A DNA stretch of 64,000 nucleotides from Desulfobulbus sp. Lineage in GTDB: Bacteria; Desulfobacterota; Desulfobulbia; Desulfobulbales; Desulfobulbaceae. The notes beneath the pieces are model-generated. The model searched no databases, was not told where the DNA came from, and saw only the letters and a list, made by a program, of their open reading frames with translations. Location of the stretch: positions 1,567 to 65,566 of the forward strand of contig JBFJXW010000001.1 of the NCBI GenBank assembly GCA_041622895.1. The letters run 5' to 3'. Shown here one piece after another: positions 1 to 64,000 of this stretch. The translations under genes and the position numbers were made by a program. How positions within the stretch are numbered: the first letter of the stretch is position 1; each line of letters starts with the position of its first letter.

Positions 1-290
1 CGGTTCAGGGCCTGTGGTGCCGTCCGATACCGATATCCTTGCGGCATCAGCCTTGTCGTCCGGGTCAACTGGCTGTTTGAACGCTTGGTAATAGTTTTAA
101 TCAACTGATCTTCGGGCGATTTTAATCGCCGCGAGGGACGCTGGCTCAATTTATACCGACCGTTACCCGGGGTATTGGTGTAGTGACAGATCCCTCGCGC
201 ATCAACATAGGCGTACATAGCCGCACCAGCCGATACCGGCAGTGAAATCACCAGAAGGAGAAGCACTGTCAGGAGCGGGCGGAAATCCAT
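1..290 (-). CDS. secreted DUF4124-like protein, N-terminal part (gene continues past window start)
   Basis: Minus-strand ATG at 290-288, open to position 1 (not in the ORF track because there is no stop in the window). Translation MDFRPLLTVLLLLVISLPVSAGAAMYAYVDARGICHYTNTPG... gives a signal peptide plus a Y.YVD..G..HYTN motif that I associate with DUF4124. Confidence 0.5.
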   Translation of the reverse strand, partial: MDFRPLLTVLLLLVISLPVSAGAAMYAYVDARGICHYTNTPGNGRYKLSQRPSRRLKSPEDQLIKTITKRSNSQLTRTTRLMPQGYRYRTAPQALN

Positions 291-303
291 ATTTCACCTT
301 TCG

Positions 304-948
304 TTATTTTTGACGTTTTTCCCAGTCAGCAAGAAATTGTGCCATGCCGATATCAGTAAGGGGGTGTTTCGCCAGTTGGGCGATTACCTTGTAGGGAAGC
401 GTTGCAATATCGGCCCCGAGCAGTGCGGAATCAACAACATGCATCGGGTTGCGGACAGAGGCCACGATGACCTCGGTAGCAAAACCATAATTGCGCAGTA
501 TAGTCATTATATCGGCAACAAGATCCATACCGTTAACCGAAATATCATCCAATCGACCAACAAAGGGGCTGACATAGGATGCACCGGCCTTTGCAGCCAG
601 CAGGGCCTGGGAGGCGGAAAAAATCAGGGTCACATTGGTTTTGATCCCCTCGGCGGTCAACCGTTTCACGGCCTTGAGCCCCTCTTCGATCATGGGGATT
701 TTGATAACGATATTGTCCGCGATTTTCACCAGTTCACGGGCCTCAGCTACCATACCATCGGCTTCCAGACTGACAACCTCGGCACTCACCGGTCCATCAA
801 CCAATCCGCAGATATCGTGGAGTATTTCATTGAAGGGCCGAGGTTCTTTAGCCACAAGCGATGGATTGGTGGTGACGCCGTCAACCATGCCCAATGCCAA
901 TCCCTTTTTAATTTCTTCAATATTCGCGGTATCGATAAAAAACTTCAT
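304..948 (-). CDS. tal: short-form transaldolase / fructose-6-phosphate aldolase family
   Basis: 214-aa [16 protein letters not shown]...GVTTNPSL...VIKIP...TNVTLIFS...SPFVGRLDD are hallmark blocks of the ~215-aa Tal/FSA subfamily. Confidence 0.93.
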
Positions 949-1214
949 TTTTCTCCTTCTTCCGGTTCCCCGGTAAATTGATCACAGCACTGTTCACTAC
1001 AGAAATAATAGGTAACCCCGTCCTTGCGCAGGCGGATAGCCTGATGCTTCGGCACAAGAACGTGACAGACAGGATCCTCAACAAGCACATCCTGCAATTC
1101 GGAATCATGGTCTTGAATACTTTCATCAACCTGTTTTTGCCCCTTATTTTTTCGAAGCAAGCGCCAGGCGATATAGAAAAGAATGGCAAGAACCAACAGA
1201 CGCAAGGGAGTCAT
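945..1214 (-). CDS. membrane-anchored YHS/TRASH-domain protein
   Basis: 89 aa. N-terminal TM helix ([17 protein letters not shown]), then DPVCHVLV...[16 protein letters not shown], the YHS-type Cys motif. The stop overlaps the tal start by 4 nt. Confidence 0.75.
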
Positions 1215-1356
1215 GTGCGTTGCACACCCGATGCGGCCAGTGTTTGTCCTTCTTTTCTCAACATGTTTGCATTATATCCGGGGGAATGTAAATGTCTAAT
1301 TGATTCGTCCGGATAAAAGTCTTTTTTCAGAACGTTGCGTAAAAGGAAATAGGTCG

Positions 1357-1917
1357 TCATTTCGGCCAGCTTATCCGTTCAACAATTTGCAGGTCATCTC
1401 TCTCCATCTGAGCGTGCAGCAAGTCCCGCACTTTTTGATTGATCAAGGGATGGAGACGGTCACCAGCAATTTCGTCCAGAGGCATGAGGACAAAAAGCCG
1501 CTCATGCATTCGCGGATGAGGAATTTCCAGATCGCTCGATTGAACGATAAGATTTCCATATAACAGCAGGTCAAGATCAAGGGTTCGATCCTGGTACCCG
1601 GCTGCCCCTGCATGCCGAACACGACCGAAACGGGCTTCGACAGCCTGCAAGACGCGCAAGAGGCCCAAAGGAGACAGGGTGGTCCGGATCAGGGCTGCTG
1701 CATTAACAAACCAGTTGGCGCTGACCATCCCGACCGGACGGCTGCTGTACGGCGAAGAAAGGGCGACAGGAATGATGGCCGGATGATTCCGCAACTGCTC
1801 CCAGGCAGAGTGGAGAATTTCGAGGGAGCTGCCCAGGTTTGAGCCCATCCCGATGCAGGCTTCCTGGCTTCCGGCCCCCACGTGACAATCATTTATTTGG
1901 GAATTATCACTGTGCAA
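1357..1917 (-). CDS. folK: 2-amino-4-hydroxy-6-hydroxymethyldihydropteridine pyrophosphokinase (HPPK)
   Basis: IGMGSNLG..., RTLDLDLLLYG and HPRMHERLFVLMPL motifs. The true start is probably internal (GTG/ATG shortly before IGMGSNLG). Confidence 0.88.
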   Translation of the reverse strand: MHSDNSQINDCHVGAGSQEACIGMGSNLGSSLEILHSAWEQLRNHPAIIPVALSSPYSSRPVGMVSANWFVNAAALIRTTLSPLGLLRVLQAVEARFGRVRHAGAAGYQDRTLDLDLLLYGNLIVQSSDLEIPHPRMHERLFVLMPLDEIAGDRLHPLINQKVRDLLHAQMERDDLQIVERISWPK

Positions 1918-1986
1918 ATGCAGTATTCACGACAGGCAGAGCCTGGGGGAACAGTACTTCGGCTTTACCTGTCGTTCCTGAAAAAT

Positions 1987-2799
1987 TTAGAAATGAGCGA
2001 GATCGAGCACATCGAACATGGTGTACATGCCCTTCTCTTTGCCGGTGACCCAGGATGCCGCCAGGGCCGCGCCACGGGCAAAATTATCGCGACTGGTTGC
2101 CCGGTGAGCAATTTCCAGCCGTTCGCCCGCACCGGCAAAATAGACGGTGTGCTCGCCGACGATATCACCGCCGCGGATGGTTTGAATACCGATCTCCTTA
2201 TCCGTGCGCTCGCCGATAATACCGTTGCGCTCCATGACTCCAACCTCGGCCAGATCCCTGCCCAAGGCTGCCGCCGCCATCTGCCCGAGTTTCAGGGCTG
2301 TGCCCGAAGGCGCATCTTTCTTCATCCGATGATGGGCTTCGACAATTTCCACATCATAGGCATCACCGAGCACTGCTGCTGCCTTCTCCACCAGCTTGAA
2401 AAGCACATTCACTCCGACCGCCATGTTGGGGGATTGGACACAGGGGAAATGGCCTTCGGCTAGCTCTTTGATCGAGGCCAGTTCTTCAGCACGGAGTCCG
2501 GTGGTTCCGATGACCATGGCCGTTCCATGCTCGGCGGCCAGGCGGGCAAACTGCACCGTGGCGGTATGAAAGGTGAAATCGATGATTACATCGCCCCGGT
2601 CTATAACCGATTCCAGACCGGTGGAAATGACAACTCCGGTTTCGCCTAATCCGCTGATTGCACCCGCATCCTTACCAATAGCAGGATTCCCAGCCGCTTC
2701 AAAAGCGCCGCTCAGCTCCAGTTCGGGGTGCGCCAGCACCATGTGGATAATACGCTGCCCCATTCGTCCGGCGGCCCCGGCAACAATAACTCTGGTCAT
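1987..2799 (-). CDS. dapB: 4-hydroxy-tetrahydrodipicolinate reductase
   Basis: 270 aa. MTRVIVAGAAGRMGQRI Rossmann start, EAHHRMKKDAPSGTA catalytic block. Adjacent to dapA. Confidence 0.95.
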   Translation of the reverse strand: MTRVIVAGAAGRMGQRIIHMVLAHPELELSGAFEAAGNPAIGKDAGAISGLGETGVVISTGLESVIDRGDVIIDFTFHTATVQFARLAAEHGTAMVIGTTGLRAEELASIKELAEGHFPCVQSPNMAVGVNVLFKLVEKAAAVLGDAYDVEIVEAHHRMKKDAPSGTALKLGQMAAAALGRDLAEVGVMERNGIIGERTDKEIGIQTIRGGDIVGEHTVYFAGAGERLEIAHRATSRDNFARGAALAASWVTGKEKGMYTMFDVLDLAHF

Positions 2800-2834
2800 A
2801 TCTGTTTCCTCTTCTGTGGTCCTGATGGTCCGCC

Positions 2835-3716
2835 TTACAGCAACCCGCTTGCCGTCATGGTTTTCTTAAGCTGCTCGAAGCTGGCCGCATCCATTTGGGT
2901 CATAGGCAGGCGTACTTCACCTGAGGCAATTTTGCCCATGAGTTCCAGCCCTTTTTTGGCCGGGGCCGGACTCGGATAGCAAAACATAGCGCCCATGAGG
3001 GCGAACAGCTGATAGTGCAGTTCCCTGGCCTTGTTCACATCGTTATTCAAGGCTGCTTCGATCATGGCGGCCATTTTTCCCGGCTGCAAATTGGAAACCA
3101 CCGAGATAACGCCCTTACCGCCAACCAGTACGGTAGGCATGGCGGTAAAGTCATCGCCGGAAAGGATGATGAAATCGTCCGGACACAACTGCACCAGTTC
3201 GCTGACCTGATTGAGGCTGCCGCTGGCTTCCTTGATTCCGATAACATTGGGGAGTACAGCCAGGCGGGCAACGGTTGTCGGCAGCATATTGGTTACGGTC
3301 CGTCCCGGTACATTGTAGAGTACCATGGGGATATCGACAGCATCGAGAATAGCTTTAAAATGCTGGTACAACCCTTCCTGGCTGGGTTTATTATAATAGG
3401 GTACCACTGACAGCACCGCATCGGCGCCGCTGTTTTTCGCCGACTCGGTCAACTCGATGGCTTCCAGGGTGTTATTGGCCCCGGTTCCGGCAATGACCGG
3501 CACACGTCCGTTGACGGTCTTGGCGGTCAACTCGATTACCCGTTTATGCTCATCGAAGTTCAACGTTGCAGATTCGCCAGTGGTCCCGCAGGGGACAATC
3601 CCATGAATGCCATTGTCGATCTGAAACTCGATCAGATCGATCAATCCTTTTTCATTGATCCTGCCATCCTGCATAGGAGTTACCAATGCGGTTATCGCTC
3701 CCTCAAATCGCTTCAT
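2835..3716 (-). CDS. dapA: 4-hydroxy-tetrahydrodipicolinate synthase
   Basis: MKRFEGAITALVTPM...GTTGES...YNKP... blocks. Start moved to the internal ATG at 3716, which is preceded by AAGGAGAG; the ORF-track start at 3803 adds 29 non-homologous residues. Confidence 0.95.
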   Translation of the reverse strand: MKRFEGAITALVTPMQDGRINEKGLIDLIEFQIDNGIHGIVPCGTTGESATLNFDEHKRVIELTAKTVNGRVPVIAGTGANNTLEAIELTESAKNSGADAVLSVVPYYNKPSQEGLYQHFKAILDAVDIPMVLYNVPGRTVTNMLPTTVARLAVLPNVIGIKEASGSLNQVSELVQLCPDDFIILSGDDFTAMPTVLVGGKGVISVVSNLQPGKMAAMIEAALNNDVNKARELHYQLFALMGAMFCYPSPAPAKKGLELMGKIASGEVRLPMTQMDAASFEQLKKTMTASGLL

Positions 3717-3823
3717 TATGCTCTCCTTTTCTTCCTTCGTATTCCAGGACGGCAATTGCCGCTGATAGTACCATGCGTTGTCCTGGCGGACGGATGGTGA
3801 CAACCTGTGCGACCACCCTCTGT

Positions 3824-4663
3824 CTACTTGATAAGGGCTTCGGCAGTCAGCTCTCCGCGGTATATGAGATGGGCTGGCCCCTTGAGCAGCACCTGGTCAA
3901 CCGTGTCCCCCTTGTCGGCCGAAAACTGTACGGTAAGGGCAACGCCGCCCGAGGTCATCATCTCCACCGGTGAACCGGCAAGTCCTTTCGCTCCGGCAAT
4001 CAGAGCCCCAGCCACCACACCGGTTCCGCAGGCCAGCGTCTCATCCTCAACCCCGCGTTCATAGGTTCGTATCCGGAATCCGTGTTCTGACCGGTCAATG
4101 AAGTTGACATTGGTACCGGCCGGAGCAAATTGAGGGTGATGCCGCAACAAGCGTCCCAGTGCGATGACATCGACCGAATCAACCTGCTCGACAAAAATAA
4201 CCGCATGAGGCACCCCGGTGTCCACACTGTGCACCTCATACACCTGCCCTCCCACCTCAATGGGCCAATCCATGCGGTATGAGTGCGGAGGGGTCATCCG
4301 GATAGTGACATGGGTGTCGGCAACGGTGGCATCGATGATGCCGGCCAGAGTTTCAAATCGCATCCGTGCCGCGGCGATACCCTGCATATAGGCAAAACGG
4401 GCGACGCAGCGGGCCCCGTTGCCACACATCTCGGCCTCGGAGCCATCAGCGTTGAAAAACCGCCACTTAAAATCGGCCCGATCCGAAGGTTCAATTAAAA
4501 AGAGCCCATCAGCGCCCACCGAAAACTTTCGCCGACAGACCCGCCGGGCGAATTCGGCCATCTGCTCCCGGGGAATCAGCGGTTTTCGATGGTCGATAAT
4601 GATAAAATCGTTGCCCGCACCGCTCATCTTGCAAAACGGCACCGGCAGTTTAATGGTTCGCAT
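3824..4663 (-). CDS. dapF: diaminopimelate epimerase
   Basis: KMSGAGNDFIIIDHR, EMCGNGARC and ETLACGTG catalytic-Cys blocks. The ATG at 4663 is preceded by GGGAGGAG. Confidence 0.94.
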   Translation of the reverse strand: MRTIKLPVPFCKMSGAGNDFIIIDHRKPLIPREQMAEFARRVCRRKFSVGADGLFLIEPSDRADFKWRFFNADGSEAEMCGNGARCVARFAYMQGIAAARMRFETLAGIIDATVADTHVTIRMTPPHSYRMDWPIEVGGQVYEVHSVDTGVPHAVIFVEQVDSVDVIALGRLLRHHPQFAPAGTNVNFIDRSEHGFRIRTYERGVEDETLACGTGVVAGALIAGAKGLAGSPVEMMTSGGVALTVQFSADKGDTVDQVLLKGPAHLIYRGELTAEALIK

Positions 4664-4690
4664 AATCGGACTCCTCCCAGCTACCAACGA

Positions 4691-5755
4691 TCAGTGGATT
4701 ACCGTCACTTCCGGGGATTTGGCGCTCTCGTTGGCCGGACGCCGGCCATCGATGCTCGAAACCGAGTAATATAGCTCAACATTTTTAGGCGCCTTGGTAT
4801 CGATAAATATTGTATACGGTACCAGCACCGTCCCGACCATCACCGCTTTTTCCTCCGCTGCGGAACGGCGGTAGACTCGATACCCGGCAAGATCCCTGGA
4901 GTCGACCCGATTCCAGAATATTTTAATACCGACATCGGTCAAGATGCTCTGCACCTCTGCGGGAGTTGGCGGCGCGGTTCTATCCATTGGATTGGCATCC
5001 ACTGCAGCACTCATGCCGCTGCTTACGCTGCCCTGGTCATAGCTGTTGATGGCCTGCACCTGATAGGAATAGGATCGACCGTTCTCCACCAGCGTGTCAG
5101 TGTACGCGGTCGCCGCAGTGAGCTCGCCGACTTTGTCGAGAGTGCCGCCGTCAACACTGCGATAGACCTGATACTGCACCGGCACGGTCATTGGAGTGGT
5201 GTCCTGATGGCTGCTGACCGGCTGCCAACGGAGCGTAATTTTACCGTCTCCGGCCACGACGGTCACCCCTTCCGGAGCCATAGGCGGCGTTTGCCACAGA
5301 AAAGAAACGATATTGGAATCTTGAGACTGCCCCCACCAGCCGGTCCGGCTACGGACTTTATAAAAATAGAGATTGCCCGGCCGCAATACCGTTGCCTGAT
5401 AGGTCGCGGTTCTGCCGCCTTGCGGAGGCATGGAACCGCCGGGCAGCGAGATCGGCGAGGCGAAAGGGATCGGACAGGTCTCGCAATACGAATCCACCGA
5501 AACAACGGCTCGGTAGAGATCGAACCCGGCAATATCGGTCACATCATTACCGGTGACGGTTTCCCGAGGGTACCCCCAAAACAGGGTAACCCCTTTTTCG
5601 TCCAACTGGTAGTCGAGGTCAGTCACCGCCTTGGGTACTATTTGCTGAGGCGGGACCGGTTTGTCCTTATAGCCGCAACCGCCCAGGGTCAGGACAAGGA
5701 CAAATGGGACAAGGACAAGGGGCCACTGCATTACCTGTCTGCGGGAGCTGTTCAT
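4691..5755 (-). CDS. lipoprotein with three fibronectin-III-like repeats
   Basis: Signal peptide plus lipobox (VLVLTLGGC). Three ~90-aa repeats share a ...(F/R)W...Y.(V/L)YR... pattern. The start overlaps the argH stop. Confidence 0.8.
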   Translation of the reverse strand: MNSSRRQVMQWPLVLVPFVLVLTLGGCGYKDKPVPPQQIVPKAVTDLDYQLDEKGVTLFWGYPRETVTGNDVTDIAGFDLYRAVVSVDSYCETCPIPFASPISLPGGSMPPQGGRTATYQATVLRPGNLYFYKVRSRTGWWGQSQDSNIVSFLWQTPPMAPEGVTVVAGDGKITLRWQPVSSHQDTTPMTVPVQYQVYRSVDGGTLDKVGELTAATAYTDTLVENGRSYSYQVQAINSYDQGSVSSGMSAAVDANPMDRTAPPTPAEVQSILTDVGIKIFWNRVDSRDLAGYRVYRRSAAEEKAVMVGTVLVPYTIFIDTKAPKNVELYYSVSSIDGRRPANESAKSPEVTVIH

Positions 5756-7158
5756 GTTGTCATTCCTAAGAATTTCTCCACTTTTTCCAGGGCTTCCTCC
5801 ACCCTGACACCAGCTGTCCCCCCTGCGGAAATCCGGCTGTTCACCGATCCGTCCACGGAGAGCACCTCAAAAATATCCGTTGCAATCAACTCGGAAAACC
5901 CCTGCAATTCGGCAAGGGTCAGATCGACAAGTTCACAATCACGTTGCTGACACAAGGCGACAATGCGGCCCACCACGCCATGTGCCTGCCGGAAAGGCAT
6001 ATTGCGACGCACCAGGTAATCGGCCAGGTCAGTGGCCGTCATGAAACCGCCGACGGTTGCCGAACGCAGCCGCTCGACTTTGAATTCGGTATTGTCCAGA
6101 AGCTCGGCAGTAATAGACAGACTGGCCTTGACGGTATCCAAAGCATCGAACACCGGTTCCTTGTCTTCCTGCAGATCCCGGTTGTAGGTGAGCGGCAACC
6201 CTTTCACCGTCATCAGCAGCGACATGAGGGCGCCGGTCACCCGTCCGGTCTTGCCGCGGATCAGTTCAGGAATATCGGGATTTTTCTTCTGCGGCATGAT
6301 CGACGATCCGGTACAGTAGCGGTCGCCGATGGTGACAAACTCAAATTCCTTGGACGACCAGAGCACCAGTTCCTCGGCCAGACGGCTGAGATGGAGTTGA
6401 ATCAGGTTCAGGCAGAACAGGAGTTCCAGGGCAAAATCGCGATCTCCGGTGGTGTCCATGGAATTGGCGGTAACGGCGGCAAAACCGAGATCATCCGCCA
6501 CGGATTGACGGTCAATCGGCAAGCCGGTACCGGCCATGGCCGCCGCCCCCAAGGGCATAATGTTGATCCGCTGCCGGCAACCCGCAAGCCGGTCTCGATC
6601 GCGCTGGAACATCTCGACATAGGCAAGGAGATGATGAGAAAGCAGCACCGGCTGGGCCCGCTGAAGATGGGTATAGCCAGGCATGACCGCACCGAGATAC
6701 TTTCGTGCCCGTCGGGCAAAGGCCTGCTGGGCCTGACAGAGCAGGCTATCCAGAGCATCGGCTTCATCACGCAGGTAGAGACGAAAATCCAGATTGACCT
6801 GATCGTTGCGGCTGCGAGCGGTGTGCAGCTTGGCCCCAGCCGGACCGATCCGGTCGGTCAGGGCCTTTTCGATATTCATGTGGATATCTTCCAGCTCGGG
6901 CTTAAAGACAAACTCGCCCCGCTCGATCTCTGCTTCGATTGCTGACAGGCCGTGATCGATCGCTTCGCCTTCCTCGGCGGTAATCAGCCCCTGGCGCACC
7001 AGCATGCGCGCATGGGCCTTGGAGCCCATGATATCATGACGGTAGAGCCGTGCGTCGTAGTGGATCGAGGCGCTGAAGGCCTCGACCGAAGCGGCGGTCG
7101 CTTCAGAAAAACGACCACCCCACATTTTGCCGGATTGTTGATTGCTGTCCAAGGTCAT
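5752..7158 (-). CDS. argH: argininosuccinate lyase
   Basis: 468 aa. MWGGRFSE..., GSSIMPQKKNPD signature of the fumarate-lyase/ArgH family. Confidence 0.97.
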   Translation of the reverse strand: MTLDSNQQSGKMWGGRFSEATAASVEAFSASIHYDARLYRHDIMGSKAHARMLVRQGLITAEEGEAIDHGLSAIEAEIERGEFVFKPELEDIHMNIEKALTDRIGPAGAKLHTARSRNDQVNLDFRLYLRDEADALDSLLCQAQQAFARRARKYLGAVMPGYTHLQRAQPVLLSHHLLAYVEMFQRDRDRLAGCRQRINIMPLGAAAMAGTGLPIDRQSVADDLGFAAVTANSMDTTGDRDFALELLFCLNLIQLHLSRLAEELVLWSSKEFEFVTIGDRYCTGSSIMPQKKNPDIPELIRGKTGRVTGALMSLLMTVKGLPLTYNRDLQEDKEPVFDALDTVKASLSITAELLDNTEFKVERLRSATVGGFMTATDLADYLVRRNMPFRQAHGVVGRIVALCQQRDCELVDLTLAELQGFSELIATDIFEVLSVDGSVNSRISAGGTAGVRVEEALEKVEKFLGMTT

Positions 7159-7160
7159 GG

Positions 7161-8360
7161 TTATCCGTTTTTCCTCAGGGCCTGGATGCGCAGGCGCAGG
7201 GCATTGAGCCGGATAAAACCGGTCGCGTCGGCCTGGTTGTAGACCTCATCTTCTTCAAAAGTGGCAAAGGACTCGGAATAGAGCGAATGATCGGATTTCC
7301 GGCCCACTGGAATACAGTTGCCCTTGTACAATTTGAGGCGGACCGTACCGCTGACCGTCGTCTGGGCATCATCCATGGTACGCTGCAACAGCTTCATTTC
7401 CGGCGAGAACCAGAACCCGTTGTAGATGAGTTGCGAGTAGCGCGGTACCAGGGAATCCCGGATGCCAAGCACTTCCCTGTCCAAGGTAATGGTTTCCAGA
7501 TCGCGGTGCGCTGCCCGCAGGATGGTGCCGCCGGGGGTTTCATAGACACCACGGGACTTCATGCCGACAAAGCGGTTCTCCACCATATCGAGCCGGCCGA
7601 TGCCGTTCTCCCCGCCCAGGGTATTAAGCCTGGTCATCAGGGCCACCGGCCCGAGCCGTTCGCCATCGATGGCCACCGGCGTGCCCTGCTCGAAATCGAT
7701 CTCAAGGTAGGTCGGCCGGTCGGGAGCCTTTTCCGGCGAGACCGTCAGTTTGAACATGTCCTCGTCCGGTTCGTTCCATGGATCCTCAAGGATGCCGCCC
7801 TCAAAGCTGATGTGGAGCAGATTCTCATCGGAACTGTAGGGGTTCTTTTTGGTTACCGGCACCGGAATGTTATGTTCCTTGGCAAAGGCAACCAGTTTCT
7901 GCCGGGAGTTCAGATCCCAGATTCGCCAGGGAGCGACGATGGTCAGTTTCGGATCGAGCGCCAGATAGCTGAGCTCGAAGCGCACCTGATCATTGCCCTT
8001 GCCTGTGGCGCCGTGGCTGACGGCATCTGCCCCTTCTTCGGCTGCGATCCGCACCTGTTCCTTGGCAATCAGCGGCCGGGCCAGCGAGGTACCCAGCAGA
8101 TACGAACCCTCATAGATCGCGTTGGCGCGAAAAGCCGGAAAAATATAATCGCGGACAAATTCCTCGCGCAGGTCGGAGATAACCACCTTTTCCGCACCGG
8201 TGGCCATGCCTTTGGCCCGGACCGCATCCCAGTCTTCTTTCTGCCCGATGTCAGCTGAATATGCGATGACCGAACAGGCATATTCGCGTTCCAGCCATTT
8301 CAAAATAACCGAGGTATCCAACCCGCCGGAATAGGCGAGGACAATCTTTTTCACACTCAT
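7161..8360 (-). CDS. argG: argininosuccinate synthase
   Basis: 399 aa. [12 protein letters not shown]-loop-like motif and [13 protein letters not shown] block. Confidence 0.97.
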
Positions 8361-8408
8361 AATCCTGCTCTGATCATGCTCCCCGGGGAGCGTAAATGTT
8401 AACGGTTC

Positions 8409-9332
8409 TTATTTGAGGGTACCGGCAATAAAGTGTTCCAATATCGCCTTGTGCAGATGCATTTTGTTTTCCGCCTGATCAAAGACCACACTCTGCGGTC
8501 CTTCCAGCACCTCTTCGGTTATTTCCTCACCGCGGTGTGCCGGCAGACAGTGGAGGACGATCGCTTCCTTGTCAGCCTTGGCCAGCAGCGCGTTGTCCAG
8601 TTGATAGGATTGAAACAGTCCCAGCCGCTTCTCCTGTTCCGCTTCCTGTCCCATGGAGGCCCAGACATCAACATTGACCACATCCGCCCCGCGGATGGCC
8701 TCAACGGGATCACGCAGCACGTCAATCGGATGCGGACTTCGGCCACGAGACTGCGTCAGGATCGCCTCATCAGGCTCGAAACCGTCCGGACAGGCCAGCT
8801 TCAACGGGAAGCCGAAGATCGAGGCAGCCTCGATCCAGGAATTGGCCATATTGTTACCATCCCCTATCCAGGCCATCTGTACGGACTCCAAATTGCCTTT
8901 TTGTTCAAGGACGGTCATCATGTCACTGAGCACCTGACAGGGATGATAGAGATCCGTCAGGGCATTGATCACCGGAACCGTGGCGTATCGGGCCAGTTCT
9001 TCCACCACGTTCTGGCCGAAGGTACGAACGACGATTGCATCGACGTAACGGGACAGGACTCGAGCGGTGTCTTTCAATGGTTCACCGCGGCCCAGTTGCG
9101 ATTCTTTGGCCGACATGAAAATAACCTGCCCGCCCAGTCCGTACATGGCTGCTTCAAAAGAAACCCGTGTACGGGTCGATGGTTTTTCAAAAAGCAGACA
9201 AATTTTGTATCCTGCCAATTGCTGATGGCGGACGCCGTTTTTACTTTCAGCCTTCAGCGTAATCGCCCGGTCAATCAACGACTGCAGTTCTTCCCGAGTA
9301 AAATCTCCTAATGCCAACAAATGCTTGTTCAT
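8409..9332 (-). CDS. argF: ornithine carbamoyltransferase
   Basis: 307 aa. FEKPSTRTRVSFE, HPCQVLSD and HCLPAHRGEE motifs. Confidence 0.96.
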   Translation of the reverse strand: MNKHLLALGDFTREELQSLIDRAITLKAESKNGVRHQQLAGYKICLLFEKPSTRTRVSFEAAMYGLGGQVIFMSAKESQLGRGEPLKDTARVLSRYVDAIVVRTFGQNVVEELARYATVPVINALTDLYHPCQVLSDMMTVLEQKGNLESVQMAWIGDGNNMANSWIEAASIFGFPLKLACPDGFEPDEAILTQSRGRSPHPIDVLRDPVEAIRGADVVNVDVWASMGQEAEQEKRLGLFQSYQLDNALLAKADKEAIVLHCLPAHRGEEITEEVLEGPQSVVFDQAENKMHLHKAILEHFIAGTLK

Positions 9333-9510
9333 AACACTTTCTCATGTAATCCGGGAACGACTCAGCATGTCCGCATTTCGGCTCCATTGCGCCCTGCAAT
9401 ACCGATCGTCCACTCAGGTAAAAAAATAATGGATACAAAAAAACAAGGCGTTTGCAAAGGGATTTCACCAAAGCGTACCTGATTGCCGATGTTTGCAACC
9501 GAAAAGATTT

Positions 9511-10101
9511 TCAGTTGACGACTCCGGCAACCGCCTTGTCAAAAAAAAGGGCAGTGAGAAGGATTTTCAGACCGATAATGATCAGGATTGTTCCACCGGC
9601 AACCTCGACCCGTTTCCCCCAGAGCTTGCCAGCCCGTGTTCCGAGAAAAAGCCCTATAACGGTAAAAAGACAGGCCACCAAACCGATCACCAGCGAAGGA
9701 ATCCAAACCACCACATCAATCATTGCCAGCGTCAGCCCCACGGCCAATGCATCGATACTGGTGGCAACGGAAAGCGCCACCATGGTCATCCCCCTGCTGG
9801 GGTCGGTAGCACGCTCTTCTCCCTCCACTGCGGTCAGTGCCTCGTAGACCATGCGCCCGCCGATGGTCATGAGCAGAAGAAAGGCCAGCCAGTGGCTCCA
9901 GGCGGCAACAAAGGATTGGACGGTTAAACCCGCCAGCCAGCCGATCACCGGCATCAGTCCCTGAAAAAGACCAAAATGAAAGGCGAGGCGGAAGCAGGGG
10001 CGGAACGTCAGAGGACGAAGAATGGCCCCCGCTGCCAGCGCCACGGCAAAAGCATCCATGGCCAACGCCACGGACAGGGCGACGAGAGAAAAACTATCCA
10101 A
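9511..10101 (-). CDS. mntP: manganese efflux pump MntP (DUF204)
   Basis: 196 aa. Duplicated ...MDAFAV... / ...SIDALAVG... acidic TM motifs and colinearity with E. coli MntP as I recall it. Confidence 0.85.
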   Translation of the reverse strand: MDSFSLVALSVALAMDAFAVALAAGAILRPLTFRPCFRLAFHFGLFQGLMPVIGWLAGLTVQSFVAAWSHWLAFLLLMTIGGRMVYEALTAVEGEERATDPSRGMTMVALSVATSIDALAVGLTLAMIDVVVWIPSLVIGLVACLFTVIGLFLGTRAGKLWGKRVEVAGGTILIIIGLKILLTALFFDKAVAGVVN

Positions 10102-10132
10102 AACTTACCATATCGCTGGGGAATATCGACAC

Positions 10133-11329
10133 TCAGGCGATCCCGTCCAGCACCTGGCAGAGCTTGTCAATCAGCATATCGATTTCCTCATGACTGACGA
10201 TAAGCGGCGGGACAAACCGCAACACCCGGTTGCCGGCAAAATTGATCAACACGCCTTGTTCAAAAAGGTGCTGGACAATGGCCAGCCCGTGCTCGATCCC
10301 TTTTTCGGTCAGCACCAGCCCAAGCAGCAGCCCGCGCCCTCGAACGCCGGTGGCCAGATGCGGATAACGTTCGGCCACGCCCTGGAGTTTATCAACGAAA
10401 TACCGACTCTTTTCCCGCACCGACTCCAAAAATCCGTCGGCCAGCATAATCTTCAGGACCTCAACCGCCCCTGCAGCGGCAACCGGATTACCGCCGAACG
10501 TGGAGGCATGGCTGCCGGCGACAAGCGATGCGGCAATCTCCTTGGTGGTCAGCATGGCGCCAATGGGCAGGCCATTGCCCAGCGCTTTGGCCAGAGTCAT
10601 GATATCCGGTGTCACTCCCAGTTGTTCATGGGCAAAAAGCGTACCGGTGCGTCCCAAACCGGTCTGCACCTCGTCAAAAATCAACAGCAATCCGTGCCGA
10701 TCGCACATATCGCGAATGGCGTGCAGGTACTCGGGTTCCAGCGGCCGCACGCCGCTTTCTCCTTGCAGCGGTTCGCAGAGGATGGCGCAGGTCTGCGGGG
10801 TGATCAATGCCTCAAGGGTTTGCGGATCGCCGAATTGCGCGTGAACAAAGCCCTGCGGCAGCGGTTCGAAGCCCTGATGAAAGCGGGGCTGGCCGGTAGC
10901 GGCAACGGTTGCCAAGGTTCGGCCGTGGAAAGACCCGGACAACGAAATGATCTCGAATTTTCCTGGCGCACTGTGGATTCGAGCCAGCTTAATGGCCGCC
11001 TCGTTGGCTTCCGCCCCGCTGTTGCCCATGAAGACCCGGTCGGCAAAACAATGACGGGTGAGCAGTTCCGCCAACTCAATCTGCGGCGGCGTATGGAACA
11101 GATTGGAAACATGGACCAGGGAACCCGCCTGGCGACAGATCGCCTCTGTTACCTGTGGATGACAATGTCCCAGCGAACAGACCGCAATGCCGGCGAGAAA
11201 ATCGAGATACTCCTTACCGTCCGCATCCCAAAGCCTGCACCCGCTCCCTTTTACCATTGCAGCCGGAAACCGGTTATAGGTACCGACAAACACCTCTTCC
11301 CCCCTGGCTGCCCATTCAGCGTTGCTCAT
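10133..11329 (-). CDS. argD: acetylornithine aminotransferase
   Basis: 398 aa class-III aminotransferase (GNSGAEANE..., [21 protein letters not shown]). Sits inside the arg cluster. Confidence 0.93.
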
Positions 11330-12213
11330 GCCACCAACTCCGTCCCGATACCTTTGCGGGTAAAAATTTCCAGTAATATTGCATGTTCCTGCCGGCCGTC
11401 AATAATGTGCGCCTTGGTCACGCCGCCATCCAGCGCTGATTTGCAGCAGTTGACTTTGGGGATCATTCCGCCTTGAATCACTCCGGCCTTGATGAGATCA
11501 TCGATCTGGTCGCGATAGATGGTGGAGATCAACTCACCCTTGCTGTTTTTCACCCCTTCCACATCGGTGAGCAGCATCAGCTTGACCGCATTTAACTCGG
11601 CGGCAATGGCCCCGGCTACCAGATCGGCGTTGATATTAAACGCCTGCCCATCTTCGCCTACTCCGACGGGAGCGATAACCGGTATAAAATCTTCGCGGTC
11701 CAGGACGGAAAGAATCTCCGGATTAATGCGGGTCACTTCGCCGACCCTGCCAATATCAATGAGTTCCGGGGGCCGGTCCTCACCGGTGGACTTGCCGTGG
11801 AGAGACAACTTGCGAGCCTGCACCAGGTCGCCATCTCGGCCGGAAAGGCCGACAGCTTTTCCGCCGCAATGGTTGATCAGGCCGACAATTTCCTTGTTGA
11901 CCTTGCCCACCAAGACCATCTCCACCACATCCATGGTTTCACCGTCGGTCACCCGCATCCCCTGAACATAGCTGGGGGTAATCTGCATCTTCTCCAGGAA
12001 ACGGTTGATCTGCGGCCCGCCGCCATGGACGATGACCGGATTGATACCGATATATTTCATCAAGATGATGTCCAGAGCGAAGTTTCGCTTCAGCACCTCA
12101 TCAACCATGGCATGCCCGCCGTATTTAATAACCACCGTTTTTTCCCTGAACTCACTGATAAACGGCAGCGATTCAACAAGCACTTTAGCCTTTGCGACTT
12201 CTTCATGTAGCAT
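11326..12213 (-). CDS. argB: acetylglutamate kinase
   Basis: 295 aa. [17 protein letters not shown] and NINAD motifs. 4-nt overlap with argD. Confidence 0.95.
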
Positions 12214-12456
12214 TTTCCCGTTCCCCCACGTTCCGCGCCCCTTACCGTTGCAGGCGATTTGAAAAAAATTATTTTACTCCTGCTTTAACCCCATGTAAAC
12301 CTTTCTATTTCTTGTTTCGGTAAAAAGGAACGGTATCCTCGGACCTAACCTCTTTACATTTTTTTGATAACACAGTACTATCCTCTTGATCCTTGCAATA
12401 AACAATCCTGAACCAGCAACAATACTATTTTCACTTGAATTTCTGAGGACATACCC

Positions 12457-12990
12457 ATGTGGCATTTCCTTGCTGCCGCACATCGAATCCTGCTGATAAC
12501 CGTCATTAGCCTTCTCGGTTTTGCAGCAACCTGCGGTGCAGCAACCAACAACGCGTCGGAACCGATTAACATCGAAGCCAACCGAATGATTTCCCAGGAA
12601 AATAAAAACACCGTCGTCTTCATCGGCAAGGTTGATGCACGCCAGGGAAACCTCACCATCCGCTCTGATGAAATGACCGTTTACTATACCGAAAAGAAAA
12701 ACGGTACCAGCAAGCAAGCCACCAGCCAGATGGAAAAACTCATCTGTAAAAACAACGTCAAAATCACTCAGGGCGACTGGCTGGGAACCGGCGACCGCAT
12801 GGATTACTTTGCCAAGGAGCGCAAGGTTATTCTGTCCGGCAATGCCAAGGCCTGGCAGGGCAAGAACATGGTCTCCGGCAAGACCATCGTCTATTACCTG
12901 GACGAAAAACGATCGGTCGTTGAACAAGACGAAACCTCAAAAGGCAGAGTCAGGGCTATCATCCATCCGGAATCCAAGAAAAAGCCATGA
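12457..12990 (+). CDS. lptA: LPS transport periplasmic protein LptA (OstA-like)
   Basis: 177 aa. Signal peptide, repeated ...I.A(N/D)RM...GN(V/A)...QG... beta-jellyroll pattern. Overlaps lptB by 4 nt. Confidence 0.85.
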   Translation: MWHFLAAAHRILLITVISLLGFAATCGAATNNASEPINIEANRMISQENKNTVVFIGKVDARQGNLTIRSDEMTVYYTEKKNGTSKQATSQMEKLICKNNVKITQGDWLGTGDRMDYFAKERKVILSGNAKAWQGKNMVSGKTIVYYLDEKRSVVEQDETSKGRVRAIIHPESKKKP

Positions 12991-13718
12991 CCAAACCATC
13001 TGTCCTCGAAACCAGGGCCATCGTCAAAGAATATCAGCACCGGCGGGTTGTCGATCAGGTCAGCCTACAGGTCAAGAGTTCCTCCGTAGTTGGACTGCTG
13101 GGGCCGAACGGTGCTGGAAAAACCACCACCTTTTATTCGATTGTCGGTTTTGTCCGCCCTACCAGTGGTGCTATTTTTCTGGACGAGGAAGATATCACCG
13201 CCCTCCCCATTCATAAACGAGCCTCCCGCGGTATTACCTATCTGGCCCAGGAACCCTCGGTCTTTAAAAAGCTGACGGTCGAGGAAAATATCCGAATCGT
13301 TCTTGAACCTCTGGGATTACCGCGAAATGAGATCAACAACCGAATTGAAGAACTTTTGGCGGAACTCAAACTCGAATACCTGGCCGGCAACAAAGGGCAC
13401 GCCCTTTCCGGAGGCGAGCGGCGACGTGTTGAAATCATCCGTGCCCTGGCAACCCGGCCACGGTTCATCCTCCTGGACGAACCATTCGCTGGAGTCGACC
13501 CCCTTTCGGTTGCCGACCTGCAGCAGATCATCCGCGATCTCAAGGAAAAAGGATTGGGGGTGCTTATTTCTGATCACAACGTCCGGGAGACCTTGCAGGT
13601 CTGCGATTTCGCCTATATCATGAACAGCGGTCAGATTTTGACCAGCGGCGTGGCAAATGATATCATTGAAAGCGCAGTAGCCCGCAAAATGTACCTCGGT
13701 GCCAATTTCCACATGTAA
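12987..13718 (+). CDS. lptB: LPS export ABC transporter ATPase
   Basis: 243 aa. Walker A GPNGAGKTT, signature LSGGERRRVEI, Walker B ILLDEPFAG. Sits directly upstream of rpoN. Confidence 0.95.
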   Translation: MTKPSVLETRAIVKEYQHRRVVDQVSLQVKSSSVVGLLGPNGAGKTTTFYSIVGFVRPTSGAIFLDEEDITALPIHKRASRGITYLAQEPSVFKKLTVEENIRIVLEPLGLPRNEINNRIEELLAELKLEYLAGNKGHALSGGERRRVEIIRALATRPRFILLDEPFAGVDPLSVADLQQIIRDLKEKGLGVLISDHNVRETLQVCDFAYIMNSGQILTSGVANDIIESAVARKMYLGANFHM

Positions 13719-13784
13719 CAGCCAAGGATCGTACGCCGAACCTCGGTGTATCAAAACCAACACATGAAACAAACTCGATAAGGC

Positions 13785-15242
13785 ATGGCACTTGAACTCA
13801 GACAGAGCCTAAAGCTCGCACAAAAACTGGTAATGACGCCGCAGCTGCGTCAGGCTATCAAGTTGTTGCAGCTTGGTCGTCTTGAGCTCACAGAAGCCCT
13901 GCAGGCCGAAATTGAACAGAACCCCATGCTGGAGGAGGTTGTACCTCCGCTCGAGCAGCCAACAAACCCGGAAGCCCTGAGCGCTGAAGAAAATCCCTAT
14001 CAGCCCGAAGCCCCGGTTACTGACAGCATCAAGGGCGATGACCCAACAACCGTGGGCGAGGTCAACTGGGAGGACTATTCCAACAATTTCGATTCGGATT
14101 TTTCCTTTGCCCACGAAACACCGCCGGCGGATGCTCCGTCCCAGTTCGATTTCATTTCCGCGACGCCCGGCCTGGCCTCTTATCTGCAATGGCAGCTGAC
14201 CCACCTGGATTTGACCGAACGGGATATTGAACAAACCGAATTTATTATCGGCAACCTCGATGGCCACGGGTTTTTCGAGGCCTCCATCGACGATATCTGT
14301 CAATTTTGCCACTGCACCGAAGAAGAAGCAGAGGGGGCCCTACGGCTGGTGCAAAGCCTCGACCCCGCAGGGATCGCGGCCCGGGACATTCGAGAATCCC
14401 TGCTGCTGCAGTTGGACCGTCTGGATTACTACGACACCCTGCCCTACCGGCTCGTCGAAGAGCACATGCATCTGCTCGAGACCAGAAACTATGCTCAAAT
14501 GGCGCGGGAAACCGGCGCACCGCTGAAAAAAATCACCGAGGCGGTTGCAGTCATTCAGGAGCTGACCCCCTATCCCGGCAACGAATTCAGCAACGAGCAG
14601 ACGAATTACGTCATCCCCGATGTCTATATCCACAAAATCGATGGTGAATTCATCATCCAGCTTAACGATGACGGACTGCCGCAGTTGCAGATTTCCAGCG
14701 AATACAATCAATTGCTCAAGCAAAGGAAAGCCCTGCCCCCGGAATCGCGTGGTTACCTGCGAGAGAGCAAAAGAAATGCCGAGTGGTTCATTAAATCGAT
14801 CGAGCAACGTCAGCGGACCATTTACAAAGTGGTGGAAAGTCTGCTGAAATTCCAGCGTGAATTCTTTGAACACGGATCAGGCTCCATGCGGCCCCTGATT
14901 TTGCGGGATGTGGCCGAAGATATCGGCATGCACGAATCCACCGTCAGTCGCGTCACCTCCAACAAATACGTCCATACGCCCCAGGGGATTTACGAGTTGA
15001 AATATTTTTTCAGCACTGCAGTGGCGACTTCCGACGGCGACACAGTGGCGGCAGAAGCGATCAAAACCCGCATCCGACAGCTGGTGAGCAACGAGAACCC
15101 GGCAAAACCGCTCAGCGACAACAAAATTTCCGAACTGCTGGCCAAGGAAAACATCACCGTCGCCCGGCGCACTGTCGCCAAATATAGGGATCAGTTAAAG
15201 ATACTGCCGGTAAAACATCGCCGACAGATACAATTGAGCTGA
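13785..15242 (+). CDS. rpoN: RNA polymerase sigma-54 factor
   Basis: 485 aa. N-terminal Gln/Leu-rich region I (LKLAQKLVMTPQLRQAIKLLQL) and C-terminal RpoN box ARRTVAKYR. Confidence 0.97.
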   Translation: MALELRQSLKLAQKLVMTPQLRQAIKLLQLGRLELTEALQAEIEQNPMLEEVVPPLEQPTNPEALSAEENPYQPEAPVTDSIKGDDPTTVGEVNWEDYSNNFDSDFSFAHETPPADAPSQFDFISATPGLASYLQWQLTHLDLTERDIEQTEFIIGNLDGHGFFEASIDDICQFCHCTEEEAEGALRLVQSLDPAGIAARDIRESLLLQLDRLDYYDTLPYRLVEEHMHLLETRNYAQMARETGAPLKKITEAVAVIQELTPYPGNEFSNEQTNYVIPDVYIHKIDGEFIIQLNDDGLPQLQISSEYNQLLKQRKALPPESRGYLRESKRNAEWFIKSIEQRQRTIYKVVESLLKFQREFFEHGSGSMRPLILRDVAEDIGMHESTVSRVTSNKYVHTPQGIYELKYFFSTAVATSDGDTVAAEAIKTRIRQLVSNENPAKPLSDNKISELLAKENITVARRTVAKYRDQLKILPVKHRRQIQLS

Positions 15243-15251
15243 ACAGAGGCT

Positions 15252-15704
15252 ATGCTTCAGCTGAAGAAAGAAACCATTATCATGGACATGAAGGCCGCCA
15301 GCAAGGAGGGCGCCCTCCGGGAACTGGCCGCTCGAGCGGCCGTACAATGCGGCCGTTTCACCGAGGAAATTCTCTATAACGTCCTGCTGGAACGTGAAGC
15401 CGTGGGTTCGACCGGAGTCGGCAACGGAGTGGCCATACCCCACGGCAAGATCGAAGGACTGGATGAGATCACCCTCTGCTTCGGCCGTAGCAGAACGGGC
15501 CTTCCTTTTGATGCGATCGACAAACAACCGGTCCACCTCTTTGTCCTGATGATTTCACCAGCCAGCAAGGCCGGAGAATATTTACAGGCCCTGGCCCAGG
15601 TCAGCAAAATCCTCAAAAAAAGCACCAACCGTCAGTATTTGCTCGACTGTAAAAACTGGGAAGAAGTCGCCGCTTTGTTCGCCGCAACTCCGGGCCAGGC
15701 CTGA
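15252..15704 (+). CDS. ptsN: PTS IIA-Ntr nitrogen regulatory protein
   Basis: 150 aa. Active-site block TGVGNGVAIPHGK. Immediately downstream of rpoN. Confidence 0.88.
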   Translation: MLQLKKETIIMDMKAASKEGALRELAARAAVQCGRFTEEILYNVLLEREAVGSTGVGNGVAIPHGKIEGLDEITLCFGRSRTGLPFDAIDKQPVHLFVLMISPASKAGEYLQALAQVSKILKKSTNRQYLLDCKNWEEVAALFAATPGQA

Positions 15705-15759
15705 CGGTACAAGCGCGGCCCGGTTTGCGTGGCATGGACGTCGGAAGCGATCAATCAGG

Positions 15760-17160
15760 TCAAGTCCGGATCATCTCCGCGATCTGGAAGGCCATTTCCA
15801 GCGATTGCTCTGCATTGAGCCGCGGATCGCAGGTCGTCAGGTAACGTAGCCCCAACTGATCCCCCGAAAGCTGACGAGCCCCGCCGATACATTCGGTGAC
15901 ATCATCGCCGGTTAATTCAAAATGAACCCCGCCGGGGATGGTGCCCTCCACCCAATTCAGCTCAAAAAAGCACCGTAATTCCGAAAGAATATTTTCAAAA
16001 TCCCGGGTTTTATGACCGGAATCGGCACTGAAGGTATTGGCGTGCATCGGATCGCAGGTCCACAACACCTGCAGGCCGGCATTCTTTACCGCCCGCAACA
16101 GCGGCGGCAGATGCTTTTCGATGGCCTTGAAGCCGAAACGGGTAATCAGGGTCATGCGACCAGGCTCGTTTTCAGGATTCAGCCGCTCGATGATCGACAG
16201 GATATCGTCAATCTGGTAATTCGGTCCCACTTTCATCCCCAAGGGGTTACGCACCCCGCGGAGAAATTCAATATGGGCACCATCAATCTGCCGCGTCCGA
16301 TCGCCGATCCACAGCATATGGCCGGAACAATCGTACCACCCGCCGGCAATGGAATCTTCACGGGTCAGGGCCTCTTCGTAGCCTAAAAACAGGGCCTCAT
16401 GCGAGGTATAGAACTGCGCCTCTTTCAGCTGGGGTATATCAGTGGAAATGCCGATGGTTTCCATGAATTTCAAGGCATTGCTGATCTGCTTCGCCATCCG
16501 CTCATACGAGCGTCCCATGGGTGATTTCTTGACAAACTCCTGATTCCAGGCTTGAACCCGGTGCAGGGAACTGAAACCGCCACGGGTAAAGGCGCGCAGC
16601 AGATTCATGGTCGCCGCCGACAGATGATACCCTTTCAGCAGCCGCTCGGGATTTGGAATTCTGGCCTCCAGCAACGGGTCGGCGGAATTGGCCATATCGC
16701 CGCGGTAGCTGGGGATTTCCTTGCCGTTAACCATTTCGGTGTCGCTGGAACGTGGCTTGGCGTATTGCCCTGCGATACGGCCGACCTTGACCACAGGCTT
16801 GTTACCTGCGTAGGTAAGCACGACGGCCATCTGCAACAGCACCTTGAGGGTCTCTCGGATATTAGGCGCGGTGCAGCGGGAAAATTCTTCGGAACAATCA
16901 CCCCCCTGGAGCAGGAAGGCCTCTCCCTTGACCGCTTTGGCAAGCATGGCTTTCAGGTCACGAATCTCACCGGCGAAAACCAACGGCGGCAGCAAGGAAA
17001 GCGTCTGAATGATTTCTTCGTAATGCTCTTTATCCGGCCATTTCGGCTGCTGCAGGGCGTTGAAATTATGCCAGCTCGACTTGGTCCAGTTCTTCGTATT
17101 CATCGTCATCGTTTTCCGCGTTGTTGTTTCATAATATTTATTGCTGCTGTTTCCGGTCAT
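15760..17160 (-). CDS. class II (plant/actinobacterial-type) 3-deoxy-7-phosphoheptulonate synthase
   Basis: 466-aa ORF with W...F.A.QQP.WPD near the N-terminus, a ~450-aa length and the conserved C-terminal ...TCDPRLN... block typical of class II DAHPS. Several ATGs near the start, so the exact start is uncertain. Confidence 0.88.
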   Translation of the reverse strand: MTGNSSNKYYETTTRKTMTMNTKNWTKSSWHNFNALQQPKWPDKEHYEEIIQTLSLLPPLVFAGEIRDLKAMLAKAVKGEAFLLQGGDCSEEFSRCTAPNIRETLKVLLQMAVVLTYAGNKPVVKVGRIAGQYAKPRSSDTEMVNGKEIPSYRGDMANSADPLLEARIPNPERLLKGYHLSAATMNLLRAFTRGGFSSLHRVQAWNQEFVKKSPMGRSYERMAKQISNALKFMETIGISTDIPQLKEAQFYTSHEALFLGYEEALTREDSIAGGWYDCSGHMLWIGDRTRQIDGAHIEFLRGVRNPLGMKVGPNYQIDDILSIIERLNPENEPGRMTLITRFGFKAIEKHLPPLLRAVKNAGLQVLWTCDPMHANTFSADSGHKTRDFENILSELRCFFELNWVEGTIPGGVHFELTGDDVTECIGGARQLSGDQLGLRYLTTCDPRLNAEQSLEMAFQIAEMIRT

Positions 17161-17185
17161 CGATACGGGTGCCGGTCACGCTCCT

Positions 17186-17758
17186 TTATTGTTCTGCATC
17201 CGGCACGCAACGACTGCCCATGCAGCACACTTCCTGATCAAAAACATTGAGAATCCGCAAGGCCCTGTCACGCTGGACAGGATCGGCAAACGGTTCAAAA
17301 TCATATTCTTGCGACAGGGCTTCGGCCTGCTTTCGGTCGGGAATACACTCCATACCGACAGCCAGGACCTTACCGCGTGCCGTTTCGAGCAATTCAGCAT
17401 CCCGACCGTTGGTCACCACAGCCAAGGGGATGCGATACTCGGGATCCAGAATACGGGCCGCAGCAATCGCTGCTGTCTCCCGGGTCACCAGGGAACCGGG
17501 TCCATAGCGAAGAATAAACAGCCGCCGGCCATTAATCCGTATCGTCAGTTCAATCAGGGTTTGCGCTCGGTTGTCGTTGTAGCAGGAATCAATACGTAAC
17601 CGAGGTTCCAACTCTTCTTTTGCATAGCCGAGCTGTTCCACCAGCAAACGGGCCAATTCCTGCCGGATTCGTTCATCATCGGTATCAGGCAATGTTTCAC
17701 CAGTGAGATAGTCCCGCAACACACCGTAGACAATATGATGCCCTGAAGTATCAATCAT
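17186..17758 (-). CDS. HsdR N-terminal (PD-(D/E)xK-like) domain-containing small protein
   Basis: ~190 aa starting MIDTSGHHIVYGVLRDYLTGE...; resembles the stand-alone 'type I restriction enzyme HsdR N-terminal domain' proteins (from memory). The ORF-track start is a TTG; the internal ATG at 17758 is preferred. 25-nt gap to the DAHPS gene. Confidence 0.55.
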   Translation of the reverse strand: MIDTSGHHIVYGVLRDYLTGETLPDTDDERIRQELARLLVEQLGYAKEELEPRLRIDSCYNDNRAQTLIELTIRINGRRLFILRYGPGSLVTRETAAIAAARILDPEYRIPLAVVTNGRDAELLETARGKVLAVGMECIPDRKQAEALSQEYDFEPFADPVQRDRALRILNVFDQEVCCMGSRCVPDAEQ

Positions 17759-18115
17759 GGAGCAATCCTGAAAAAAACGTGTGGAAAACAGCCGGGATGA
17801 GGAACAATCGTTGCTGCGCACCAACCACCGACCCGTATTCCCCGCTCAAGCGGGCAAATATGACCCAAAAGCAGGCAGTAATCATGTAGGTAATCGCATA
17901 ACACTGGTTTTGTCAATCTCCAAATAGCACCACGGGCCAACAGGAATAACTCTGCGGATTGCCGGTTCGGCTGCGTTGTTTACCGGCTGCGGGGGCTGCT
18001 CTTGCGGAAACACTCGCCCTGGATGGAGAATCCGGGTATGTTTGCGGACTTGTTTTCGATCCGACGTTCCGGCGTTGCCCAAACGCCTCTTTGCAAATTT
18101 AGCCCTTTAATTTCC

Positions 18116-19051
18116 ATGACACCCCCATCCCTTGACCCCACCACCGATAAACAATGGCTGAAGATTACTCTGCTCTGCCCTCTGCCGCTGCTCGAATCAG
18201 CCGCAGATCTGATGGCCGTGCTCAGCGGGACCGGGGTGGAACAGACCCCCGAAACCGCATCCGGCGCCTATATCAGCGGTTTTTTTCAGCTGGCTGCAAG
18301 CAGCAATGACGACCAGGCAATCCCAAAAACCGCTGACCAGATTCTAGAACAGGTGCACGAGCAGATGAGCGAGCTTTTTGCTCTCTACAACTGCACACCG
18401 GAACAACCGACGACCACCTTGCTCGCCGATGAGGACTGGGCCATCAGTTGGCAGCAATATTTCAAACCGTTTGAGATCGTTCCCGGCCTGGTAATCAAAC
18501 CTTCCTGGGAAGACTACCAGCGGGAACCAGGGCAGCATATTCTTGAACTGGATCCCGGAATGGCCTTTGGCACCGGCCAACATGCTTCGACCCGAATGGC
18601 ACTTGCCTTTATTGCCCAATGCATGCGGGAACAGACGGCGCGATCAGTGCTGGATGTCGGCACCGGCACCGGTATCCTGGCCATGGCTGCCGCCCTTTTC
18701 GGCGCCGAACGGATTATTGCTATCGATAACGACCCGGATGCGGTGACCGTGGCGCGAGAAAATATCGAAAAAAATCGGCTTGACACACGAATCGAAACCA
18801 GCACCACTCCGGTTGAAGAGATCCAGGAATCGTACCAACTGGTCTGCGCAAACATTGTTCATGATGTGCTGGTGACCATGGCCCCGGTCGTAACGAGACT
18901 GACCGCACCCGGCGGTCACTTGATTCTGGCCGGAATTCTCAGCGGCGAGCAGGAGAAAAACATCATAGCCGTTTATGCACAAGCGGGCATGACCCTTCGC
19001 GACCGGCAGTATCAGGATGAATGGGTGGCACTGTTGCTGACACGCCCATAA
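18116..19051 (+). CDS. prmA: ribosomal protein L11 methyltransferase
   Basis: WLKITL... N-domain, GMAFGTGQHASTRM and SAM motif VLDVGTGTGILA. Start set to the ATG at 18116 (the ORF-track start adds 38 residues). Confidence 0.92.
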   Translation: MTPPSLDPTTDKQWLKITLLCPLPLLESAADLMAVLSGTGVEQTPETASGAYISGFFQLAASSNDDQAIPKTADQILEQVHEQMSELFALYNCTPEQPTTTLLADEDWAISWQQYFKPFEIVPGLVIKPSWEDYQREPGQHILELDPGMAFGTGQHASTRMALAFIAQCMREQTARSVLDVGTGTGILAMAAALFGAERIIAIDNDPDAVTVARENIEKNRLDTRIETSTTPVEEIQESYQLVCANIVHDVLVTMAPVVTRLTAPGGHLILAGILSGEQEKNIIAVYAQAGMTLRDRQYQDEWVALLLTRP

Positions 19052-19224
19052 TGGCATGTGTCAACCCACACCCCGGCTGTTCGCCCCTGACCGGAAAAAA
19101 AGAAGCGGACCCAAAGGAACCGCAACTTTTTCTTGACGGCCGGAAAACTGTATGCTAATTAGCCAATCTCCAAATGGACATGACTTTTTTCGAAAGTGAT
19201 GACCATTTTTGCTGCGAGTTGCAT

Positions 19225-19300
19225 TCCTCGGTAGCTCAGTTGGTAGAGCAGGTGGCTGTTAACCACCCTGTCGGCGGTTCGAGTCCGTCCCGAGGAGCCA
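19225..19300 (+). tRNA. tRNA-Asn (anticodon GTT)
   Basis: Manual cloverleaf, 76 nt. Acceptor TCCTCGG/CCGAGGA, D-arm GCTC..GAGC, anticodon stem GGTGG/CCACC with loop CTGTTAA, T-arm GGCGG-TTCGAGT-CCGTC, encoded CCA. Confidence 0.93.
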
Positions 19301-19338
19301 AAAATTATTCCGTCGTCTTCGGCGGTTGCTGTTAATAC

Positions 19339-19368
19339 AAAACCCCGTGGGATCTCTCACGGGGTTTT
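19339..19368 (+). terminator. intrinsic terminator after tRNA-Asn
   Basis: CCCCGTG (19343-19349) / CACGGGG (19358-19364) hairpin followed by TTTT. Confidence 0.6.
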
Positions 19369-19608
19369 GCTGTTTCTATACACCCCTCACCCCGTGCAGT
19401 CAGTGATTGCTGTATCCGGCAATACAACGAACCCCAATGTTCGCCTGCCAGGTCAATCAGCGAGGAAAGGGGGAAGGAGTCGAAACATCTCTCCCATGCA
19501 CGCATCCGCATCCTTTCCAAAACGGTCTCTTCACGACCGATACCCCCGATAATCGCATGCTCTGCGCGGCATGAACACCATTCGCTGTACGCAGACCCCT
19601 CGAATAGA

Positions 19609-21291
19609 ATGGCTGAAGGTGTGAATATGCTTGAACTGTTTGATGAATGGAAATTCTTGGCTGGACTGGGTATTTTTTTGTTCGGCATGTTCATGCTGGA
19701 GGAATCCATTAAACTGCTGGCCGGTCGGTCATTCAAGACCCTGATTCGCCGGTTTACCGACACGCGCCTCAAGGGTTTGACCACCGGGATGGTGACCACT
19801 GCCATCCTGCAAAGCAGTTCAGCTGTTTCCCTGATGGTACTGGCCTTTGTCGGGGCGGGCCTGATGTCGCTGGTCAACGCTATTTCTGTCATCATGGGCG
19901 CCATGGTCGGTACAACCTGCACCGCCTGGATCGTGGCAATATTCGGCTTTAAATTAAAAATTGACACCTTTGCCCTGCCGCTGGTCGGCCTCGGCGGACT
20001 GGGGTTGATCGTTTTTTCCAGCTCTGCCCGTTATGTCAATATAAGTAAACTGCTGGCGGCGTTCGGATTCCTCTTCCATGGCCTGGATTTCATGAAAACC
20101 AGCGTCGAAGCCTTTGCCGCTTCTGCCGGCGATCTCTCCTTGCTCCCCGACCTGGGGTTATGGGTTTATATCCTCGCCGGCATCGTCCTCACCGCCCTCA
20201 TGCAGTCCAGCTCCGCGACGATCGCCATCATTCTCACCACTCTGTTCTCAGGTATTATCGACTTCACACAGGGGGTCGGAATGGTCATTGGTGCCAATAT
20301 CGGCACTACGGTGACCATCCTGCTGGGTGCGATTGGCGGGACACCGGTCAAAAAACAGGCTGCGGCCAGTTCGCTGGTCTTCAATGCGGGCACGGCCCTG
20401 ATTATCCTGCCGATACTGCCCCTGCTGTTCTGGGCCATTAATGATGTTTTCGCCCTCGCCGATAATCCCGTTTTGGGCATAGCCCTCTTCCATACCTTGT
20501 TCAACGTTATCGGCGTCCTTTTTTTCTCCCCCTGGATCCCTGCTTTTGCCCGGTTGCTGCAACGTCTGTTCTCGGAAAAAAGAACGGTTCTAAGCCGATA
20601 CATCCACAACACCGCACCCCAGGTGCCGGAAGCGGCCGTCGCCGCCCTGCGCCATGAAATACGGCACCAGCTGCTCCTGTCGATCCGGTATATCGGTGTC
20701 CACTACGGCTTGCGGCCAGAGCAGGTGCGGGCGGCAGCGAACAGCACCAGACCTACCTATGAAGATCTGGAACGATTCCATGCGGAAATCTTTACCTTTT
20801 ATGCACAGATACAATCCCATGCAATCGATCAGCGCGAGGCGGTCCAGCTGGAACCGCTGATCCGGTCAAGCCGCAGCATCATGAATGCCACCAGGAATTT
20901 TTTTCAATTATTCCCGGAGGTCGAGGACATCGGCCGGGAAGACAAGCCCTTCCTGATCACGGCCTATCGGGACTTTCATGACCGGCTGGAGCTGGTGTGG
21001 ATCATCGTTGAAGGGGTGGCGGAACAATCTGATCCGGCCCGTCAGCACGATGAGCTGAACCGATTTTTCAAAGCCATCGAAGAGACGGACAAACACTTTA
21101 TCCGCTCCTGTTCCGCCTCGGTGGCCCAGGGGGTCATCCATGACTATGAAGTGACCAAACTGCTGATGATCAACCGGTTATTCACCCAGTCCTGCCGGAT
21201 GCTGGTGTTGAGCATGCAGGCCCTGATTGAAAATCACAACCGCGAGAGTTCCCCGGCGCCAACAATGAACGCTGATGCCCAGGTCGGCTGA
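19609..21291 (+). CDS. Na/Pi cotransporter family protein with C-terminal PhoU-like domain
   Basis: 560 aa. Duplicated ...LQSSSA(V/T)... NptA-type repeats in the membrane half and a helical soluble C-terminus, as in YjbB/NptA-like proteins. Confidence 0.85.
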
Positions 21292-21388
21292 ACATTTCCG
21301 CCGCGCGCTCCACCCTGTCATCAGTGGGTGACAGGGGAGCGCATGCGCACGCTCCGACGGGGGGCACAGCAGCAAGAAAGAATGAAGA

Positions 21389-21418
21389 TTGGACAAATTG
21401 CGTAATTCGGAGTATAAT
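21389..21418 (+). promoter_or_regulatory. candidate sigma-70 promoter for prfC
   Basis: TTGGAC (21389-21394), 18-nt spacer, TATAAT (21413-21418), ~85 nt upstream of the prfC start. Confidence 0.35.
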
Positions 21419-21503
21419 TTTTGGTTCCGGTCGGATTCCGACCTCATTTTCTCCTCATCCCTTACAAGGGTCCAGACAGGCACCATACGGAAACGAAAGC
21501 AAC

Positions 21504-23093
21504 GTGAGCAGTCAACATCGCAAAGAAATAGAAAAACGACGAACCTTCGGCATCATCAGCCATCCCGATGCCGGTAAGACCACCCTGACCGAAAAGCTGC
21601 TGCTCTTCGGTGGCGCCATCCAGATGGCAGGCGCGGTCAAATCGCGCAAAACCGCGGTACATGCCACCAGCGACTGGATGGCGATTGAAAAGGAACGCGG
21701 TATTTCGGTCACGACCTCGGTGATGAAATTCAATTACCGGGACTACGAGATCAACCTGCTCGATACCCCCGGCCATCAGGATTTCTCCGAAGACACCTAT
21801 CGGGTACTGACCGCCGTGGATTCCGCCCTGATGGTCATCGACAGCGCCAAGGGCGTCGAGACCCAGACCACCAAACTGATGGAGGTCTGTCGGATGCGCA
21901 ATACCCCGATCATCACCTTCATCAACAAGCTGGACCGCGACGGCATGGATCCCCTGGATATCCTCGCCGATATCGAGGAAAAGCTGCAGATCGAATGCGT
22001 GCCGCTTTCCTGGCCCATCGGCATGGGAAAGGGCTTCAAGGGCGTGTACGATCTGCATCGCAAGCAGATCACCCTCTTTACCCCCAGCCAGGATACCCGC
22101 CCCGAAGACGCCATTGTGGTCCAGGATCTTGCCGATCCTAAGCTGGACAGCCTGCTCGGCCAGTTCGCCGCGGAAAAACTGCGCGAGGATATCGAACTCC
22201 TGCAGGGTGCGGCCAACCCCTTTGAATACGAACAGTATCTCAAGGCCGGCCAGACACCGGTCTTCTTTGGCAGCGCCATCAACAACTTCGGGGTGCGAGA
22301 ACTGCTCGACGCCTTTGTTGAACTCTCTCCCGCTCCCGGTCCGCGGGCCACCCTGACCCGAATGGTCGACCCCGAGGAAGAAACCTTCAGCGGCTTCACC
22401 TTTAAGATCCAGGCGAACATGGACCCGGCTCACCGGGACCGGATTGCCTTTTTCCGCATCTGTTCCGGCAAATTCGTCCGCGGCATGAAGGTTATGCATC
22501 ACCGCCTGGGCAAGGAAGTGAATCTGAGCAATGCCACGGTCTTCATGGCCCAGAACCGCTCCCATGTCGACGAGGCTTATCCGGGCGATATTATTGGCAT
22601 CCATAACCACGGCACCATCAAGATCGGCGACACCTTCACCGACAAGGAAGAGCTCAAGTTCACCGGTATCCCCAATTTTGCCCCGGAACATTTTCGGCGG
22701 GTGGTCCTGAAAAATCCGCTCAAGATGAAACAACTGCAGAAGGGGCTGCTGCAGATGGCGGAAGAAGGCGCGGTCCAGGTCTTCCGGCCTATTGTCGGCA
22801 ATGACTATATCCTCGGCGCGGTCGGCGTCCTGCAGTTCGAAGTGACCATGACCCGGCTCAAAGACGAATACGGGGTCGAGGTCGCCTATGAGCCCCTCAG
22901 CTACACCCTGGCCCGTTGGGTACACAGCGAGAACAAGCAGCAGCTGCGGGAGTTTGAAAAGAAATACCAGTTCAACCTCGCCCTGGATGCCGAAGGCCAT
23001 CTCTCCTATCTGGCCGAGGGCAGCTGGCGGTTGGCCCACACCCAGGAATTGTTCCCCGAGGTGGAATTCCACAACACCAGGGAATCGGTCTAG
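21504..23093 (+). CDS. prfC: peptide chain release factor 3
   Basis: Starts (V)[32 protein letters not shown] (G1 motif), then DTPGHQDF and NKLD GTPase motifs. GTG at 21504 chosen because upstream residues of the track ORF are non-homologous. Confidence 0.95.
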
Positions 23094-23154
23094 ACAGCCC
23101 GCTGCCGCCTGCTGTCATGCACTCCTGCCCGCCATCGACTGCCTGCCGCCAACC

Positions 23155-24750
23155 GTGATCCTGCTCGTTGCCCCACCCGTGGCCAAACCGGGCGAGCCAC
23201 CCGCCGGCATTGCCCAATTGGCGGGCACCCTGCGTCATCATTCCGTCCCCTGCACCCTCCTGGACGCCAGCCTGGAGGGGTTGCTTTTCCTTATCGAGGC
23301 TGCCGGCAATCCCGAGGATACCTGGTCGTTGCGAGCCCTGCGCCACCGTGATGCCAACCTGGCGGCCCTCCGTTCCCCCTCGCTCTACGGCAACATTGAC
23401 CGCTACCAGCGGGCAGTGCGCGATTGCAATCGCGTCCTGGAACTGGCGGCCCGCTCTCACCCCACACTCAGTCTCAATTTCTCCAACTATCAGGATACCG
23501 GTGCCAACCCGCTGAACAGCGAGGAACTGCTCAAAGCTGCGCAAACCTATTCCAGCAATATCTTTTTCCCGTACTTCCAGCAACGGCTGCCCGCCCTGCT
23601 GGAGACAACCAACCCCCATTGGGTCGGCATCTCCCTTTCTTATCTCAGCCAGGCCCTGTGCACCTTTGCCCTGCTCGGCTACCTCAAGGCACATTTTCCC
23701 CAGCTGACGCTGATTCTGGGCGGCGGCCTGATCACCTCATGGATGAGCAGCCCGGAGTGGAGCGACCCCTTCAGCGGCCTGGTCGATCACTGTATTGCCG
23801 GGCCGGGCGAGGCACCGCTGCTCAAGCTCCTGGGAATCGAGGAAACAGCGGATGAGCTGCTGCCGGAGTACACCGGCCTGCCCATGGACACGTATCTCGC
23901 CCCCGGCCCCATCCTGCCCTATGCCGCATCCCGCGGCTGCTACTGGAATAAGTGTTCCTTCTGTCCGGAACCCGCGGAACAAAACCGCTACAGCCAGACC
24001 AGTCCGGCCACGGTCGTGTCCCATCTGCACCACCTGTGCGACCAACTGCAGCCGGTACTCATCCATCTGCTCGACAACGCGGTCAGCCCGGCGCTGATGC
24101 AGAGACTGTGCGATGATCCACCCGGTGCCCCCTGGTACGGTTTTGCCCGTGTCCACGAACAGCTGGCCGACGAGGCCTATTGCCGGCGCTTGCGCCTGTC
24201 CGGGTGTGTCCTGCTCAAACTCGGCCTGGAATCCGGCAACCAGGAGGTCCTGGAAACCATGCACAAGGGCATCCGCCTGGATCTGGTGGCACGGGTACTC
24301 ACGGCTCTGCAGCGAGCCGGTATTGCCACCTATGTGTACCTGCTCTTCGGCACCCCTTCGGAATCGCTGATCGAGGCCCGCCAGACCCTGGATTTCACCC
24401 TGCGCCATCACCAGGCCATCACCTTTCTCAATCTGGCCATCTTTAACATGCCCATAACCGGCGAGGATGCACGCCGCTTGCAGGCTGGCGAATTCTATGA
24501 AGGCGATCTGTCGCTCTACCGCGATTTTGTCCATCCCCGCGGCTGGGACCGGCGGTCGATCCGAACCTTTCTCGATCGGGAGTTCAAGCGCCATCCCTTG
24601 ATCACTCCCATTCTCCGCCGCGACCCGCCTCTGTTCACCTCCAATCATGCCGCCTTTTTCAGCGGAGATTTTCCCTGGCCGGGAACTCGCGAAAAGAAAA
24701 AAAAACACACGCCCCGTCCTCACTTTGAAGCGGAAAAAAATCGCCTTTAA
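23155..24750 (+). CDS. B12-binding-domain radical SAM protein, function unknown
   Basis: N-terminal ILLVAPPVAKPGEPPAGIAQLAG (cobalamin-binding-like Rossmann start) and cluster motif RGCYWNKCSFCPE. There is no in-frame ATG after the prfC stop; GTG 23155 (or 23179) is the assumed start. Confidence 0.75.
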   Translation: MILLVAPPVAKPGEPPAGIAQLAGTLRHHSVPCTLLDASLEGLLFLIEAAGNPEDTWSLRALRHRDANLAALRSPSLYGNIDRYQRAVRDCNRVLELAARSHPTLSLNFSNYQDTGANPLNSEELLKAAQTYSSNIFFPYFQQRLPALLETTNPHWVGISLSYLSQALCTFALLGYLKAHFPQLTLILGGGLITSWMSSPEWSDPFSGLVDHCIAGPGEAPLLKLLGIEETADELLPEYTGLPMDTYLAPGPILPYAASRGCYWNKCSFCPEPAEQNRYSQTSPATVVSHLHHLCDQLQPVLIHLLDNAVSPALMQRLCDDPPGAPWYGFARVHEQLADEAYCRRLRLSGCVLLKLGLESGNQEVLETMHKGIRLDLVARVLTALQRAGIATYVYLLFGTPSESLIEARQTLDFTLRHHQAITFLNLAIFNMPITGEDARRLQAGEFYEGDLSLYRDFVHPRGWDRRSIRTFLDREFKRHPLITPILRRDPPLFTSNHAAFFSGDFPWPGTREKKKKHTPRPHFEAEKNRL

Positions 24751-24893
24751 TGCTAGGTTGCAGACTGCGGCCCACCTGATTTGCCGCAAGAAAGTGTTGG
24801 CCGCCGCGACTCGCACGCGGCCGGCAGTCTGACTCGACCGCTTCTCCGGCTCTTTGCCGGTTGTGCTCCACATCTGGAAAAAAGGAAAAGATC

Positions 24894-27800
24894 ATGCCTT
24901 CTATCGTCACCCAGCTCTACCGCCGGATCAAACCGAACCTCACCCATTGTTTTCATGTCGAATCCAGCCGCACGCTGCAACCGGAGGAGCTGGAACGGCT
25001 GCGCCTGATCCTGGCCGACGGCTTCCTCATCGATACCGTGTCGCTGCAACCGATTCTACAGGGAGAGCGGGTGGTCGAGGTCGGCCCCCGGCTCAACTTT
25101 GCCACCGCCTGGTCCTCCAACATGGTATCCATCTGCCAGGCCGTTGGCCTGGACAGCATCTCTCGAGTGGAGCGGTCCCGCCGCTATCTCGTTCCTGAGG
25201 ACGAAGACCTGCAGACGTTCATCGACACCCACCATGACCGGATGACCGAGTGCGTCTATACCGGTCCGCTGACCACGTTCGAGACCGGTATCGTCCCGGA
25301 ACCGGTGTACGAGATTGATCTCATGAGCAAGGGGCCGGACGGCCTGCTCGAAATTCCCGGCATTTCCATGGACCAGTGGGATCGCGAGCTGTATTACCGC
25401 TACTTTGTCGAGCGCTGCCACCGCAACCCGACCATCGTTGAGATCATGGATCTCAACAACGCCAATTCCGAACACTCCCGCCACGGTTTTTTCCGCGGCA
25501 AACAGGTGATCGACGACAAGGAATACGACAAAACCCTGTTTCAGGTGGTCACCGACACCCTCAAAGCCAATCCCAAGGGCAGCAAGGTAGCCTTCAAGGA
25601 TAACTCCAGTGTCATTCAGGGCCACACCATCCACACCCTGCATCCCCAGCAACCGGGATGCCCCTCGGCCCTGCAGCCGGCGGAGGTCTGCTACCATCCC
25701 CTGCTGACCGCCGAGACCCATAATTTCCCCACCGGCGTGGCCCCCTTTCCCGGCGCGGAAACCGGGACCGGCGGCCGCATACGCGATGTCCAGGGCACCG
25801 GACGCGGCGGTTTTGTCATGGCGGGCACTGCCGGCTACTGCGTGGCCAATCTCCATATCCCCGACTATCCCCTGGAGTGGGAGAACCGCTACACCTGCCC
25901 GGACAGCCTGGCCCCGGCCCTGGAGATCGAGATCGAGGCCAGCAACGGTGCCTCGGATTACGGCAACAAATTCGGAGAACCCTTGATCCAGGGTTTTACC
26001 CGCTCTTTTGACCTGCGCCTGGAAAACGGCGAACGGTGGGGTTTTCTCAAACCTATCATGTTCACCGCCGGCGTCGGCCAGATAGATGACCGGCACACCG
26101 AGAAGATGACCGCGACCAAAGGAATGCTCATCGTTCAGGTGGGTGGTCCGGCCTACCGGGTCGGGTTCGGCGGCGGCGCGGCCTCGAGCATGATGCAGGG
26201 CGAGAACGAGTCAAAGCTCGATTTCGATGCGGTCCAGCGCGGCGATGCCGAGATGGAACAGAAAATGAACCGGGTCATCCGCGCCTGCAACGAAATGGGC
26301 GACCGCAGCCTGATCGATGTCATCCATGACCAAGGCGCCGGAGGTCCGGCCAATGTGCTCAAGGAGCTGGTCGAACATGCAGGCGGCCGGGTCGAGATCC
26401 GCAACATCCGGGTGGGCGATCCCACCATGTCGGTGCTGGAGATCTATGTGGCCGAATACCAGGAACGCACCGGCTTCCTCATCAGCCCGGAGAACATCGA
26501 CCAATTCCAGGCCATTTGCGACCGGGAAAAGGTGGCGTGCGAGGTCCTGGGCGAGGTCACCGGCGACCTACGTTTTATTGTCCATGACAGCCAGGACGGC
26601 TCCACCCCGGTGGATATCGAGATCCCCCACCTGCTCGGTGATATTCCGCAGAAAACCTTTACCGACCATCGCTCTACCGCAGCCCTGCAGCCTTTTGCCC
26701 CCCCTGCCAAGCTGAGCGTCCGCGATGCCTTGCACAACGTACTGCGGCTGGTTTCGGTCGGTTCGAAACGCTTCCTCACCAACAAGGTGGACCGGGCGGT
26801 CACCGGTCTGATTGCCCAGCAGCAGTGCTGCGGCCCCCTGCAGTTGACCGTGGCCGATGTGGCCATTGTGGCCCAGAGTCATTTCGGCCTCACCGGTATG
26901 GCCACGGCCATCGGTGAGCAGCCCATCAAGATGCTGGTCAACCCGGCGGCCGGTGCGCGCATGGCGGTGGGCGAATCCCTGACCAACCTGGTCTGGGCCA
27001 AGATCGACGACCTCCAGCAGGTCAAATGTTCGGCGAACTGGATGTGGGCCCCGAAACTTGCCGGTGAAGGTGCGGCTCTGCGCGACGCGGCCGAGGCCAT
27101 GGCTGAAGCGATGATTGCCATCGGCATGGCCGTTGACGGCGGCAAGGACAGCCTGTCCATGGCCACCATGGTGGACAAAGAGACAGTCAAGTCACCGCGA
27201 GAGCTGGTAATTTCGGCCTATGCAGCCATGGGAGACATCCGCAAGAAGGTCACCCCGGACATCAAGGAGCCAGGCTCCGTCCTGGTGTACATCGATCTGG
27301 CCGCCGGGCACCACCGGCTGGGCGGCAGCGCCCTGGCGCAGACCTGTGGACAGATCGGCAACGAGGTTCCGGACATGGAAGACCCCGCTGTGATCAAACA
27401 GGCTTTCCTCGCTGTCCAGGAAATGATCGATCAGGGCCTGATTCTGGCCGGTCATGACCGCAGCGACGGCGGCCTGATTACCACGGTGCTGGAAATGGCC
27501 TTCAGCGGCAACTGCGGCCTCAATCTGGCCCTGAACGGATCGGCCACTGTCATCGAGGCCCTGTTTGCCGAGGAACTGGGCCTGGTGATCGAGTGCCGGT
27601 GGAACCACCTGGCCGCAGTGAAAAAACGGCTGGACCGAGACAAGCTGCCCTGCGCGGTTCTGGGCGCCACCACGATAAAAAAAGCCATTACCCTCCAGTA
27701 CAACGGAGAACTGGTACTGGACGACTCCATGGAAGTCCTGCGCCAGTGGTGGGAGGAAACTTCCTATCAGCTGGAACGGCTGCAGGTCAATCCTGACTGT

Positions 27801-28694
27801 GCCGATGCGGAAAAAGCTCACATTTTCGACCGGAAAGGGCCGGAGTACCAGCTCAGTTTCAAACCGCAGGCCACAGCGGCCACTATCCTTGATGCAAAGG
27901 ACAAGCCCAAGGTGGCCATCCTCCGCGATGAAGGCTCCAACTCGGATCGGGAGATGAGTTCCGCCTTTTTCAGTGCCGGATTCGAACCCTGGGATGTGAC
28001 CATGACCGATCTGCTGAGCGGCCGGATCGACCTTGCGGGATTCCGCGGACTGGCCGCAGTGGGCGGCTTTTCCTATGCCGACGTGCCGGAAAGCGCCAAG
28101 GGCTGGGCAGCGACCATTCTGTTCAACGAGCGGCTGAAAGAGCAGTTCCAGGCCTTCTACAACAGGCCGGACACCTTCACCCTGGGCATCTGCAACGGCT
28201 GCCAGCTGTTCGGCCTGCTCGGCTGGGTGCCCTGGCAGGGCATTGCGCCGGAAAAGCAACCGCGCTTTATCCGCAACCTCAGCGGACGCTTCGAGTCCCG
28301 ATGGGCCACGGTAAAAGTTCTGCCGAGCACCTCCATCATGCTCCAGGGCATGGAGGATTTGACCTTCGGCATCCATGTCGATCACGGCGAAGGGTTTCTC
28401 CACTTTCCCGACCCGAGCGTCAAAGAACGGGTACTGGCCGAACAGATGGCAGCCGTGGTGTATGTAGATGACAACGGTGCGGCCACCGAGGCCTACCCCT
28501 TCAATCCCAACGGCTCCCCCGGCGGACTCACCGCCCTCTGTTCACCCGATGGCCGCCACTTGGCCATGATGCCGCATCCGGAACGAACCTTCCTCCCCTG
28601 GCAGGCACACTGGCTGCCGCGGGAGATGCACAACCTGGAAGTCAGCCCCTGGTTGATGATGTTCCAGAATGCCTATGCGTGGTGCGTGAAATAA
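24894..28694 (+). CDS. purL: phosphoribosylformylglycinamidine synthase, single-chain large form
   Basis: ~1266 aa. Contains FGAM synthetase ATP-grasp-like repeats and a C-terminal glutaminase (GICNGCQ catalytic Cys, MMPHPER). Start at the ATG at 24894 after GGAAAAG. Confidence 0.96.
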   Translation: MPSIVTQLYRRIKPNLTHCFHVESSRTLQPEELERLRLILADGFLIDTVSLQPILQGERVVEVGPRLNFATAWSSNMVSICQAVGLDSISRVERSRRYLVPEDEDLQTFIDTHHDRMTECVYTGPLTTFETGIVPEPVYEIDLMSKGPDGLLEIPGISMDQWDRELYYRYFVERCHRNPTIVEIMDLNNANSEHSRHGFFRGKQVIDDKEYDKTLFQVVTDTLKANPKGSKVAFKDNSSVIQGHTIHTLHPQQPGCPSALQPAEVCYHPLLTAETHNFPTGVAPFPGAETGTGGRIRDVQGTGRGGFVMAGTAGYCVANLHIPDYPLEWENRYTCPDSLAPALEIEIEASNGASDYGNKFGEPLIQGFTRSFDLRLENGERWGFLKPIMFTAGVGQIDDRHTEKMTATKGMLIVQVGGPAYRVGFGGGAASSMMQGENESKLDFDAVQRGDAEMEQKMNRVIRACNEMGDRSLIDVIHDQGAGGPANVLKELVEHAGGRVEIRNIRVGDPTMSVLEIYVAEYQERTGFLISPENIDQFQAICDREKVACEVLGEVTGDLRFIVHDSQDGSTPVDIEIPHLLGDIPQKTFTDHRSTAALQPFAPPAKLSVRDALHNVLRLVSVGSKRFLTNKVDRAVTGLIAQQQCCGPLQLTVADVAIVAQSHFGLTGMATAIGEQPIKMLVNPAAGARMAVGESLTNLVWAKIDDLQQVKCSANWMWAPKLAGEGAALRDAAEAMAEAMIAIGMAVDGGKDSLSMATMVDKETVKSPRELVISAYAAMGDIRKKVTPDIKEPGSVLVYIDLAAGHHRLGGSALAQTCGQIGNEVPDMEDPAVIKQAFLAVQEMIDQGLILAGHDRSDGGLITTVLEMAFSGNCGLNLALNGSATVIEALFAEELGLVIECRWNHLAAVKKRLDRDKLPCAVLGATTIKKAITLQYNGELVLDDSMEVLRQWWEETSYQLERLQVNPDCADAEKAHIFDRKGPEYQLSFKPQATAATILDAKDKPKVAILRDEGSNSDREMSSAFFSAGFEPWDVTMTDLLSGRIDLAGFRGLAAVGGFSYADVPESAKGWAATILFNERLKEQFQAFYNRPDTFTLGICNGCQLFGLLGWVPWQGIAPEKQPRFIRNLSGRFESRWATVKVLPSTSIMLQGMEDLTFGIHVDHGEGFLHFPDPSVKERVLAEQMAAVVYVDDNGAATEAYPFNPNGSPGGLTALCSPDGRHLAMMPHPERTFLPWQAHWLPREMHNLEVSPWLMMFQNAYAWCVK

Positions 28695-28711
28695 TTTTCC
28701 TTACGTGACAG

Positions 28712-28748
28712 CCCTCTGCCGGATATCCGGCAGGGGGCATCCCTTTTG
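28712..28748 (+). terminator. intrinsic terminator after purL
   Basis: CCCTCTGCCGG-ATAT-CCGGCAGGGGG hairpin (28712-28737), then CATCCCTTTTG. Confidence 0.5.
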
Positions 28749-28762
28749 ATTGCTCAGAGAGA

Positions 28763-29263
28763 ATGGCCATGCCCTCGATGAAATCCCCGATGCCGCCTGT
28801 CGCCCTGTTTCTCCACGGCCTTGACTCGTCGAGCCGAGGCACCAAGGGGCAGTGGCTCCGTCGCCATTTTCCGTCCGTGCACATGCACGACTACCAGGGT
28901 GCGCTGGAAGAACGCCTGGCGCAACTGGAAACCGAGGTCGCAGGCCAAAACAACCTCATTCTGGTGGGGTCGAGCTTCGGCGGGCTGATGGCTGCCTGCT
29001 TTGCCATCAACCATCCTCACCGGGTCCGACGACTGATCCTGCTGGCCCCGGCGCTTAACTTCGGCGGCTACCAACCCCCGGCCACGCCCCTTGCCGTGCC
29101 CGCGCTGCTGGTCATGGGTCAGTTTGACACCGTCTGTCCGCCGGACCTGGTTCTGCCCCAGGCCCGGGCCACCTTCAGTTCGCTTACGGTGCGCATCGAA
29201 GATGATGATCACATGCTGCACCGCACCTTCCCCACCCTGGACTGGCCGCACCTCCTTATCTGA
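28763..29263 (+). CDS. small alpha/beta-fold hydrolase (YqiA-like esterase)
   Basis: 166 aa. LFLHGLDSS..., nucleophile elbow GSSFGG, C-terminal DDDHML. 8-nt convergent overlap with the vWA gene. Confidence 0.7.
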   Translation: MAMPSMKSPMPPVALFLHGLDSSSRGTKGQWLRRHFPSVHMHDYQGALEERLAQLETEVAGQNNLILVGSSFGGLMAACFAINHPHRVRRLILLAPALNFGGYQPPATPLAVPALLVMGQFDTVCPPDLVLPQARATFSSLTVRIEDDDHMLHRTFPTLDWPHLLI

Positions 29264-31019
29264 ACATCGATTGCGGCCTGATCCCGTTTTTGGGCGGGGC
29301 CGATGGCGATTGCCCCTGCTGCTGCGCCAACAGCTGACTCATTTCCACCAGACGATACAGCTCGGCCCGATACCCTTCGGCATCCGGCCCTCGACTGGAA
29401 CGGACCAGGGCAAGGCACTGGTCCCAGGTGAAGGTACCAAGGTGTTCGGAATGGGTGAGCAGCATGCCGTATCCGGCAACGGCTGCGGCGAAGCGGAAAT
29501 CCGCACTGGTCGTGCCGGAGGCCGTATCCTTGACCGGCAGGCTGATCAACTGCGATCTGTCGGCACCCAGCGGCTTGTAGCGCAACGTAACGGTCAGTAA
29601 TTCTTGCGAGGTTGATGCCGCCGCTGAGTTCGGTGCCTGATACTTGAGGGGGTCAAGCGCCGGAATAGAACCATGACCAGCCGGAATCAGTTCGTAGAGC
29701 GCAGTGACCCGATGCCCCACCCCGATTTCGCCGGCATCCTTGCGGTCGTCGCGGAAATCTTCATCGGCCAGAGCCCGGTTCTCATACCCGATCAACCGAT
29801 ACGCCCCCACCCGAGCCGGATTGAACTCCACCTGAATTTTCACATCGTTGGCCAGGGTATACAGCGTGCCGCTCAACTCCTTGACCATCACTTTTTTCGC
29901 CTCCAGCAGGCTATCGATGTAGGCATAATTGCCGTTGCCGGAATCGGCCAGGATCTCCATGGTGTCGTCATGGTAATTGCCCATACCGAAGCCGAGCACT
30001 GTCAGGTAGATACCCCCCTGGCGTTCTTGTTCAATCAATCGCTGCAGTTCGTCCCGGCTGGTGACCCCGACATTGAAATCGCCGTCCGAGGCCAGGATAA
30101 TACGGTTGTTACCACCGGGCATAAACGACTGCCGGGCAAGCTGATAGGCGGTTGATATGCCGCTGGAGGCATGGGTCGAACCGCCTGACTGCAGCCGTTC
30201 AATGGCTGCGAGAATTTCCTGCTGCCTGTCGCCGCTGGTCGGTGGCAGCACGACGCTGTCGCTGCCGGCATAGACAACAAGGGCCACCCGGTCACGCTTT
30301 CCCAGTTGCTTGACCAATAAGCGCAGCGCCTGTTTCAACAGCGGCAGCTTGTTCTCGTCCTGCATCGAACCGGAGACATCGATGAGAAACACCAGATTGG
30401 AAGGCGGCAATTGCTCCTTGGCCAGATCTCTGGCCTTAAGCCCGATGCGTACCAGACGATACTCCGCGTGGAAAGGGCTGGGGCCGACTTCGGCACGCAG
30501 GGCTAGAGGATCAGATCCCTCGGGAGCCGGGTACGCATAGGTAAAATAGTTGATCATCTCCTCGATGCGGACCGCGCCCACCGGCGGCAGGCTGCCCGCG
30601 GTGATAAAGCGGCGCACATTGGCATAGCTGGCCGTATCGACATCGATACTGAAGGTCGATAGCGGGTCGCGAGCGGCGTTGATGAACCCATTCTCCGTAG
30701 TCGCATTATACGACTCCCGATTCCATTGCGGCCCGACCGCATTCAGCACTCGGTCGGCAACAAGGCCGCCGACCCGGCTGGCTTTCATGTGCGCGACCGC
30801 GGGTATCGCGACGCTGGCCTCAGCCGCCGATGCCGGGCGAGGCTCGGTCTGTCTTTTGGCGTCCGCTCGGTGCTGCTGATTCTTCGCTGCCGCGATCTCT
30901 TTCACAGCAGGTCCCGTGGTTGCCTGCTGTCCCTTTTTTTCCTGTTCCGTGGTCTGCGGCCCGGAACAGCCCGCCGCAATGGTCAGAAAAAGCAAGAGCA
31001 TGCAAATGGCCCGTTTCAT
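29256..31019 (-). CDS. YfbK-like von Willebrand factor A lipoprotein
   Basis: Start at the ATG at 31019 (AAGGAG 6 nt upstream). MKRAICMLLLFLTIAAGCS lipobox, MIDAS VFLIDVSGSM, and a long C-terminal domain as in YfbK/DUF3520-type proteins (from memory). Confidence 0.8.
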   Translation of the reverse strand: MKRAICMLLLFLTIAAGCSGPQTTEQEKKGQQATTGPAVKEIAAAKNQQHRADAKRQTEPRPASAAEASVAIPAVAHMKASRVGGLVADRVLNAVGPQWNRESYNATTENGFINAARDPLSTFSIDVDTASYANVRRFITAGSLPPVGAVRIEEMINYFTYAYPAPEGSDPLALRAEVGPSPFHAEYRLVRIGLKARDLAKEQLPPSNLVFLIDVSGSMQDENKLPLLKQALRLLVKQLGKRDRVALVVYAGSDSVVLPPTSGDRQQEILAAIERLQSGGSTHASSGISTAYQLARQSFMPGGNNRIILASDGDFNVGVTSRDELQRLIEQERQGGIYLTVLGFGMGNYHDDTMEILADSGNGNYAYIDSLLEAKKVMVKELSGTLYTLANDVKIQVEFNPARVGAYRLIGYENRALADEDFRDDRKDAGEIGVGHRVTALYELIPAGHGSIPALDPLKYQAPNSAAASTSQELLTVTLRYKPLGADRSQLISLPVKDTASGTTSADFRFAAAVAGYGMLLTHSEHLGTFTWDQCLALVRSSRGPDAEGYRAELYRLVEMSQLLAQQQGQSPSAPPKNGIRPQSMFR

Positions 31020-31200
31020 AGATGACTCCTTTATAGATGATGCAGGGTTGAAGGGAAACCTGTGTGTGGCACAGGTTCGGTGTCTGTCTTGCTTTCTTGG
31101 ACGGCATACCTGCGGGGATGTGTCGCACGCCGATAAAAAAAAGTGTACAAAAGAAGCAGGAAAAGAATGGACACAGGCAACGTATGAAGGAGCAGATCGG

Positions 31201-32007
31201 GTGAACCCCTGGCAGAAAAAGGCTTTGGCCCATTGGGAGCAGATCAACCGGATGGCCCGGCGGCGCTTTCAACACACAGAACTGGCCGAGGAGGCCGCCC
31301 TGTTTGTCATGGACGGGCTGGCGCGAAACGACTGGCAGCGGTTGCGCGTCTTTGCCGGCAAGTCATCCCTGGCCACCTATATCGGCGCGGTAACCCTCAG
31401 GCTGCTGGAAGATTTTGCCCGCACCCGTTTCGGCCGGGCCAAACCGCCGCAGTGGATTCGCCGCCTCGGCGGTATCTGGATAACCCTCTTTCGCCTGCTC
31501 TGCCTGGAACGCTTTTCGCCGGCCGAAGCGGTGGCAATCATCAGCGGCCAGCAACCGGAGCAGGAACGAACCGTGGAGCAGGCCGCGTATCATATCCTCG
31601 GCGAGCTCCCCTCCTGTGGCGAACACCAGGGAGAGACCACCGCCTTTTGCGAGCAGACGACAGTGCCGGCGGACGAGTCTGAATGTTCGCCCCAGGAACA
31701 GCATCTGGAAGGGGGGCAGCGACGCCAGCTGTTCACCATCCTTGGCCGGGTGTTGTTCGGCGATGCCGGCAAGGCGGTGGATGCCCGATTATTGGAGCGG
31801 GTCACAGCAGCCGGCATTTCCCTGGAACCACGGGAACGGCTGCTGCTGCAGCTCTGTTACCGTGACGGCATGGCCGTGGCCGAGGCCGGGCGTATGCTGG
31901 GCTGGAATCGCCACCAGGTGCATGGTCGCCTGCGGCGGTTGCTGGCGCGACTGCAGCAGGATTTTGCCGCGGCAGGTCTGGAGGAAGAGCTGCGGCAGCT
32001 CTTATGA
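31201..32007 (+). CDS. ECF-like sigma-70 family factor with long sigma2-sigma4 insert
   Basis: GTG at 31201 after AAGGAG. Sigma2-like AEEAALFVMDGL...SSLATYIGAVTLRLLEDFAR and sigma4 HTH LEPRERLLLQLCYRDGMAVAEAGRMLGWNRHQVHGRLRR. 269 aa, versus ~180 aa for typical ECFs. Confidence 0.65.
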   Translation: MNPWQKKALAHWEQINRMARRRFQHTELAEEAALFVMDGLARNDWQRLRVFAGKSSLATYIGAVTLRLLEDFARTRFGRAKPPQWIRRLGGIWITLFRLLCLERFSPAEAVAIISGQQPEQERTVEQAAYHILGELPSCGEHQGETTAFCEQTTVPADESECSPQEQHLEGGQRRQLFTILGRVLFGDAGKAVDARLLERVTAAGISLEPRERLLLQLCYRDGMAVAEAGRMLGWNRHQVHGRLRRLLARLQQDFAAAGLEEELRQLL

Positions 32008-32044
32008 TGCCATACCGACACAATCAGGACACAGGACCGTCCTG

Positions 32045-33121
32045 ATGCATGAGAGATACCAACCGGAAGGCAACCACACCATGGCTGAAAAGAACGATCT
32101 GGATCGCAAACGAGAGACGCAGCGGCGGCTGGCTTTACTGGCCCTGAACAACGAGCATCCGCAACCAGTCGGCACCTGCTTAAAGGCGGAAGAGCTGGCC
32201 TGCCTGGTCGAAGGACGGTTGGATGATGATCAGAGCGAGGCCTGCCTGACGCATATTGCCGGCTGTGAACGCTGCTATAGTCTTTGGCGCCAACTCCATC
32301 GGGACCGGCACCAGCAGTCCGGTCACGCTGAAAACCGGGGCCGGTTAGTGCAGCTGCTGCGCCGGCCGCGCTCTTTGGCCACCGCGGGATCGCTGTTGGC
32401 GGCAGCAGCCAGCATCGCTCTTTTTCTCTCCCTCACCATGCGGACGGACCGTCAGGCCCTGATGCAATGGCCCTCCGAGCCGCTCCACGAACAGCAGCGG
32501 ACCCTGCCGGCCCCGGAATCGTCCCTCAACCAGGCTGTGCCCGCGGCCCCATCGCCAGTCCCGGCAATACAGCCGATGGAGGAAGGGACAAAAGAAAAAG
32601 CCCGGTCTGAAAACTTGCGGGCATCGGAACAGGAAGCCCAGCCTCCCTTGCCCCCACCGTCTCTGCCTGGGCAGCGTACGGTGCCTGCTGCAGCCGATTC
32701 GTCCGCAGCAGGCCAAACCTCCCCGCCGCTTGGAGACGAGGGGTCCATCGCTGCACCGATGGCAAAAAAACAGGCACTGGCGGATCGGGCAATACCGGCA
32801 GTGCCGCCCCAGAACGCACGACACGCTGATACCACGACGCAACCTCGGGCCGAACAGCGGAGCGAGACAGGCCAACGCAGTCTGAGCGAATGGCACCAGG
32901 CGATCAGGACAGGTTGTCAGGGGCAGCCCGATAGCGATTTTTTTGCACGTCTTGAACAGCAAGGACACCGTCTGCTCACCGGCAACGCTTTCCCCCTGCT
33001 TTCCGCCGAGGATCGAATCCGGACCGAAACAATCCTCACCCTGCTGGCAGAGCAGCGCCGGCAGCCGGCCGATCTCCGCTGCCAGGCCCTGCTGCAGCTG
33101 CTCAACACAAACAATCGCTGA
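32045..33121 (+). CDS. putative anti-sigma factor (zf-HC2, single TM, Pro/Ala/Ser-rich periplasmic region)
   Basis: HIAGCERCYSLW (H-x3-C-x2-C) near the N-terminus, TM LATAGSLLAAAASIALFLSL, and position directly after the sigma gene. Alternative start at ATG 32081. Confidence 0.6.
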   Translation: MHERYQPEGNHTMAEKNDLDRKRETQRRLALLALNNEHPQPVGTCLKAEELACLVEGRLDDDQSEACLTHIAGCERCYSLWRQLHRDRHQQSGHAENRGRLVQLLRRPRSLATAGSLLAAAASIALFLSLTMRTDRQALMQWPSEPLHEQQRTLPAPESSLNQAVPAAPSPVPAIQPMEEGTKEKARSENLRASEQEAQPPLPPPSLPGQRTVPAAADSSAAGQTSPPLGDEGSIAAPMAKKQALADRAIPAVPPQNARHADTTTQPRAEQRSETGQRSLSEWHQAIRTGCQGQPDSDFFARLEQQGHRLLTGNAFPLLSAEDRIRTETILTLLAEQRRQPADLRCQALLQLLNTNNR

Positions 33122-33279
33122 GACACGGCACTTGCTATCACCACGATCCACCCAACTACAGGGGTACTATAGGCGATAGCGCAAAGACCTCAACCAGGGC
33201 TTTGTCGTTTTTTTTATTCTTTTCTCCTCCCCGAACCCTTCACCTTTCTGCGTGCTAACCTCCTCACCTCACTCTCTTT

Positions 33280-33290
33280 TGGTACTACCA
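33280..33290. promoter_or_regulatory. candidate GntR/FadR-type operator (TGGTACTACCA)
   Basis: Perfect 5-1-5 palindrome TGGTA-C-TACCA, which matches the generic GntR GT-N-AC core. ~150 nt upstream of the GntR gene. Confidence 0.4.
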
Positions 33291-33418
33291 TTAAAAACCG
33301 ATCCACCCCCAACACGCCTTCAGCTCCGCGTCTTTTTCCTTGCATGAATCAAAAATATGGGGTCTTTTTGCCAATTATCGCAAATATCGAGCAATACTTG
33401 CTTACTATTTCTCCAGTT

Positions 33419-33429
33419 AGGTAGGACCA
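33419..33429. promoter_or_regulatory. second candidate GntR-type operator (AGGTAGGACCA)
   Basis: Same GGT-N3-ACC core as the 33280 site. Lies 13 nt upstream of the GntR start codon. Confidence 0.3.
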
Positions 33430-33441
33430 TTTGAGGCAACG

Positions 33442-34212
33442 ATGAAAAGTACGATACAATTTTCGCCGGTAACCATGGGGAGGGCGAGCGAAGAAGTCGC
33501 CTTGCAGATTGAGGCGGCGATCCTTGATCAAAAGATTGCCCCGGGCGACCGGTTGCCCAGCGAGCGCGAACTGCAGCTTCATTTCAATACGAGCAGGGGC
33601 GTTATTCGTGAGGCACTGCAGGCGCTCAAACAAAAATCGCTGATCGAAATCAAAAAAGGCGCCAAGGGCGGAGCCTATATCAAGGCCGTCGAGGTGTCCA
33701 CCGCGGGGGAGTCGCTGGCACTTTTCATCAAACGCCAGCCACTGGCCCCGCAGCACCTGATCGAATTCAGGGAAAGCCTGGACCGGACGATCACTGTTCT
33801 GGCCATTTCCCGCGCCAACGAGCAGGAAAAACACGATCTGCTCGCCAAGGCTCGCATTCTTGAAACCATGCTGGAACAGAGCGATCCGGACATGCTTCTT
33901 TTGGGTGAACTGGACCGGGAGCTCAACATCATGCTCGCCAAAATGACGCACAACCCCATTTTCGAATGGATCATGCAGGCCCTTCAACTCGGTTTCAGCT
34001 CCAATGACCTCACCCTGTACCAGGGCATGGACTACCGAGAAAAAACGGCCGAAAACTGGAAAAATACCGCAGAGGCCATTGTCGGGGGGGAACCGCTCAA
34101 GGCTCTGTCCCATATCAGCTACCACTATGCCATGCTGCTGAGGCTGATGGAAAAAGCTGAGCATCCGGTTCATCCCGTGCAAGACGGCTTTGCGACCAAT
34201 ACTGACGACTAA
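33442..34212 (+). CDS. GntR-family (FadR/FCD subfamily) transcriptional regulator
   Basis: 256 aa. N-terminal wHTH ...GDRLPSERELQLHFNTSRGVIREALQAL and an all-helical C-terminal FCD-like domain. Confidence 0.85.
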   Translation: MKSTIQFSPVTMGRASEEVALQIEAAILDQKIAPGDRLPSERELQLHFNTSRGVIREALQALKQKSLIEIKKGAKGGAYIKAVEVSTAGESLALFIKRQPLAPQHLIEFRESLDRTITVLAISRANEQEKHDLLAKARILETMLEQSDPDMLLLGELDRELNIMLAKMTHNPIFEWIMQALQLGFSSNDLTLYQGMDYREKTAENWKNTAEAIVGGEPLKALSHISYHYAMLLRLMEKAEHPVHPVQDGFATNTDD

Positions 34213-34231
34213 TTACAATTCAGGAGGAAAC

Positions 34232-35893
34232 ATGACCCCAAAAAAACAATACGATTATATCATTATCGGCGCCGGCTCTGCCGGCAGTGTGCTGACCAAT
34301 CGGCTGAGCACCAATCCAGATCATTCCGTGCTGGTGCTTGAGGCGGGGCGGAAAGATCACTGGTGGGATATTCGTCTCCACATGCCTTCAGCCCTCACCT
34401 ATCTGCTGACCCACGGTTTCTACAACTGGATGTACGAGTCCGATCCGGAACCCTCCATGAAGGGCCGGCGCATCGCTCAACCGCGCGGCAAGGTGCTCGG
34501 CGGATCAAGTTGCATCAACGGCATGATCTATATCCGCGGCAATGCCATGGATTACGAGAAATGGGCCACCTTCGAGGGCCTGGAAAACTGGGACTACGCC
34601 AGCTGCCTTCCCTATTTCAAGCGCTTTGAATCGCGCCTGCAGGGAGCCGATGGCTATCACGGCGTTGGCGGGCCGCTGTACCTGACCACCCCAAAATGCG
34701 ACAACCCGCTGTTTGATGCTTTTTTCGGATCGGTCCAACAGGCGGGGTATCCCCTGACCAAGGATGTCAACGGCTATCAGCAGGAAGGTTTTTCCAGTTT
34801 TGACGCGACCATTTACCAGGGGAGCCGCTGGAATGCGGCGCGGGCCTATGTGCATCCGGTTAAAAAGCGCTCCAACCTTGAGGTGCGCTGCAAGAGTATG
34901 GCCACCCGTATTCTATTTGAGGGGAATACGGCCGTTGGCGTCGAGTACCGTAAGGGCAAAAAACTGCATCGAGTGTATGGAAAGGAAATCATCTGCTGCG
35001 GCGGCGCCATCAATACACCGCAACTGTTGCAGCTCTCGGGCGTGGGAAACGCTGCGCACCTGAAAAGCCTCGGTATCAATGTAGTGGCGGATCTGCCCGG
35101 CGTAGGAGAAAACCTGCAGGATCACCTGGAGCTGTATGTTCAGTATCAGGCCAAAAAACCGGTGAGTCTCTATTCGTCCATGAAATGGTGGAAAAAAGCG
35201 ATCATCGGCGCCCAGTGGCTGTGGAGCGGGAAAGGCATCGGAGCCAGCAACCATTTCGAGGCCGGCGGCTTTATCCGCAGCAATGATGAGGTTAAATATC
35301 CGAACCTGCAGTTCCACTTTCTCCCCATCGCCATCCGCTACGACGGAACCGCGCCCCGCGAAGGCCATGGTTTCCAGCTCCATGTCGGTCCGATGAATTC
35401 CGACGTCAGAGGCTCCATCAAAATCAAATCGGCAAATCCCGAGGATCATCCGAGCATCTGTTTTAATTACCTTTCCACCGAACAGGAGCGCCGGGAGTGG
35501 ATCGAGGCCATTCGTTGCTCGCGACGCATTATTGCCCAACCGGCCTTTGACGAGCTGCGCGGCAAAGAGCTGGCGCCCGGCAGCCAGGTGCAATCCGATG
35601 AGGACATCCTCGATTTCGTAGCCCGTGAAGGGGAAAGTGCCTACCATCCCAGCTGTACCTGCAAGATGGGGTACGATGCCATGGCAGTGGTTGACCGGGA
35701 CCTGAAGGTGCATGGTGTCGAGAACCTGCGCATTGTCGATGCCTCAGTCATGCCGGCCATCACCAACGGCAATATTTATGCCCCGGTGATGATGATCGCT
35801 GAAAAGGCAGCAGACGCCATTCTGGGCAATACGCCGCTGCGTCCGGACCCGGAAGGATTTTACACCCATCAGGCGGCCGATCACAGCGAGTGA
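34232..35893 (+). CDS. betA: choline dehydrogenase (GMC oxidoreductase)
   Basis: YDYIIIGAGSAGSVL FAD motif. Block-by-block resemblance to E. coli BetA as recalled (LEAG..., GKVLGGSSCINGMIYIRGN, ENW.Y..CLPYFK). AGGAGG before the ATG at 34232. Next to betB. Confidence 0.85.
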   Translation: MTPKKQYDYIIIGAGSAGSVLTNRLSTNPDHSVLVLEAGRKDHWWDIRLHMPSALTYLLTHGFYNWMYESDPEPSMKGRRIAQPRGKVLGGSSCINGMIYIRGNAMDYEKWATFEGLENWDYASCLPYFKRFESRLQGADGYHGVGGPLYLTTPKCDNPLFDAFFGSVQQAGYPLTKDVNGYQQEGFSSFDATIYQGSRWNAARAYVHPVKKRSNLEVRCKSMATRILFEGNTAVGVEYRKGKKLHRVYGKEIICCGGAINTPQLLQLSGVGNAAHLKSLGINVVADLPGVGENLQDHLELYVQYQAKKPVSLYSSMKWWKKAIIGAQWLWSGKGIGASNHFEAGGFIRSNDEVKYPNLQFHFLPIAIRYDGTAPREGHGFQLHVGPMNSDVRGSIKIKSANPEDHPSICFNYLSTEQERREWIEAIRCSRRIIAQPAFDELRGKELAPGSQVQSDEDILDFVAREGESAYHPSCTCKMGYDAMAVVDRDLKVHGVENLRIVDASVMPAITNGNIYAPVMMIAEKAADAILGNTPLRPDPEGFYTHQAADHSE

Positions 35894-35901
35894 GACCAAC
35901 C

Positions 35902-37377
35902 ATGCTGCAGAAAACTATGTATATCAACGGTCAGTGGACCCATGCCCTCAGCAAAAAAACCCGAACCGTCATCGACCCGGCTACCCGGGATAGCATAGCT
36001 TCGGTGGCCGAAGGCGATCGTGCCGATGCCCGACAGGCCATCAAGGCGGCGCGGGAGGCTTTTGACAGCGGTACCTGGCCCCGAATGCCGGCTTCGGAAC
36101 GTGGACTGCTCGTCTACGAACTGGGCCGGTTGATTGCAGAGCATGCGGAAGAGCTGGCGGTTCTGGAAAGCCTGGACACGGGAAAAACCGTGGAAGAGAG
36201 CCGCTGGGACATGCAGGATATCGCCGGCATCTTTAAATATTATGGCGGCCTGGCCGACAAGGTGGGCGGCGAGGTTATCGATTCGCCCCTGCCGGACTCC
36301 ACCAGCCTGGTGGTGCGCGAACCCGTGGGCGTCTGCGGCCAGATCTCGCCCTGGAACTATCCGCTGCTCCAGGCCTCGTGGAAAATGGCGCCTGCGCTTG
36401 CGGCAGGCTGCACCATTATCATGAAACCCAGCGAGATCACCCCGCTCACCACCATCAGAGTAACCGAGCTGGCCGAAACCATCGGCTTTCCCCCCGGCGT
36501 GATCAATCTGGTGCTGGGGCCGGGGGACAGCGTTGGCGCCGAACTGGCGGAAAGCACGGAGGTTGACCTCATCTCCTTTACCGGCGGTGTGGCAACCGGC
36601 AAAAAAATCATGCAGGCGGCCAGCACCAACGTCAAAAAGGTTGCCCTGGAACTGGGCGGCAAAAACCCCCATATCATTTTTGCCGATGCCGATCTGGACG
36701 TAGCCCTCGATTATGTCCTCAACGGTGTCTTCTTCCATGCCGGTCAGATCTGTTCAGCCGGGGCACGGGTTATGGTGGCTTCATCGATCCATGACCGCTT
36801 TGTCGCCGACCTGGAACAACGGATGGCAGCCATCAAGGTCGGCAACGGCTTTGCCGAAGACACCCAGATGGGACCGCTCATCTCCGAGGCACATCGGGAT
36901 AAAATCGAACAATATGTCGCCCTTGCCCAACAAGAGGGCGCCACCCTGGTTCTGGGCGGTAAACGACCCGATGCCCCTGCATTGCAGCAGGGATTTTTCT
37001 ACCTGCCCACCCTGTTCACCGGTTGCCGCCACGACATGCGCATTGTCCGGGAAGAGGTGTTCGGCCCGGTGATCACGGTGGAATCCTTTGACAGTGAGGA
37101 GGAAGCCATCCAGCGGGCCAACGATACCATTTACGGCCTTTCCGCCGGCTTCTGGACCCGCGACCAAGGCCGTATCAAACGCATGAGCACAGCCCTTCGT
37201 TTCGGCACGGTCTGGGTCAATGATTTTAACGTCTATTTCACCCAGGCTCCCTGGGGCGGCTACAAACAATCCGGTCTGGGGCGGGAGCTGGGCAAAAGCG
37301 GTCTGGAAGAATACACCGAAGTCAAACACATCTACCAGAACCATACCCCTCGTTCACTCAACTGGTTCGGCAAGTGA
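35902..37377 (+). CDS. betB: betaine-aldehyde dehydrogenase
   Basis: Aldehyde dehydrogenase motifs LELGGKNP and FFHAGQICSAG. ~490 aa. Follows betA (stop/start junction GTGA...ATG). Confidence 0.85.
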   Translation: MLQKTMYINGQWTHALSKKTRTVIDPATRDSIASVAEGDRADARQAIKAAREAFDSGTWPRMPASERGLLVYELGRLIAEHAEELAVLESLDTGKTVEESRWDMQDIAGIFKYYGGLADKVGGEVIDSPLPDSTSLVVREPVGVCGQISPWNYPLLQASWKMAPALAAGCTIIMKPSEITPLTTIRVTELAETIGFPPGVINLVLGPGDSVGAELAESTEVDLISFTGGVATGKKIMQAASTNVKKVALELGGKNPHIIFADADLDVALDYVLNGVFFHAGQICSAGARVMVASSIHDRFVADLEQRMAAIKVGNGFAEDTQMGPLISEAHRDKIEQYVALAQQEGATLVLGGKRPDAPALQQGFFYLPTLFTGCRHDMRIVREEVFGPVITVESFDSEEEAIQRANDTIYGLSAGFWTRDQGRIKRMSTALRFGTVWVNDFNVYFTQAPWGGYKQSGLGRELGKSGLEEYTEVKHIYQNHTPRSLNWFGK

Positions 37378-37438
37378 CAGCGCAACCATGGGGAGTTGAA
37401 CTTCAATACTGCAAAAGAAAGGAAAAGGAAGAGGAGTT

Positions 37439-38389
37439 ATGACAGAACGAATCAAGACCCTGAAAGTAATATTTCTCAGTACACTTCTGGTCGTGTCCCT
37501 GGCCACTACCGTTTTCGCGGCAGAAAATCAGGTGCGGCTGGTCAGCACCAGCTGGACCGGGGTGACCATAAAGACCGAACTCGCGGTTCACATCCTCAAC
37601 AGCCTGGGCTACAAGACATCGAACCTCATGGTTTCGGTGCCTTTTGCCTACAATGCCCTGGGAACCAATGAGGCCGACGTTTTCCTCGGCAACTGGATGC
37701 CGTCAATGACAAGTATTGCCCAACCGTATTTTGATAACGGCACGGTCGTCCAATACGTGGCCAATATGCCCAACGCCAAGTACACCCTGGCCGCACCCAC
37801 CTACGTGGTGGACGGTGGGCTGAAGACCTTTGCCGACATAGCCAAATACGGTGACAAGCTGAATTATAAAATCTACGGCCTTGAAGAGGGCAATGACGGC
37901 AACGAAGTTATCCAGGCCATGATCGACAAGAACATGTTTGGTCTGAAAAAATTCGAAATCGTCTCCTCCAGCGAACAGGGCATGCTCTCCCAGGTGCAGG
38001 CCTTTGTCCAGGAGAAAAAATGGATTGTCTTTCTCGGCTGGGCGCCCCATTACATGAATGAAATTCTGGACATGACCTATCTGGACGGCAGTACCCCGGA
38101 AACCTTTGGCGACCAGAACGGCACGGCAACCGTCTTTACCAATATCCGCAAGGGATTTGACAAGGAACAGCCCAATGTCGCCCTTTTCCTGAAGAACTTC
38201 ATCTTCCCGGTATCCATGATCAATCAGATCATGACGGAATTGCACAAAGACAACAGCCTCCACGCCGATGAAGCCGCCCTTGCCTGGATAAAGAAACACC
38301 CGCAGTTGTACCGTCAGTGGCTGGCAGGCGTGCACACCGTTGATGGCAAACCGGCCCTGCAGGCCTTTGAAAGCTATCTGCACAAGTAG
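37439..38389 (+). CDS. choline/glycine-betaine ABC-type substrate-binding protein (ProX/OpuAC family)
   Basis: 316 aa. Signal peptide, ...FLGNWMPS... and ...VFLGWAPHYM... blocks typical of ProX/ChoX-type binding proteins. No cognate permease or ATPase is adjacent. Confidence 0.8.
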   Translation: MTERIKTLKVIFLSTLLVVSLATTVFAAENQVRLVSTSWTGVTIKTELAVHILNSLGYKTSNLMVSVPFAYNALGTNEADVFLGNWMPSMTSIAQPYFDNGTVVQYVANMPNAKYTLAAPTYVVDGGLKTFADIAKYGDKLNYKIYGLEEGNDGNEVIQAMIDKNMFGLKKFEIVSSSEQGMLSQVQAFVQEKKWIVFLGWAPHYMNEILDMTYLDGSTPETFGDQNGTATVFTNIRKGFDKEQPNVALFLKNFIFPVSMINQIMTELHKDNSLHADEAALAWIKKHPQLYRQWLAGVHTVDGKPALQAFESYLHK

Positions 38390-38465
38390 ACGCATCACCA
38401 TGTCCTTGAGAGAAACAGCTTGCTGCGCCGGCAGTGCAGGTTCTCGAAGTTCCGCAAACGCAACA

Positions 38466-38494
38466 ACGGCAAGGCCATTCTCTGGCCTTGCCGT
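38466..38494. terminator. hairpin between convergent ProX-like and flavoprotein genes
   Basis: ACGGCAAGGCC-ATTCTCT-GGCCTTGCCGT, an 11-bp perfect stem. Confidence 0.5.
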
Positions 38495-38528
38495 CGTTAT
38501 CCTGCGTGCGGCTGCAGGGCAGCCGGCC

Positions 38529-39149
38529 TCAACGGATAAAATTGGTCGGTTGCCACTCCTCCCTTTGCGGATACGGAATAGTGGCCTTGGCATGGTCGAT
38601 ACATTTCAACAACCAGGCCATATTGTTGCCCAGGGTCCGCATAATCTGCAGTCCTTCCAGATCCTGCTTCACCTGTTCCGGCGTATTCCCATGGACGGCA
38701 TTCCAGTACTGGGACGAGACCACCGGCATATTGCTAATGGTGAAATATTTATTCAAACGGTCAAAGGCCGCACTGGCCCCACCCCGTCGACAACTGACCA
38801 CCGCAGCAGCCGGCTTATAGGCGTAGGACCCTGATTTCGCGTAAAACATCCGATCGAGCATGGCGCACAGGGCCCCGTTGGGCGCCGCGTAATAAACCGG
38901 AGAACCGACCACGAACCCATCCGCCTTTTTCAGCAGATCAATACAGTCATTCACCCCGTCGTCTTTAAAGACACAGTAGCCTGTTTTGATGCACCCCCTG
39001 CAGGCGATACAGCCCCTGACCGGTCCCTGACCGATATGGACAATGTTGGTGGTAATATCCTGTTTATTCAGCTGTCCGGCAACTTCGCTGAGTGCGGTAT
39101 AGGTACAGCCATGCTCATGGGGACTGCCGTTGAGAAGCAGTACATTCAT
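38529..39149 (-). CDS. iron-sulfur flavoprotein (NADPH-dependent FMN reductase fold)
   Basis: MNVLLLNGSPHEHGCTY flavodoxin-like start and a compact Cys motif CIACRGCIKTGYC (C-x2-C-x2-C-x5-C) as in Isf proteins. ATG at 39149 preferred over 39179. Confidence 0.75.
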   Translation of the reverse strand: MNVLLLNGSPHEHGCTYTALSEVAGQLNKQDITTNIVHIGQGPVRGCIACRGCIKTGYCVFKDDGVNDCIDLLKKADGFVVGSPVYYAAPNGALCAMLDRMFYAKSGSYAYKPAAAVVSCRRGGASAAFDRLNKYFTISNMPVVSSQYWNAVHGNTPEQVKQDLEGLQIMRTLGNNMAWLLKCIDHAKATIPYPQREEWQPTNFIR

Positions 39150-39196
39150 CGTTTTCACCTCCGGTTGATACGTATACATGAGGGGACAGCGACTGC

Positions 39197-40600
39197 TTAC
39201 TGCTGCGCCCCCTCCTCTCTGAATTGTTGCAGCTCAATCTGATATTTATTGATCTTGTCGTACAGACTTTTACGGGAAATGCCCATGATCTGGTGGGCAC
39301 GGCTCACCTGTCCCCCGACCTGCTGCAGAATCTGCTGCACGTAGAGCCGTTCCTGGTGTTCCATGTAGTCCTTCCAGCTCAGATGGAGGATATCGGCAGC
39401 GGCCTCGGGCAGAGGCGGTGTCTCCCGAATGGGCTCCCCGCCGCCCAGCACACAGTACCTGCGGACATAATTGCGCAATTCGCGGATATTGCCCGGCCAG
39501 TCCTGCTGCATCAGATGGCGGATCAATTCCGGTGAGCAGGGCCTGGTATCGCTGTGCTGGCCGTCACAGTATTCGCTCCAGAAATGATCGACCAGAAGCG
39601 GGATATCCTCTTTCCGTTCCCGCAGGGGCGGCAAATGCACCGGCAGGACATTAAGGCGGAAAAACAGATCCTGGCGGAAATGCCCCTTGTCGATCTCGGC
39701 CAGGAGGTCGCGGTTGGTCGCTGCTACAATGCGGGCCCTGAGGGGAATAGCGGTGTTGCTGCCAAGCCGGGAAAACGATCGATCCTCCAGCACCCGCAAC
39801 AGTTTAGACTGCAACTGGAGCGGCATCGAACAGATTTCGTCAAGAAACAAGGTGCCCGCCCCCGCGTATTCGAATTTGCCCACTTTGCGCTGAATCGCAC
39901 CGGTGAATGCCCCTTTTTCATGGCCGAACAATTCGGATTCGATCATCTCGGCGGGAAGCGCACCCATGTTGACCGCAACATACGGGGCCGTGTCCTGATG
40001 CCCGATGGCGTGGATGGCCCGGGCAACCAACTCCTTCCCCGTCCCGGTTTCGCCGACGATCAGCACAGGATCGCTTTCCAGGGCAATGGTTTCGATCAGG
40101 GTGTAGAGATTGAGCATGGCCGGATGGCTGCCGACCAGACCGTAAAAATGGGTACGGCTCTCGCGCGTAGCGGTCAACTGCTGTTCCAACCGGCGGTTTT
40201 CTATGATCAGTTGCCGCCGTTCAATAGCCCGGGACAGGGTGGCGAGGATGATATCCTCGTCCGCAGGCTTCTGCAGAAAGTTATAGGCCCCCTTTTTAAC
40301 CGCCTCAACCGCCATGCTGATGTCTCCATGGCCGGTGATCAGAATGACCGGAAGATCAGGGTCCACAGCCAAAATCCGCTCCAGCAGCACCATGCCGTTC
40401 ATCTCCGGCATGCGGATATCGGCCAGCACCGCGGCAAACGAATGGCCATCGATGCTCGCCAGTGCTTCCAGGGGATTGCCGAAAGTCTGCACGGCGTAGC
40501 CATGCAGCACCAGGGTCTGCTTGATGGCAGCCAGCAGATAGAGATCATCATCGACCACCAGAATCTCGGGAGGCTCCACGGCCGGTATCGGATCGCTCAT
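39197..40600 (-). CDS. NtrC-family sigma-54-dependent response regulator (REC-AAA+-Fis HTH)
   Basis: 467 aa. REC (ILVVDDD...DIRMPEMNG...LITGHGD), Walker A GETGTGKE, canonical GAFTGA, Fis-type HTH SRAHQIMGISRKSLYDKI. Confidence 0.93.
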   Translation of the reverse strand: MSDPIPAVEPPEILVVDDDLYLLAAIKQTLVLHGYAVQTFGNPLEALASIDGHSFAAVLADIRMPEMNGMVLLERILAVDPDLPVILITGHGDISMAVEAVKKGAYNFLQKPADEDIILATLSRAIERRQLIIENRRLEQQLTATRESRTHFYGLVGSHPAMLNLYTLIETIALESDPVLIVGETGTGKELVARAIHAIGHQDTAPYVAVNMGALPAEMIESELFGHEKGAFTGAIQRKVGKFEYAGAGTLFLDEICSMPLQLQSKLLRVLEDRSFSRLGSNTAIPLRARIVAATNRDLLAEIDKGHFRQDLFFRLNVLPVHLPPLRERKEDIPLLVDHFWSEYCDGQHSDTRPCSPELIRHLMQQDWPGNIRELRNYVRRYCVLGGGEPIRETPPLPEAAADILHLSWKDYMEHQERLYVQQILQQVGGQVSRAHQIMGISRKSLYDKINKYQIELQQFREEGAQQ

Positions 40601-41850
40601 GCGCTGGCTCCTCCCGCATCCTCAACCTTGTCATGTTCCTGCTGCCGGTACTGGGGAATGTATACGCAGAAGCAGGCGCCCTTGCCGGACTTGCTTTCCA
40701 CCTCGATGTAGCCGGAAAAACCACGGACGATACGGTCGACAATCGACAGCCCCAGACCGGTCCCGGTACCGACTTCCCGAGTGGTAAAAAAAGGATCAAA
40801 AATCTTTTTCTGCAGTTCTTCAGGAATCCCTTCACCGTTATCGGCCACCGTCACCAGCACATAGGGTTCTTTCTGCATGGTTTTAGGATTAAGGTGGTCA
40901 GTGACTTTGCTGGTGATGGTCAACTTGGGGATCACCACCCGGCCCATGGCTTGAATGGCATTCTGCACCAGGTTGAGAAACACCTGCTCCAGACGGACCT
41001 CGACGCCCAGCACGACGCAAGGCTCCTCGGACAGGCGAAGGTCCAGGCCGATCTCGCTCAATCGCAGCTGCGATTCGAGGAAACTGAGAATTTTTCGGAT
41101 AATGGCGTTCAATTCCACCGGCCCGCACTCTTCCTCGACCTTGCGCCCAAAACTGCGCATGGTGCTGATAATCGAGGAGGCCTTGTTCACCCGATCGATG
41201 ATGATTCCGAGATTTTCCCGCAACAGTTGGCTGTTGTCTCCGGGATGATCAAGAGCTTTGAGACAATTACGGGCAAAAAGGAGAATGGCGTTCAGGGGCT
41301 GGGTCAATTCATGGCCGACCCCGGCGGCCATCTCGCCCAGGCTGGCAAGCCGGCTGGAATGGATCAGCTGCTTCTGCCCTTCCTGCATCCGTTCCATCAA
41401 CTCGTAAAATTCACTGCAATCCGAGCAGATGAGCATGTGCAGCACCAGGCCATTGGGATTGACATGGGTGGAACCGCGCATCTTGACGGGCAGACTGCCG
41501 CCGCTGCTGGTTCTGAGATGGGCTTCAAATTCCTCGAATTCCCCTTTGGCAAACACCGTACGGATCGCTTCAGCTTTTCCCGGCATTACCAGATCATCAA
41601 GGGTCAGCGGATGTTCGGCGGACAGGGAATAGCCCGTTTGCTCAAGAAATTCCCGGTTGGCCTGAATGACCCTGAAATCCTGATCAAGGAGCAGGAAAAG
41701 CTCGGAAATACCGGCCAGAATCCGTTCGGTGAACGACCGGCTGGCCTCCATTTCCTCGTGCTTCTTCAATACCCGGACAACAAGGTCTTCCCGCTGTTTC
41801 TCTAATATTTTAATTGCCTGATCATGCATAATCGCTCTCCTTTCCGCCAC
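40597..41850 (-). CDS. cytoplasmic PAS-domain sensor histidine kinase
   Basis: 417 aa. No TM helix. PAS-like N-half, H-box [17 protein letters not shown] boxes [24 protein letters not shown]. 4-nt overlap with the NtrC-like gene. Confidence 0.9.
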
Positions 41851-42122
41851 AGGTTACGCTGCGTACAGAGTACCCCCGGCACCGCAATCATGTCACCAGA
41901 TTTATACACGAGAGCAGCGATTCTCCTGCGCAGCGTACTCGTGGGTATACAGATACCAGGGTGTTCCCCCCGAACGGATTGCATGCTGTTTCCCGCTGCC
42001 TCGGCTGGGTTTAGATCTGTGCTCTTTTTTCTCGATACTTTTATTGTTCTCCAGTACCCTTATTTCACGGTGCTGTTCAGCAACCGTATTCTTTCATTCG
42101 TCCCCCTGTCCAAGGAGAACGT

Positions 42123-43601
42123 ATGCTCCATTGCTGTATATTTCTTTGCGGCGCCGCCCTGATGATCATCGAACTGACCGGCTCACGCATTGTAGCGCCC
42201 TTCCTGGGAACCTCCCTTGTGGTCTGGACCAGCCTTATCGGTATCATTCTTGCCAGCCTGAGTATTGGCGCCTGGTGGGGCGGATACCTGGCGGACAGGT
42301 ACCCGCGGGTCCGGCACCTCGGCCAGATTGTACTGTTAGCCGCATGGGCCACCGCCGGGATCGGATTGTCAAAGACCTGGGTACTCGAATTCCTGCAGGG
42401 GACCGGTACGCTTCATACCATTGCCATCACGGCCACCATTGCGCTTTTCGCTCCCGCAGCGGTGCTGCTCGGCATGGTTCCGCCCTTTGCCGTGCGCCTT
42501 TGCCTGGAGGATCCGGCCTATACCGGCCGCACGGCGGGCACGCTCTATGCGATATCAACCATCGGCTCCATTGCCGGTACCTTCCTGGCCGGCTTTGTTC
42601 TCATCGCCTGGGTGGGCAGCACCTCCATCCTCTTTATTACCGCCGCGACCCTTGTTTTCGCCTCCTGGCTGGCCGAACCTTCAACACGGGCACTCAAGGG
42701 CATTTCGCTGGTTATTTTCGCCCTGGCCCTGTTCTTCTGCCGGCAACAGGATCGCTGGCTGGAGCAGCATGGTTTTGTCGACAGGGATACGCCGTACAAC
42801 CGTGTTCTTGTCTACACCGGCAAGGAACAGGGCACCCATCGCCTGACCCGCGAAATGGTCACCGGTCCTCTTGGCCGGCAATCGGCCATGTATCTGGACG
42901 ACACCACGGAACTGGCCTTGCCGTACACCCGTTTTTATCGTCTGGCTGAACAGTACCACCCCGCAATGCGACGCATGCTGGTACTCGGGGGCGGAGGTTA
43001 CTCCTTTCCGAAATATGCGCTGGCCCACTATCCCGGTCTGCAGGTCGATGTGGTGGAACTCGACCCCGGCATCACCGCTCTGGCCCGCTCCCACTTCGAC
43101 CTCAAAGACCATCCCCGCCTCCGGATCATTGAGGAGGACGCCCGTACCTTTCTGCAACGGGTCGATTCGCGGTACGATGTGATCATCTGCGATGTCTTTA
43201 CCTCGCATTATTCCATTCCGTTTCACCTGGTCACGGTCGAGGCTATCGCCCTTATGCGTTCCGCCCTGACCCCGGATGGTGTGGTGCTGGTCAATCTCCT
43301 CGCCTCGCAGGAAGGCGGATCGAGTCGTTTCTACAAAGCCCTGTATGCAACCTTCCGCACCGCCTTTCCCAAGGTGCAGCCCTATGCCGTTGCCGATCCC
43401 GCTGACAGGAACCTGTGGCAAAATCTCATCCTTGCCGCCTCCAACAGAATGCCGACCGATACAACAGAAGACGCGGAGCTACAAAAAATGCTGACTCATG
43501 CCCTACCCGCTCCCGCCGACGACATCCCTCCTTTCTCCGATGAGTTTGCCCCGGTCGACCGCTATACCACTCAATATTTTCCACAAACAGGAAGCCGCTG
43601 A
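42123..43601 (+). CDS. fused polytopic membrane domain / spermidine-synthase-like methyltransferase-fold protein
   Basis: 492 aa. ~210-aa N-terminal multi-TM region, then VLGGGGYSFP...VVELDP...DVIICDVF (SpeE-like SAM/dcSAM fold). Confidence 0.75.
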   Translation: MLHCCIFLCGAALMIIELTGSRIVAPFLGTSLVVWTSLIGIILASLSIGAWWGGYLADRYPRVRHLGQIVLLAAWATAGIGLSKTWVLEFLQGTGTLHTIAITATIALFAPAAVLLGMVPPFAVRLCLEDPAYTGRTAGTLYAISTIGSIAGTFLAGFVLIAWVGSTSILFITAATLVFASWLAEPSTRALKGISLVIFALALFFCRQQDRWLEQHGFVDRDTPYNRVLVYTGKEQGTHRLTREMVTGPLGRQSAMYLDDTTELALPYTRFYRLAEQYHPAMRRMLVLGGGGYSFPKYALAHYPGLQVDVVELDPGITALARSHFDLKDHPRLRIIEEDARTFLQRVDSRYDVIICDVFTSHYSIPFHLVTVEAIALMRSALTPDGVVLVNLLASQEGGSSRFYKALYATFRTAFPKVQPYAVADPADRNLWQNLILAASNRMPTDTTEDAELQKMLTHALPAPADDIPPFSDEFAPVDRYTTQYFPQTGSR

Positions 43602-43915
43602 CACAAACAGCGTTTAGCTCCATCACACTCCCCAAGCAACCTGTTTTCTCTATCGGCCTGAACCGTTCCGCCTGAGACGGACCAGGGACGCATCTTCTCC
43701 CGCAGCGTGTTCATCTTGGCCAGATCATGCAGAGAAACATTTTATCGATCAAGAAAGAAAACGAGGGCCTCAGCAACATTCTTGACCCAGTTCATCGATG
43801 CAGACCGTGCCTGTTTTGTACTACTTTTTCCGGTTCTATGGCCCTACTCCTTTGCGGTCATGCACTGATTTTCCGGGTCAGTTTGAAAATGAAAATCACC
43901 TGCCGTAAAACGACA

Positions 43916-43953
43916 AAGGGGTGGTATCGGCAGGCCAACCGATACCACCCCTT
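43916..43953. terminator. strong hairpin downstream of nhaB (convergent spacer)
   Basis: AAGGGGTGGTATCGG-CAGGCCAA-CCGATACCACCCCTT, a 15-bp perfect stem. T-rich tails on both strands. Confidence 0.6.
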
Positions 43954-43978
43954 GCTGTATTTTCCGGCAAAAAGGCTG

Positions 43979-45604
43979 CTATAGCAAAAAATAGGTCGCT
44001 GCCAGACCGGTGAGTGACATGGTGATGGTATACGGCAGCGCCAGATACACCATACGGCCATAGGAGAGACGAATAACCGGCGCCAGTGCCGAAGTCAGAA
44101 GGAAAAGGAAAGCCGCCTGACCGTTAGGCGTGGCCACACTGGGAATATTGGTGCCGGTATTGATGGCCACCGCCAGTTTATCAAATTGATGAATGAGCGT
44201 TCCTGCCTGCCCGGCAGCGGCCGCCGGCAATCCTGCCAGCACCTCCTGACGCCCCACAAGCGGGTCGGTCAGTTTATCCATCAATTGCTGGCCGGTCATG
44301 CCGATATCCGGAATCGCCCCCAGCATGTCGACAAAATGCATTTTGGTTTCGGTGATATAGACCGTGGCGACAAAGACATTGTCGGAGATAGCGGAAAGCA
44401 GGCCGTTGGCGATGTAATAGGCCGCCAACTGGGAATGCCCCTTGAGGCTGAGAACATAGTTGATGATCGGAGCGAAAAGGTGCTGTTCATGGATAACGGC
44501 GACAATAGCGAAGAAAACCACCAGCAGGGCCGTGAACGGCAGGGCCTCTTCAAAAGCCTTGCCCAGTTGATGCTCCTCGACCACTCCGTTGACCGCGGTA
44601 AGGAAGATGATGACCGACAGGCCGACAATACCGACCGCCGCCAGGTGAAAGGCCAGGGCGACAATCAGCCAGATGCCGGCCAGGGCCTGGGCGATCAGCT
44701 TGGCCTTGCCCTGATATCCCCGTTTGGTTTCCATCCGCATCTCCGTCTCCAGGAGATGCGATCGAATATTTCCTGGTATTTCGACCCCATAGGAGAACCA
44801 TTTATGTTTTTCCACCCAGTAGCAGGTCGCCAGGCCAACGATCAGCACCGGTATAGACACCGGGGCAACCTTGAAAAAAAAGGTCATGAAATGCCATCCC
44901 ATCTCATTGCCGACCAGCAGGTTTTGCGGTTCTCCCACCAGGGTGCAGACCCCGCCAAGAGCCGTGCCCACCGCGCCATGCATCATCAGATTCCGGAGAA
45001 ACCCACGGAATTGCAGCAAATCTTTCTGCTCCGCCTCTTTAAGCGCCATATCGCTGACCAAATCATGGGGCGCATCGCTGCCATCCTTGCCGGAAACGTA
45101 GCGATGGTAGATCTCATAAAAGCCGTAGGCCACGGCGATAATCACCGCAGTCACGGTCAGTGCATCGAGAAAGGCGGACAGGAAGGCCCCGGCAAAACAG
45201 AACAGCAGGGAAATGACAATTTTTGACTGCACCCGGACCAGAATGCGCGTGAAGGTAAACCGGAGAAAATCTTTCATGAAGTAAATACCGGCCACCATGA
45301 AGATCAGCAGCAGGATGACCTCGAAATTATTCAGGGCTTCACGAAAAACCGTCTCCGTCTTGGTCATGCCGATGAACACGGCCTCGATGGCCAGCAGTCC
45401 GCCTGCGGGTAAGGGATAGCATTTCAGCGCCATGGCCAGGGTGAAGATGAATTCGCCGATCAACACCCATCCGGCGATAAACGGCCCAAAGGTGCCGAGC
45501 AGGAATGGGTTGACGACAAGGAACAATACAATGGTTGCTTTGTACCAAAGCGGTGCGTTACCGAGAAAATTGCGGGCAAAAGCCTGAGGAAATGAGCGGG
45601 GCAT
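43979..45604 (-). CDS. nhaB: Na+/H+ antiporter NhaB
   Basis: 541 aa. The N-terminus [23 protein letters not shown]...[40 protein letters not shown] closely parallels E. coli NhaB as recalled. Confidence 0.9.
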
Positions 45605-45807
45605 CGTGATCTCCTAACATACATGCAAAGCGTTGATCAAATGGGGTTTGAGTAATATTTCCGTCCTGTACCCTTCTGCCAGGCGGAGAAAGTATCCGGA
45701 CCTCTTTTTAGCTGTTTTTTCCATACATTGCCTGTGAAAATTCGTGTGGGATCGCGAAATATTTCTCCTCCCCCGGTATGCAAACCGTGTCCCTTTGAAC
45801 CGCGACA

Positions 45808-45844
45808 GCCCCGTTCCTTTTATCAGCGGAAAAAGGAACGGGGC
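45808..45844 (-). terminator. hairpin after the Yip1 gene (end of the sigma-54 operon)
   Basis: GCCCCGTTCCTTTT-ATCAGCGG(A)-AAAAGGAACGGGGC, a 14-bp stem 26 nt past the Yip1 stop. There is no clean U-tract after the stem. Confidence 0.45.
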
Positions 45845-45869
45845 AGCATGCCTGCGGCGACGGGTGGGG

Positions 45870-46454
45870 TTAGGACTGCGAGAGCGTCGGCTCCTCTCCC
45901 AGGGAAAATAGAACGTGCTTGAGGTCCGTGAGCACCGGCAGTGCCGACCAGATGAACAGCAGGAGCGCGGCAAAGGCGAGCAGGACCAGGAGGGCGGACT
46001 GCTTCCAACTGAGCGAACAGGCCTTGTTCAGCCCAAAACCGATAAGGAGCATGCGCCAGGGTTCAGTGATCATGCCAACGGCAGGCACCCAGGAAATCAG
46101 CAGGACCGGGGCGCTGGCCAAAGCAAAAACAGCATACATCCTGGAAAGTGACGTTTTCCGTCCCATGAACATGGTCATGAACATGTACGTCAGGCTCGCC
46201 GTGATCAGCGGCATGAGCATGGCATTGCACAACAACACCACTGCCAGAGGGACCGAACGACCAAAAATATAGGTACAACTGACGACCACATGAAAAATAG
46301 CCGAAATGCCGCAGATCTTGGCCGGCAGTTGCCACCCCTGATCCGGCATGTCACTGAAAAATGCGCGCGGCGCCCGAATCAGAGTGGTAATCGTTTGAAA
46401 ATAGTCGAGCCGCTGCCGTAGCATGTTGGATTCCATACGTGCTGTTTCCTGCAT
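45870..46454 (-). CDS. Yip1-domain membrane protein
   Basis: 194 aa. Soluble N-terminus ...YFQTITTLIRAPRAFF... followed by five predicted TM helices, the usual Yip1/YIPF layout. GAGGG 7 nt before the ATG. Confidence 0.65.
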   Translation of the reverse strand: MQETARMESNMLRQRLDYFQTITTLIRAPRAFFSDMPDQGWQLPAKICGISAIFHVVVSCTYIFGRSVPLAVVLLCNAMLMPLITASLTYMFMTMFMGRKTSLSRMYAVFALASAPVLLISWVPAVGMITEPWRMLLIGFGLNKACSLSWKQSALLVLLAFAALLLFIWSALPVLTDLKHVLFSLGEEPTLSQS

Positions 46455-46471
46455 GGTGAGGCCCTCTATGA

Positions 46472-46621
46472 TTAAAGGATTCCGATTTTTTCAAGCAAGA
46501 TCCAGGCGAACATACACAGGGTGACGCCAAAGAACAGGTAGCGCTCGGTTTCTTTGCTGAAGTAGGTTACGCCCTTTTCATGATAAAAACGTTTTTCAGA
46601 TTGATGGTTATGGGGATTCAT
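46472..46621 (-). CDS. unannotated 49-aa single-TM small protein
   Basis: Below the ORF-track length cutoff. AAGGAG 8 nt upstream of the ATG at 46621. Translation MNPHNHQSEKRFYHEKGVTYFSKETERYLFFGVTLCMFAWILLEKIGIL. Lies between the DASS and Yip1 genes on the same strand. Confidence 0.5.
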   Translation of the reverse strand: MNPHNHQSEKRFYHEKGVTYFSKETERYLFFGVTLCMFAWILLEKIGIL

Positions 46622-46729
46622 TGAGGTCAACTCCTTGTCTTCTTGGATTCCGGAGGAGGGCGCCAGCCTGCTGGGGGGACAGCCCGACGCCCCGCTCCGG
46701 TTTACAGGTGGGGGCTATGCAAACACCGT

Positions 46730-48586
46730 TCAGAAGGCCGGCAGTGTGCCAAACCCTCTCATGCCCCAGTAGATAGCCGTCAGAAGGAGCAGCACGATGT
46801 TGGCGACAAACCACATGGGAACGCCCACCCGCAGATAGTCCTTGGGCTCCAGATAGCCACTGGCATAGACAATGGCGTTGGGCGGTGTACCGATAATCAG
46901 ACAATACGCAAAAGAGCTAGCGATAGCAGTGCCCATGGCCATGAACGGCAGATAGGTGGTGCCTGGATGCACCAGACCGGCCATATTCAGGGTGATGGGG
47001 CCAACTGCGGCGGCTGCCGGTCCGTCCGCCATCAGGTTGGTGATCACTGCGGTAAGGCCATTGGAAGTCAGCATCAACGGCAGTCCCGAATCCATACCCA
47101 TCGGTGCGAGGAAGTCGACGACGGTCCTGGCGATCCAGTAGGCCGCGCCGGTGGAGTCGAGCACTCGCCCGAAGATGATGGCGCCGGCATACAGCCAGAC
47201 CACACCCCAGTCCACGCGCTCCTGATAGTCCCGCCAGTTAACCACGCCGGCCAACAGATAGGCCACGGCACCGGCAACCGCAATGGTGCCGATCCCCAGA
47301 CGCACGGGGTACAGGCCCATTTGATAGAACGCTTTTTCCGTAAACCAGCCAAAGACCATGACCAAAAAGATGATCAAGGAAACAATCTGATCCTTGTTCC
47401 ATTTCCCCATCTTGCCGATCTCGTTTTCCAGATGCCGCATGGCAGGGGCGAGGGAGGTGATTTGCGGCTTGAAACGCCAATTGATCATAAACCAGGTGAT
47501 GGGGATCATCGCCAGGATGAAGGGGAAGCAGTAGGTAACCCACTGGAAGTAACCGATATCGAATCCGAACATGTCATTCAGATAGGCGATCATGATAACG
47601 TTGCGGGCACCGCCGGAAGGCGCGCCAGGACCGCCGATGTTACAAGCCATGGCAATGGCGATCATCAGCATCTTGGCCAGTTCCTTGTCTTCGGGGACGT
47701 CTTTGGTCAGACTGTTCTGATAGAGCAGCATACCGATCGGCAGGAACATGGCAGCGAGGGCATGATCGGAAATAAACGCTGCCAAAGGCGTGATGATCAG
47801 AAAGAAGATCAGGGTGATCCACTTGACACTGGGTACGGCCAGCTTCTTGAACATCATCAGACAGAGTCGTTTGTCCACCCCGGTCTTGACAAAGGCCGCG
47901 GCGAACATCAGGCTGCCCATGATGAACCAGCTGGCATCCGACCAGTACATCTCTGTTACCTTACCGGTGGGAACGACATTGAACATGACGAAGAATAGGC
48001 CGATGCAGAAGGCCACGCCCGGCAGCGGGATGCACTCGGTCATGAAGCAGAAGACGACGAAAACCATAACCGCGATGGCCACCTTGAGGTCGTGGGTGCC
48101 GATGTCGGCCTTTTTCTTGTCCCCGTCGGAGAGCTTGTCATACTCCAGGCCTTTCATGCGCAGATCAAAGGCACGCTGCATGAGTTCCTGGTATTTCTGG
48201 TCATCCAGGTTTTGATCGACCCAGGTCTGGGCCCGTTCAAAATTCTTCTTGTCGCTGGTAATTTTGTACTTTTTGGCCCATTTCGCATCGCGCTTCATGA
48301 AACGTGGTTTTTTCAGCGCACCCATGCGCAGGTTCTGCTCCATGGCCTGCGCAGCAATGAGCTGCCACTGCTCGACATCGGAGGGACCTTTTTGAAAGAG
48401 CTCGGTGGTGATCATCTTGACGACCGCACTCGTACCCACATTGTACTGAATGCCCACCTCACGCATGCTGTTGGGTGCGGGAAGCAGCAATATAGCCACA
48501 AGTAGAACGACGGGTATTATAAACAGCTTCCAGTTTACGAACTTATCGTATCCTGTAGCCTTCTTCTTTTTTTTAGTATCTGCCAT
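46730..48586 (-). CDS. DASS/SLC13-family anion:Na+ symporter with N-terminal TM plus ~140-aa extra domain
   Basis: 618 aa. Core has the duplicated ...GGP(G/A)... / ...IGTPPN hairpin-type motifs of SLC13/ArsB-NhaD-fold permeases. N-terminus is a K-rich tail, one TM and a soluble segment. Confidence 0.8.
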   Translation of the reverse strand: MADTKKKKKATGYDKFVNWKLFIIPVVLLVAILLLPAPNSMREVGIQYNVGTSAVVKMITTELFQKGPSDVEQWQLIAAQAMEQNLRMGALKKPRFMKRDAKWAKKYKITSDKKNFERAQTWVDQNLDDQKYQELMQRAFDLRMKGLEYDKLSDGDKKKADIGTHDLKVAIAVMVFVVFCFMTECIPLPGVAFCIGLFFVMFNVVPTGKVTEMYWSDASWFIMGSLMFAAAFVKTGVDKRLCLMMFKKLAVPSVKWITLIFFLIITPLAAFISDHALAAMFLPIGMLLYQNSLTKDVPEDKELAKMLMIAIAMACNIGGPGAPSGGARNVIMIAYLNDMFGFDIGYFQWVTYCFPFILAMIPITWFMINWRFKPQITSLAPAMRHLENEIGKMGKWNKDQIVSLIIFLVMVFGWFTEKAFYQMGLYPVRLGIGTIAVAGAVAYLLAGVVNWRDYQERVDWGVVWLYAGAIIFGRVLDSTGAAYWIARTVVDFLAPMGMDSGLPLMLTSNGLTAVITNLMADGPAAAAVGPITLNMAGLVHPGTTYLPFMAMGTAIASSFAYCLIIGTPPNAIVYASGYLEPKDYLRVGVPMWFVANIVLLLLTAIYWGMRGFGTLPAF

Positions 48587-48653
48587 GTTGTAACCCCTTG
48601 TATAATTTGCAGGTCAAACCGCGTTATTTTCCACTTTCACGACAGGTTGCTTC

Positions 48654-49562
48654 CTAACTGGTGAGAATGCGAACCATCTCGAAAAACAGCTCCTGCTCGC
48701 GAACGACGCCGACTACCTTCGCCCCCGCCATGACGACCAGCCTCCGTGCCGAGGCCTCGTGCATAAGGTCGCAGACCTCCATGAGATTGGCATTTTTATC
48801 GATGGGGGGCGGTGGCAGGGACATGACATGAGCCAGCGGTATCTCCGCTATTTCCTTGAGCCGCTGGGTGAGCAACCCATTCCAAAAGATGTGAGAATAG
48901 CGCCAGGTGGTGCCAGCAGCCTGACTGCGGATCTGCTCATTCGATAAATACGCGGGACGTACGGCATCGACGATCTCCTCCATGGAAACGACACCGACGA
49001 TTTCTTCATCTTGAAAAATGAGAACGCTTCTATGCCCCGTCTGCATCAGCTTTTCAGTACTCTCGAAGTGCTGGCTCGCGTCACGAAGCTTAAGGATGGC
49101 CTCCTTGAGGGTCGATTCAGGGGTAAGAACCACATACTCCTCAATGGGTATCATCAGATCGCCAACCACTTTTTCCTGACCTTTTTTCGCTGCACCGCCG
49201 AAGTTGACCGCTTCATTAATTTTGTAGGCCAACAGATCAATGTCCGCAGGCTTGGTGAGGTAATCAAAAGCACCATGCTCCAAGGTTCGTTCAGCGCTGG
49301 GACGCTCACCATGGCCTGTGAGCATAATCACCGGAATCTCTGGATTGCTTTCCTTGATCCGGGCCAGTGTCTCTTCGCCATCCATCCCTCGCATACGGAT
49401 ATCCAGGACAACGACATCCGGTTTTTCCTTAATTTTCTCAAGAGCCTCTTCGCCGCTTTCAGCTAATATGGTCTGAAAACCCTTGCGTTCGAGTATCTTT
49501 GCCGTCGTGGTTCTGAAACGTTCTTCATCATCAACCATCAGAACCTTGATTTTCTCCATCAT
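48654..49562 (-). CDS. response regulator: receiver domain fused to a CBS pair
   Basis: 302 aa. REC (VLMVDDE...VVLDIRMRGMDG...MLTGHG...LTKP), then two CBS-like repeats (...VVGVVSMEEIV..., ...VVGVVREQELF...). Confidence 0.85.
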   Translation of the reverse strand: MMEKIKVLMVDDEERFRTTTAKILERKGFQTILAESGEEALEKIKEKPDVVVLDIRMRGMDGEETLARIKESNPEIPVIMLTGHGERPSAERTLEHGAFDYLTKPADIDLLAYKINEAVNFGGAAKKGQEKVVGDLMIPIEEYVVLTPESTLKEAILKLRDASQHFESTEKLMQTGHRSVLIFQDEEIVGVVSMEEIVDAVRPAYLSNEQIRSQAAGTTWRYSHIFWNGLLTQRLKEIAEIPLAHVMSLPPPPIDKNANLMEVCDLMHEASARRLVVMAGAKVVGVVREQELFFEMVRILTS

Positions 49563-49613
49563 AGTTTCCTCCGTTGGTACCCTTAGTTGCCGTTCATTCC
49601 AATTCCAGCCCCT

Positions 49614-50018
49614 TCATTTCGACACCATCCGCAACTTGTCCTCCATTGCTTTTCGTTTGTTGAATGCCTCATCCGCTTTTGCTACGAAATCGCCGATACT
49701 CACAGGTTTTATAAGAAAATCAAAAGCACCGAGCCGGAGTCCTTCAGATGCCTGATCCCTGCTGAAGGTGCCGGTTATCATGATCACCTCAACCAGAGGG
49801 TACAGCGTCTTGATCTCCGCCAGCGTCTCCAGGCCACTTATCCCCGGCATGTTCACATCCATGAAAATAACGTCCACCTCGTGCTCTTTGAGAAGGGTGA
49901 GTGCTTGATCACCTCGTGATGCGCTAAGCACCGTGGCACCCAGCCGCTCAAAAATCTTGGTCGTGTTCCAGGTCAACCGCTCTTCATCGTCAACAATCAT
50001 GATAGTCCGCTTCTTCAT
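49614..50018 (-). CDS. single-domain (CheY-like) response regulator
   Basis: 134 aa. IMIVDDE, phospho-Asp context VIFMDVNMPG, ITGT..., LIKP. Confidence 0.88.
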   Translation of the reverse strand: MKKRTIMIVDDEERLTWNTTKIFERLGATVLSASRGDQALTLLKEHEVDVIFMDVNMPGISGLETLAEIKTLYPLVEVIMITGTFSRDQASEGLRLGAFDFLIKPVSIGDFVAKADEAFNKRKAMEDKLRMVSK

Positions 50019-50135
50019 TTCATCTCCACCTGTCCTAAGAGACGAAGCCTTGGCGAATATTCGCTGCGGCTGTCCTTCTCATGCGTGAATCCCAGCTCGG
50101 TCAGCTTGCAAACTCCTCTTGCCTGAAAAAGAAAG

Positions 50136-50151
50136 AGCAATCTCCGTGCCA
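50136..50151 (-). promoter_or_regulatory. sigma-54 (-24/-12) promoter
   Basis: The minus strand reads TGGCACGGAGATTGCT, an exact match to TGGCAC-N5-TTGCW. ~118 nt upstream of the receiver-gene ATG (50018). Confidence 0.7.
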
Positions 50152-50301
50152 TGTTAAATAATTGAAATTAAACGATATTTTAAAAAATGCCGCGCCGTTG
50201 CTCGCAAACCCTTCGCAAACATGCGGTTTTGGCGGTCACGGTTGCAGCACCGCATACAGAAAAAAAATGACGGTCGGGGAGAGAAGATATCTGCGACAGA
50301 C

Positions 50302-50334
50302 AAAAAAAACCCCCTGACGGCAATCGTCAGGGGG
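50302..50334 (-). terminator. intrinsic terminator of the 50370-52064 kinase gene
   Basis: The minus strand reads CCCCCTGACG-ATTGC-CGTCAGGGGG followed by TTTTTTTT, 36 nt after the stop. Confidence 0.8.
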
Positions 50335-50369
50335 CAAGACGCCTCGATAGAGACATGGACACGAAGAGG

Positions 50370-52064
50370 TCAGGCAGTGGGCAGCAGGATACTGAAGACG
50401 GTCCCCTCTCCTTCACGGGTGGTTACATCGATAGTGCCCCCCATGGATTCCACCAGACCATAGCAGACGGCCAGCCCCAGTCCCGTCCCTTTTTCCGGCG
50501 GCTTGGTGGTGAAGAACGGGGTATAAATGTTGGCCAATACTTCCTTGGGAATGCCGGTTCCATTGTCGCGAATTTTAACGAGAGCCCATCCTGGCCCCCC
50601 TGATTCAGCGGAGAACTCCAATTTCCCGTCTGTATTGCCATGTCGTTCGACAATAGCATAGATGGCATTATTGAGCAGATTGAGGAAAATTTGCTGCAAC
50701 TTGCTGGCATCGCCGAGAATAGCGGGTGTTCCGGGTTTGACCACGCGGACAAATTCAATTCCACGGGTTTCTGCTTTTTTCGCGACCATGGAACCGATGC
50801 CCTGCACCAGCTCCTGCAAATCGACTCTCGTTTCTGCAGCCTGTTCTTTGCGACCAAAGCGCAGGATGGAACTGGTAATCTCGGAACAACGGTCGATCTG
50901 CAGCATGATTTGGTCAAGACTGTCATGCACATCGTCCTTGAGCTTACCCACCAGGGGCGCCGCATGCTGTTCCGCATCTTCCAGATCAAGCCCCAATAAG
51001 GTCAGTTCCGATTTCATAATCTGAAGCGGGTTGTTGATCTCATGGGCAAAGCTGGCCGTCATTTCTCCCAACTCGGCCAGCCGGACGCTGCGATACAGCC
51101 GGTCACGAAGATGGTCCTTTTCTCCCTCCGCCTCGATAAGTGTATTGCCGATGCGATTGCTGGCAAACAATGCCAGGGAGACCGTAATGACGCCGCCAAT
51201 GGCCGAAACAATCAAAATGTATATGCCGGCAGTATAGATATCACGAAAGGCATCACTGGTTTCCTGTTGCGCCACCAGTTTCCATCGCCCCTTATTGATA
51301 CTGGCAACGGCTGCGAGATAGCGCTTCCCGCTGCTGGCCTCCTGGACGAATGTCTGCACCCCATACACCGGGCCTAGATACGATTGGGAATCAGGGGCGA
51401 AATCCAGAAGCTCCCATTTTCCTTTGTGACGCGTCTGATACTGCCCCTTGCCGTTGAGCAGAAAGGCCTCCCCGGTTGTGCCGACCCGCACCGACTCAAC
51501 AACCTTGCTAAAGGCATCGCTATCGATAGTGGCGCGTAATATCAAAGGGTCGGTACCAACACTGGCCTTGGCAACCACAAAATGGGGCACGCCTCTAAAA
51601 CCCAAAAAGACATCACTGACATATTGCCCATATTTTTTGGTGGCGAGAAACCATTCGGCATCTGCATAGTTTTTATCCATCAACTTGTGCGGCCCGCAGT
51701 AGGCCACATGCTTTCCTGTGCCATCAATGAGGCCTAAATCAACGAATGCTCCGGTCTCCTGCTGCAGACGGTCGAATAATTTCTTTAATATTTCGGGGTT
51801 CGATAGTTCTTCCGTGGAAAACGTCTGCAGCATCAAGGCAAGGTCGCTTCTGCGCTCGTCGAGATAGCGTTCGATAAACCTCGCCTGATTTTGCACAATA
51901 CGCTTCATGGTATTGTGACTGCTATTGGTCAGCGAATTGATAAAAAAGGTGTAGGCAATCGCTAGCGCCATAAGGTAGGGAACCAAGGGGACAAAGACTA
52001 TACCAAGAAAAATCATTCTCCTGGCATACTGGAAATACCTCGGTCTTTTTTTATCTTTTCCCAT
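50370..52064 (-). CDS. membrane sensor histidine kinase with periplasmic Cache-like domain (paralog A)
   Basis: Start at the ATG at 52064 (MGKDKKRPRYFQY...). Two TM helices flank a ~270-aa periplasmic domain. H-box SFAHEINNPLQI and DNGTGIP, GTGLGLAV boxes. Confidence 0.9.
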   Translation of the reverse strand: MGKDKKRPRYFQYARRMIFLGIVFVPLVPYLMALAIAYTFFINSLTNSSHNTMKRIVQNQARFIERYLDERRSDLALMLQTFSTEELSNPEILKKLFDRLQQETGAFVDLGLIDGTGKHVAYCGPHKLMDKNYADAEWFLATKKYGQYVSDVFLGFRGVPHFVVAKASVGTDPLILRATIDSDAFSKVVESVRVGTTGEAFLLNGKGQYQTRHKGKWELLDFAPDSQSYLGPVYGVQTFVQEASSGKRYLAAVASINKGRWKLVAQQETSDAFRDIYTAGIYILIVSAIGGVITVSLALFASNRIGNTLIEAEGEKDHLRDRLYRSVRLAELGEMTASFAHEINNPLQIMKSELTLLGLDLEDAEQHAAPLVGKLKDDVHDSLDQIMLQIDRCSEITSSILRFGRKEQAAETRVDLQELVQGIGSMVAKKAETRGIEFVRVVKPGTPAILGDASKLQQIFLNLLNNAIYAIVERHGNTDGKLEFSAESGGPGWALVKIRDNGTGIPKEVLANIYTPFFTTKPPEKGTGLGLAVCYGLVESMGGTIDVTTREGEGTVFSILLPTA

Positions 52065-52147
52065 TATGGCCTCTCTTCTTCCCGTTTCCCTGCAGTCGCA
52101 CACTCCATAATTCGTGCACGAGCGCGGTATTGATTTTGCATAATTTA

Positions 52148-52163
52148 AGCAAGGCGCATGCCA
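52148..52163 (-). promoter_or_regulatory. sigma-54 (-24/-12) promoter
   Basis: The minus strand reads TGGCATGCGCCTTGCT (TGGCAT-N5-TTGCT). ~85 nt upstream of the kinase ATG at 52064. Confidence 0.6.
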
Positions 52164-52197
52164 TTGCGAGTTGACACCCGCGCCCCCTCCCGGGCAA

Positions 52198-52214
52198 CAA
52201 GCAATAATTGCTTG
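52198..52214. promoter_or_regulatory. palindrome CAAGCAA-TAA-TTGCTTG (candidate activator binding site)
   Basis: Perfect 7-3-7 inverted repeat, 35-50 bp upstream of the 52148-52163 sigma-54 promoter, in the divergent spacer shared with the activator gene at 52374. Confidence 0.4.
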
Positions 52215-52373
52215 CAAAAAAGGGGAGATACGTCATAACACTCACGATGCCCGACACATTGCGCATTCGCTCGCTGGCGCGATTCCTCGGCACGCAAGGC
52301 ATGGCATTGCCAAATCGATGCGACCCTCTCCGCTCGCGATACCTATTATGGAAGCTTTGCGAGAAACAGGAAA

Positions 52374-54944
52374 ATGGAAAAACAGGACAAAGAGATGCCT
52401 ACAGACGCCACTCGCCCCCTCTTCAGCCGTGTCCTTATACTCTGTGTTCCGCCTGCCCTTCTGCTTATCGCAGGTATCGGGACCCTCGGCTTTTTCACTA
52501 TCCACCAGTATGTAAACACCGCTATTGAACGGAATGTACGGATCCGCAGCACCGTTATTGCCAGGTCTATCGAAACCTTTCTGGAAAACCGCATTCGAGA
52601 TATCTCTTATCTCAGACAAGGCCGTGTGGATCGTTCGGCACTCCTGGAATTCATGCAGCGGCAGGCACGTCTTGACCCGGACCTGTACCGTGAAGCAGCC
52701 TTCCTCTCGACCTCACCATCATCAAGTATTCTGTTCGTCATGGCGGAAGGAATGGTTCGGCAGATTCCCCCCGAGGACTTTTCCGATGTACACCCCAACC
52801 CCATGCTTCTTCCTTCGAACTTGCACGCACTGGATGCCGAGGAAGTGTTCTGCACGACGATTATGGCCACGGATTTTCCTTTTCCTGCCAAAAGCGGTAT
52901 GGGCAACCGACGGGAATTCAGAACCTTTCGCATGATCACCCCTTATTCAGAACCGGGCATGCCCCCTGGATATCTAGTGTTAGGCGTGGATGCACGACGT
53001 CTGCGCAACGTACTGAGTCAGGTCTCCACTTCAAAAGACAAAGCCTGGGGATTTGAGCGCAGCAATGAAGTGCGTTTCAGTTACCTCTTCGATACCGAAG
53101 GCTGGATGCTTTTTCAGTCCGAAGCACCTGACAGCAACGATAAAAAATTGTCCACCTATCTTGCTCGCTCTGGTTTTCTCGGTACGCTTGGCAAGCCGGG
53201 TCTGCTTTCTGCTTTCCTGCCGGACAAGGAATATGAGTTGTATTGGGAAACGGTCAATAAAGTGCGCAAGGAACAGGGTGGCGTGGTGCGGATGAACGAT
53301 CGGGGCATTCACAAATCTCCCGATGCGTCTACTTCTTTTATGGCATTCGAACCAATTCGATATACAGGGAAGAAGGGGGAAGAACCGCGACTCTTTTCCG
53401 GCATGGTCTATATCGATCGGAGCCAACTGGCCTTTACTGCCAGAAAATCCGCATTCATCATTACGCTCGTATGGGTCGGCGGAACCTTGTCGCTGCTGAC
53501 CCTGTTCCTTTGCATCACCCGCCTCTTTTTCATTCACCCATTGCAGCGCTTGAAGCACAACATTGCTGCACGACTGCAGCAGGGTGTGGACAGCCCCATG
53601 ATACAACCAGGTGGGTGTGAAGAATTGAACGAGCTTGCCACAACAGCCAACCAACTCTTTCACAACCTCGATGCATGCGAGCGCAAGCTGAACAATCTTT
53701 CGGAAGATCCCATGTCCGAAAAGATGCAACAACCTGTTGATTTACGGTCAAGTTATCAATCAGCGATGGCTATGGATGACCAATTTTCCGATATTATCGG
53801 CATCAGTCCGGGCCAGATTGCACTCAAGGCTCAGGTGCTGAAAGCGGCAGGAACGAATGTTGATATCTTTATAGTGGGCGAGACAGGTACCGGAAAGCAA
53901 TTAGTTGCAGAAGCAATCCACCGGAATTCGGCACGAAAAAACGGTCCGTTCGTGTCTATTAACTGCGGCGCACTGAATGAAAGCCTGCTCCTGGATGCCC
54001 TTTTCGGCCACGTCAAGGGGGCGCATAGCGAGGCTAAAAACGATCGCAAGGGGGCCTTTATCGAATCTTCAGGTGGTACGCTTTTTCTCGATGAGATTCA
54101 GGCGGCGTCGCCTAAGGTCCAGCAATCGCTGTTGCGTGCGATAGCCGAACGGAAAATACGTCCCCTAGGCAGTGATGCCGAGATCGATGTGGATATCCGT
54201 CTTGTGACGGCAACGAACAAGGACCTGACACAACTGATCAAGGACGGACAATTCCGAGAAGATCTGTTTTACAGACTCTATGTCCTGACAATCCACACCC
54301 TGCCGCTCCGTCATCATAAAGAGGACATTCCCCTGCTTGCCTACCACTATCTGAAGCAGACGCAAGAATATGTCGACAAGTCCAACCTCCTGTTTTCCAA
54401 AGGCGCCATAAAAAAACTGCTTGCACACGACTGGCCGGGCAATGTCCGTGAGCTTGTCAATTGTATAACACGCACAGTGGTATTTGCTGAAGGACCGGTG
54501 ATTCAGGCCGACGAGTTACGCATGGAAGATCCCGAAATATATCTCAACGGGTCTGCACCCCAGCGATTGCACACGACGGTGACCAACCCTGATGGGACAC
54601 CCGCGACCAAAGGTGGCCGTTCGAACCAGAAGGATGATACCAGTACCCCGGTATCGAACGCCGCGGATGCGGCTCCTGCAGGCCGTGATCACCATCTTCC
54701 ACCGTTGGTCCTCTCTCCTCGTCAGATCAAAGTCCTCCCGGCCCTCTTGGAACGCAAAGTTATTACCCGCAAAGAGTACCAGCATTTTTTCGATGATCCC
54801 TTGCCGGCACGGACTGCGAATTACGACCTCAACGATATGATGCACAAAGGTATTCTGAAACGAGAGGGAGCCGGCTCAACGACGCGCTACGTAGTAGCGC
54901 ATACGGCTGATATACAGGTCTTGAACGACATGATAAACGCCTGA
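52374..54944 (+). CDS. membrane-anchored sigma-54 activator-like protein (sensor-HAMP-AAA+-wHTH), paralog 1
   Basis: 856 aa. TM (res ~20-45), ~310-aa extracytoplasmic domain, TM (res ~360-385), HAMP-like linker, Walker A GETGTGKQ, GAFTGA position reads GAHSEA. C-terminus LSPRQIKVL...ARTANYDLNDMMHKGILKREGAGSTTRYVV. Confidence 0.85.
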   Translation: MEKQDKEMPTDATRPLFSRVLILCVPPALLLIAGIGTLGFFTIHQYVNTAIERNVRIRSTVIARSIETFLENRIRDISYLRQGRVDRSALLEFMQRQARLDPDLYREAAFLSTSPSSSILFVMAEGMVRQIPPEDFSDVHPNPMLLPSNLHALDAEEVFCTTIMATDFPFPAKSGMGNRREFRTFRMITPYSEPGMPPGYLVLGVDARRLRNVLSQVSTSKDKAWGFERSNEVRFSYLFDTEGWMLFQSEAPDSNDKKLSTYLARSGFLGTLGKPGLLSAFLPDKEYELYWETVNKVRKEQGGVVRMNDRGIHKSPDASTSFMAFEPIRYTGKKGEEPRLFSGMVYIDRSQLAFTARKSAFIITLVWVGGTLSLLTLFLCITRLFFIHPLQRLKHNIAARLQQGVDSPMIQPGGCEELNELATTANQLFHNLDACERKLNNLSEDPMSEKMQQPVDLRSSYQSAMAMDDQFSDIIGISPGQIALKAQVLKAAGTNVDIFIVGETGTGKQLVAEAIHRNSARKNGPFVSINCGALNESLLLDALFGHVKGAHSEAKNDRKGAFIESSGGTLFLDEIQAASPKVQQSLLRAIAERKIRPLGSDAEIDVDIRLVTATNKDLTQLIKDGQFREDLFYRLYVLTIHTLPLRHHKEDIPLLAYHYLKQTQEYVDKSNLLFSKGAIKKLLAHDWPGNVRELVNCITRTVVFAEGPVIQADELRMEDPEIYLNGSAPQRLHTTVTNPDGTPATKGGRSNQKDDTSTPVSNAADAAPAGRDHHLPPLVLSPRQIKVLPALLERKVITRKEYQHFFDDPLPARTANYDLNDMMHKGILKREGAGSTTRYVVAHTADIQVLNDMINA

Positions 54945-55197
54945 CCCGTTTGTGGAGTCTATGGATCGTGCGCCAAAGGAGGAACGGCACCCGTTCGCGT
55001 GCCGGGATGGGATAGTCTGGCGGGGAGTTGTATTCACCAAATATGAGGGATCGACAGAACGGCCGCAGGCGAGGATATTCCGCACAACAGTCCGCTGCAC
55101 CGATCGACGTTGCGCGATTGCGCAATCCACACGCACCCTTTTGCGCTATTCACACGCCGGATCCCACAACACAGAAGCTCTAGTTGCTTGACCGACT

Positions 55198-57726
55198 TCA
55201 CACAACGACATAACGGGAAGATGGACCGCGCCCGGTTTTTTTCAGTATCTTTTTGGCAACAAGATCGTGCAAATCGTACTGAGCCGTGCGGACCGAAATG
55301 GCTCCTCCCACTGCAGCCTGATATTCGCCCCGACTGATGACGCCCTTGCTGGAAATTGTCGGCCAGGCTTTCCGCTGCCGAGGGTTCAGCTCAACGCCCG
55401 GGTCGTCTGCTACAGCATACTCAGCATCCAACGCCGCAGATACAGGATCAGGGGTGTCCTGAAACGCCGGCGGTGGCGCAGGTTTCGACTCGGGCAGTTT
55501 CATCGCAATCCCTGTTTCCTGCCCGCTTCTTTCATCAAAAAGAATCTGTTCGGCAAGCAGCAGCTCGCCTTCAGTAAAGGCCAGGGACCGAACAAGGCAG
55601 TTTTTCAGTTCACGGATATTTCCAGGCCAATCATAGTGCATCAGTTTTTCAAGAGCGCCCCGACTGATGCCGACTGGAGGTTTGTCGGAAATCGCCGCAT
55701 TTTCTTCCAGATAATATTTGACCAGCACCGGAATATCTTCCTTACGCTGCCGCAGCGGAGGCATGTTGATGGTAATCACGGCCAGACGGTAGTAGAGATC
55801 CTCCCGAAAATCGCCGGTACGCGAAAGCTGAAGCAGATCAACGTTGGTGGCAGCGATAATCCGGGCATCAAAAGCCACATCCGTATCGGAGCCCAGTGGC
55901 CGAATGCGTCGTACCGATAATGCCCGCAACAAGGCCTGCTGCACCTTGAGCGAAGCATTACCGATCTCGTCAAGATGCAGGGTTCCCCCTGATGCCGCGA
56001 CAAACGCCCCCTTGCGATCGGTCTGGGCATCGGAAAAGGCCCCCTTGATATGGCCAAACAGGGCGTCCATCAACAAATTTTCGTCAAGGGCACCGCAGTT
56101 GATGGAAATGAAGGGTGCTTTCGCACGATGACTGACGGAGTGGATGGCCTCCGCGGTCAATTCCTTGCCGGTTCCGGTTTCACCAATGATAAGCACATCG
56201 GCCAGTACCCTGGAGGCCTTGTGAATCTGCTGACGCAGTTCGTTAACGGCAGAGCTGCCGCCGACAATGCCGTAGAGGGGCATGGCCAGCAACTGCGGGT
56301 CAAGGGCCGGGTTGTTTTTAATCTCTTTTTCGAGATTGACGCTTTGGCGCATACGATCATCTTCAAAAATCCCTTCACGCAAAATAGTGTCATTGCGCGC
56401 AATCTGCAGCTGTAACAGCAGGATATTGATCGACCGCTGAAACTGATTGATTTCAGCAAAAAGAGGGCTCAGCGCCAGGGGTGAAGCATCGTCACCGGAG
56501 ACACGGACATCGACCGCTTCCGCCAGGAGGTCGAGCGGTCGGCTGATGCGGCGCGCGATAAAATACATGGCAAGGAATACCAGCAGCAGGCCCAAGACGA
56601 GACTGATGGCCAGTGTCCCGGCGATACGATAGGTGGAGGCCATGAACATAAAACTGGTGTCAATGCACCCGATGCCGCCGACAATGCGCTGCGTCGCCGA
56701 ATCTTCATTGAAGACAATGGGGACATAACTGAGATAGAGGGTCCTGTCGGTTCCGGACGGGGCCATAAAAGGCTTGGAGATAAATACCTGCCCTCCTTTC
56801 CCGCCCTGGACATCAGAGACCATGGCCCAATACAGGTTGTTCTCAAATCCCGGGCGAAAGGCGGTATCAAATCCGGGACGCCCAACGTCCCCCTGCAATC
56901 CGGAACGGAGCAGATCAACGGACAACTCCGCCTGGTGCTGATCCGGAGAAACCGATTCAAAAAGCAGCCAGCCCGAGGCATCAAAAAAGAAAGTCTTCTT
57001 CTGCTCGCTTTCCTGTGGGAACAGATAGAGCGGCGAATGCTTGGAGCTGTGCAGGGAAACGATATCGCGCAGGCGCGGCAGATCGAGCGAGAGTGTCAGC
57101 TGGCCCCTGTAGACCTTGTTGGCTCCATAGACGGGAGTCGAAAGGCGAAAGACATGCATGCCAATGGAATGCACCCCTCCCTGAACAGGAACAGAGGGAT
57201 AGATCACCTCCAGAGGGTCACTGATATGGACATAGCCGGCAGGTTTGCCCATGAGCTGCTCACGACGGGTAAACACACTGAACTTGGCGCCCATGGCCTG
57301 TTCGGGCGGGATGGAGACCACCGCGGAACCGGTGTTGACGAGAACAAAGTGTTCATCGGTAGCGTGCCCCTGAAAGGCGATCTCTCGATAACAGTTGCGC
57401 ACTTCCGATGAAGTTGCGGCCAGATGCTCGATAATCGACTCCTGGGTGAGCGGCATGCGCGATAAAAATTCCAACTCATACCGTGCCGCGACCAGCAGCC
57501 TGTTGATTTCATACGCCTGCGCCATTGCCCGGAGCTGCGCATTTCTCGAATACGCCTGATTGAGATACAACGAGGCGATCTTGTAGGTAACAGCCACCGA
57601 GACGGAAAGAATGACTCCCAACAGCAGCGTGCCCAAAAGAATCAGGAACTTGCCGATACTCCAGGCATAGATGGAACCATCGGTCCGGATGACTGGATTG
57701 AGGAGGGGGGGGTGGAAATAGCGCAT
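55198..57726 (-). CDS. membrane-anchored sigma-54 activator-like protein, paralog 2
   Basis: 842 aa. Same architecture as paralog 1. Walker A GETGTGKE, GAFTGA position reads GAFSDA. C-terminus LNPRQRKAW...VRTAQYDLHDLVAKKILKKTGRGPSSRYVV. GAGGA before the ATG. Confidence 0.85.
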   Translation of the reverse strand: MRYFHPPLLNPVIRTDGSIYAWSIGKFLILLGTLLLGVILSVSVAVTYKIASLYLNQAYSRNAQLRAMAQAYEINRLLVAARYELEFLSRMPLTQESIIEHLAATSSEVRNCYREIAFQGHATDEHFVLVNTGSAVVSIPPEQAMGAKFSVFTRREQLMGKPAGYVHISDPLEVIYPSVPVQGGVHSIGMHVFRLSTPVYGANKVYRGQLTLSLDLPRLRDIVSLHSSKHSPLYLFPQESEQKKTFFFDASGWLLFESVSPDQHQAELSVDLLRSGLQGDVGRPGFDTAFRPGFENNLYWAMVSDVQGGKGGQVFISKPFMAPSGTDRTLYLSYVPIVFNEDSATQRIVGGIGCIDTSFMFMASTYRIAGTLAISLVLGLLLVFLAMYFIARRISRPLDLLAEAVDVRVSGDDASPLALSPLFAEINQFQRSINILLLQLQIARNDTILREGIFEDDRMRQSVNLEKEIKNNPALDPQLLAMPLYGIVGGSSAVNELRQQIHKASRVLADVLIIGETGTGKELTAEAIHSVSHRAKAPFISINCGALDENLLMDALFGHIKGAFSDAQTDRKGAFVAASGGTLHLDEIGNASLKVQQALLRALSVRRIRPLGSDTDVAFDARIIAATNVDLLQLSRTGDFREDLYYRLAVITINMPPLRQRKEDIPVLVKYYLEENAAISDKPPVGISRGALEKLMHYDWPGNIRELKNCLVRSLAFTEGELLLAEQILFDERSGQETGIAMKLPESKPAPPPAFQDTPDPVSAALDAEYAVADDPGVELNPRQRKAWPTISSKGVISRGEYQAAVGGAISVRTAQYDLHDLVAKKILKKTGRGPSSRYVVV

Positions 57727-58056
57727 GGCTTTTCCTCATTGCGAGATATTCTGGATGCATCACGAAATCTTTGCATTTTTCTACCTGGCATCGTGCAAAA
57801 CAACAAGCGGAATTTCAATACTCCCCCGAAATACATAGTTAAAAATTTTTTGCACAAATACTGGCACACTTATTGGTTATCTTGGGCAGCTGACTTCCTC
57901 TACTCTGGGCACCGCACTCCCCCGACGAAGGAAAGAATATGCTGATCCGAGCGTCCGGATCCCCCTCCACGGCGCTCGGGTCTCCCCTTACCCTTTCCCG
58001 GCAGCAGGCCACCGGGAGATTTGAGAAAACGCTATTCAAACAACAAGGAGATCAAG

Positions 58057-58356
58057 ATGAAAACGAGACTACAACGGTTATGGTGGACACTCCTGACCTT
58101 GGTTCTGCTCACTCCGAGCCTGTCCCTGGCTGCCGGCGGTGGTAAAAGCGCTCCCATTGTCATTGTTGCAGATACCCGGCAACTCGATGGTATCATGGCC
58201 TGGTGGGCTAACCTCTACAACGAAAGTCATTTTCAGTTCATGATTCTGACCATCATCATCATTCCCGTGACCGGTGTCCTTTTCGGCGTCCTCGCTGACA
58301 TCATCATGGGATGGATCGGAATTGACCTGAAATCCCGCGAACTCGCTGAGCATTAA
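58057..58356 (+). CDS. 99-aa signal-peptide plus C-terminal-TM protein, unknown function
   Basis: ATG at 58057 after AAGGAG. Translation MKTRLQRLWWTLLTLVLLTPSLSLAAGGG... then the TM FMILTIIIIPVTGVLFGVLADIIMGWI. From memory, resembles the small 'DVU0150 family' proteins of Desulfovibrio (unverified). Confidence 0.7.
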   Translation: MKTRLQRLWWTLLTLVLLTPSLSLAAGGGKSAPIVIVADTRQLDGIMAWWANLYNESHFQFMILTIIIIPVTGVLFGVLADIIMGWIGIDLKSRELAEH

Positions 58357-58377
58357 TTCGAACCTAAGGAGATTCTC

Positions 58378-59433
58378 ATGGACTGGCTCTATATTCTCAT
58401 GCCCATTGCCGGAGTTAAGATCTTCTGGCCCGGGCTCATCATCCTCGGCGTAGGTGTTGGTATCATCGGTGGTTTCTTTGGCATGGGCGGCGCCTGGATG
58501 GTTACCCCCGGCCTCAACATCCTCGGATTTCCCATGGCCTTTGCCATCGGTACGGACATTGCCCATATGGCCGGTAAATCTTTGATTTCGACCATGCGCC
58601 ACGGCAAATTCGGCAATGTCGACTATAAACTCGGCATGATCATGCTGGTGGGTACGGTTGTCGGTTTTGAAGCCGGCGCCCAGATGGTCATGTGGCTGGA
58701 GCGACTCGGCTCAGTTGAAAAAGTCGTGCGCTGGATCTACATCGGCCTGCTGGCTTTCATTGCCTGGATGGTATTCCATGATGTCGCCAAGCGCCGCGCC
58801 AAAGAAAAAGCCGCATCCGCTCGGGGCGAAGTACTGGAAGCGGGCGCCACTGGTGTCGAGTGGCACAAGACCCTGCACAAAATCAAAATCCCGCCGATGA
58901 TCCATCTGGAAGTCGCCGGTATCTACTGCAGTGCCTGGCTGCCGATCTTCGTCAGTTTCCTTACCGGCTGGTTGGCTGGTATCCTTGGCATCGGCGGCGG
59001 TCTGATCCGTATGCCGGCCCTGATCTACATGATCGGCTGTCCGACCCACGTTGCCGTCGGCACCGACCTCTTTGAAGTAGCCATTTCCGGTCTCTACGGC
59101 GCCGCAACCTATACCTTTAAAGGACGAACCGAGCTGGTGGCCGCCATGATCATGCTGGTCGGCGCAGCCATGGGTGCTCAGGTCGGCGCGGTTGCCACCA
59201 AATACATCAAGGGCTACGGCATACGTATCGCCTTCGGCCTGGCGGTTATCGGCTGCGCGCTGTCCATCCTGATGAAACTGGTACAGCCTTGGGTGCCCCA
59301 GTACAAAGCCCTGCTCGACCTCTCTTCCACGGTTCTGGTCCTTGGCCTGGTCACCTTGATGTCCCTGTACATCTTCGTCAGGATGGTTGCCGGGGTAAAA
59401 GAAGAATTACGTGCCAAGCAGCAGCGAGTCTAA
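58378..59433 (+). CDS. TauE/SafE (DUF81) family anion permease, long form
   Basis: 351 aa. Two homologous halves each containing ...G(G/I)(F/L)(F/G)G(M/I)GGG... motifs (GGFFGMGGAW; GILGIGGGLI), separated by a charged ~48-aa loop. Confidence 0.8.
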   Translation: MDWLYILMPIAGVKIFWPGLIILGVGVGIIGGFFGMGGAWMVTPGLNILGFPMAFAIGTDIAHMAGKSLISTMRHGKFGNVDYKLGMIMLVGTVVGFEAGAQMVMWLERLGSVEKVVRWIYIGLLAFIAWMVFHDVAKRRAKEKAASARGEVLEAGATGVEWHKTLHKIKIPPMIHLEVAGIYCSAWLPIFVSFLTGWLAGILGIGGGLIRMPALIYMIGCPTHVAVGTDLFEVAISGLYGAATYTFKGRTELVAAMIMLVGAAMGAQVGAVATKYIKGYGIRIAFGLAVIGCALSILMKLVQPWVPQYKALLDLSSTVLVLGLVTLMSLYIFVRMVAGVKEELRAKQQRV

Positions 59434-59456
59434 CCAGGAAAATACATAAGGAGAAT

Positions 59457-60074
59457 ATGATGAACATTAAAAACATACTGCTCGCTGTCGCCGCAGTCAG
59501 CCTGGTCATGGGGCCCGTGGGATGTAAAGCCGATTTTTCCAAAGTGGAACAGGGCAGATGCATTGCCTTTAACAAGGACACCAAAGAGGTGACCCTGATC
59601 CATGACAGTGCCATGGATACCCAGAAACCGGTATACGATGTCCTGCCGCCTTCGGTCTTCAAACTGCCGACCGATCCCAAGGAAACCGGTCCCGAACCCA
59701 AGGCCGGTCAACGGATGAAGCTCGATACTGAGAAAAAAGTGATCGTGATCTTTGACACCACCACCCAGAAATTCGCGGATGTCCCGATCACCATCGTCGA
59801 TCTGCAGCAGCCGATTGACAAGGAACATCCACTGGTCTATGACAAGGCGGAGAAGAAAGCGAAAAAATTTCCAGTGATCGATCAGGAAAAGAAGACCATC
59901 ACGGTCTACTCCGGACGCCAGAAAATGCTCTGCACCTTCTCGGTTCCGGATGCATACTTCACCTACCCGCCAAGCACCTGGGATGCGGGCGATGAGGTAC
60001 GCTTGACCTATAAGGTCGCCGGTCAGGCCCTTCGATTCATGAATATCTCCAAAACCGATATTTTCAAAAAATAA
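59457..60074 (+). CDS. lipoprotein, unknown function
   Basis: AAGGAG before the ATG at 59457. MMNIKNILLAVAAVSLVMGPVGCK lipobox. Lys/Asp-rich soluble domain; possibly DUF4881-type (memory only). Confidence 0.75.
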   Translation: MMNIKNILLAVAAVSLVMGPVGCKADFSKVEQGRCIAFNKDTKEVTLIHDSAMDTQKPVYDVLPPSVFKLPTDPKETGPEPKAGQRMKLDTEKKVIVIFDTTTQKFADVPITIVDLQQPIDKEHPLVYDKAEKKAKKFPVIDQEKKTITVYSGRQKMLCTFSVPDAYFTYPPSTWDAGDEVRLTYKVAGQALRFMNISKTDIFKK

Positions 60075-60131
60075 CAACCGGTCCGCGGGCGGGATTGAAC
60101 CCCGCCCGCTTTTTCACAACGGGAGAATGTC

Positions 60132-60353
60132 ATGTCTGAATACAAATTTTTCCTTTTCCATAAACTGCTGGTGGTGAGCATCAACGTTCTGGTGCTCGTC
60201 GGGCTGACCGTTGCCATGTACCGGGCATCACTCACCCCTGATGATTTCAACGTCACGTTTTTTAAAACCATGTTCTCCCTGCTCATGCCCACCATGCTTC
60301 TCGGCTTTATCGGCAAGCGAATCCTCAATCGCCGCCGCATCGCACTGACATGA
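60132..60353 (+). CDS. 73-aa two-TM membrane protein
   Basis: GGGAG before the ATG. LLVVSINVLVLVGLTVAMY and MFSLLMPTMLLGFIG helices. The stop overlaps the next gene's start (ATGA at 60350-60353). Confidence 0.6.
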   Translation: MSEYKFFLFHKLLVVSINVLVLVGLTVAMYRASLTPDDFNVTFFKTMFSLLMPTMLLGFIGKRILNRRRIALT

Positions 60354-61180
60354 TTGCCGGCGCAGGCTACGTCCGCTGGCAAAAACGAGCCGGCACCTTT
60401 GCCATGGTAGTACTGGTGGCCGCCCTGCTTTCGTTTGCAGACGCCCTGGTGGGCGGCCTTACCGGAAAACATGGCACCATCAATCTCGTCCCCGACAGCC
60501 GTTATGCAATCAGCGGCCCCCTGCCGCCAAAAACCACGGAGATCAAGGAGTTCGTCATTGAAGGTCAGGCAAGAAACGGCAGAGTCCGCCTCGTTCCGGA
60601 AACCATCTTTTCCGGCTACTTGTTCGGCGGCGCCATGTGGCGCGGGGCGATTGTGGTTGATCCCCTTGCCCGCCAAGGCCGTTATGTCATCTCGGTCAAG
60701 GATCGATTTGGCGAAAAACAGAATCCGGCCCTTGTGTTCAAGGTCAGGGTCTGGCCCGATCAGGCCACTCGGAATGCCAACGCCCCCTCCTTGCTGACCC
60801 GCATGACCGGCAAAAGCCCTTATCTCTTTGCCATTGGCTTCGCGCTCTGCGGCATTGCAGCAGGCGGAGCGAACTTCCTTCTCGGCCGGCTCTGGGCGCG
60901 CCATCTGGCCGCACACCACTGTGGTGAAATCTATAAATTGCGTCACACGGAACACGGCACGGAAATAACCTGTGAAATCCACTGCCTTTCGGCTGTCCAC
61001 CCAGGCATGCCAGGTGCCATTTACCGCGCTTCGGGAGAGATGCTCTCAGCGGCTCACGTTTCAACCTGTGAAAACAACCAGGTACTGATGCTGGTCGACA
61101 CACCGCAATTCGTCCGCCTGGGAGATGTAGCCTGTCTGCAGCTCGATTCGACCGAGGGAAGAGATGTTGAGGCCGGCTGA
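60350..61180 (+). CDS. 276-aa bitopic membrane protein with Cys/His-rich cytoplasmic tail
   Basis: TM1 FAMVVLVAALLSFADALVGGL, ~130-aa beta-rich periplasmic segment, TM2 LFAIGFALCGIAAGGANFLLG, tail HHCGEIYKLRHTEHGTEITCEIHC... Translationally coupled to the 73-aa ORF. Confidence 0.65.
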   Translation: MIAGAGYVRWQKRAGTFAMVVLVAALLSFADALVGGLTGKHGTINLVPDSRYAISGPLPPKTTEIKEFVIEGQARNGRVRLVPETIFSGYLFGGAMWRGAIVVDPLARQGRYVISVKDRFGEKQNPALVFKVRVWPDQATRNANAPSLLTRMTGKSPYLFAIGFALCGIAAGGANFLLGRLWARHLAAHHCGEIYKLRHTEHGTEITCEIHCLSAVHPGMPGAIYRASGEMLSAAHVSTCENNQVLMLVDTPQFVRLGDVACLQLDSTEGRDVEAG

Positions 61181-61499
61181 TGGCACAACCTCCTTTTCCG
61201 GAAGACGCTCCGCGTTCTTGAAAAGTAATTGACAACTATTGGCAAGCTTTGTAGTGGTTACAGGTGGATATCGGATGGTCGGACCCCTCGGATTCCTTTC
61301 TTTTCACGCCACAAAGCAGCGTGTGGCAACGATCACTCATGACCATGTCTCGCCACAGCGCAACGAGGAGCCCCTTGATCCCAAAGAGTTCAGGACAACG
61401 TACAACGATACGCTCTATTTCTTCTTACCAACCCCCCTTCTCCCGGTCCGGCTGAGTCTGCCCGCACCACATTGATGACGCAGACACAAGGATAGTACA

Positions 61500-63152
61500 A
61501 TGGAAAGAAACTACACAAAACTCTGGTGGCGTCACTGCCTGGCTATTATCTGTTTTTCCGTTATTCCGCTGCTGTTCGTCAATATATCCCTCTATATACT
61601 TTTCGATAGGATTTACACCGAAAAAGTCACCGAAACGCTGCGCAGTACTGCAGAAAATCGGAGAGATGCTATTGATCTGTTCTTTAACGAACGCATCGCT
61701 CAACTGTTCACGGTCGCCAACACCAACACCTTCCAGGACCTTACCAACGAGACCTATCTCAATAAAGTATTCGATGTCATGCATGCCAAGTCCAACACCT
61801 ACATGGACATCGGTATCATCGACATGGAAGGCCACCATCTTTCTTATGTCGGCCCGTATTACAACCTGCTTAAAACAGTAAATTACAAGAACGAGCCCTG
61901 GTTCGATGCCGTCAAGGCCAACGGCATCTACATAAGCGATATCTTCATGGGCTACCGCAAGGTTCCGCACTTTATTATCGCTGTGATGGTCAGGGAAAAG
62001 AGCACGTCCTGGATACTCAGAGTCACCATTAATCTGAAAAATATCGATGAAATTGTGCAGAAGGCATGGATTGGCAATCTGAGCGATGCCTTTATCGTCA
62101 ACAGTAAAAACATGCTGCAGACCAGGCCGAGGTTCGGAGGCACTTTTCTGGAACCTCCGGTGAATCCCGATTTTTCATCGACAGTGACGACCAGGGTGAC
62201 CCGCCTTACCTTTCAGGGCATTGAATCCTTCTACGCGGCCATCCCCATCCACAACACCAAATGGGTTCTGGTTATCAAGGAAAACCCCGATGAAATGCTC
62301 TCTCCCTTGCAGAAAGGAAAATACTGGGCCGTGTTTCTCACCATGCTGGGTCTGGCCCTTATCACCACCGGTGCCGCCTTTTTCACCAACACCCTGATCA
62401 ACAGGATCAAGAAAACCGATCACGAAAATGCCATCAATTCCACCATGCTGCTGCAGGCAAACAAGATGATAGCCCTCAGCAAGATGGCCGCCGGAATCGC
62501 CCATGAGGTCAACAACCCCCTGGCCTCGATAGCCGAAAAAGCGGGCTGGCTCAAAGACCTTCTAGAGGAAGAGGATATTGCCGCAAGCAAGAATTTTGCT
62601 GAATTCAGCGAATCGGTCGACAAAATCGAACGGCATGTCGACAGAGCACGAAAAATAATTCATAATCTGCTCGGGTTTGCCCGTAGAATGGAGCCCGCCA
62701 AAGAGAAAATCAATGTCAACAACCTGCTTGACGAAACCACCGGCTTTCTGGAAAACGAAGCCAAATATGTCAATATCAACATAAAAAAACAGTACGACGA
62801 CAATGTTCCGGTTATTACCAGCGACCTGTCACAAATCCAGCAAGTCGTACTCAATCTGCTGAACAACGCCATCGACGCCATCGGTCATGACGGCACGGTG
62901 ACCGTCTCCAGCCGGTATTTTGAAAAATCCGACGAGGTGGCAATTGCTGTCGCCGATACCGGGCCTGGAATACCGGAATCCGAATTGAACAAGATCTTTG
63001 ATCCGTTCTTTACGACCAAGGAAGTTGGCAAAGGCACGGGGCTGGGCCTTTCCATATCGTACAGTATCATTGAAAAGCTGGGTGGAAAAATACAGGTTAA
63101 CAGTAAGGTAGGCGAGGGAACGGTCTTCACGATTCTCCTCCCGAAACACTAA
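61500..63152 (+). CDS. membrane sensor histidine kinase with periplasmic Cache-like domain (paralog B)
   Basis: 550 aa. TM, ~250-aa periplasmic domain, TM. H-box AAGIAHEVNNPLASI, boxes [24 protein letters not shown]. The N-terminal region aligns with the kinase at 50370-52064. Confidence 0.9.
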   Translation: MERNYTKLWWRHCLAIICFSVIPLLFVNISLYILFDRIYTEKVTETLRSTAENRRDAIDLFFNERIAQLFTVANTNTFQDLTNETYLNKVFDVMHAKSNTYMDIGIIDMEGHHLSYVGPYYNLLKTVNYKNEPWFDAVKANGIYISDIFMGYRKVPHFIIAVMVREKSTSWILRVTINLKNIDEIVQKAWIGNLSDAFIVNSKNMLQTRPRFGGTFLEPPVNPDFSSTVTTRVTRLTFQGIESFYAAIPIHNTKWVLVIKENPDEMLSPLQKGKYWAVFLTMLGLALITTGAAFFTNTLINRIKKTDHENAINSTMLLQANKMIALSKMAAGIAHEVNNPLASIAEKAGWLKDLLEEEDIAASKNFAEFSESVDKIERHVDRARKIIHNLLGFARRMEPAKEKINVNNLLDETTGFLENEAKYVNINIKKQYDDNVPVITSDLSQIQQVVLNLLNNAIDAIGHDGTVTVSSRYFEKSDEVAIAVADTGPGIPESELNKIFDPFFTTKEVGKGTGLGLSISYSIIEKLGGKIQVNSKVGEGTVFTILLPKH

Positions 63153-63161
63153 AAGGACACA

Positions 63162-63545
63162 ATGGATACATTGCGGGTGTTGATTGTTGATGATGAGGAT
63201 GATTTCAGAGAGACCATTGTCAAGAGATTAAACGCGAGAAAAATCTTCGCCGAAGGCGCAGCCAGCGGCATCAAAGCGTTGGAGGTCCTTGAAACCAAGG
63301 ATTTTGACGTTATTGTGCTGGATGTCAAGATGCCGGATATGGATGGAATTGAAACCCTGCGCCATATTAAAAAGCTCAAGCCTGAGATCGAGGTCATCAT
63401 GCTGACCGGGCATGCCTCCGTCGAATTCGGGCTCAAGGGGATGCAACTGGGGGCGTTTGACTATGTCATGAAGCCCGCCCCGCTGAACGAGTTGCTCGAC
63501 ACCATCGGCCAGGCCTTCAACAAGAAGCGCGGCATTGTTCATTAA
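63162..63545 (+). CDS. single-domain response regulator
   Basis: 127 aa. VLIVDDE, VIVLDVKMPDMDG, MLTGHAS, VMKP. 9 nt after the kinase stop. Confidence 0.9.
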   Translation: MDTLRVLIVDDEDDFRETIVKRLNARKIFAEGAASGIKALEVLETKDFDVIVLDVKMPDMDGIETLRHIKKLKPEIEVIMLTGHASVEFGLKGMQLGAFDYVMKPAPLNELLDTIGQAFNKKRGIVH

Positions 63546-63656
63546 TTCCAGCAACAGCTGCACCTGAGTCCAACCAGCACCCCCCACCTGCCGGATTGAT
63601 CCACTAGGCGGACCTAAGGGAAAATTCTCTGATCGGGAGGCGTACGAAAGAATCCT

Positions 63657-64000
63657 ATGAGAGTGTGGGATACAAGTCATCTGCTGGATACTATACCTTC
63701 GGACCGGACGGAATCCGAGCATGTATATGACTCCATGGACAGCCAGGCTAACCTGAGCAGTATCAGGCGCCATTTCAAACAGCTCCAGACCCGATTGATC
63801 CTGGGACTTATCCTCGGCTTTCTTCTTCCCAACGCCCTGCTGTCCACCTATTTCCATTTCCAATTCACCCACACGCTGAAGAAGAGTGCCATGCTCAATC
63901 TGGTGGCCATTGCGGAGAGTCAGAAAAACACCATTGACCTGTATCTGCAGGAACGGGTGGTCAACCTCTACAATCTGTTCCACAGCACGGATTTCACCCT
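63657..64000 (+). CDS. sensor histidine kinase, N-terminal part (paralog C; continues past window end)
   Basis: Open frame from the ATG at 63657 to the window end (no stop, so absent from the track). ...RLILGLILGFLLPNALLSTYF (TM) then LNLVAIAESQKNTIDLYLQERVVNLYNLF, which parallels ...TAENRRDAIDLFFNERIAQLFTV of paralog B. Start codon uncertain. Confidence 0.6.
   Translation, partial: MRVWDTSHLLDTIPSDRTESEHVYDSMDSQANLSSIRRHFKQLQTRLILGLILGFLLPNALLSTYFHFQFTHTLKKSAMLNLVAIAESQKNTIDLYLQERVVNLYNLFHSTDFT

Follow-up and report, generated by a model that had tools for sequence, protein, structure and literature searches.

A convergent pair of putative membrane-anchored sigma-54 activators in Desulfobulbus, one of them from a rare clade with a histidine in the L1 loop

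Introduction

How does an AAA+ ring that is anchored in the membrane get to its promoter? This mechanistic question is posed by a published class of sigma-54 activators (EBPs) with the layout TM-dCache-TM-HAMP-AAA+-wHTH, on which there has been no experimental work so far. It is raised twice by a locus in the window (the whole stretch of 64,000 nucleotides of Desulfobulbus sp. DNA analyzed here), where two genes for such proteins face each other. A preliminary description of the locus, made from the DNA letters, had pointed to a likeness to DVU0151 of D. vulgaris, and that comparison is correct. According to Kazakov et al. (2015, PMC4641369), DVU0151 is a one-component EBP and the sole one in D. 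vulgaris that lacks a Fis HTH; SUPERFAMILY matches it to a winged helix, its long N-terminal region has no assigned sensing function, its L1 loop is GAFSEA, and its predicted motif has a TTGCG core. Its target is the divergent sigma-54 operon DVU0150-0146, encoding a hypothetical membrane protein, a TSUP transporter and lipoproteins (PMC4641369). The architecture is therefore already in the literature; the interpretation given in the preliminary description is supported but not new. For membrane-anchored EBPs, this 2015 regulome paper is the only literature that we found, and its account of DVU0151 (PMC4641369) includes neither TM segments nor a dCache fold.

The new part concerns one member of the pair, EBP-A, which combines a rare clade, a His in L1, an extra C-terminal helix, a conserved regulon and a set of DNA repeats. 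The preliminary description had passed over this His, the target operons and the enhancer-like repeats.

Results and Discussion

Two convergent paralogues

The EBP-A gene (52374..54944, + strand) encodes 856 aa and the EBP-B gene (55198..57726, - strand) 842 aa; they are convergent, and their stop codons lie 253 bp apart. A BLASTP alignment of the two products runs through sensor, AAA+ and C-terminal module, with 36% of its 813 columns identical (E=2e-151), in agreement with the convergent paralogues of the preliminary description. The motifs it had quoted from the sensors and C-termini were also found, and are kept across 45 homologues. The common layout consists of a TM segment, a periplasmic dCache domain, a second TM, a HAMP-like linker, a sigma-54 AAA+ domain, a low-complexity linker and a C-terminal winged helix. 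From its ORF, its Pfam matches and 16 orthologues at 51-70% identity, EBP-A can be described as a putative membrane-anchored one-component sigma-54 activator of the A clade. EBP-B is of the DVU0151 type and 73% identical to a 'Sigma 54 interacting domain protein' of Desulfobulbus propionicus DSM 2032.

Each protein contains two strong hydrophobic segments (Kyte-Doolittle 19-mer means of 2.2-2.8), as expected of the proposed membrane anchor. In EBP-A these are residues 19-43 (RVLILCVPPALLLIAGIGTLGFFTI; TM1, 52428..52502, + strand, hydropathy peak 2.43) and 360-381 (TM2, 53451..53516, + strand, peak 2.17); in EBP-B, residues 27-49 (TM1, 57580..57648, - strand) and 369-391 (TM2, 56554..56622, - strand). 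In both proteins, TM1 is preceded and TM2 followed by basic residues. EBP-A and EBP-B would be inner-membrane proteins with both termini in the cytoplasm.

The region between the segments had been suspected of being a dCache domain. In EBP-A (52503..53450, + strand), the 310-aa inter-TM region was modeled by AF2 as a double-Cache fold with a pLDDT of 86.6, and the top 50 Foldseek matches in the PDB were all dCache ligand-binding domains (E 3e-10 to 3e-6). The Pfam model dCache_1 (PF02743) detects the domain below its gathering threshold, with 21-24 bits for A (2.9e-05) and 16-21 bits for B (3.3e-04) against a cut-off of 45; it matches 19/45 relatives at E<0.01. The assignment of the EBP-B sensor (56623..57579, - strand) also draws on homology to the A sensor. 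The arrangement resembles that of dCache receptors and histidine kinases (vpHK1S-Z8, 3lid; H. pylori TlpA/TlpC; the PctA type), which share the long helix and two PAS-like modules and have the sensor between two TMs, followed by a HAMP-like linker. Those proteins differ in that the sequence identity is only 9-16% and in that their output is a kinase or methyl-accepting domain, not an AAA+ activator. In the proposed mechanism, the periplasmic domain would bind a small ligand.

A HAMP-like linker after TM2, another element of the preliminary description, is plausible for both proteins. Pfam HAMP (PF00672) occurs at the homologous position in 10/45 relatives (best E 1.7e-6); it matches EBP-B at residues 389-419 with E=0.058, below the gathering threshold, and has no match in EBP-A. 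The EBP-A linker (53517..53783, + strand) has the N-terminal Pro and an AS2-like helix, EELNELATTANQLFHNL; that of EBP-B spans 56287..56553 (- strand).

The AAA+ sigma-54 interaction domain with its lid occupies 53796..54524 (+ strand) in EBP-A, as placed by Pfam, alignment and sequence, and 55537..56268 (- strand) in EBP-B. Sigma54_activat (PF00158) matches with E=4e-58 (A) and 8e-59 (B), and AAA_lid_14 is found in both. Among 45 sequences that include both clades, there is no variation in Walker A (GETGTGK; 53877-53897, + strand, in EBP-A), in Walker B (LFLDEI; 54081-54098, + strand) or in the conserved Arg/Asn residues. The Pfam scan returned neither GAF nor PAS in either protein, and no match to REC (PF00072), so that both are indeed receiver-less; REC domains occur as separate genes inside both target operons.

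In EBP-A, a low-complexity Pro/Ala/Thr-rich tether of ~61 aa (54525..54707, + strand) leads to the C-terminal module (54708..54941, + strand), which includes a terminal helix specific to the A clade; the EBP-B module lies at 55201..55401 (- strand). The EBP-A module was modeled as a winged helix with a pLDDT of 95.8 and the order H-H-H-strand-strand (H7-19, H24-28, H37-49, E53-56, E63-66, H72-80), and Foldseek matched it to MarR, ArsR, TrmBL2, AspA and MecI (TM 0.62-0.75). The suggested kinship with the wHTH of Fic-like proteins holds: the best PDB sequence match is a Fic-family C-terminal wHTH (8cil_A, E=0.019), and PF22168 (DIP2311-like_C) matches 25/30 family members. HTH_8 (PF02954), the Fis-type domain, was found in 0/45 proteins, and the isolated C-termini of EBP-A and EBP-B gave no match to it even at E<=10. 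Since the same Pfam scan did detect REC, AAA+ and HTH_8 (1.1e-05) in the NtrC-like protein at 39197-40600, the missing HTH_8 is not a sensitivity artefact, and the C-termini are non-Fis, as had been claimed.

A working model and its relation to known systems

Taken with the neighboring promoters, these features make it probable that EBP-A and EBP-B are two-pass one-component EBPs of the DVU0151 family that act on adjacent predicted promoters. A signal from the ligand-binding domain would pass through TM2 and the HAMP-like coiled linker to AAA+ assembly or ATPase activity, while a flexible tether of ~45-60 aa would carry the C-terminal winged helix, which may dock the oligomer, still in the membrane, on short repeats that closely precede the adjacent sigma-54 promoters.

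The same linkers lend themselves to a different role for the membrane. The anchor might serve for sequestration, with a signal triggering regulated proteolysis that frees AAA+-wHTH as a soluble EBP; the long low-complexity and HAMP-like segments could hold cleavage sites, and databases do contain shorter AAA+-wHTH proteins of 442-678 aa. These short proteins may, however, be contig-truncated fragments. Moreover, no protease gene is conserved in A-type or B-type neighborhoods, and dCache-TM-HAMP modules normally signal uncleaved, as established for histidine kinases and chemoreceptors. We regard release by proteolysis as quite improbable and retain signaling by the intact, membrane-bound protein.

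Like NtrC, DctD and ZraR, EBP-A and EBP-B have an AAA+ sigma-54 domain with all catalytic motifs and are predicted to be enhancer-dependent activators at -24/-12 promoters. The NtrC-type proteins are soluble, REC-controlled and equipped with a Fis-type HTH_8 (the example at 39197-40600 in the window has all three), whereas EBP-A and EBP-B take their input from a periplasmic dCache domain and have a wHTH as output. In joining a sensor and a winged-helix-type DNA-binding domain in one membrane-anchored polypeptide, the pair rather recalls ToxR and CadC; because of this shared polypeptide, DNA would have to be bound at the membrane. ToxR and CadC, in turn, cross the membrane once, activate with sigma-70, carry their wHTH, of the OmpR type, at the N-terminus and lack an ATPase, whereas EBP-A and EBP-B have two TMs, an oligomerizing AAA+ motor and a C-terminal MarR/TrmB-like wHTH.

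Two conserved promoters next to EBP-A

Divergent from the A-type EBP gene in 8/8 loci is a gene for a dCache histidine kinase (50370..52064, - strand, in the window; Pfam dCache_1, HisKA and HATPase_c), the predicted first target of EBP-A; genes for REC and an anion transporter come next. The predicted sigma-54 promoter of the kinase gene, P_HK (TGGCATGCGCCTTGCT, 52148..52163, - strand), is divergent from EBP-A. Its pattern, TGGCAT-N5-TTGC(T/A), is kept in 8/8 A-clade loci, and in 7/8 it lies 66-83 nt 5' of the HK start. An A-type box, AACTCGCAAT (52163..52172, - strand), abuts the -24 element and is the single good box near P_HK in the window; in L001, L004 and L008 a tandem box pair abuts this element, a geometry that is unusual for an enhancer.

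An intrinsic terminator stem follows the HK gene (50310..50334, - strand; a perfect 10-bp inverted repeat, CCCCCTGACG/CGTCAGGGGG, with a T8 tail). Beyond it lies a second predicted sigma-54 promoter, P_REC (TGGCACGGAGATTGCT, 50136..50151, - strand), which has the exact consensus and is kept in 8/8 loci, 90-122 nt 5' of the REC start. The operon behind P_REC (46730..50018, - strand) comprises REC (49614-50018), REC-CBS (48654-49562) and a DASS Na+-coupled anion symporter (46730-48586), in a gene order that matches in L003, L005, L006 and L007. Two copies of TCGCAAAC at 11-bp spacing (50202..50220), located 56-67 nt ahead of the -24 element, form a candidate EBP-A enhancer at P_REC; in the window they read TTGCGA on the transcribed strand. 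Across loci the P_REC repeats are fixed at -67/-56(/-46) from the -24 element, a result with which a separate repeat search agrees.

The six-base unit is strongly enriched. In the intergenic regions between A-type EBP and HK genes, TCGCAA was seen 14 times against 0.93 expected, a count attained in 0/2000 simulations. All nine copies of the exact tandem TCGCAA-N4-TCGCAA in ~190 kb fall within the P_HK or P_REC regions. The tandem TTGCGA/TCGCAA repeats, with their period of 10-11 bp, are thus candidate EBP-A enhancers, defined either by the -67/-56/-46 positions or by abutment on a -24 element. EBP-A, a derived paralogue, most likely binds two to three of these tandem repeats and would activate both promoters, that of the dCache HK and that of REC, REC-CBS and the DASS symporter.

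For the promoters themselves, the three best -24/-12 matches (TGGCAC-N5-TTGC) in the window all flank the EBP-A and EBP-B genes. The window-wide count of such matches is by itself not above chance; the evidence is instead their conservation at fixed distances, in 8/8 A loci for two promoters and in 6/6 B loci.

A possible shared ligand of the EBP-A sensor and the neighboring HK sensor was considered and dropped, as the similarity between the two was no greater than chance.

EBP-B and the DVU0150-type operon

Divergent from EBP-B is the predicted sigma-54 promoter of a DVU0150 operon (TGGCACACTTATTGGT, 57862..57877, + strand). Its -24 element is kept in 6/6 B-type loci; its -12 element reads TTGG, not TTGC, so that the canonical C is missing. 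Candidate EBP-B sites are GTGCAAAA (57793-57800) and an inverted TTTTGCAC (57848-57855), the latter ending 6 nt before the -24 element (57793..57855 overall). They resemble the published DVU0151 motif, TTTTGCGCG/TTTTTCACG, and GCGCAA/TTGCACAA boxes are conserved at B-type loci.

The predicted target operon (58057..63545, + strand) encodes a DVU0150-family protein (58057-58356; NCBIfam equivalog NF040783 DVU0150_fam, 2e-46), a TauE/TSUP protein (58378-59433), a DUF4881 lipoprotein (59457-60074), a 73-aa ORF, a 276-aa ORF, a dCache HK (61500-63152) and a REC protein (63162-63545). The order EBP, DVU0150, TauE, DUF4881, further genes, HK and REC is identical in L002, L009, L010 and L011, of which L009 is the locus with the protein of D. 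propionicus DSM 2032; the Solidesulfovibrio locus L012 has a related order. EBP-B most likely activates this operon, from DVU0150, TauE (TSUP) and DUF4881 through to HK and REC, via the GCGCAA/GTGCAA boxes.

EBP-B shares with DVU0151 a long N-terminus that is not REC, GAF or PAS, a C-terminal winged helix in place of a Fis HTH, and a Ser-containing L1. It also shares a divergent sigma-54 promoter, a DVU0150-family membrane protein, TSUP/TauE, lipoproteins and the TTGCG core. Family members from Desulfovibrionaceae are only ~36-41% identical; we infer orthology of EBP-B and DVU0151 from synteny, the motif and these relatives (P0021, P0042 and P0059). The locus in this way ties a B-type regulator to the DVU0145-0150 cluster of D. 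vulgaris, whose genes, so far without an assigned function, are induced when that species grows syntrophically in the absence of sulfate (PMC4265775). Given this tie, the dCache ligand could explain the expression pattern in syntrophic growth.

The two sets of boxes could, in principle, be operators of some other regulator, with the wHTH serving, e.g., in dimerization or non-specific DNA tethering. DNA binding by the wHTH is a prediction, and the HK and REC proteins of the A regulon have no assigned output. Nevertheless, the REC and REC-CBS proteins contain no DNA-binding domain, and no DNA-binding protein other than the EBP co-varies with the repeats. In addition, the A box (TCGCAA) and the B boxes (GCGCAA/GTGCAA) differ in parallel with the helix predicted to recognize DNA, which is RTANYDLND in the A type and RTA(Q/I)YDL(H/Q)D in the B type, and the TTGCG core recurs in the motif published separately for DVU0151. 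A foreign regulator seems to us very improbable, and we continue to assign the boxes to EBP-A and EBP-B.

The A clade and its L1 histidine

EBP-A is not an orthologue of DVU0151 but belongs to a paralogous sub-family, because its divergent operon is HK/REC/DASS. Other differences are its tandem direct TCGCAA repeats, the L1 His and the extra C-terminal helix, which is particular to the A clade. This sub-clade is rare and previously undescribed: it comprises 18 protein clusters, from metagenomes and one Desulfomicrobium MAG. The contig search with an A-clade-only alignment reached that MAG as the single GTDB representative, making the taxonomic census of the clade a partial one.

In the L1 loop of EBP-A (GAHSEA; 54018..54035, + strand), His takes the place of the Phe of GAFTGA. 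GAHSEA or GAHSGA is found in 18/18 A-clade clusters and in 0 of ~225 other family proteins. At the equivalent position of PspF, F85, Tyr is reportedly the sole workable substitute, as Zhang et al. are said to have found in 2009 (NAR). A literature search on GAH-type loops or F85H returned nothing relevant. F85 and T86 of PspF contact sigma-54 region I, and the F85pBpa variant has lost sigma-54 binding and open-complex formation (PMC3467059). By analogy, the His could abolish activation by EBP-A. EBP-B, on the other hand, keeps the Phe: its loop, GAFSDA (56026-56043, - strand), is near GAFSEA, which was judged functional in PMC4641369.

EBP-A may accordingly be imagined as a protein that retains ATPase activity and DNA binding without remodeling the sigma-54 holoenzyme, i.e. 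a repressor or anti-activator, or else as a subunit of mixed rings with a GAF-type partner (EBP-B), much like HrpR/HrpS. Both the invariance of the His-containing loop across the clade and the sigma-54 contact of PspF F85 would fit this idea, as would the placement of the repeats directly against the -24 element in three loci, since a protein sitting there could block the promoter; for mixed rings, the window, L002 and L005 have the A and B genes side by side. Several observations point the other way. Instead of decaying, the His has been strictly kept, and every ATPase motif is intact. In 8/8 loci the A gene co-varies with a pair of sigma-54 promoters that carry A-specific repeats, no other EBP is conserved near these loci, and the P_REC repeats occupy the classical upstream position at ~-80 from the start site. 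The A-type genes without an adjacent B gene in L001, L003, L004 and L008 also count against the idea. HrpR and HrpS of Pseudomonas syringae (PMC3105312) do resemble our pair, being adjacent paralogous EBPs without REC for which hetero-oligomers are possible, but they are soluble proteins from a shared transcript that must co-operate at a single promoter, whereas EBP-A and EBP-B are convergent and have each a divergent target operon and a box of their own. We therefore hold a non-activating EBP-A to be unlikely and keep to EBP-A as an activator. Another EBP acting on these promoters is conceivable.

A more elaborate version of the activator reading appears to us possible but rather doubtful: A-clade proteins would be fully functional activators despite the His in place of a Phe that is considered indispensable, membrane-anchored and working from promoter-proximal tandem repeats. 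The separate REC proteins and the paralogous histidine kinases of the two regulons would feed back in trans on the receiver-less EBPs (a 'split NtrC'), and the His would give a sigma-54 contact tunable by protonation or a metal. In any case, with its fixed His, intact ATPase motifs and conserved adjoining sigma-54 promoters, the A clade amounts to a natural experiment on the GAFTGA loop.

Other features of the locus

The sequencing runs that contain this sequence are marine-metagenome DNA only, with no RNA runs. An exact A-type box, ATCTCGCAAT, overlies the ribosome-binding site of EBP-B (57738-57747); cross-regulation of B by A through this box was considered and is regarded as unproven, as the box is not conserved in L005 or L002. 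No convincing bidirectional terminator was found in the spacer between the two EBP genes. The spacer does contain TTGCGC boxes that are not kept in B-only loci, partly kept in L002 and kept in the window and in L005.

Gene Pair and Predicted Membrane Topology

The preliminary description had placed two ORFs between positions 52374 and 57726, and both were found exactly there. The putative membrane-anchored sigma-54 activators EBP-A (52374–54944, + strand, 856 aa) and EBP-B (55198–57726, – strand, 842 aa) are encoded convergently, with 253 bp between them. In BLASTP they are 36% identical over 813 aligned columns (E = 2e-151), and since this alignment runs from the sensor through the AAA+ core into the C-terminal module, the two are genuine full-length paralogues, as had been proposed.

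Each protein contains exactly two strongly hydrophobic segments (residues 19–43 and 360–381 in EBP-A, 27–49 and 369–391 in EBP-B), with Kyte–Doolittle 19-residue means of 2.2–2.8. Arg and Lys residues precede TM1 and follow TM2 in both, the charge pattern expected of proteins whose two ends are cytoplasmic. Hydropathy prediction and basic flanks are hence consistent with the membrane-anchored layout suggested earlier.

In both proteins Pfam detected a sigma-54 interaction domain, at E about 1e-58, together with its lid, and the same scan gave no match to REC, GAF, PAS or HTH_8 in either. The NtrC-like protein at 39197–40600, which served as internal control, did return REC, AAA+ and HTH_8, and the two activators can be called receiver-less, as first described. 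Among the NCBIfam models, NifA, NorR, NtrC and the like aligned only to the central AAA+ part, with scores far under every equivalog cut-off. The control protein itself belongs to a conventional NtrC-type pair (39197–41850), in which the REC-AAA+-HTH_8 response regulator overlaps an upstream ORF (40597–41850) that is probably its kinase.

Sensor, Linker and C-Terminal Winged Helix

We aligned 45 full-length homologues and cut the sensor and the C-terminal module out of the alignment. The predicted periplasmic sensor spans residues 44–359 in EBP-A and 50–368 in EBP-B. It had been tentatively suggested to be a dCache domain, and the AlphaFold2 model of the EBP-A sensor (pLDDT 86.6) agreed: when it was compared with the PDB by Foldseek, the top 50 matches were double-Cache ligand-binding domains (50/50; E from 3e-10 to 3e-6), coming from histidine kinases and chemoreceptors such as 3lid, TlpA, TlpC, TlpQ and PctD. 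The Pfam dCache_1 model remained sub-threshold in EBP-A and EBP-B and reached E < 0.01 in 19 of the 45 relatives. The linker after TM2 is plausibly HAMP-like, given that PF00672 matched the homologous position in 10 of the 45 relatives; EBP-B itself matched Pfam HAMP at E = 0.058.

The C-terminal module occupies residues 779–856 of EBP-A and 776–842 of EBP-B. In EBP-A it was modeled by AlphaFold2 (pLDDT 95.8) as three helices and a β-hairpin wing, plus an extra helix. Its Foldseek matches (MarR, ArsR/SqrR, TrmBL2, RosR, MecI and AspA; TM 0.62–0.75) are all winged-helix DNA binders, and the best matches in a profile search of PDB sequences were 8cil_A residues 301–369 (E = 0.019), which form the C-terminal winged helix (wHTH) of a Fic-family protein, and DIP2311 (3lmm). 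When 30 C-terminal modules were scanned singly, 25 matched PF22168 (DIP2311-like_C; best 5e-8), several matched TrmB or HTH_DeoR, and none matched HTH_8, so that an alignment to the Fis-type HTH, the outcome named beforehand as contrary, did not appear in any of them. The module can therefore be described as a non-Fis winged helix with a likeness to Fic/DeoR-like wHTH domains, and the initial structural interpretation is supported at every point checkable here.

A profile search with the wHTH collected about 470 clusters (50% identity level) at E ≤ 1e-10, most of them 800–960-aa proteins of the EBP-A/EBP-B family. Other carriers included SLFN/AlbA_2-HATPase_c_4, TPR, multi-wHTH and shorter HAMP-AAA+ proteins. 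This spread makes the wHTH a mobile DNA-binding module, not an EBP-specific invention.

EBP-B and the DVU0151 Precedent

Among the 37 EBPs of the D. vulgaris sigma-54 regulome, DVU0151 is the sole one without an annotated Fis HTH, and its orthologues match a SUPERFAMILY winged-helix model (PMC4641369). It has a GAFSEA loop and a long conserved N-terminal region to which no sensing role was assigned, and it is the predicted regulator of a divergent sigma-54 operon, DVU0150–DVU0146, encoding a hypothetical membrane protein, a TSUP transporter and lipoproteins; the predicted sites include TTTTTCGCGCAAAA and TTTTGCGCGATCAG (PMC4641369). Expression of genes DVU0145–0150, to which no function is assigned, rises in syntrophic co-culture and is repressed once the cells respire sulfate again (PMC4265775).

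EBP-B is a further member of this known type. Like DVU0151, it is divergent from an operon starting with a DVU0150-family protein and a TSUP transporter, and the resemblance pointed out in the preliminary description is borne out by the winged helix, the divergent operon and the motif (PMC4641369). The 2015 account of DVU0151 had already set out most of this interpretation of EBP-A and EBP-B, and nothing at the locus is categorically new. Database labels of relatives include "sigma 54-interacting transcriptional regulator" and "putative sensor with HAMP domain", and our literature search found no paper that studies a family member by experiment or takes up the membrane anchoring.

The putative EBP-B-side promoter, a –24/–12-like sigma-54 element (TGGCACACTTATTGGT), lies at 57862–57877, divergent from EBP-B. 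The first gene past it encodes a 99-aa protein (NCBIfam "DVU0150 family" equivalog, 2e-46) and is followed by a TauE/TSUP permease gene, a DUF4881 lipoprotein gene, two small ORFs, and genes for a dCache histidine kinase (HK) and a stand-alone REC protein. This order is kept in four of the homologous loci compared with the window (L002, L009, L010 and L011), and in L009 the counterpart of EBP-B, with 73% identity, is the protein of Desulfobulbus propionicus DSM 2032. A related gene order adjoins the Solidesulfovibrio alcoholivorans homologue. The window itself probably comes from an uncultured marine species of the Desulfobulbaceae.

When six upstream regions of the B type (EBP-B and its DVU0151-like relatives) were aligned, the TGG of the –24 element was invariant, a TTGCACAA box was conserved 6 nt upstream of that element, and so was a more distal box, A(T/A)CGCGCAA(A/T)A, some 65 nt upstream, which is the DVU0151 motif of the literature in reverse complement. 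Repeats in the window further delineate an inverted pair of candidate EBP-B boxes, GTGCAAAA (57793–57800) and TTTTGCAC (57848–57855). In the six Desulfobulbus-type loci (57862–57877 in the window, plus L002, L005 and L009–L011) the –24 sequence of the DVU0150-operon promoter is conserved as TGGCAC, but at –12 none of the six keeps the canonical C, the sequence being TTGG, TTGT or TTGA. In D. vulgaris this element is TTGC (PMC4641369).

The EBP-A Clade and Its Locus

EBP-A is a derived, rare paralogue. Its 16 aligned orthologue clusters (51–70% identity) are all metagenomic, and when two A-clade sensor peptides were searched against 185,579 species-representative genomes, one locus was confirmed, L001, from a Desulfomicrobium MAG. 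What is new in EBP-A is a His-containing L1 loop, the extra C-terminal helix, a conserved candidate regulon of its own with two predicted sigma-54 promoters, and a tandem-repeat enhancer candidate.

All loci with sequence upstream of the A-type gene (the window, L001 and L003–L008) have a dCache HK gene divergent from it; where the contig continues, the genes after the HK encode a stand-alone REC, in most cases a REC-CBS protein, and a DASS or CitMHS/TrkA_C anion transporter. The convergent A/B pairing recurs in L002, L005 and probably L007, and its absence from L001, L003, L004 and L008 indicates that it is lineage-specific, not obligatory.

Downstream of the DASS symporter, on the same strand, the window (43979–46454) encodes a membrane protein with a Yip1 domain and then an NhaB Na+/H+ antiporter (NF007093, 8e-244), an order also present in L003; NhaB might share a sodium cycle with the Na+-coupled symporter. 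Phage-type integrase genes occur immediately beside the A-type gene of L003 (12860–14089) and near the B-type gene of L011 (11737–14715), which hints at variable or mobile genome positions of the EBP modules. In L011 the integrase is followed by an SLFN_AlbA_2/HATPase_c_4 gene, of a family that also bears the wHTH module.

Candidate Promoters and Repeats of the Proposed EBP-A Regulon

Two candidate sigma-54 promoters are conserved in 8/8 A-type loci. P_HK (TGGCAT-N5-TTGC(T/A); in the window 52148–52163, – strand) precedes the HK start by 66–83 nt in seven loci, and P_REC (in the window the exact consensus, TGGCACGGAGATTGCT, at 50136–50151, REC-facing) precedes the REC start by 90–122 nt across loci. 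Because a predicted intrinsic terminator (50310–50334), with a perfect 10-bp stem and a T8 tail, lies after the HK gene and P_REC is separate, the apparent HK-REC operon resolves into two predicted sigma-54 transcription units.

In the intergenic regions between the A-type and HK genes, the most strongly over-represented words were CTCGCA, TCTCGC, TCGCAA and CGCAAT. TCGCAA occurred 14 times against 0.93 expected, a count reached in 0/2000 first-order simulations. The exact tandem TCGCAA-N4-TCGCAA was found nine times in ~190 kb of sequence, both strands included, always in a P_HK or P_REC region.

At P_REC, two or three copies of TTGCGA lie on the transcribed strand with a 10–11 bp period, fixed at about –67/–56/–46 from the –24 T and followed by a 30-bp AT-rich stretch; in the window the tandem repeat TTTGCGAAGGGTTTGCGAG, i.e., TCGCAAAC twice (50202–50220, + strand), was also detected by an independent repeat search. 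The P_HK repeats have the opposite orientation. They abut the –24 element in L001, L004 and L008, as does one copy in the window (52163–52172), and lie 106–128 nt upstream of it in L005 and L006.

Neither REC nor REC-CBS has an output domain, which leaves the A-type EBP as the sole DNA-binding protein that co-varies with these repeats. We infer that the TTGCGA/TCGCAA repeats are a candidate EBP-A enhancer; direct repeats at helical period would let several tethered wHTH domains line up along the same face of the double helix. TCGCAA boxes (A type) and GCGCAA/GTGCAA boxes (B type) share a CGCAA core and differ at its 5′ edge, in parallel with the predicted recognition helix, which reads RTANYDLND in A and RTA(Q/I)YDL(H/Q)D in the others.

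A Histidine in the L1 Loop

The L1 loop, the AAA+ loop that contacts sigma-54, reads GAHSEA in EBP-A (residues 549–554; 54018–54035) and in its orthologues, except for one with GAHSGA, so that His stands in place of the sigma-54-contacting GAFTGA Phe in 18/18 A-clade clusters. The other family proteins (about 225) have GAF(S/T)(E/D)A, or GAYTEA in five cases. In the PspF F85 study of Zhang et al. in 2009, only Tyr is said to have retained activity. The corresponding PspF residues, F85 and T86, contact sigma-54 region I, and the F85pBpa variant loses sigma-54 binding and open-complex formation while keeping its ATPase (PMC3467059). A 2025 survey took GAFTGA as invariant and filtered EBPs on it (PMC12316311), the D. 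vulgaris list of tolerated L1 variants includes no His (PMC4641369), and our literature search found no paper with a GAH-type loop.

With such a loop EBP-A could be a non-activating modulator, but we consider this improbable. We favor the reading that EBP-A does activate transcription, through a sigma-54 contact of an unusual kind, because the His is fixed in orthologues as distant as 51% identity, none of the aligned A-clade proteins has lost its ATPase motifs, and the sigma-54 promoters are conserved together with clade-specific repeats. The locus makes directly testable both the strictness of the GAFTGA Phe and the way in which a membrane-anchored AAA+ activator reaches its promoter.

Proposed Mechanism and Links between the Two Regulons

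Hydropathy, charge distribution and fold predict that EBP-A and EBP-B insert in the membrane by two passes, exposing a periplasmic dCache that would bind a ligand. The DASS Na+/anion symporter on the A side, the TauE/TSUP permease on the B side and the sulfate-free induction of the D. vulgaris cluster point weakly to organic or sulfur oxyanions as the ligand class. On the model of kinases and chemoreceptors, the signal would pass through TM2 and the HAMP-like linker to AAA+ assembly, and the wHTH, on its 45–61-aa tether, would bind the repeats, as their co-variation suggests. Sigma-54-dependent activation of the adjoining operons would follow, in keeping with the conserved promoters and the published DVU0151 regulon prediction.

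Each paralogue is linked to its own dCache HK and stand-alone REC (49614–50018 on the A side, 63162–63545 on the B side), and the two kinases (50370–52064 and 61500–63152) are 30% identical over their full length. The presence of paralogous kinases and stand-alone REC proteins in both regulons suggests, speculatively, a feedback on the receiver-less EBPs, on which the REC proteins might act in trans.

An exact A-type box, ATCTCGCAAT, overlies the EBP-B ribosome-binding region (57738–57747, – strand), some 120 bp ahead of the B-side promoter; neither L005 nor L002 retains this box, and cross-regulation of EBP-B by EBP-A through this box is only a possibility. Within the convergent spacer between the two stop codons, the stretch 55110–55157 contains three TTGCGC boxes (TTGCGCGATT, TTGCGCAATCCACACGC and TTGCGCTATTCACACGC), including the palindrome GATTGCGCAATC. 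These boxes are absent downstream of B in the B-only loci L009–L011, are kept in L005 and partly in L002, and resemble the B-type boxes.

Follow-up and report, generated by a model that had tools for sequence, protein, structure and literature searches.

What is the function of a locus in which a TauE/SafE-type permease is encoded together with a lipoprotein and three further membrane proteins? We address this question for a 64,000-nt stretch of Desulfobulbus sp. DNA (hereafter the window), in which five genes (g1–g5) lie at 58057–61180, all on the + strand. A previous reading of the letters alone (the sequence-only reading) had described them as an undescribed envelope system of co-oriented genes with membrane or periplasmic products. 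The gene set and the character of its products are borne out by the open reading frames and by synteny across loci, and the five genes are very probably a real, conserved functional unit orthologous to DVU0150–DVU0146 of Desulfovibrio vulgaris.

Organization and conservation of the locus

The locus comprises g1 (58057–58356, 99 aa), a DVU0150-family small membrane protein; g2 (58378–59433, 351 aa), a TauE/SafE (TSUP) permease; g3 (59457–60074, 205 aa), a DUF4881 lipoprotein; and two ORFs for 2-TM proteins, the small g4 (60132–60353, 73 aa) and g5 (60350–61180, 276 aa). The starts of g1 and g3 are the first ATG within longer TTG-started ORFs, and independent gene calls on a related contig give the same genes (99, 351, 204, 73 and 279 aa). 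As previously read, gaps of 21, 23 and 57 nt separate g1/g2, g2/g3 and g3/g4, respectively, and the g4 stop and g5 start overlap as ATGA (60350–60353). The sequence-only reading gave every gene a good SD; AAGGAG precedes g1, g2 and g3 and GGGAG precedes g4, but inspection of the sequence upstream of g5 reveals no recognisable SD, and translation of g5 therefore probably depends on coupling to g4. In Pfam and NCBIfam profile searches run on all five proteins, g1, g2 and g3 match families, whereas g4 and g5 match none.

Of 296 genomic relatives, we compared the 80 best. The order activator (−)/g1–g5 (+) is retained in every one of these loci with a long enough contig, so that synteny, whose loss in other genomes the sequence-only reading had named as an argument against the system, is very strong. 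These loci come from Desulfobulbales, Desulfovibrionales, Syntrophobacterales, Desulfobacterales and Nitrospirota (five orders, two phyla); among these 80, most of the named hosts belong to lineages that we take to be sulfate reducers or sulfur disproportionators, and two hosts are labelled Acidobacteriota. Identity across orders is highest for the permease g2 (76–91%), followed by g1 (52–81%), g3 (55–75%), g4 (33–67%) and g5 (25–61%).

On sequence grounds, the window locus is the orthologue of D. vulgaris DVU0151/DVU0150–DVU0146, as based on the family model, Nitratidesulfovibrio loci and published gene sizes, the D. vulgaris locus itself lying outside the 80. Both contain, in the same order, a DVU0150-family protein, a TauE-permease-sized gene, a putative lipoprotein of DUF4881 size, two further genes and then a response regulator, and the sizes agree (DVU0150, 297 nt; DVU0148, 612 nt; about 1.1 kb between). 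They also share a divergent sigma-54 activator with a GAFS(D/E)A loop and a predicted sigma-54 promoter. The parallel with DVU0145–DVU0151 drawn in the sequence-only reading is correct: g1 belongs to the DVU0150 family, g3 to DUF4881, and the activator has the GAFSDA variant. The differences are the host, a Desulfobulbus relative; two Cache kinase/receiver pairs after the operon in place of the single receiver of D. vulgaris; the −12 element TTGG; and a lineage-specific Cys/His-rich stretch in g5.

The system is not undescribed, since the D. vulgaris operon is published and families for g1 now exist in both NCBIfam and Pfam. DVU0150–DVU0146 are listed as ‘transmembrane transport’ under DVU0151, as one predicted sigma-54 operon (PMC4641369), and DVU0146–DVU0150, in particular DVU0148–DVU0150, are up-regulated in sulfate-free syntrophic co-culture (PMC4265775), where earlier work is cited for differential regulation of the cluster between syntrophic and sulfidogenic lifestyles. 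Both its membership of the DVU0151 sigma-54 regulon and its induction in syntrophy are therefore on record, and the literature searched yielded no assigned function for it. In the D. vulgaris RB-TnSeq supplement, DVU0148 and DVU0150 are marked not essential, and the text files searched show no fitness phenotype. Our analysis adds a permease with 76–91% identity across orders and three invariant Cys, natural g4::g5 fusions, and confident models of g3 and g5 that have no significant match among solved structures.

The divergent activator and its candidate promoter

The gene divergent from g1 (55198–57726, − strand, 842 aa) encodes a membrane-bound sigma-54 enhancer-binding protein (bEBP), probably the DVU0151 orthologue, and occupies this position in nearly all of the 80 loci. 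It matches Pfam Sigma54_activat with 198 bits, and its dCache_1 and HAMP matches are weak. Two TM segments identified by hydropathy (residues 28–46 and 372–390), in agreement with the membrane bEBP proposed earlier, flank a ~330-aa periplasmic Cache-like sensor region, which is followed by an AAA+ sigma-54 domain, in which the loop reads GAFSDA (reported as GAFSEA in DVU0151; PMC4641369).

A candidate sigma-54 promoter (−24/−12), TGGCACACTTATTGGT, lies at 57862–57877 (+ strand), 180 nt 5' of the g1 start. Its −12 element is TTGG, not TTGC, a variant common to Desulfobulbales loci. With a strict pattern, 38 of 75 loci have a matching element 125–240 nt 5' of g1, and with a relaxed one 50 of 75; in D. 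vulgaris a sigma-54 promoter divergent from DVU0151 has been reported (PMC4641369).

The g1–g3 products

The g1 protein matches NCBIfam NF040783 (DVU0150_fam) over its full length with 156 bits (cut-off, 70 bits), and its homologues carry the precomputed Pfam annotation PF28216 ‘DVU0150’. Hydropathy and the cross-order alignment place the end of its signal peptide at ..LSLAAGGG; then come a short stretch in the periplasm (VIVADTRxL..AWWANLYNESH), a single TM helix and, in the cytoplasm, a IGIDLKSRELAEH end.

The permease g2 fits Pfam TauE (PF01925) end to end with 141.7 bits, the 237 model positions aligning to residues 20–296. Likeness to the TSUP family (TC 2.A.102; TauE of Cupriavidus necator, SafE1, TsaS, CysZ of Corynebacterium glutamicum and KbuT of Neisseria meningitidis) extends to the two-fold repeat, the Gly-rich motifs GGFFGMGGAW..P and LGIGGGLIRMP, and a GTD motif in both halves. 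Against this model g2 is enlarged by a charged insertion of ~40 aa near its centre and by 55 aa at the C-terminus that include one more hydrophobic helix, and the previous description of a permease some 100 aa longer than usual with a charged central loop is a fair one. The central loop is conserved and His-rich (TGxEWHKTLHKIKIPPMxH), and Cys/His counts in the alignment identify three invariant membrane Cys (C184, C221 and C293). Sequence search finds no solved structure for any g2 relative. To our knowledge, the characterised TSUP members are single-gene transporters without dedicated subunits; by comparison, g2 always occurs with four partner proteins and is set apart by its His-rich loop, extra helix, invariant Cys and high identity across orders.

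The lipoprotein g3 matches Pfam DUF4881 (PF16222) with 255 bits. Its lipobox Cys, C23, never varies among 12 aligned sequences and is conserved in at least 90% of a larger set of 56, and the mature domain is an all-beta domain of ~180 residues (AF2 pLDDT about 95 over residues 28–200). The model matches no PDB fold below E 0.05, the PDB contains no sequence relatives, and neither search detects similarity to known solute-binding proteins. What the locus has in common with TRAP (DctPQM) and TTT (TctABC) systems is confined to layout, in which genes for a large permease, one or more small membrane subunits and an extracytoplasmic protein are grouped, often under a two-component or sigma-54 regulator that responds to extracellular substrate. 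There is no sequence or fold kinship, the permease belongs to another family, and g3 is not two-lobed as TRAP and TTT binding proteins are, its ligand role being putative.

The g3/g4 hairpin and the g4–g5 products

A GC-rich hairpin of nine G-C pairs followed by TTTTT (60085–60109, + strand), detected by terminator scan, lies inside the 57-nt g3/g4 gap and is unique in the window. It separates g1–g3 from g4–g5; the five-gene set of the sequence-only reading stands, but its plain operon layout is replaced by a 3+2 arrangement. The hairpin was absent from that reading. A stable hairpin occurs at the same position with different stem sequences in nearly all loci, with compensatory changes at six of the nine pairs among 24 Desulfobulbales, and the gap of one locus (L083) is structured with z = −5.3. 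Because the U-tract 3' of the hairpin is missing in many relatives, the hairpin may stabilise the RNA and not terminate transcription. In enterobacteria, stem-loops located behind malE or hisJ make expression unequal among the genes of a transporter operon. The hairpin here likewise directly follows the gene of a periplasmic component and precedes the remaining genes, and is also conserved in position with compensatory changes; it differs in lying 3' of three genes including the permease and, in the window, in the U-run behind it, as in an intrinsic terminator. Its effect on expression is putative.

The g4 protein has one clear hydrophobic helix and a second, weaker one, and the motif P[DE]xF..F.K.FF....PTL; it is conserved in 75 loci. 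Six representative proteins in the same operon context are natural g4::g5 fusions. An exhaustive profile search groups g5 homologues into 340 clusters at 50% identity, nearly all full length. The AF2 model of g5 (pLDDT 91) contains a TM helix, a periplasmic Ig-like beta-sandwich (~44–134), a second TM helix (~157–188) and a small cytoplasmic beta-barrel (~191–263), with weak fold matches of Ig/chagasin-like and F1-ATPase N-terminal-barrel-like type. The cytoplasmic HHC...C..HC tail was rejected as a defining metal or redox site; it is limited to some lineages, its positions being individually kept in 1–38 of 74 orthologues.

Downstream of g5, as previously read, follow Cache kinase/receiver pairs: a sensor histidine kinase with dCache_1, HisKA and HATPase_c domains (61500–63152, + strand), the first of the two pairs in Desulfobulbales, a 127-aa receiver-only response regulator (63162–63545, + strand; Pfam Response_reg, 105.6 bits) and the start of a second kinase (~63657–64000). 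The kinase position is conserved in Desulfobulbales and some Desulfomicrobium-like loci, and a receiver gene directly follows g5 in Nitratidesulfovibrio and Desulfomicrobium-like loci. DVU0145, the response regulator adjoining the D. vulgaris cluster (PMC4265775), may be the counterpart of the 63162–63545 receiver.

Proposed working of the system

The five-protein unit is probably a transporter complex, and our best reading, a tentative one, is a sigma-54-controlled, multi-subunit inner-membrane anion transporter of the TauE type. The membrane activator would use its Cache-like domain to sense a cue outside the cell or in the periplasm and fire the −24/−12 promoter ~180 nt 5' of g1, as suggested by the motif here and by PMC4641369 for D. 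vulgaris. The single-TM subunit g1, the permease g2 and the periplasmic lipoprotein g3 would form a slowly evolving core, as their genes are extremely conserved, tightly spaced and invariant in order, with g3 as a putative capture or gating subunit. The hairpin after g3 may attenuate or stabilise the transcript, resulting in less g4–g5. Because of the natural fusions and the overlapping stop and start, g4 and g5 would be one accessory unit crossing the membrane, its Ig-like domain in the periplasm and its beta-barrel in the cytoplasm. We infer physical association of the five proteins from genomic evidence, and the complex would move a small anion. Our preferred guess at the substrate, in itself doubtful, is a sulfur-containing anion (of sulfite, thiosulfate, sulfate or sulfonate type) taken up under sulfate scarcity; uptake would fit the externally sensing activator and the periplasmic lipoprotein better than efflux. 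The sulfur-oxyanion or metal substrate proposed in the sequence-only reading is also putative. Counted in favour of the transporter reading were the families, orthology, promoter position, synteny, fusions, hairpin, syntrophy induction, hosts and three membrane Cys; counted against it were the non-sulfur substrates of TSUP members, the dissimilarity of g3 to solute-binding proteins, the TTGG at −12, the often missing U-tract and the RB-TnSeq result for DVU0148 and DVU0150.

The substrate could instead be a small non-sulfur organic anion of fermentative or syntrophic growth (acetate, pyruvate, a keto-acid or formate), which we consider fairly unlikely. Cache-type sensor proteins surround the locus, and carboxylates or amino acids are common ligands of Cache domains. 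TSUP members are linked to alpha-ketobutyrate (Neisseria) and to acetate and glycine (Shewanella) in work cited in PMC12671195, and the syntrophy induction of the D. vulgaris cluster (PMC4265775) points the same way. The Ech-type energy-converting [NiFe] hydrogenase operon directly downstream in nine Desulfovibrionales loci and the two PPDK_N/PEP-utilizer genes behind the kinase pairs of a D. propionicus-like contig are also consistent with it, but both neighbourhoods are lineage-specific, not general, and for a general carboxylate carrier one would not expect hosts that are, as we take it, mostly dissimilatory sulfur metabolisers. Lactate is not the differential cue, because in the D. vulgaris studies it is the substrate in mono- and co-culture alike (PMC4265775). 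The reverse direction, export of sulfite or an organosulfonate with the lipoprotein and small subunits as accessory or stabilising factors, was suggested by the sequence-only reading and agrees with the Pfam family name and with sulfite being a central cytoplasmic intermediate of the hosts. It is also the role of the classical TauE and SafE examples (Weinitschke 2007, cited in PMC5840216). Export is nevertheless unlikely: the D. vulgaris cluster is up-regulated in sulfate-free co-culture, where little sulfite would be expected, and a periplasmic-sensor regulator and a dedicated periplasmic lipoprotein would better suit uptake or extracellular sensing.

Two further alternatives concern g4–g5. 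As a ‘transceptor’, chiefly a sensor and less a bulk transporter, the permease and the membrane-spanning g4–g5 would inform the adjacent kinase/receiver pairs or the activator about substrate flux or the state of the envelope, in line with the receivers or kinase/receiver pairs after g5 in Desulfobulbales, Nitratidesulfovibrio and Desulfomicrobium-like loci, the signalling-like linkage of the two g5 domains by two TM helices, and the fast evolution of g4–g5, like that of partner-specific adaptors. We regard this as quite improbable, as many other Desulfovibrionales, Syntrophobacterales and Nitrospirota loci keep the five genes with no kinase/receiver within reach, and neither g5 domain has a match among known signalling domains. 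That g1–g3 and g4–g5 are unrelated neighbouring units with a terminator between them, as the terminator-like hairpin and the emphasis of the syntrophy work on DVU0148–DVU0150, the g1–g3 equivalents (PMC4265775), might suggest, is very improbable. DVU0150–DVU0146 are predicted as a single sigma-54 operon (PMC4641369), g4–g5 lie behind g3 wherever a locus extends far enough, irrespective of phylum, and the 57-nt gap of the window is filled by the hairpin and the SD, with no space for a promoter.

Organization and family assignment of the operon

Five plus-strand open reading frames occupy 58057–61180 of the window, at the positions proposed in the sequence-only reading: g1 (58057–58356, 99 aa), g2 (58378–59433, 351 aa), g3 (59457–60074, 205 aa), g4 (60132–60353, 73 aa) and g5 (60350–61180, 276 aa). 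The intergenic gaps from g1 to g4 are 21, 23 and 57 nt, and g4 and g5 overlap by an ATGA. A good Shine–Dalgarno sequence had been claimed for each gene; this holds for g1, g2 and g3 (AAGGAG) and for g4 (GGGAG), but not for g5, which has none of its own upstream in the window, so that its translation probably relies on coupling to g4.

The g1 protein belongs to the DVU0150 family of NCBIfam (NF040783, 156.4 bits against a cut-off of 70, aligned over residues 1–99 of 99), and Pfam PF28216 is present on its homologues. g2 is a TauE/SafE (TSUP, TC 2.A.102) permease that matches Pfam PF01925 across model positions 1–236 of 237 (141.7 bits against a gathering score of 32.6), and g3 matches Pfam DUF4881 with 255 bits. 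Neither g4 nor g5 has a Pfam or NCBIfam match. Hydropathy and alignments give g1 a signal peptide ending in LSLAAGGG, a short periplasmic segment, one transmembrane (TM) helix and a 12-residue cytoplasmic end; place the lipobox cysteine of the g3 lipoprotein at C23; and assign one strong and one weaker hydrophobic helix to g4 and two TM helices to g5. One g1 homologue (P0286) is named "nitrate reductase NapE component" in a JGI record. We rejected this label for g1, for which no Pfam or NCBIfam NapE match was obtained, and the name is probably an annotation carried over from weak resemblance among small single-TM proteins.

The five genes form a conserved unit orthologous to DVU0150–DVU0146 of Desulfovibrio vulgaris. 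The parallel with DVU0145–DVU0151 drawn in the sequence-only reading is correct with respect to the DVU0150 family, TauE, DUF4881, the gene order and the GAFSxA activator. The locus had also been called undescribed; it belongs to a known and named operon family that lacks functional characterization. DVU0151 is a sigma-54 activator of the one-component type, in which the loop reads GAFSEA, the N-terminal sensor region is long and the DNA-binding domain is atypical; it diverges from a sigma-54 promoter, and its target is DVU0150–DVU0146, assigned to "transmembrane transport" (PMC4641369). According to the same study there are no substrate-specificity data for these TSUP systems, and the literature we found gives no substrate for the TSUP subfamily of g2. 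DVU0146–DVU0150, which carry no functional annotation, are up-regulated in co-culture with Methanosarcina barkeri and showed no differential regulation in earlier pure-culture tests; this induction in sulfate-free syntrophic growth is reported for D. vulgaris only (PMC4265775). Transcriptome studies from 2009–2010 are cited by a 2014 paper for induction of the cluster with a methanogen partner. The essentiality rows of the D. vulgaris RB-TnSeq supplement list DVU0148 (612 nt) and DVU0150 (297 nt) as non-essential, and the sizes and spacing of these genes match those of g3, g2 and g1. The reported induction of this counterpart during syntrophic growth with a methanogen is one reason why the system merits attention.

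Conservation across genomes

A DUF4881 alignment was run against 185,579 species, each represented by a single genome, and found 296 relatives. The 80 best loci were retrieved together with 10 kb on either side, and their six-frame open reading frames were searched with the window proteins. Among these best 80 of 296, every locus on a long enough contig has the activator on the minus strand followed by g1–g2–g3–g4–g5 on the plus strand. The five-gene arrangement noticed from sequence is real and well observed. The labelled hosts of these 80 loci comprise Desulfovibrionales (Nitratidesulfovibrio, Desulfomicrobium, Desulfocurvus, Solidesulfovibrio and others), Desulfobulbales, Syntrophobacterales, Desulfobacterales/Desulfatirhabdiaceae and two Nitrospirota MAGs. 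Most of these hosts belong to lineages known as sulfur metabolisers. Two loci labelled as Acidobacteriota MAGs (L045 and L055) score nearly equal to the Desulfovibrionaceae loci L043 and L047, and may be mis-binned rather than represent a true occurrence outside sulfate-reducer lineages. A Desulfobulbus propionicus-like contig, on which genes were called independently, has the same genes, of 99, 351, 204, 73 and 279 aa, followed by kinase, receiver, kinase and receiver. At the Syntrophobacterales loci the regulators differ, with a kinase, a receiver and a shorter activator upstream, and the five genes stay the same.

Median identity to the window protein is 76–91% for g2, 52–81% for g1, 55–75% for g3, 33–67% for g4 and 25–61% for g5. 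A permease identity of ~80% between phyla is unusual. Its maintenance across orders and phyla, and the constant company of four dedicated partners, suggest unusually strong constraint on the function. The gradient of identities separates g1–g3, as a slowly evolving core, from g4–g5, as a fast-evolving accessory pair. The system is carried almost unchanged by many of the anaerobes that drive the sulfur cycle and partner methanogens, and the functional unit for experiments is five proteins, the core g1–g3 and the accessory pair g4–g5, the latter fused in some lineages.

Divergent activator, candidate promoter and flanking genes

The activator gene adjoining g1 (55198–57726, minus strand) encodes a membrane-bound sigma-54 enhancer-binding protein (Sigma54_activat, 198 bits) with two TM segments and a GAFSDA loop. 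By comparison, DVU0151 is reported to carry GAFSEA, and both loops are GAFSxA variants of GAFTGA. The ~330-residue region between the two TM segments has weak dCache/HAMP similarity, and we infer that the cue is sensed by this periplasmic domain. At 57862–57877, 180 nt upstream of g1, there is a candidate sigma-54 promoter, TGGCACACTTATTGGT. It reads TGGCAC-N5-TTGG, with a perfect –24 element and GG instead of GC at –12. The GG variant recurs at equal distance in other Desulfobulbales, and the canonical TTGC is found in other orders. The candidate promoter is conserved in position. Folding of the ~170-nt 5' leader (z = –0.7) gave no sign of a riboswitch-like structure, and an Rfam scan of 57600–61600 returned no match.

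Downstream of g5 lie a dCache histidine kinase (61500–63152), a receiver (63162–63545) and a second kinase, of which the first 115 residues are in the window and the remainder is past its end. The flanks described in the sequence-only reading, a divergent membrane sigma-54 activator upstream and a dCache kinase with a receiver downstream, are borne out. The activator and the kinase downstream of g5 have sensor domains with no detectable relationship to each other. The gap between g5 and the kinase (61181–61499, 319 nt) contains no predicted terminator. A sigma-70-like match at 61472–61501 overlaps the kinase start codon and is therefore unlikely to be the kinase promoter.

A conserved hairpin between g3 and g4

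The 57-nt g3–g4 gap contains a hairpin at 60085–60109 with nine G–C pairs and a 7-nt loop, followed by TTTTT to 60114. This hairpin and the candidate promoter were both overlooked in the earlier reading. In the window it fits the definition of an intrinsic (Rho-independent) terminator, a GC-rich stem-loop with a direct U-run, and no second hairpin like it is found there. A strong GC-rich stem-loop occupies the same gap in nearly all loci, with a stem sequence that varies among orders. RNAalifold applied to 24 Desulfobulbales sequences recovered the same nine pairs, six of which show compensatory double changes. At L083, a locus from a distant lineage, a strongly structured gap of 150 nt (z = –5.3) has a canonical terminator at its end. 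The internal hairpin is conserved and forms part of the five-gene system.

The U-run is present in the window and a few other loci and missing in many, so that what is conserved may not be termination as such but partial termination or protection of the transcript upstream of the hairpin. Either activity would leave more g1–g3 than g4–g5, which fits the D. vulgaris literature singling out DVU0148–DVU0150, the counterparts of g3–g1, as the induced set. The hairpin probably sets the g1–g3 to g4–g5 ratio.

Pairing of g4 with g5 and predicted structures

An exhaustive profile search with g5 gave 340 clusters (50% identity), almost all of which measure 250–295 aa and match end to end. Six representatives of 363–374 aa consist of a g4-like N-terminus (g4 profile E-values of 1e-14 to 5e-26) fused to g5, and one such fusion gene lies directly 3' of TauE and DUF4881 genes. 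The natural g4::g5 fusions, together with the ATGA overlap, argue for g4 and g5 acting as one unit. A 551-aa protein (P0428), by its length a possible triple fusion, has an N-terminus of low-quality sequence and was taken as a miscalled open reading frame. About 20 nt downstream of the fused gene there is a conserved single-TM micro-ORF of 38–39 aa, MLLEYLIIILLVVLSLLAGIHIGNRLRKLKKDIPKKKS at L083 (3048–3164) and MVLEYFIILLILFGALLIGLNLGSRLRNIKKNDPKKKGS at L085 (1177–1296), which may encode a further small subunit in this lineage; no counterpart was found in the window.

The AlphaFold2 model of g5 (pLDDT 91) comprises a TM helix, a periplasmic Ig-like sandwich (residues 44–134), a second TM helix (157–188) and a cytoplasmic small beta-barrel (191–263), and that of g3 (pLDDT ~95 over residues 28–200) is all-beta. 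A PDB fold search with the two models returned nothing below an E-value of 1e-3, the best being 2e-3 for g5 and 5e-2 for g3. The weak matches obtained were to generic Ig-like/chagasin-like domains and the F1-ATPase N-terminal barrel for g5, and to OB-like barrels (Mpa, CusF, ModE) for g3. Sequence and profile searches with g2, g3 and g5 found no relatives among PDB chains. As modelled, g3 and g5 are thus two predicted folds that have no significant match to a solved structure.

Conserved cysteines and histidines

The cytoplasmic Cys/His tail of g5 had been described as looking metal- or redox-binding. We reject this assignment, as the ligands are not conserved: the Cys/His positions of the stretch HHCGEIYKLRHTEHGTEITCEIHC are kept in only 1–38 of 74 orthologues (C191 in 38, H189 in 31, C208 in 23, C212 in 14 and H190 in 12), and distant orthologues, which read GKAEIY...F.LG..HG at the tail, have neither Cys nor His there. 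In the permease g2, by comparison, C184, C221 and C293, located in hydrophobic segments (YCSAW, GCPTH and IGCA), are invariant in 77/77 orthologues, as are H63 and H75, and H167, H176 and H224 are nearly so. The central loop of g2 carries a conserved TGxEWHKTLHKIKIPPMxH motif, and H58 and the C-terminal H99 of g1 are conserved. The alignments therefore place the conserved, potentially redox- or metal-capable residues outside the g5 tail, in the permease and g1.

Possible function and substrate

We infer that the five products assemble around the TauE permease as one transporter, with the g3 lipoprotein acting on the periplasmic side. The layout resembles that of the TRAP/TTT binding-protein-dependent secondary transporters, in layout only: none of the five proteins has a Pfam or NCBIfam match to DctP/TctC binding proteins or DctQM/TctAB subunits, and the g3 fold does not match binding proteins. 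TSUP genes are abundant in sulfate reducers, and their function is not predictable (Marietou et al.). A Neisseria TSUP is linked to alpha-ketobutyrate use (PMC12671195, published in 2025), and acetate/glycine phenotypes in Shewanella are cited there, so the family is not restricted to sulfur compounds and carboxylate transport is a rival on substrate. Export is the rival on direction and a sensory function that on role. Our tentative preference is for uptake, with a small sulfur anion as the substrate when acceptors are scarce. It is based on the induction in sulfate-free co-culture, the outward-looking regulator and lipoprotein, the invariant membrane cysteines and the predominance of sulfur-metaboliser lineages among the hosts, and even this reading is rather improbable.

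More doubtful still is a joint reading in which the operon would encode a kind of multi-subunit secondary transporter that has so far gone unrecognised and occurs solely in dissimilatory sulfur-cycling anaerobes. Its TSUP permease would rely on a periplasmic lipoprotein receptor with a new fold (DUF4881) and on three small membrane subunits, and the permease's three invariant cysteines in the membrane would help to handle thiosulfate, sulfite, sulfane sulfur or a similar sulfur species. If true, the operon could provide the missing means of scavenging sulfur anions under sulfate scarcity and so account for the induction in syntrophy; should the g3 lipoprotein be the substrate receptor, the architecture would be new for secondary transport. 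What is new in our analysis is the cross-phylum synteny, the extreme permease conservation, the hairpin, the g4::g5 fusions and the two predicted folds. These points give a sharper experimental target; they do not reveal the substrate.

Genomic surroundings

When all 80 loci were searched without bias for conserved neighbouring genes, only the regulators proved general, and the Ech hydrogenase and Usp neighbours were limited to certain lineages. At nine Desulfovibrionales loci, an Ech-type [NiFe] hydrogenase operon (NuoL-, NuoH-, NuoB-, NuoC- and NuoD/NiFe large-subunit-like genes) begins ~330 nt after g5 on the same strand (e.g., L056, 12104–16725). This neighbour is of interest since the D. 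vulgaris cluster is reported to be induced in syntrophic co-culture along with the periplasmic hydrogenase (Hyn) and Hmc genes. At nine loci a Usp-like gene (11 ORFs; e.g., L064, 2434–2964) lies on the plus strand between the activator and g1, and may be the first operon gene in those genomes.

Relatives have a spermine-synthase-like gene immediately next to the activator. The window carries this gene at 42123–43601, and a block of ~8.7 kb (43979–54944) intervenes, encoding NhaB, a Yip1-domain protein, a 618-aa DASS (Na_sulph_symp) transporter, a receiver-CBS protein, a receiver, a dCache kinase and a paralogous membrane sigma-54 activator (52374–54944; 36% identical to the activator, with GAHSEA instead of GAFTGA). 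The two activators are paralogues of each other, and the two kinases likewise. The block has the appearance of a second sensor–transporter module that was inserted or arose by duplication; it seems specific to this genome, with part of it shared by the locus L001, and its absence from other loci means that it says little about the five-gene system. A sulfate link through the DASS gene under the paralogous activator (46730–54944) was given little weight for the same reason.

On the Desulfobulbus propionicus-like contig (L081, 14503–18840), two PPDK_N/PEP-utilizer genes (877 and 871 aa) follow both kinase/receiver pairs on the same strand. The remainder of the window holds unrelated housekeeping and betaine-type genes, among them a GMC oxidoreductase, an aldehyde dehydrogenase and an OpuAC-type binding protein in a row (34190–38389), which looks like a choline-to-glycine-betaine module unrelated to the five-gene operon.
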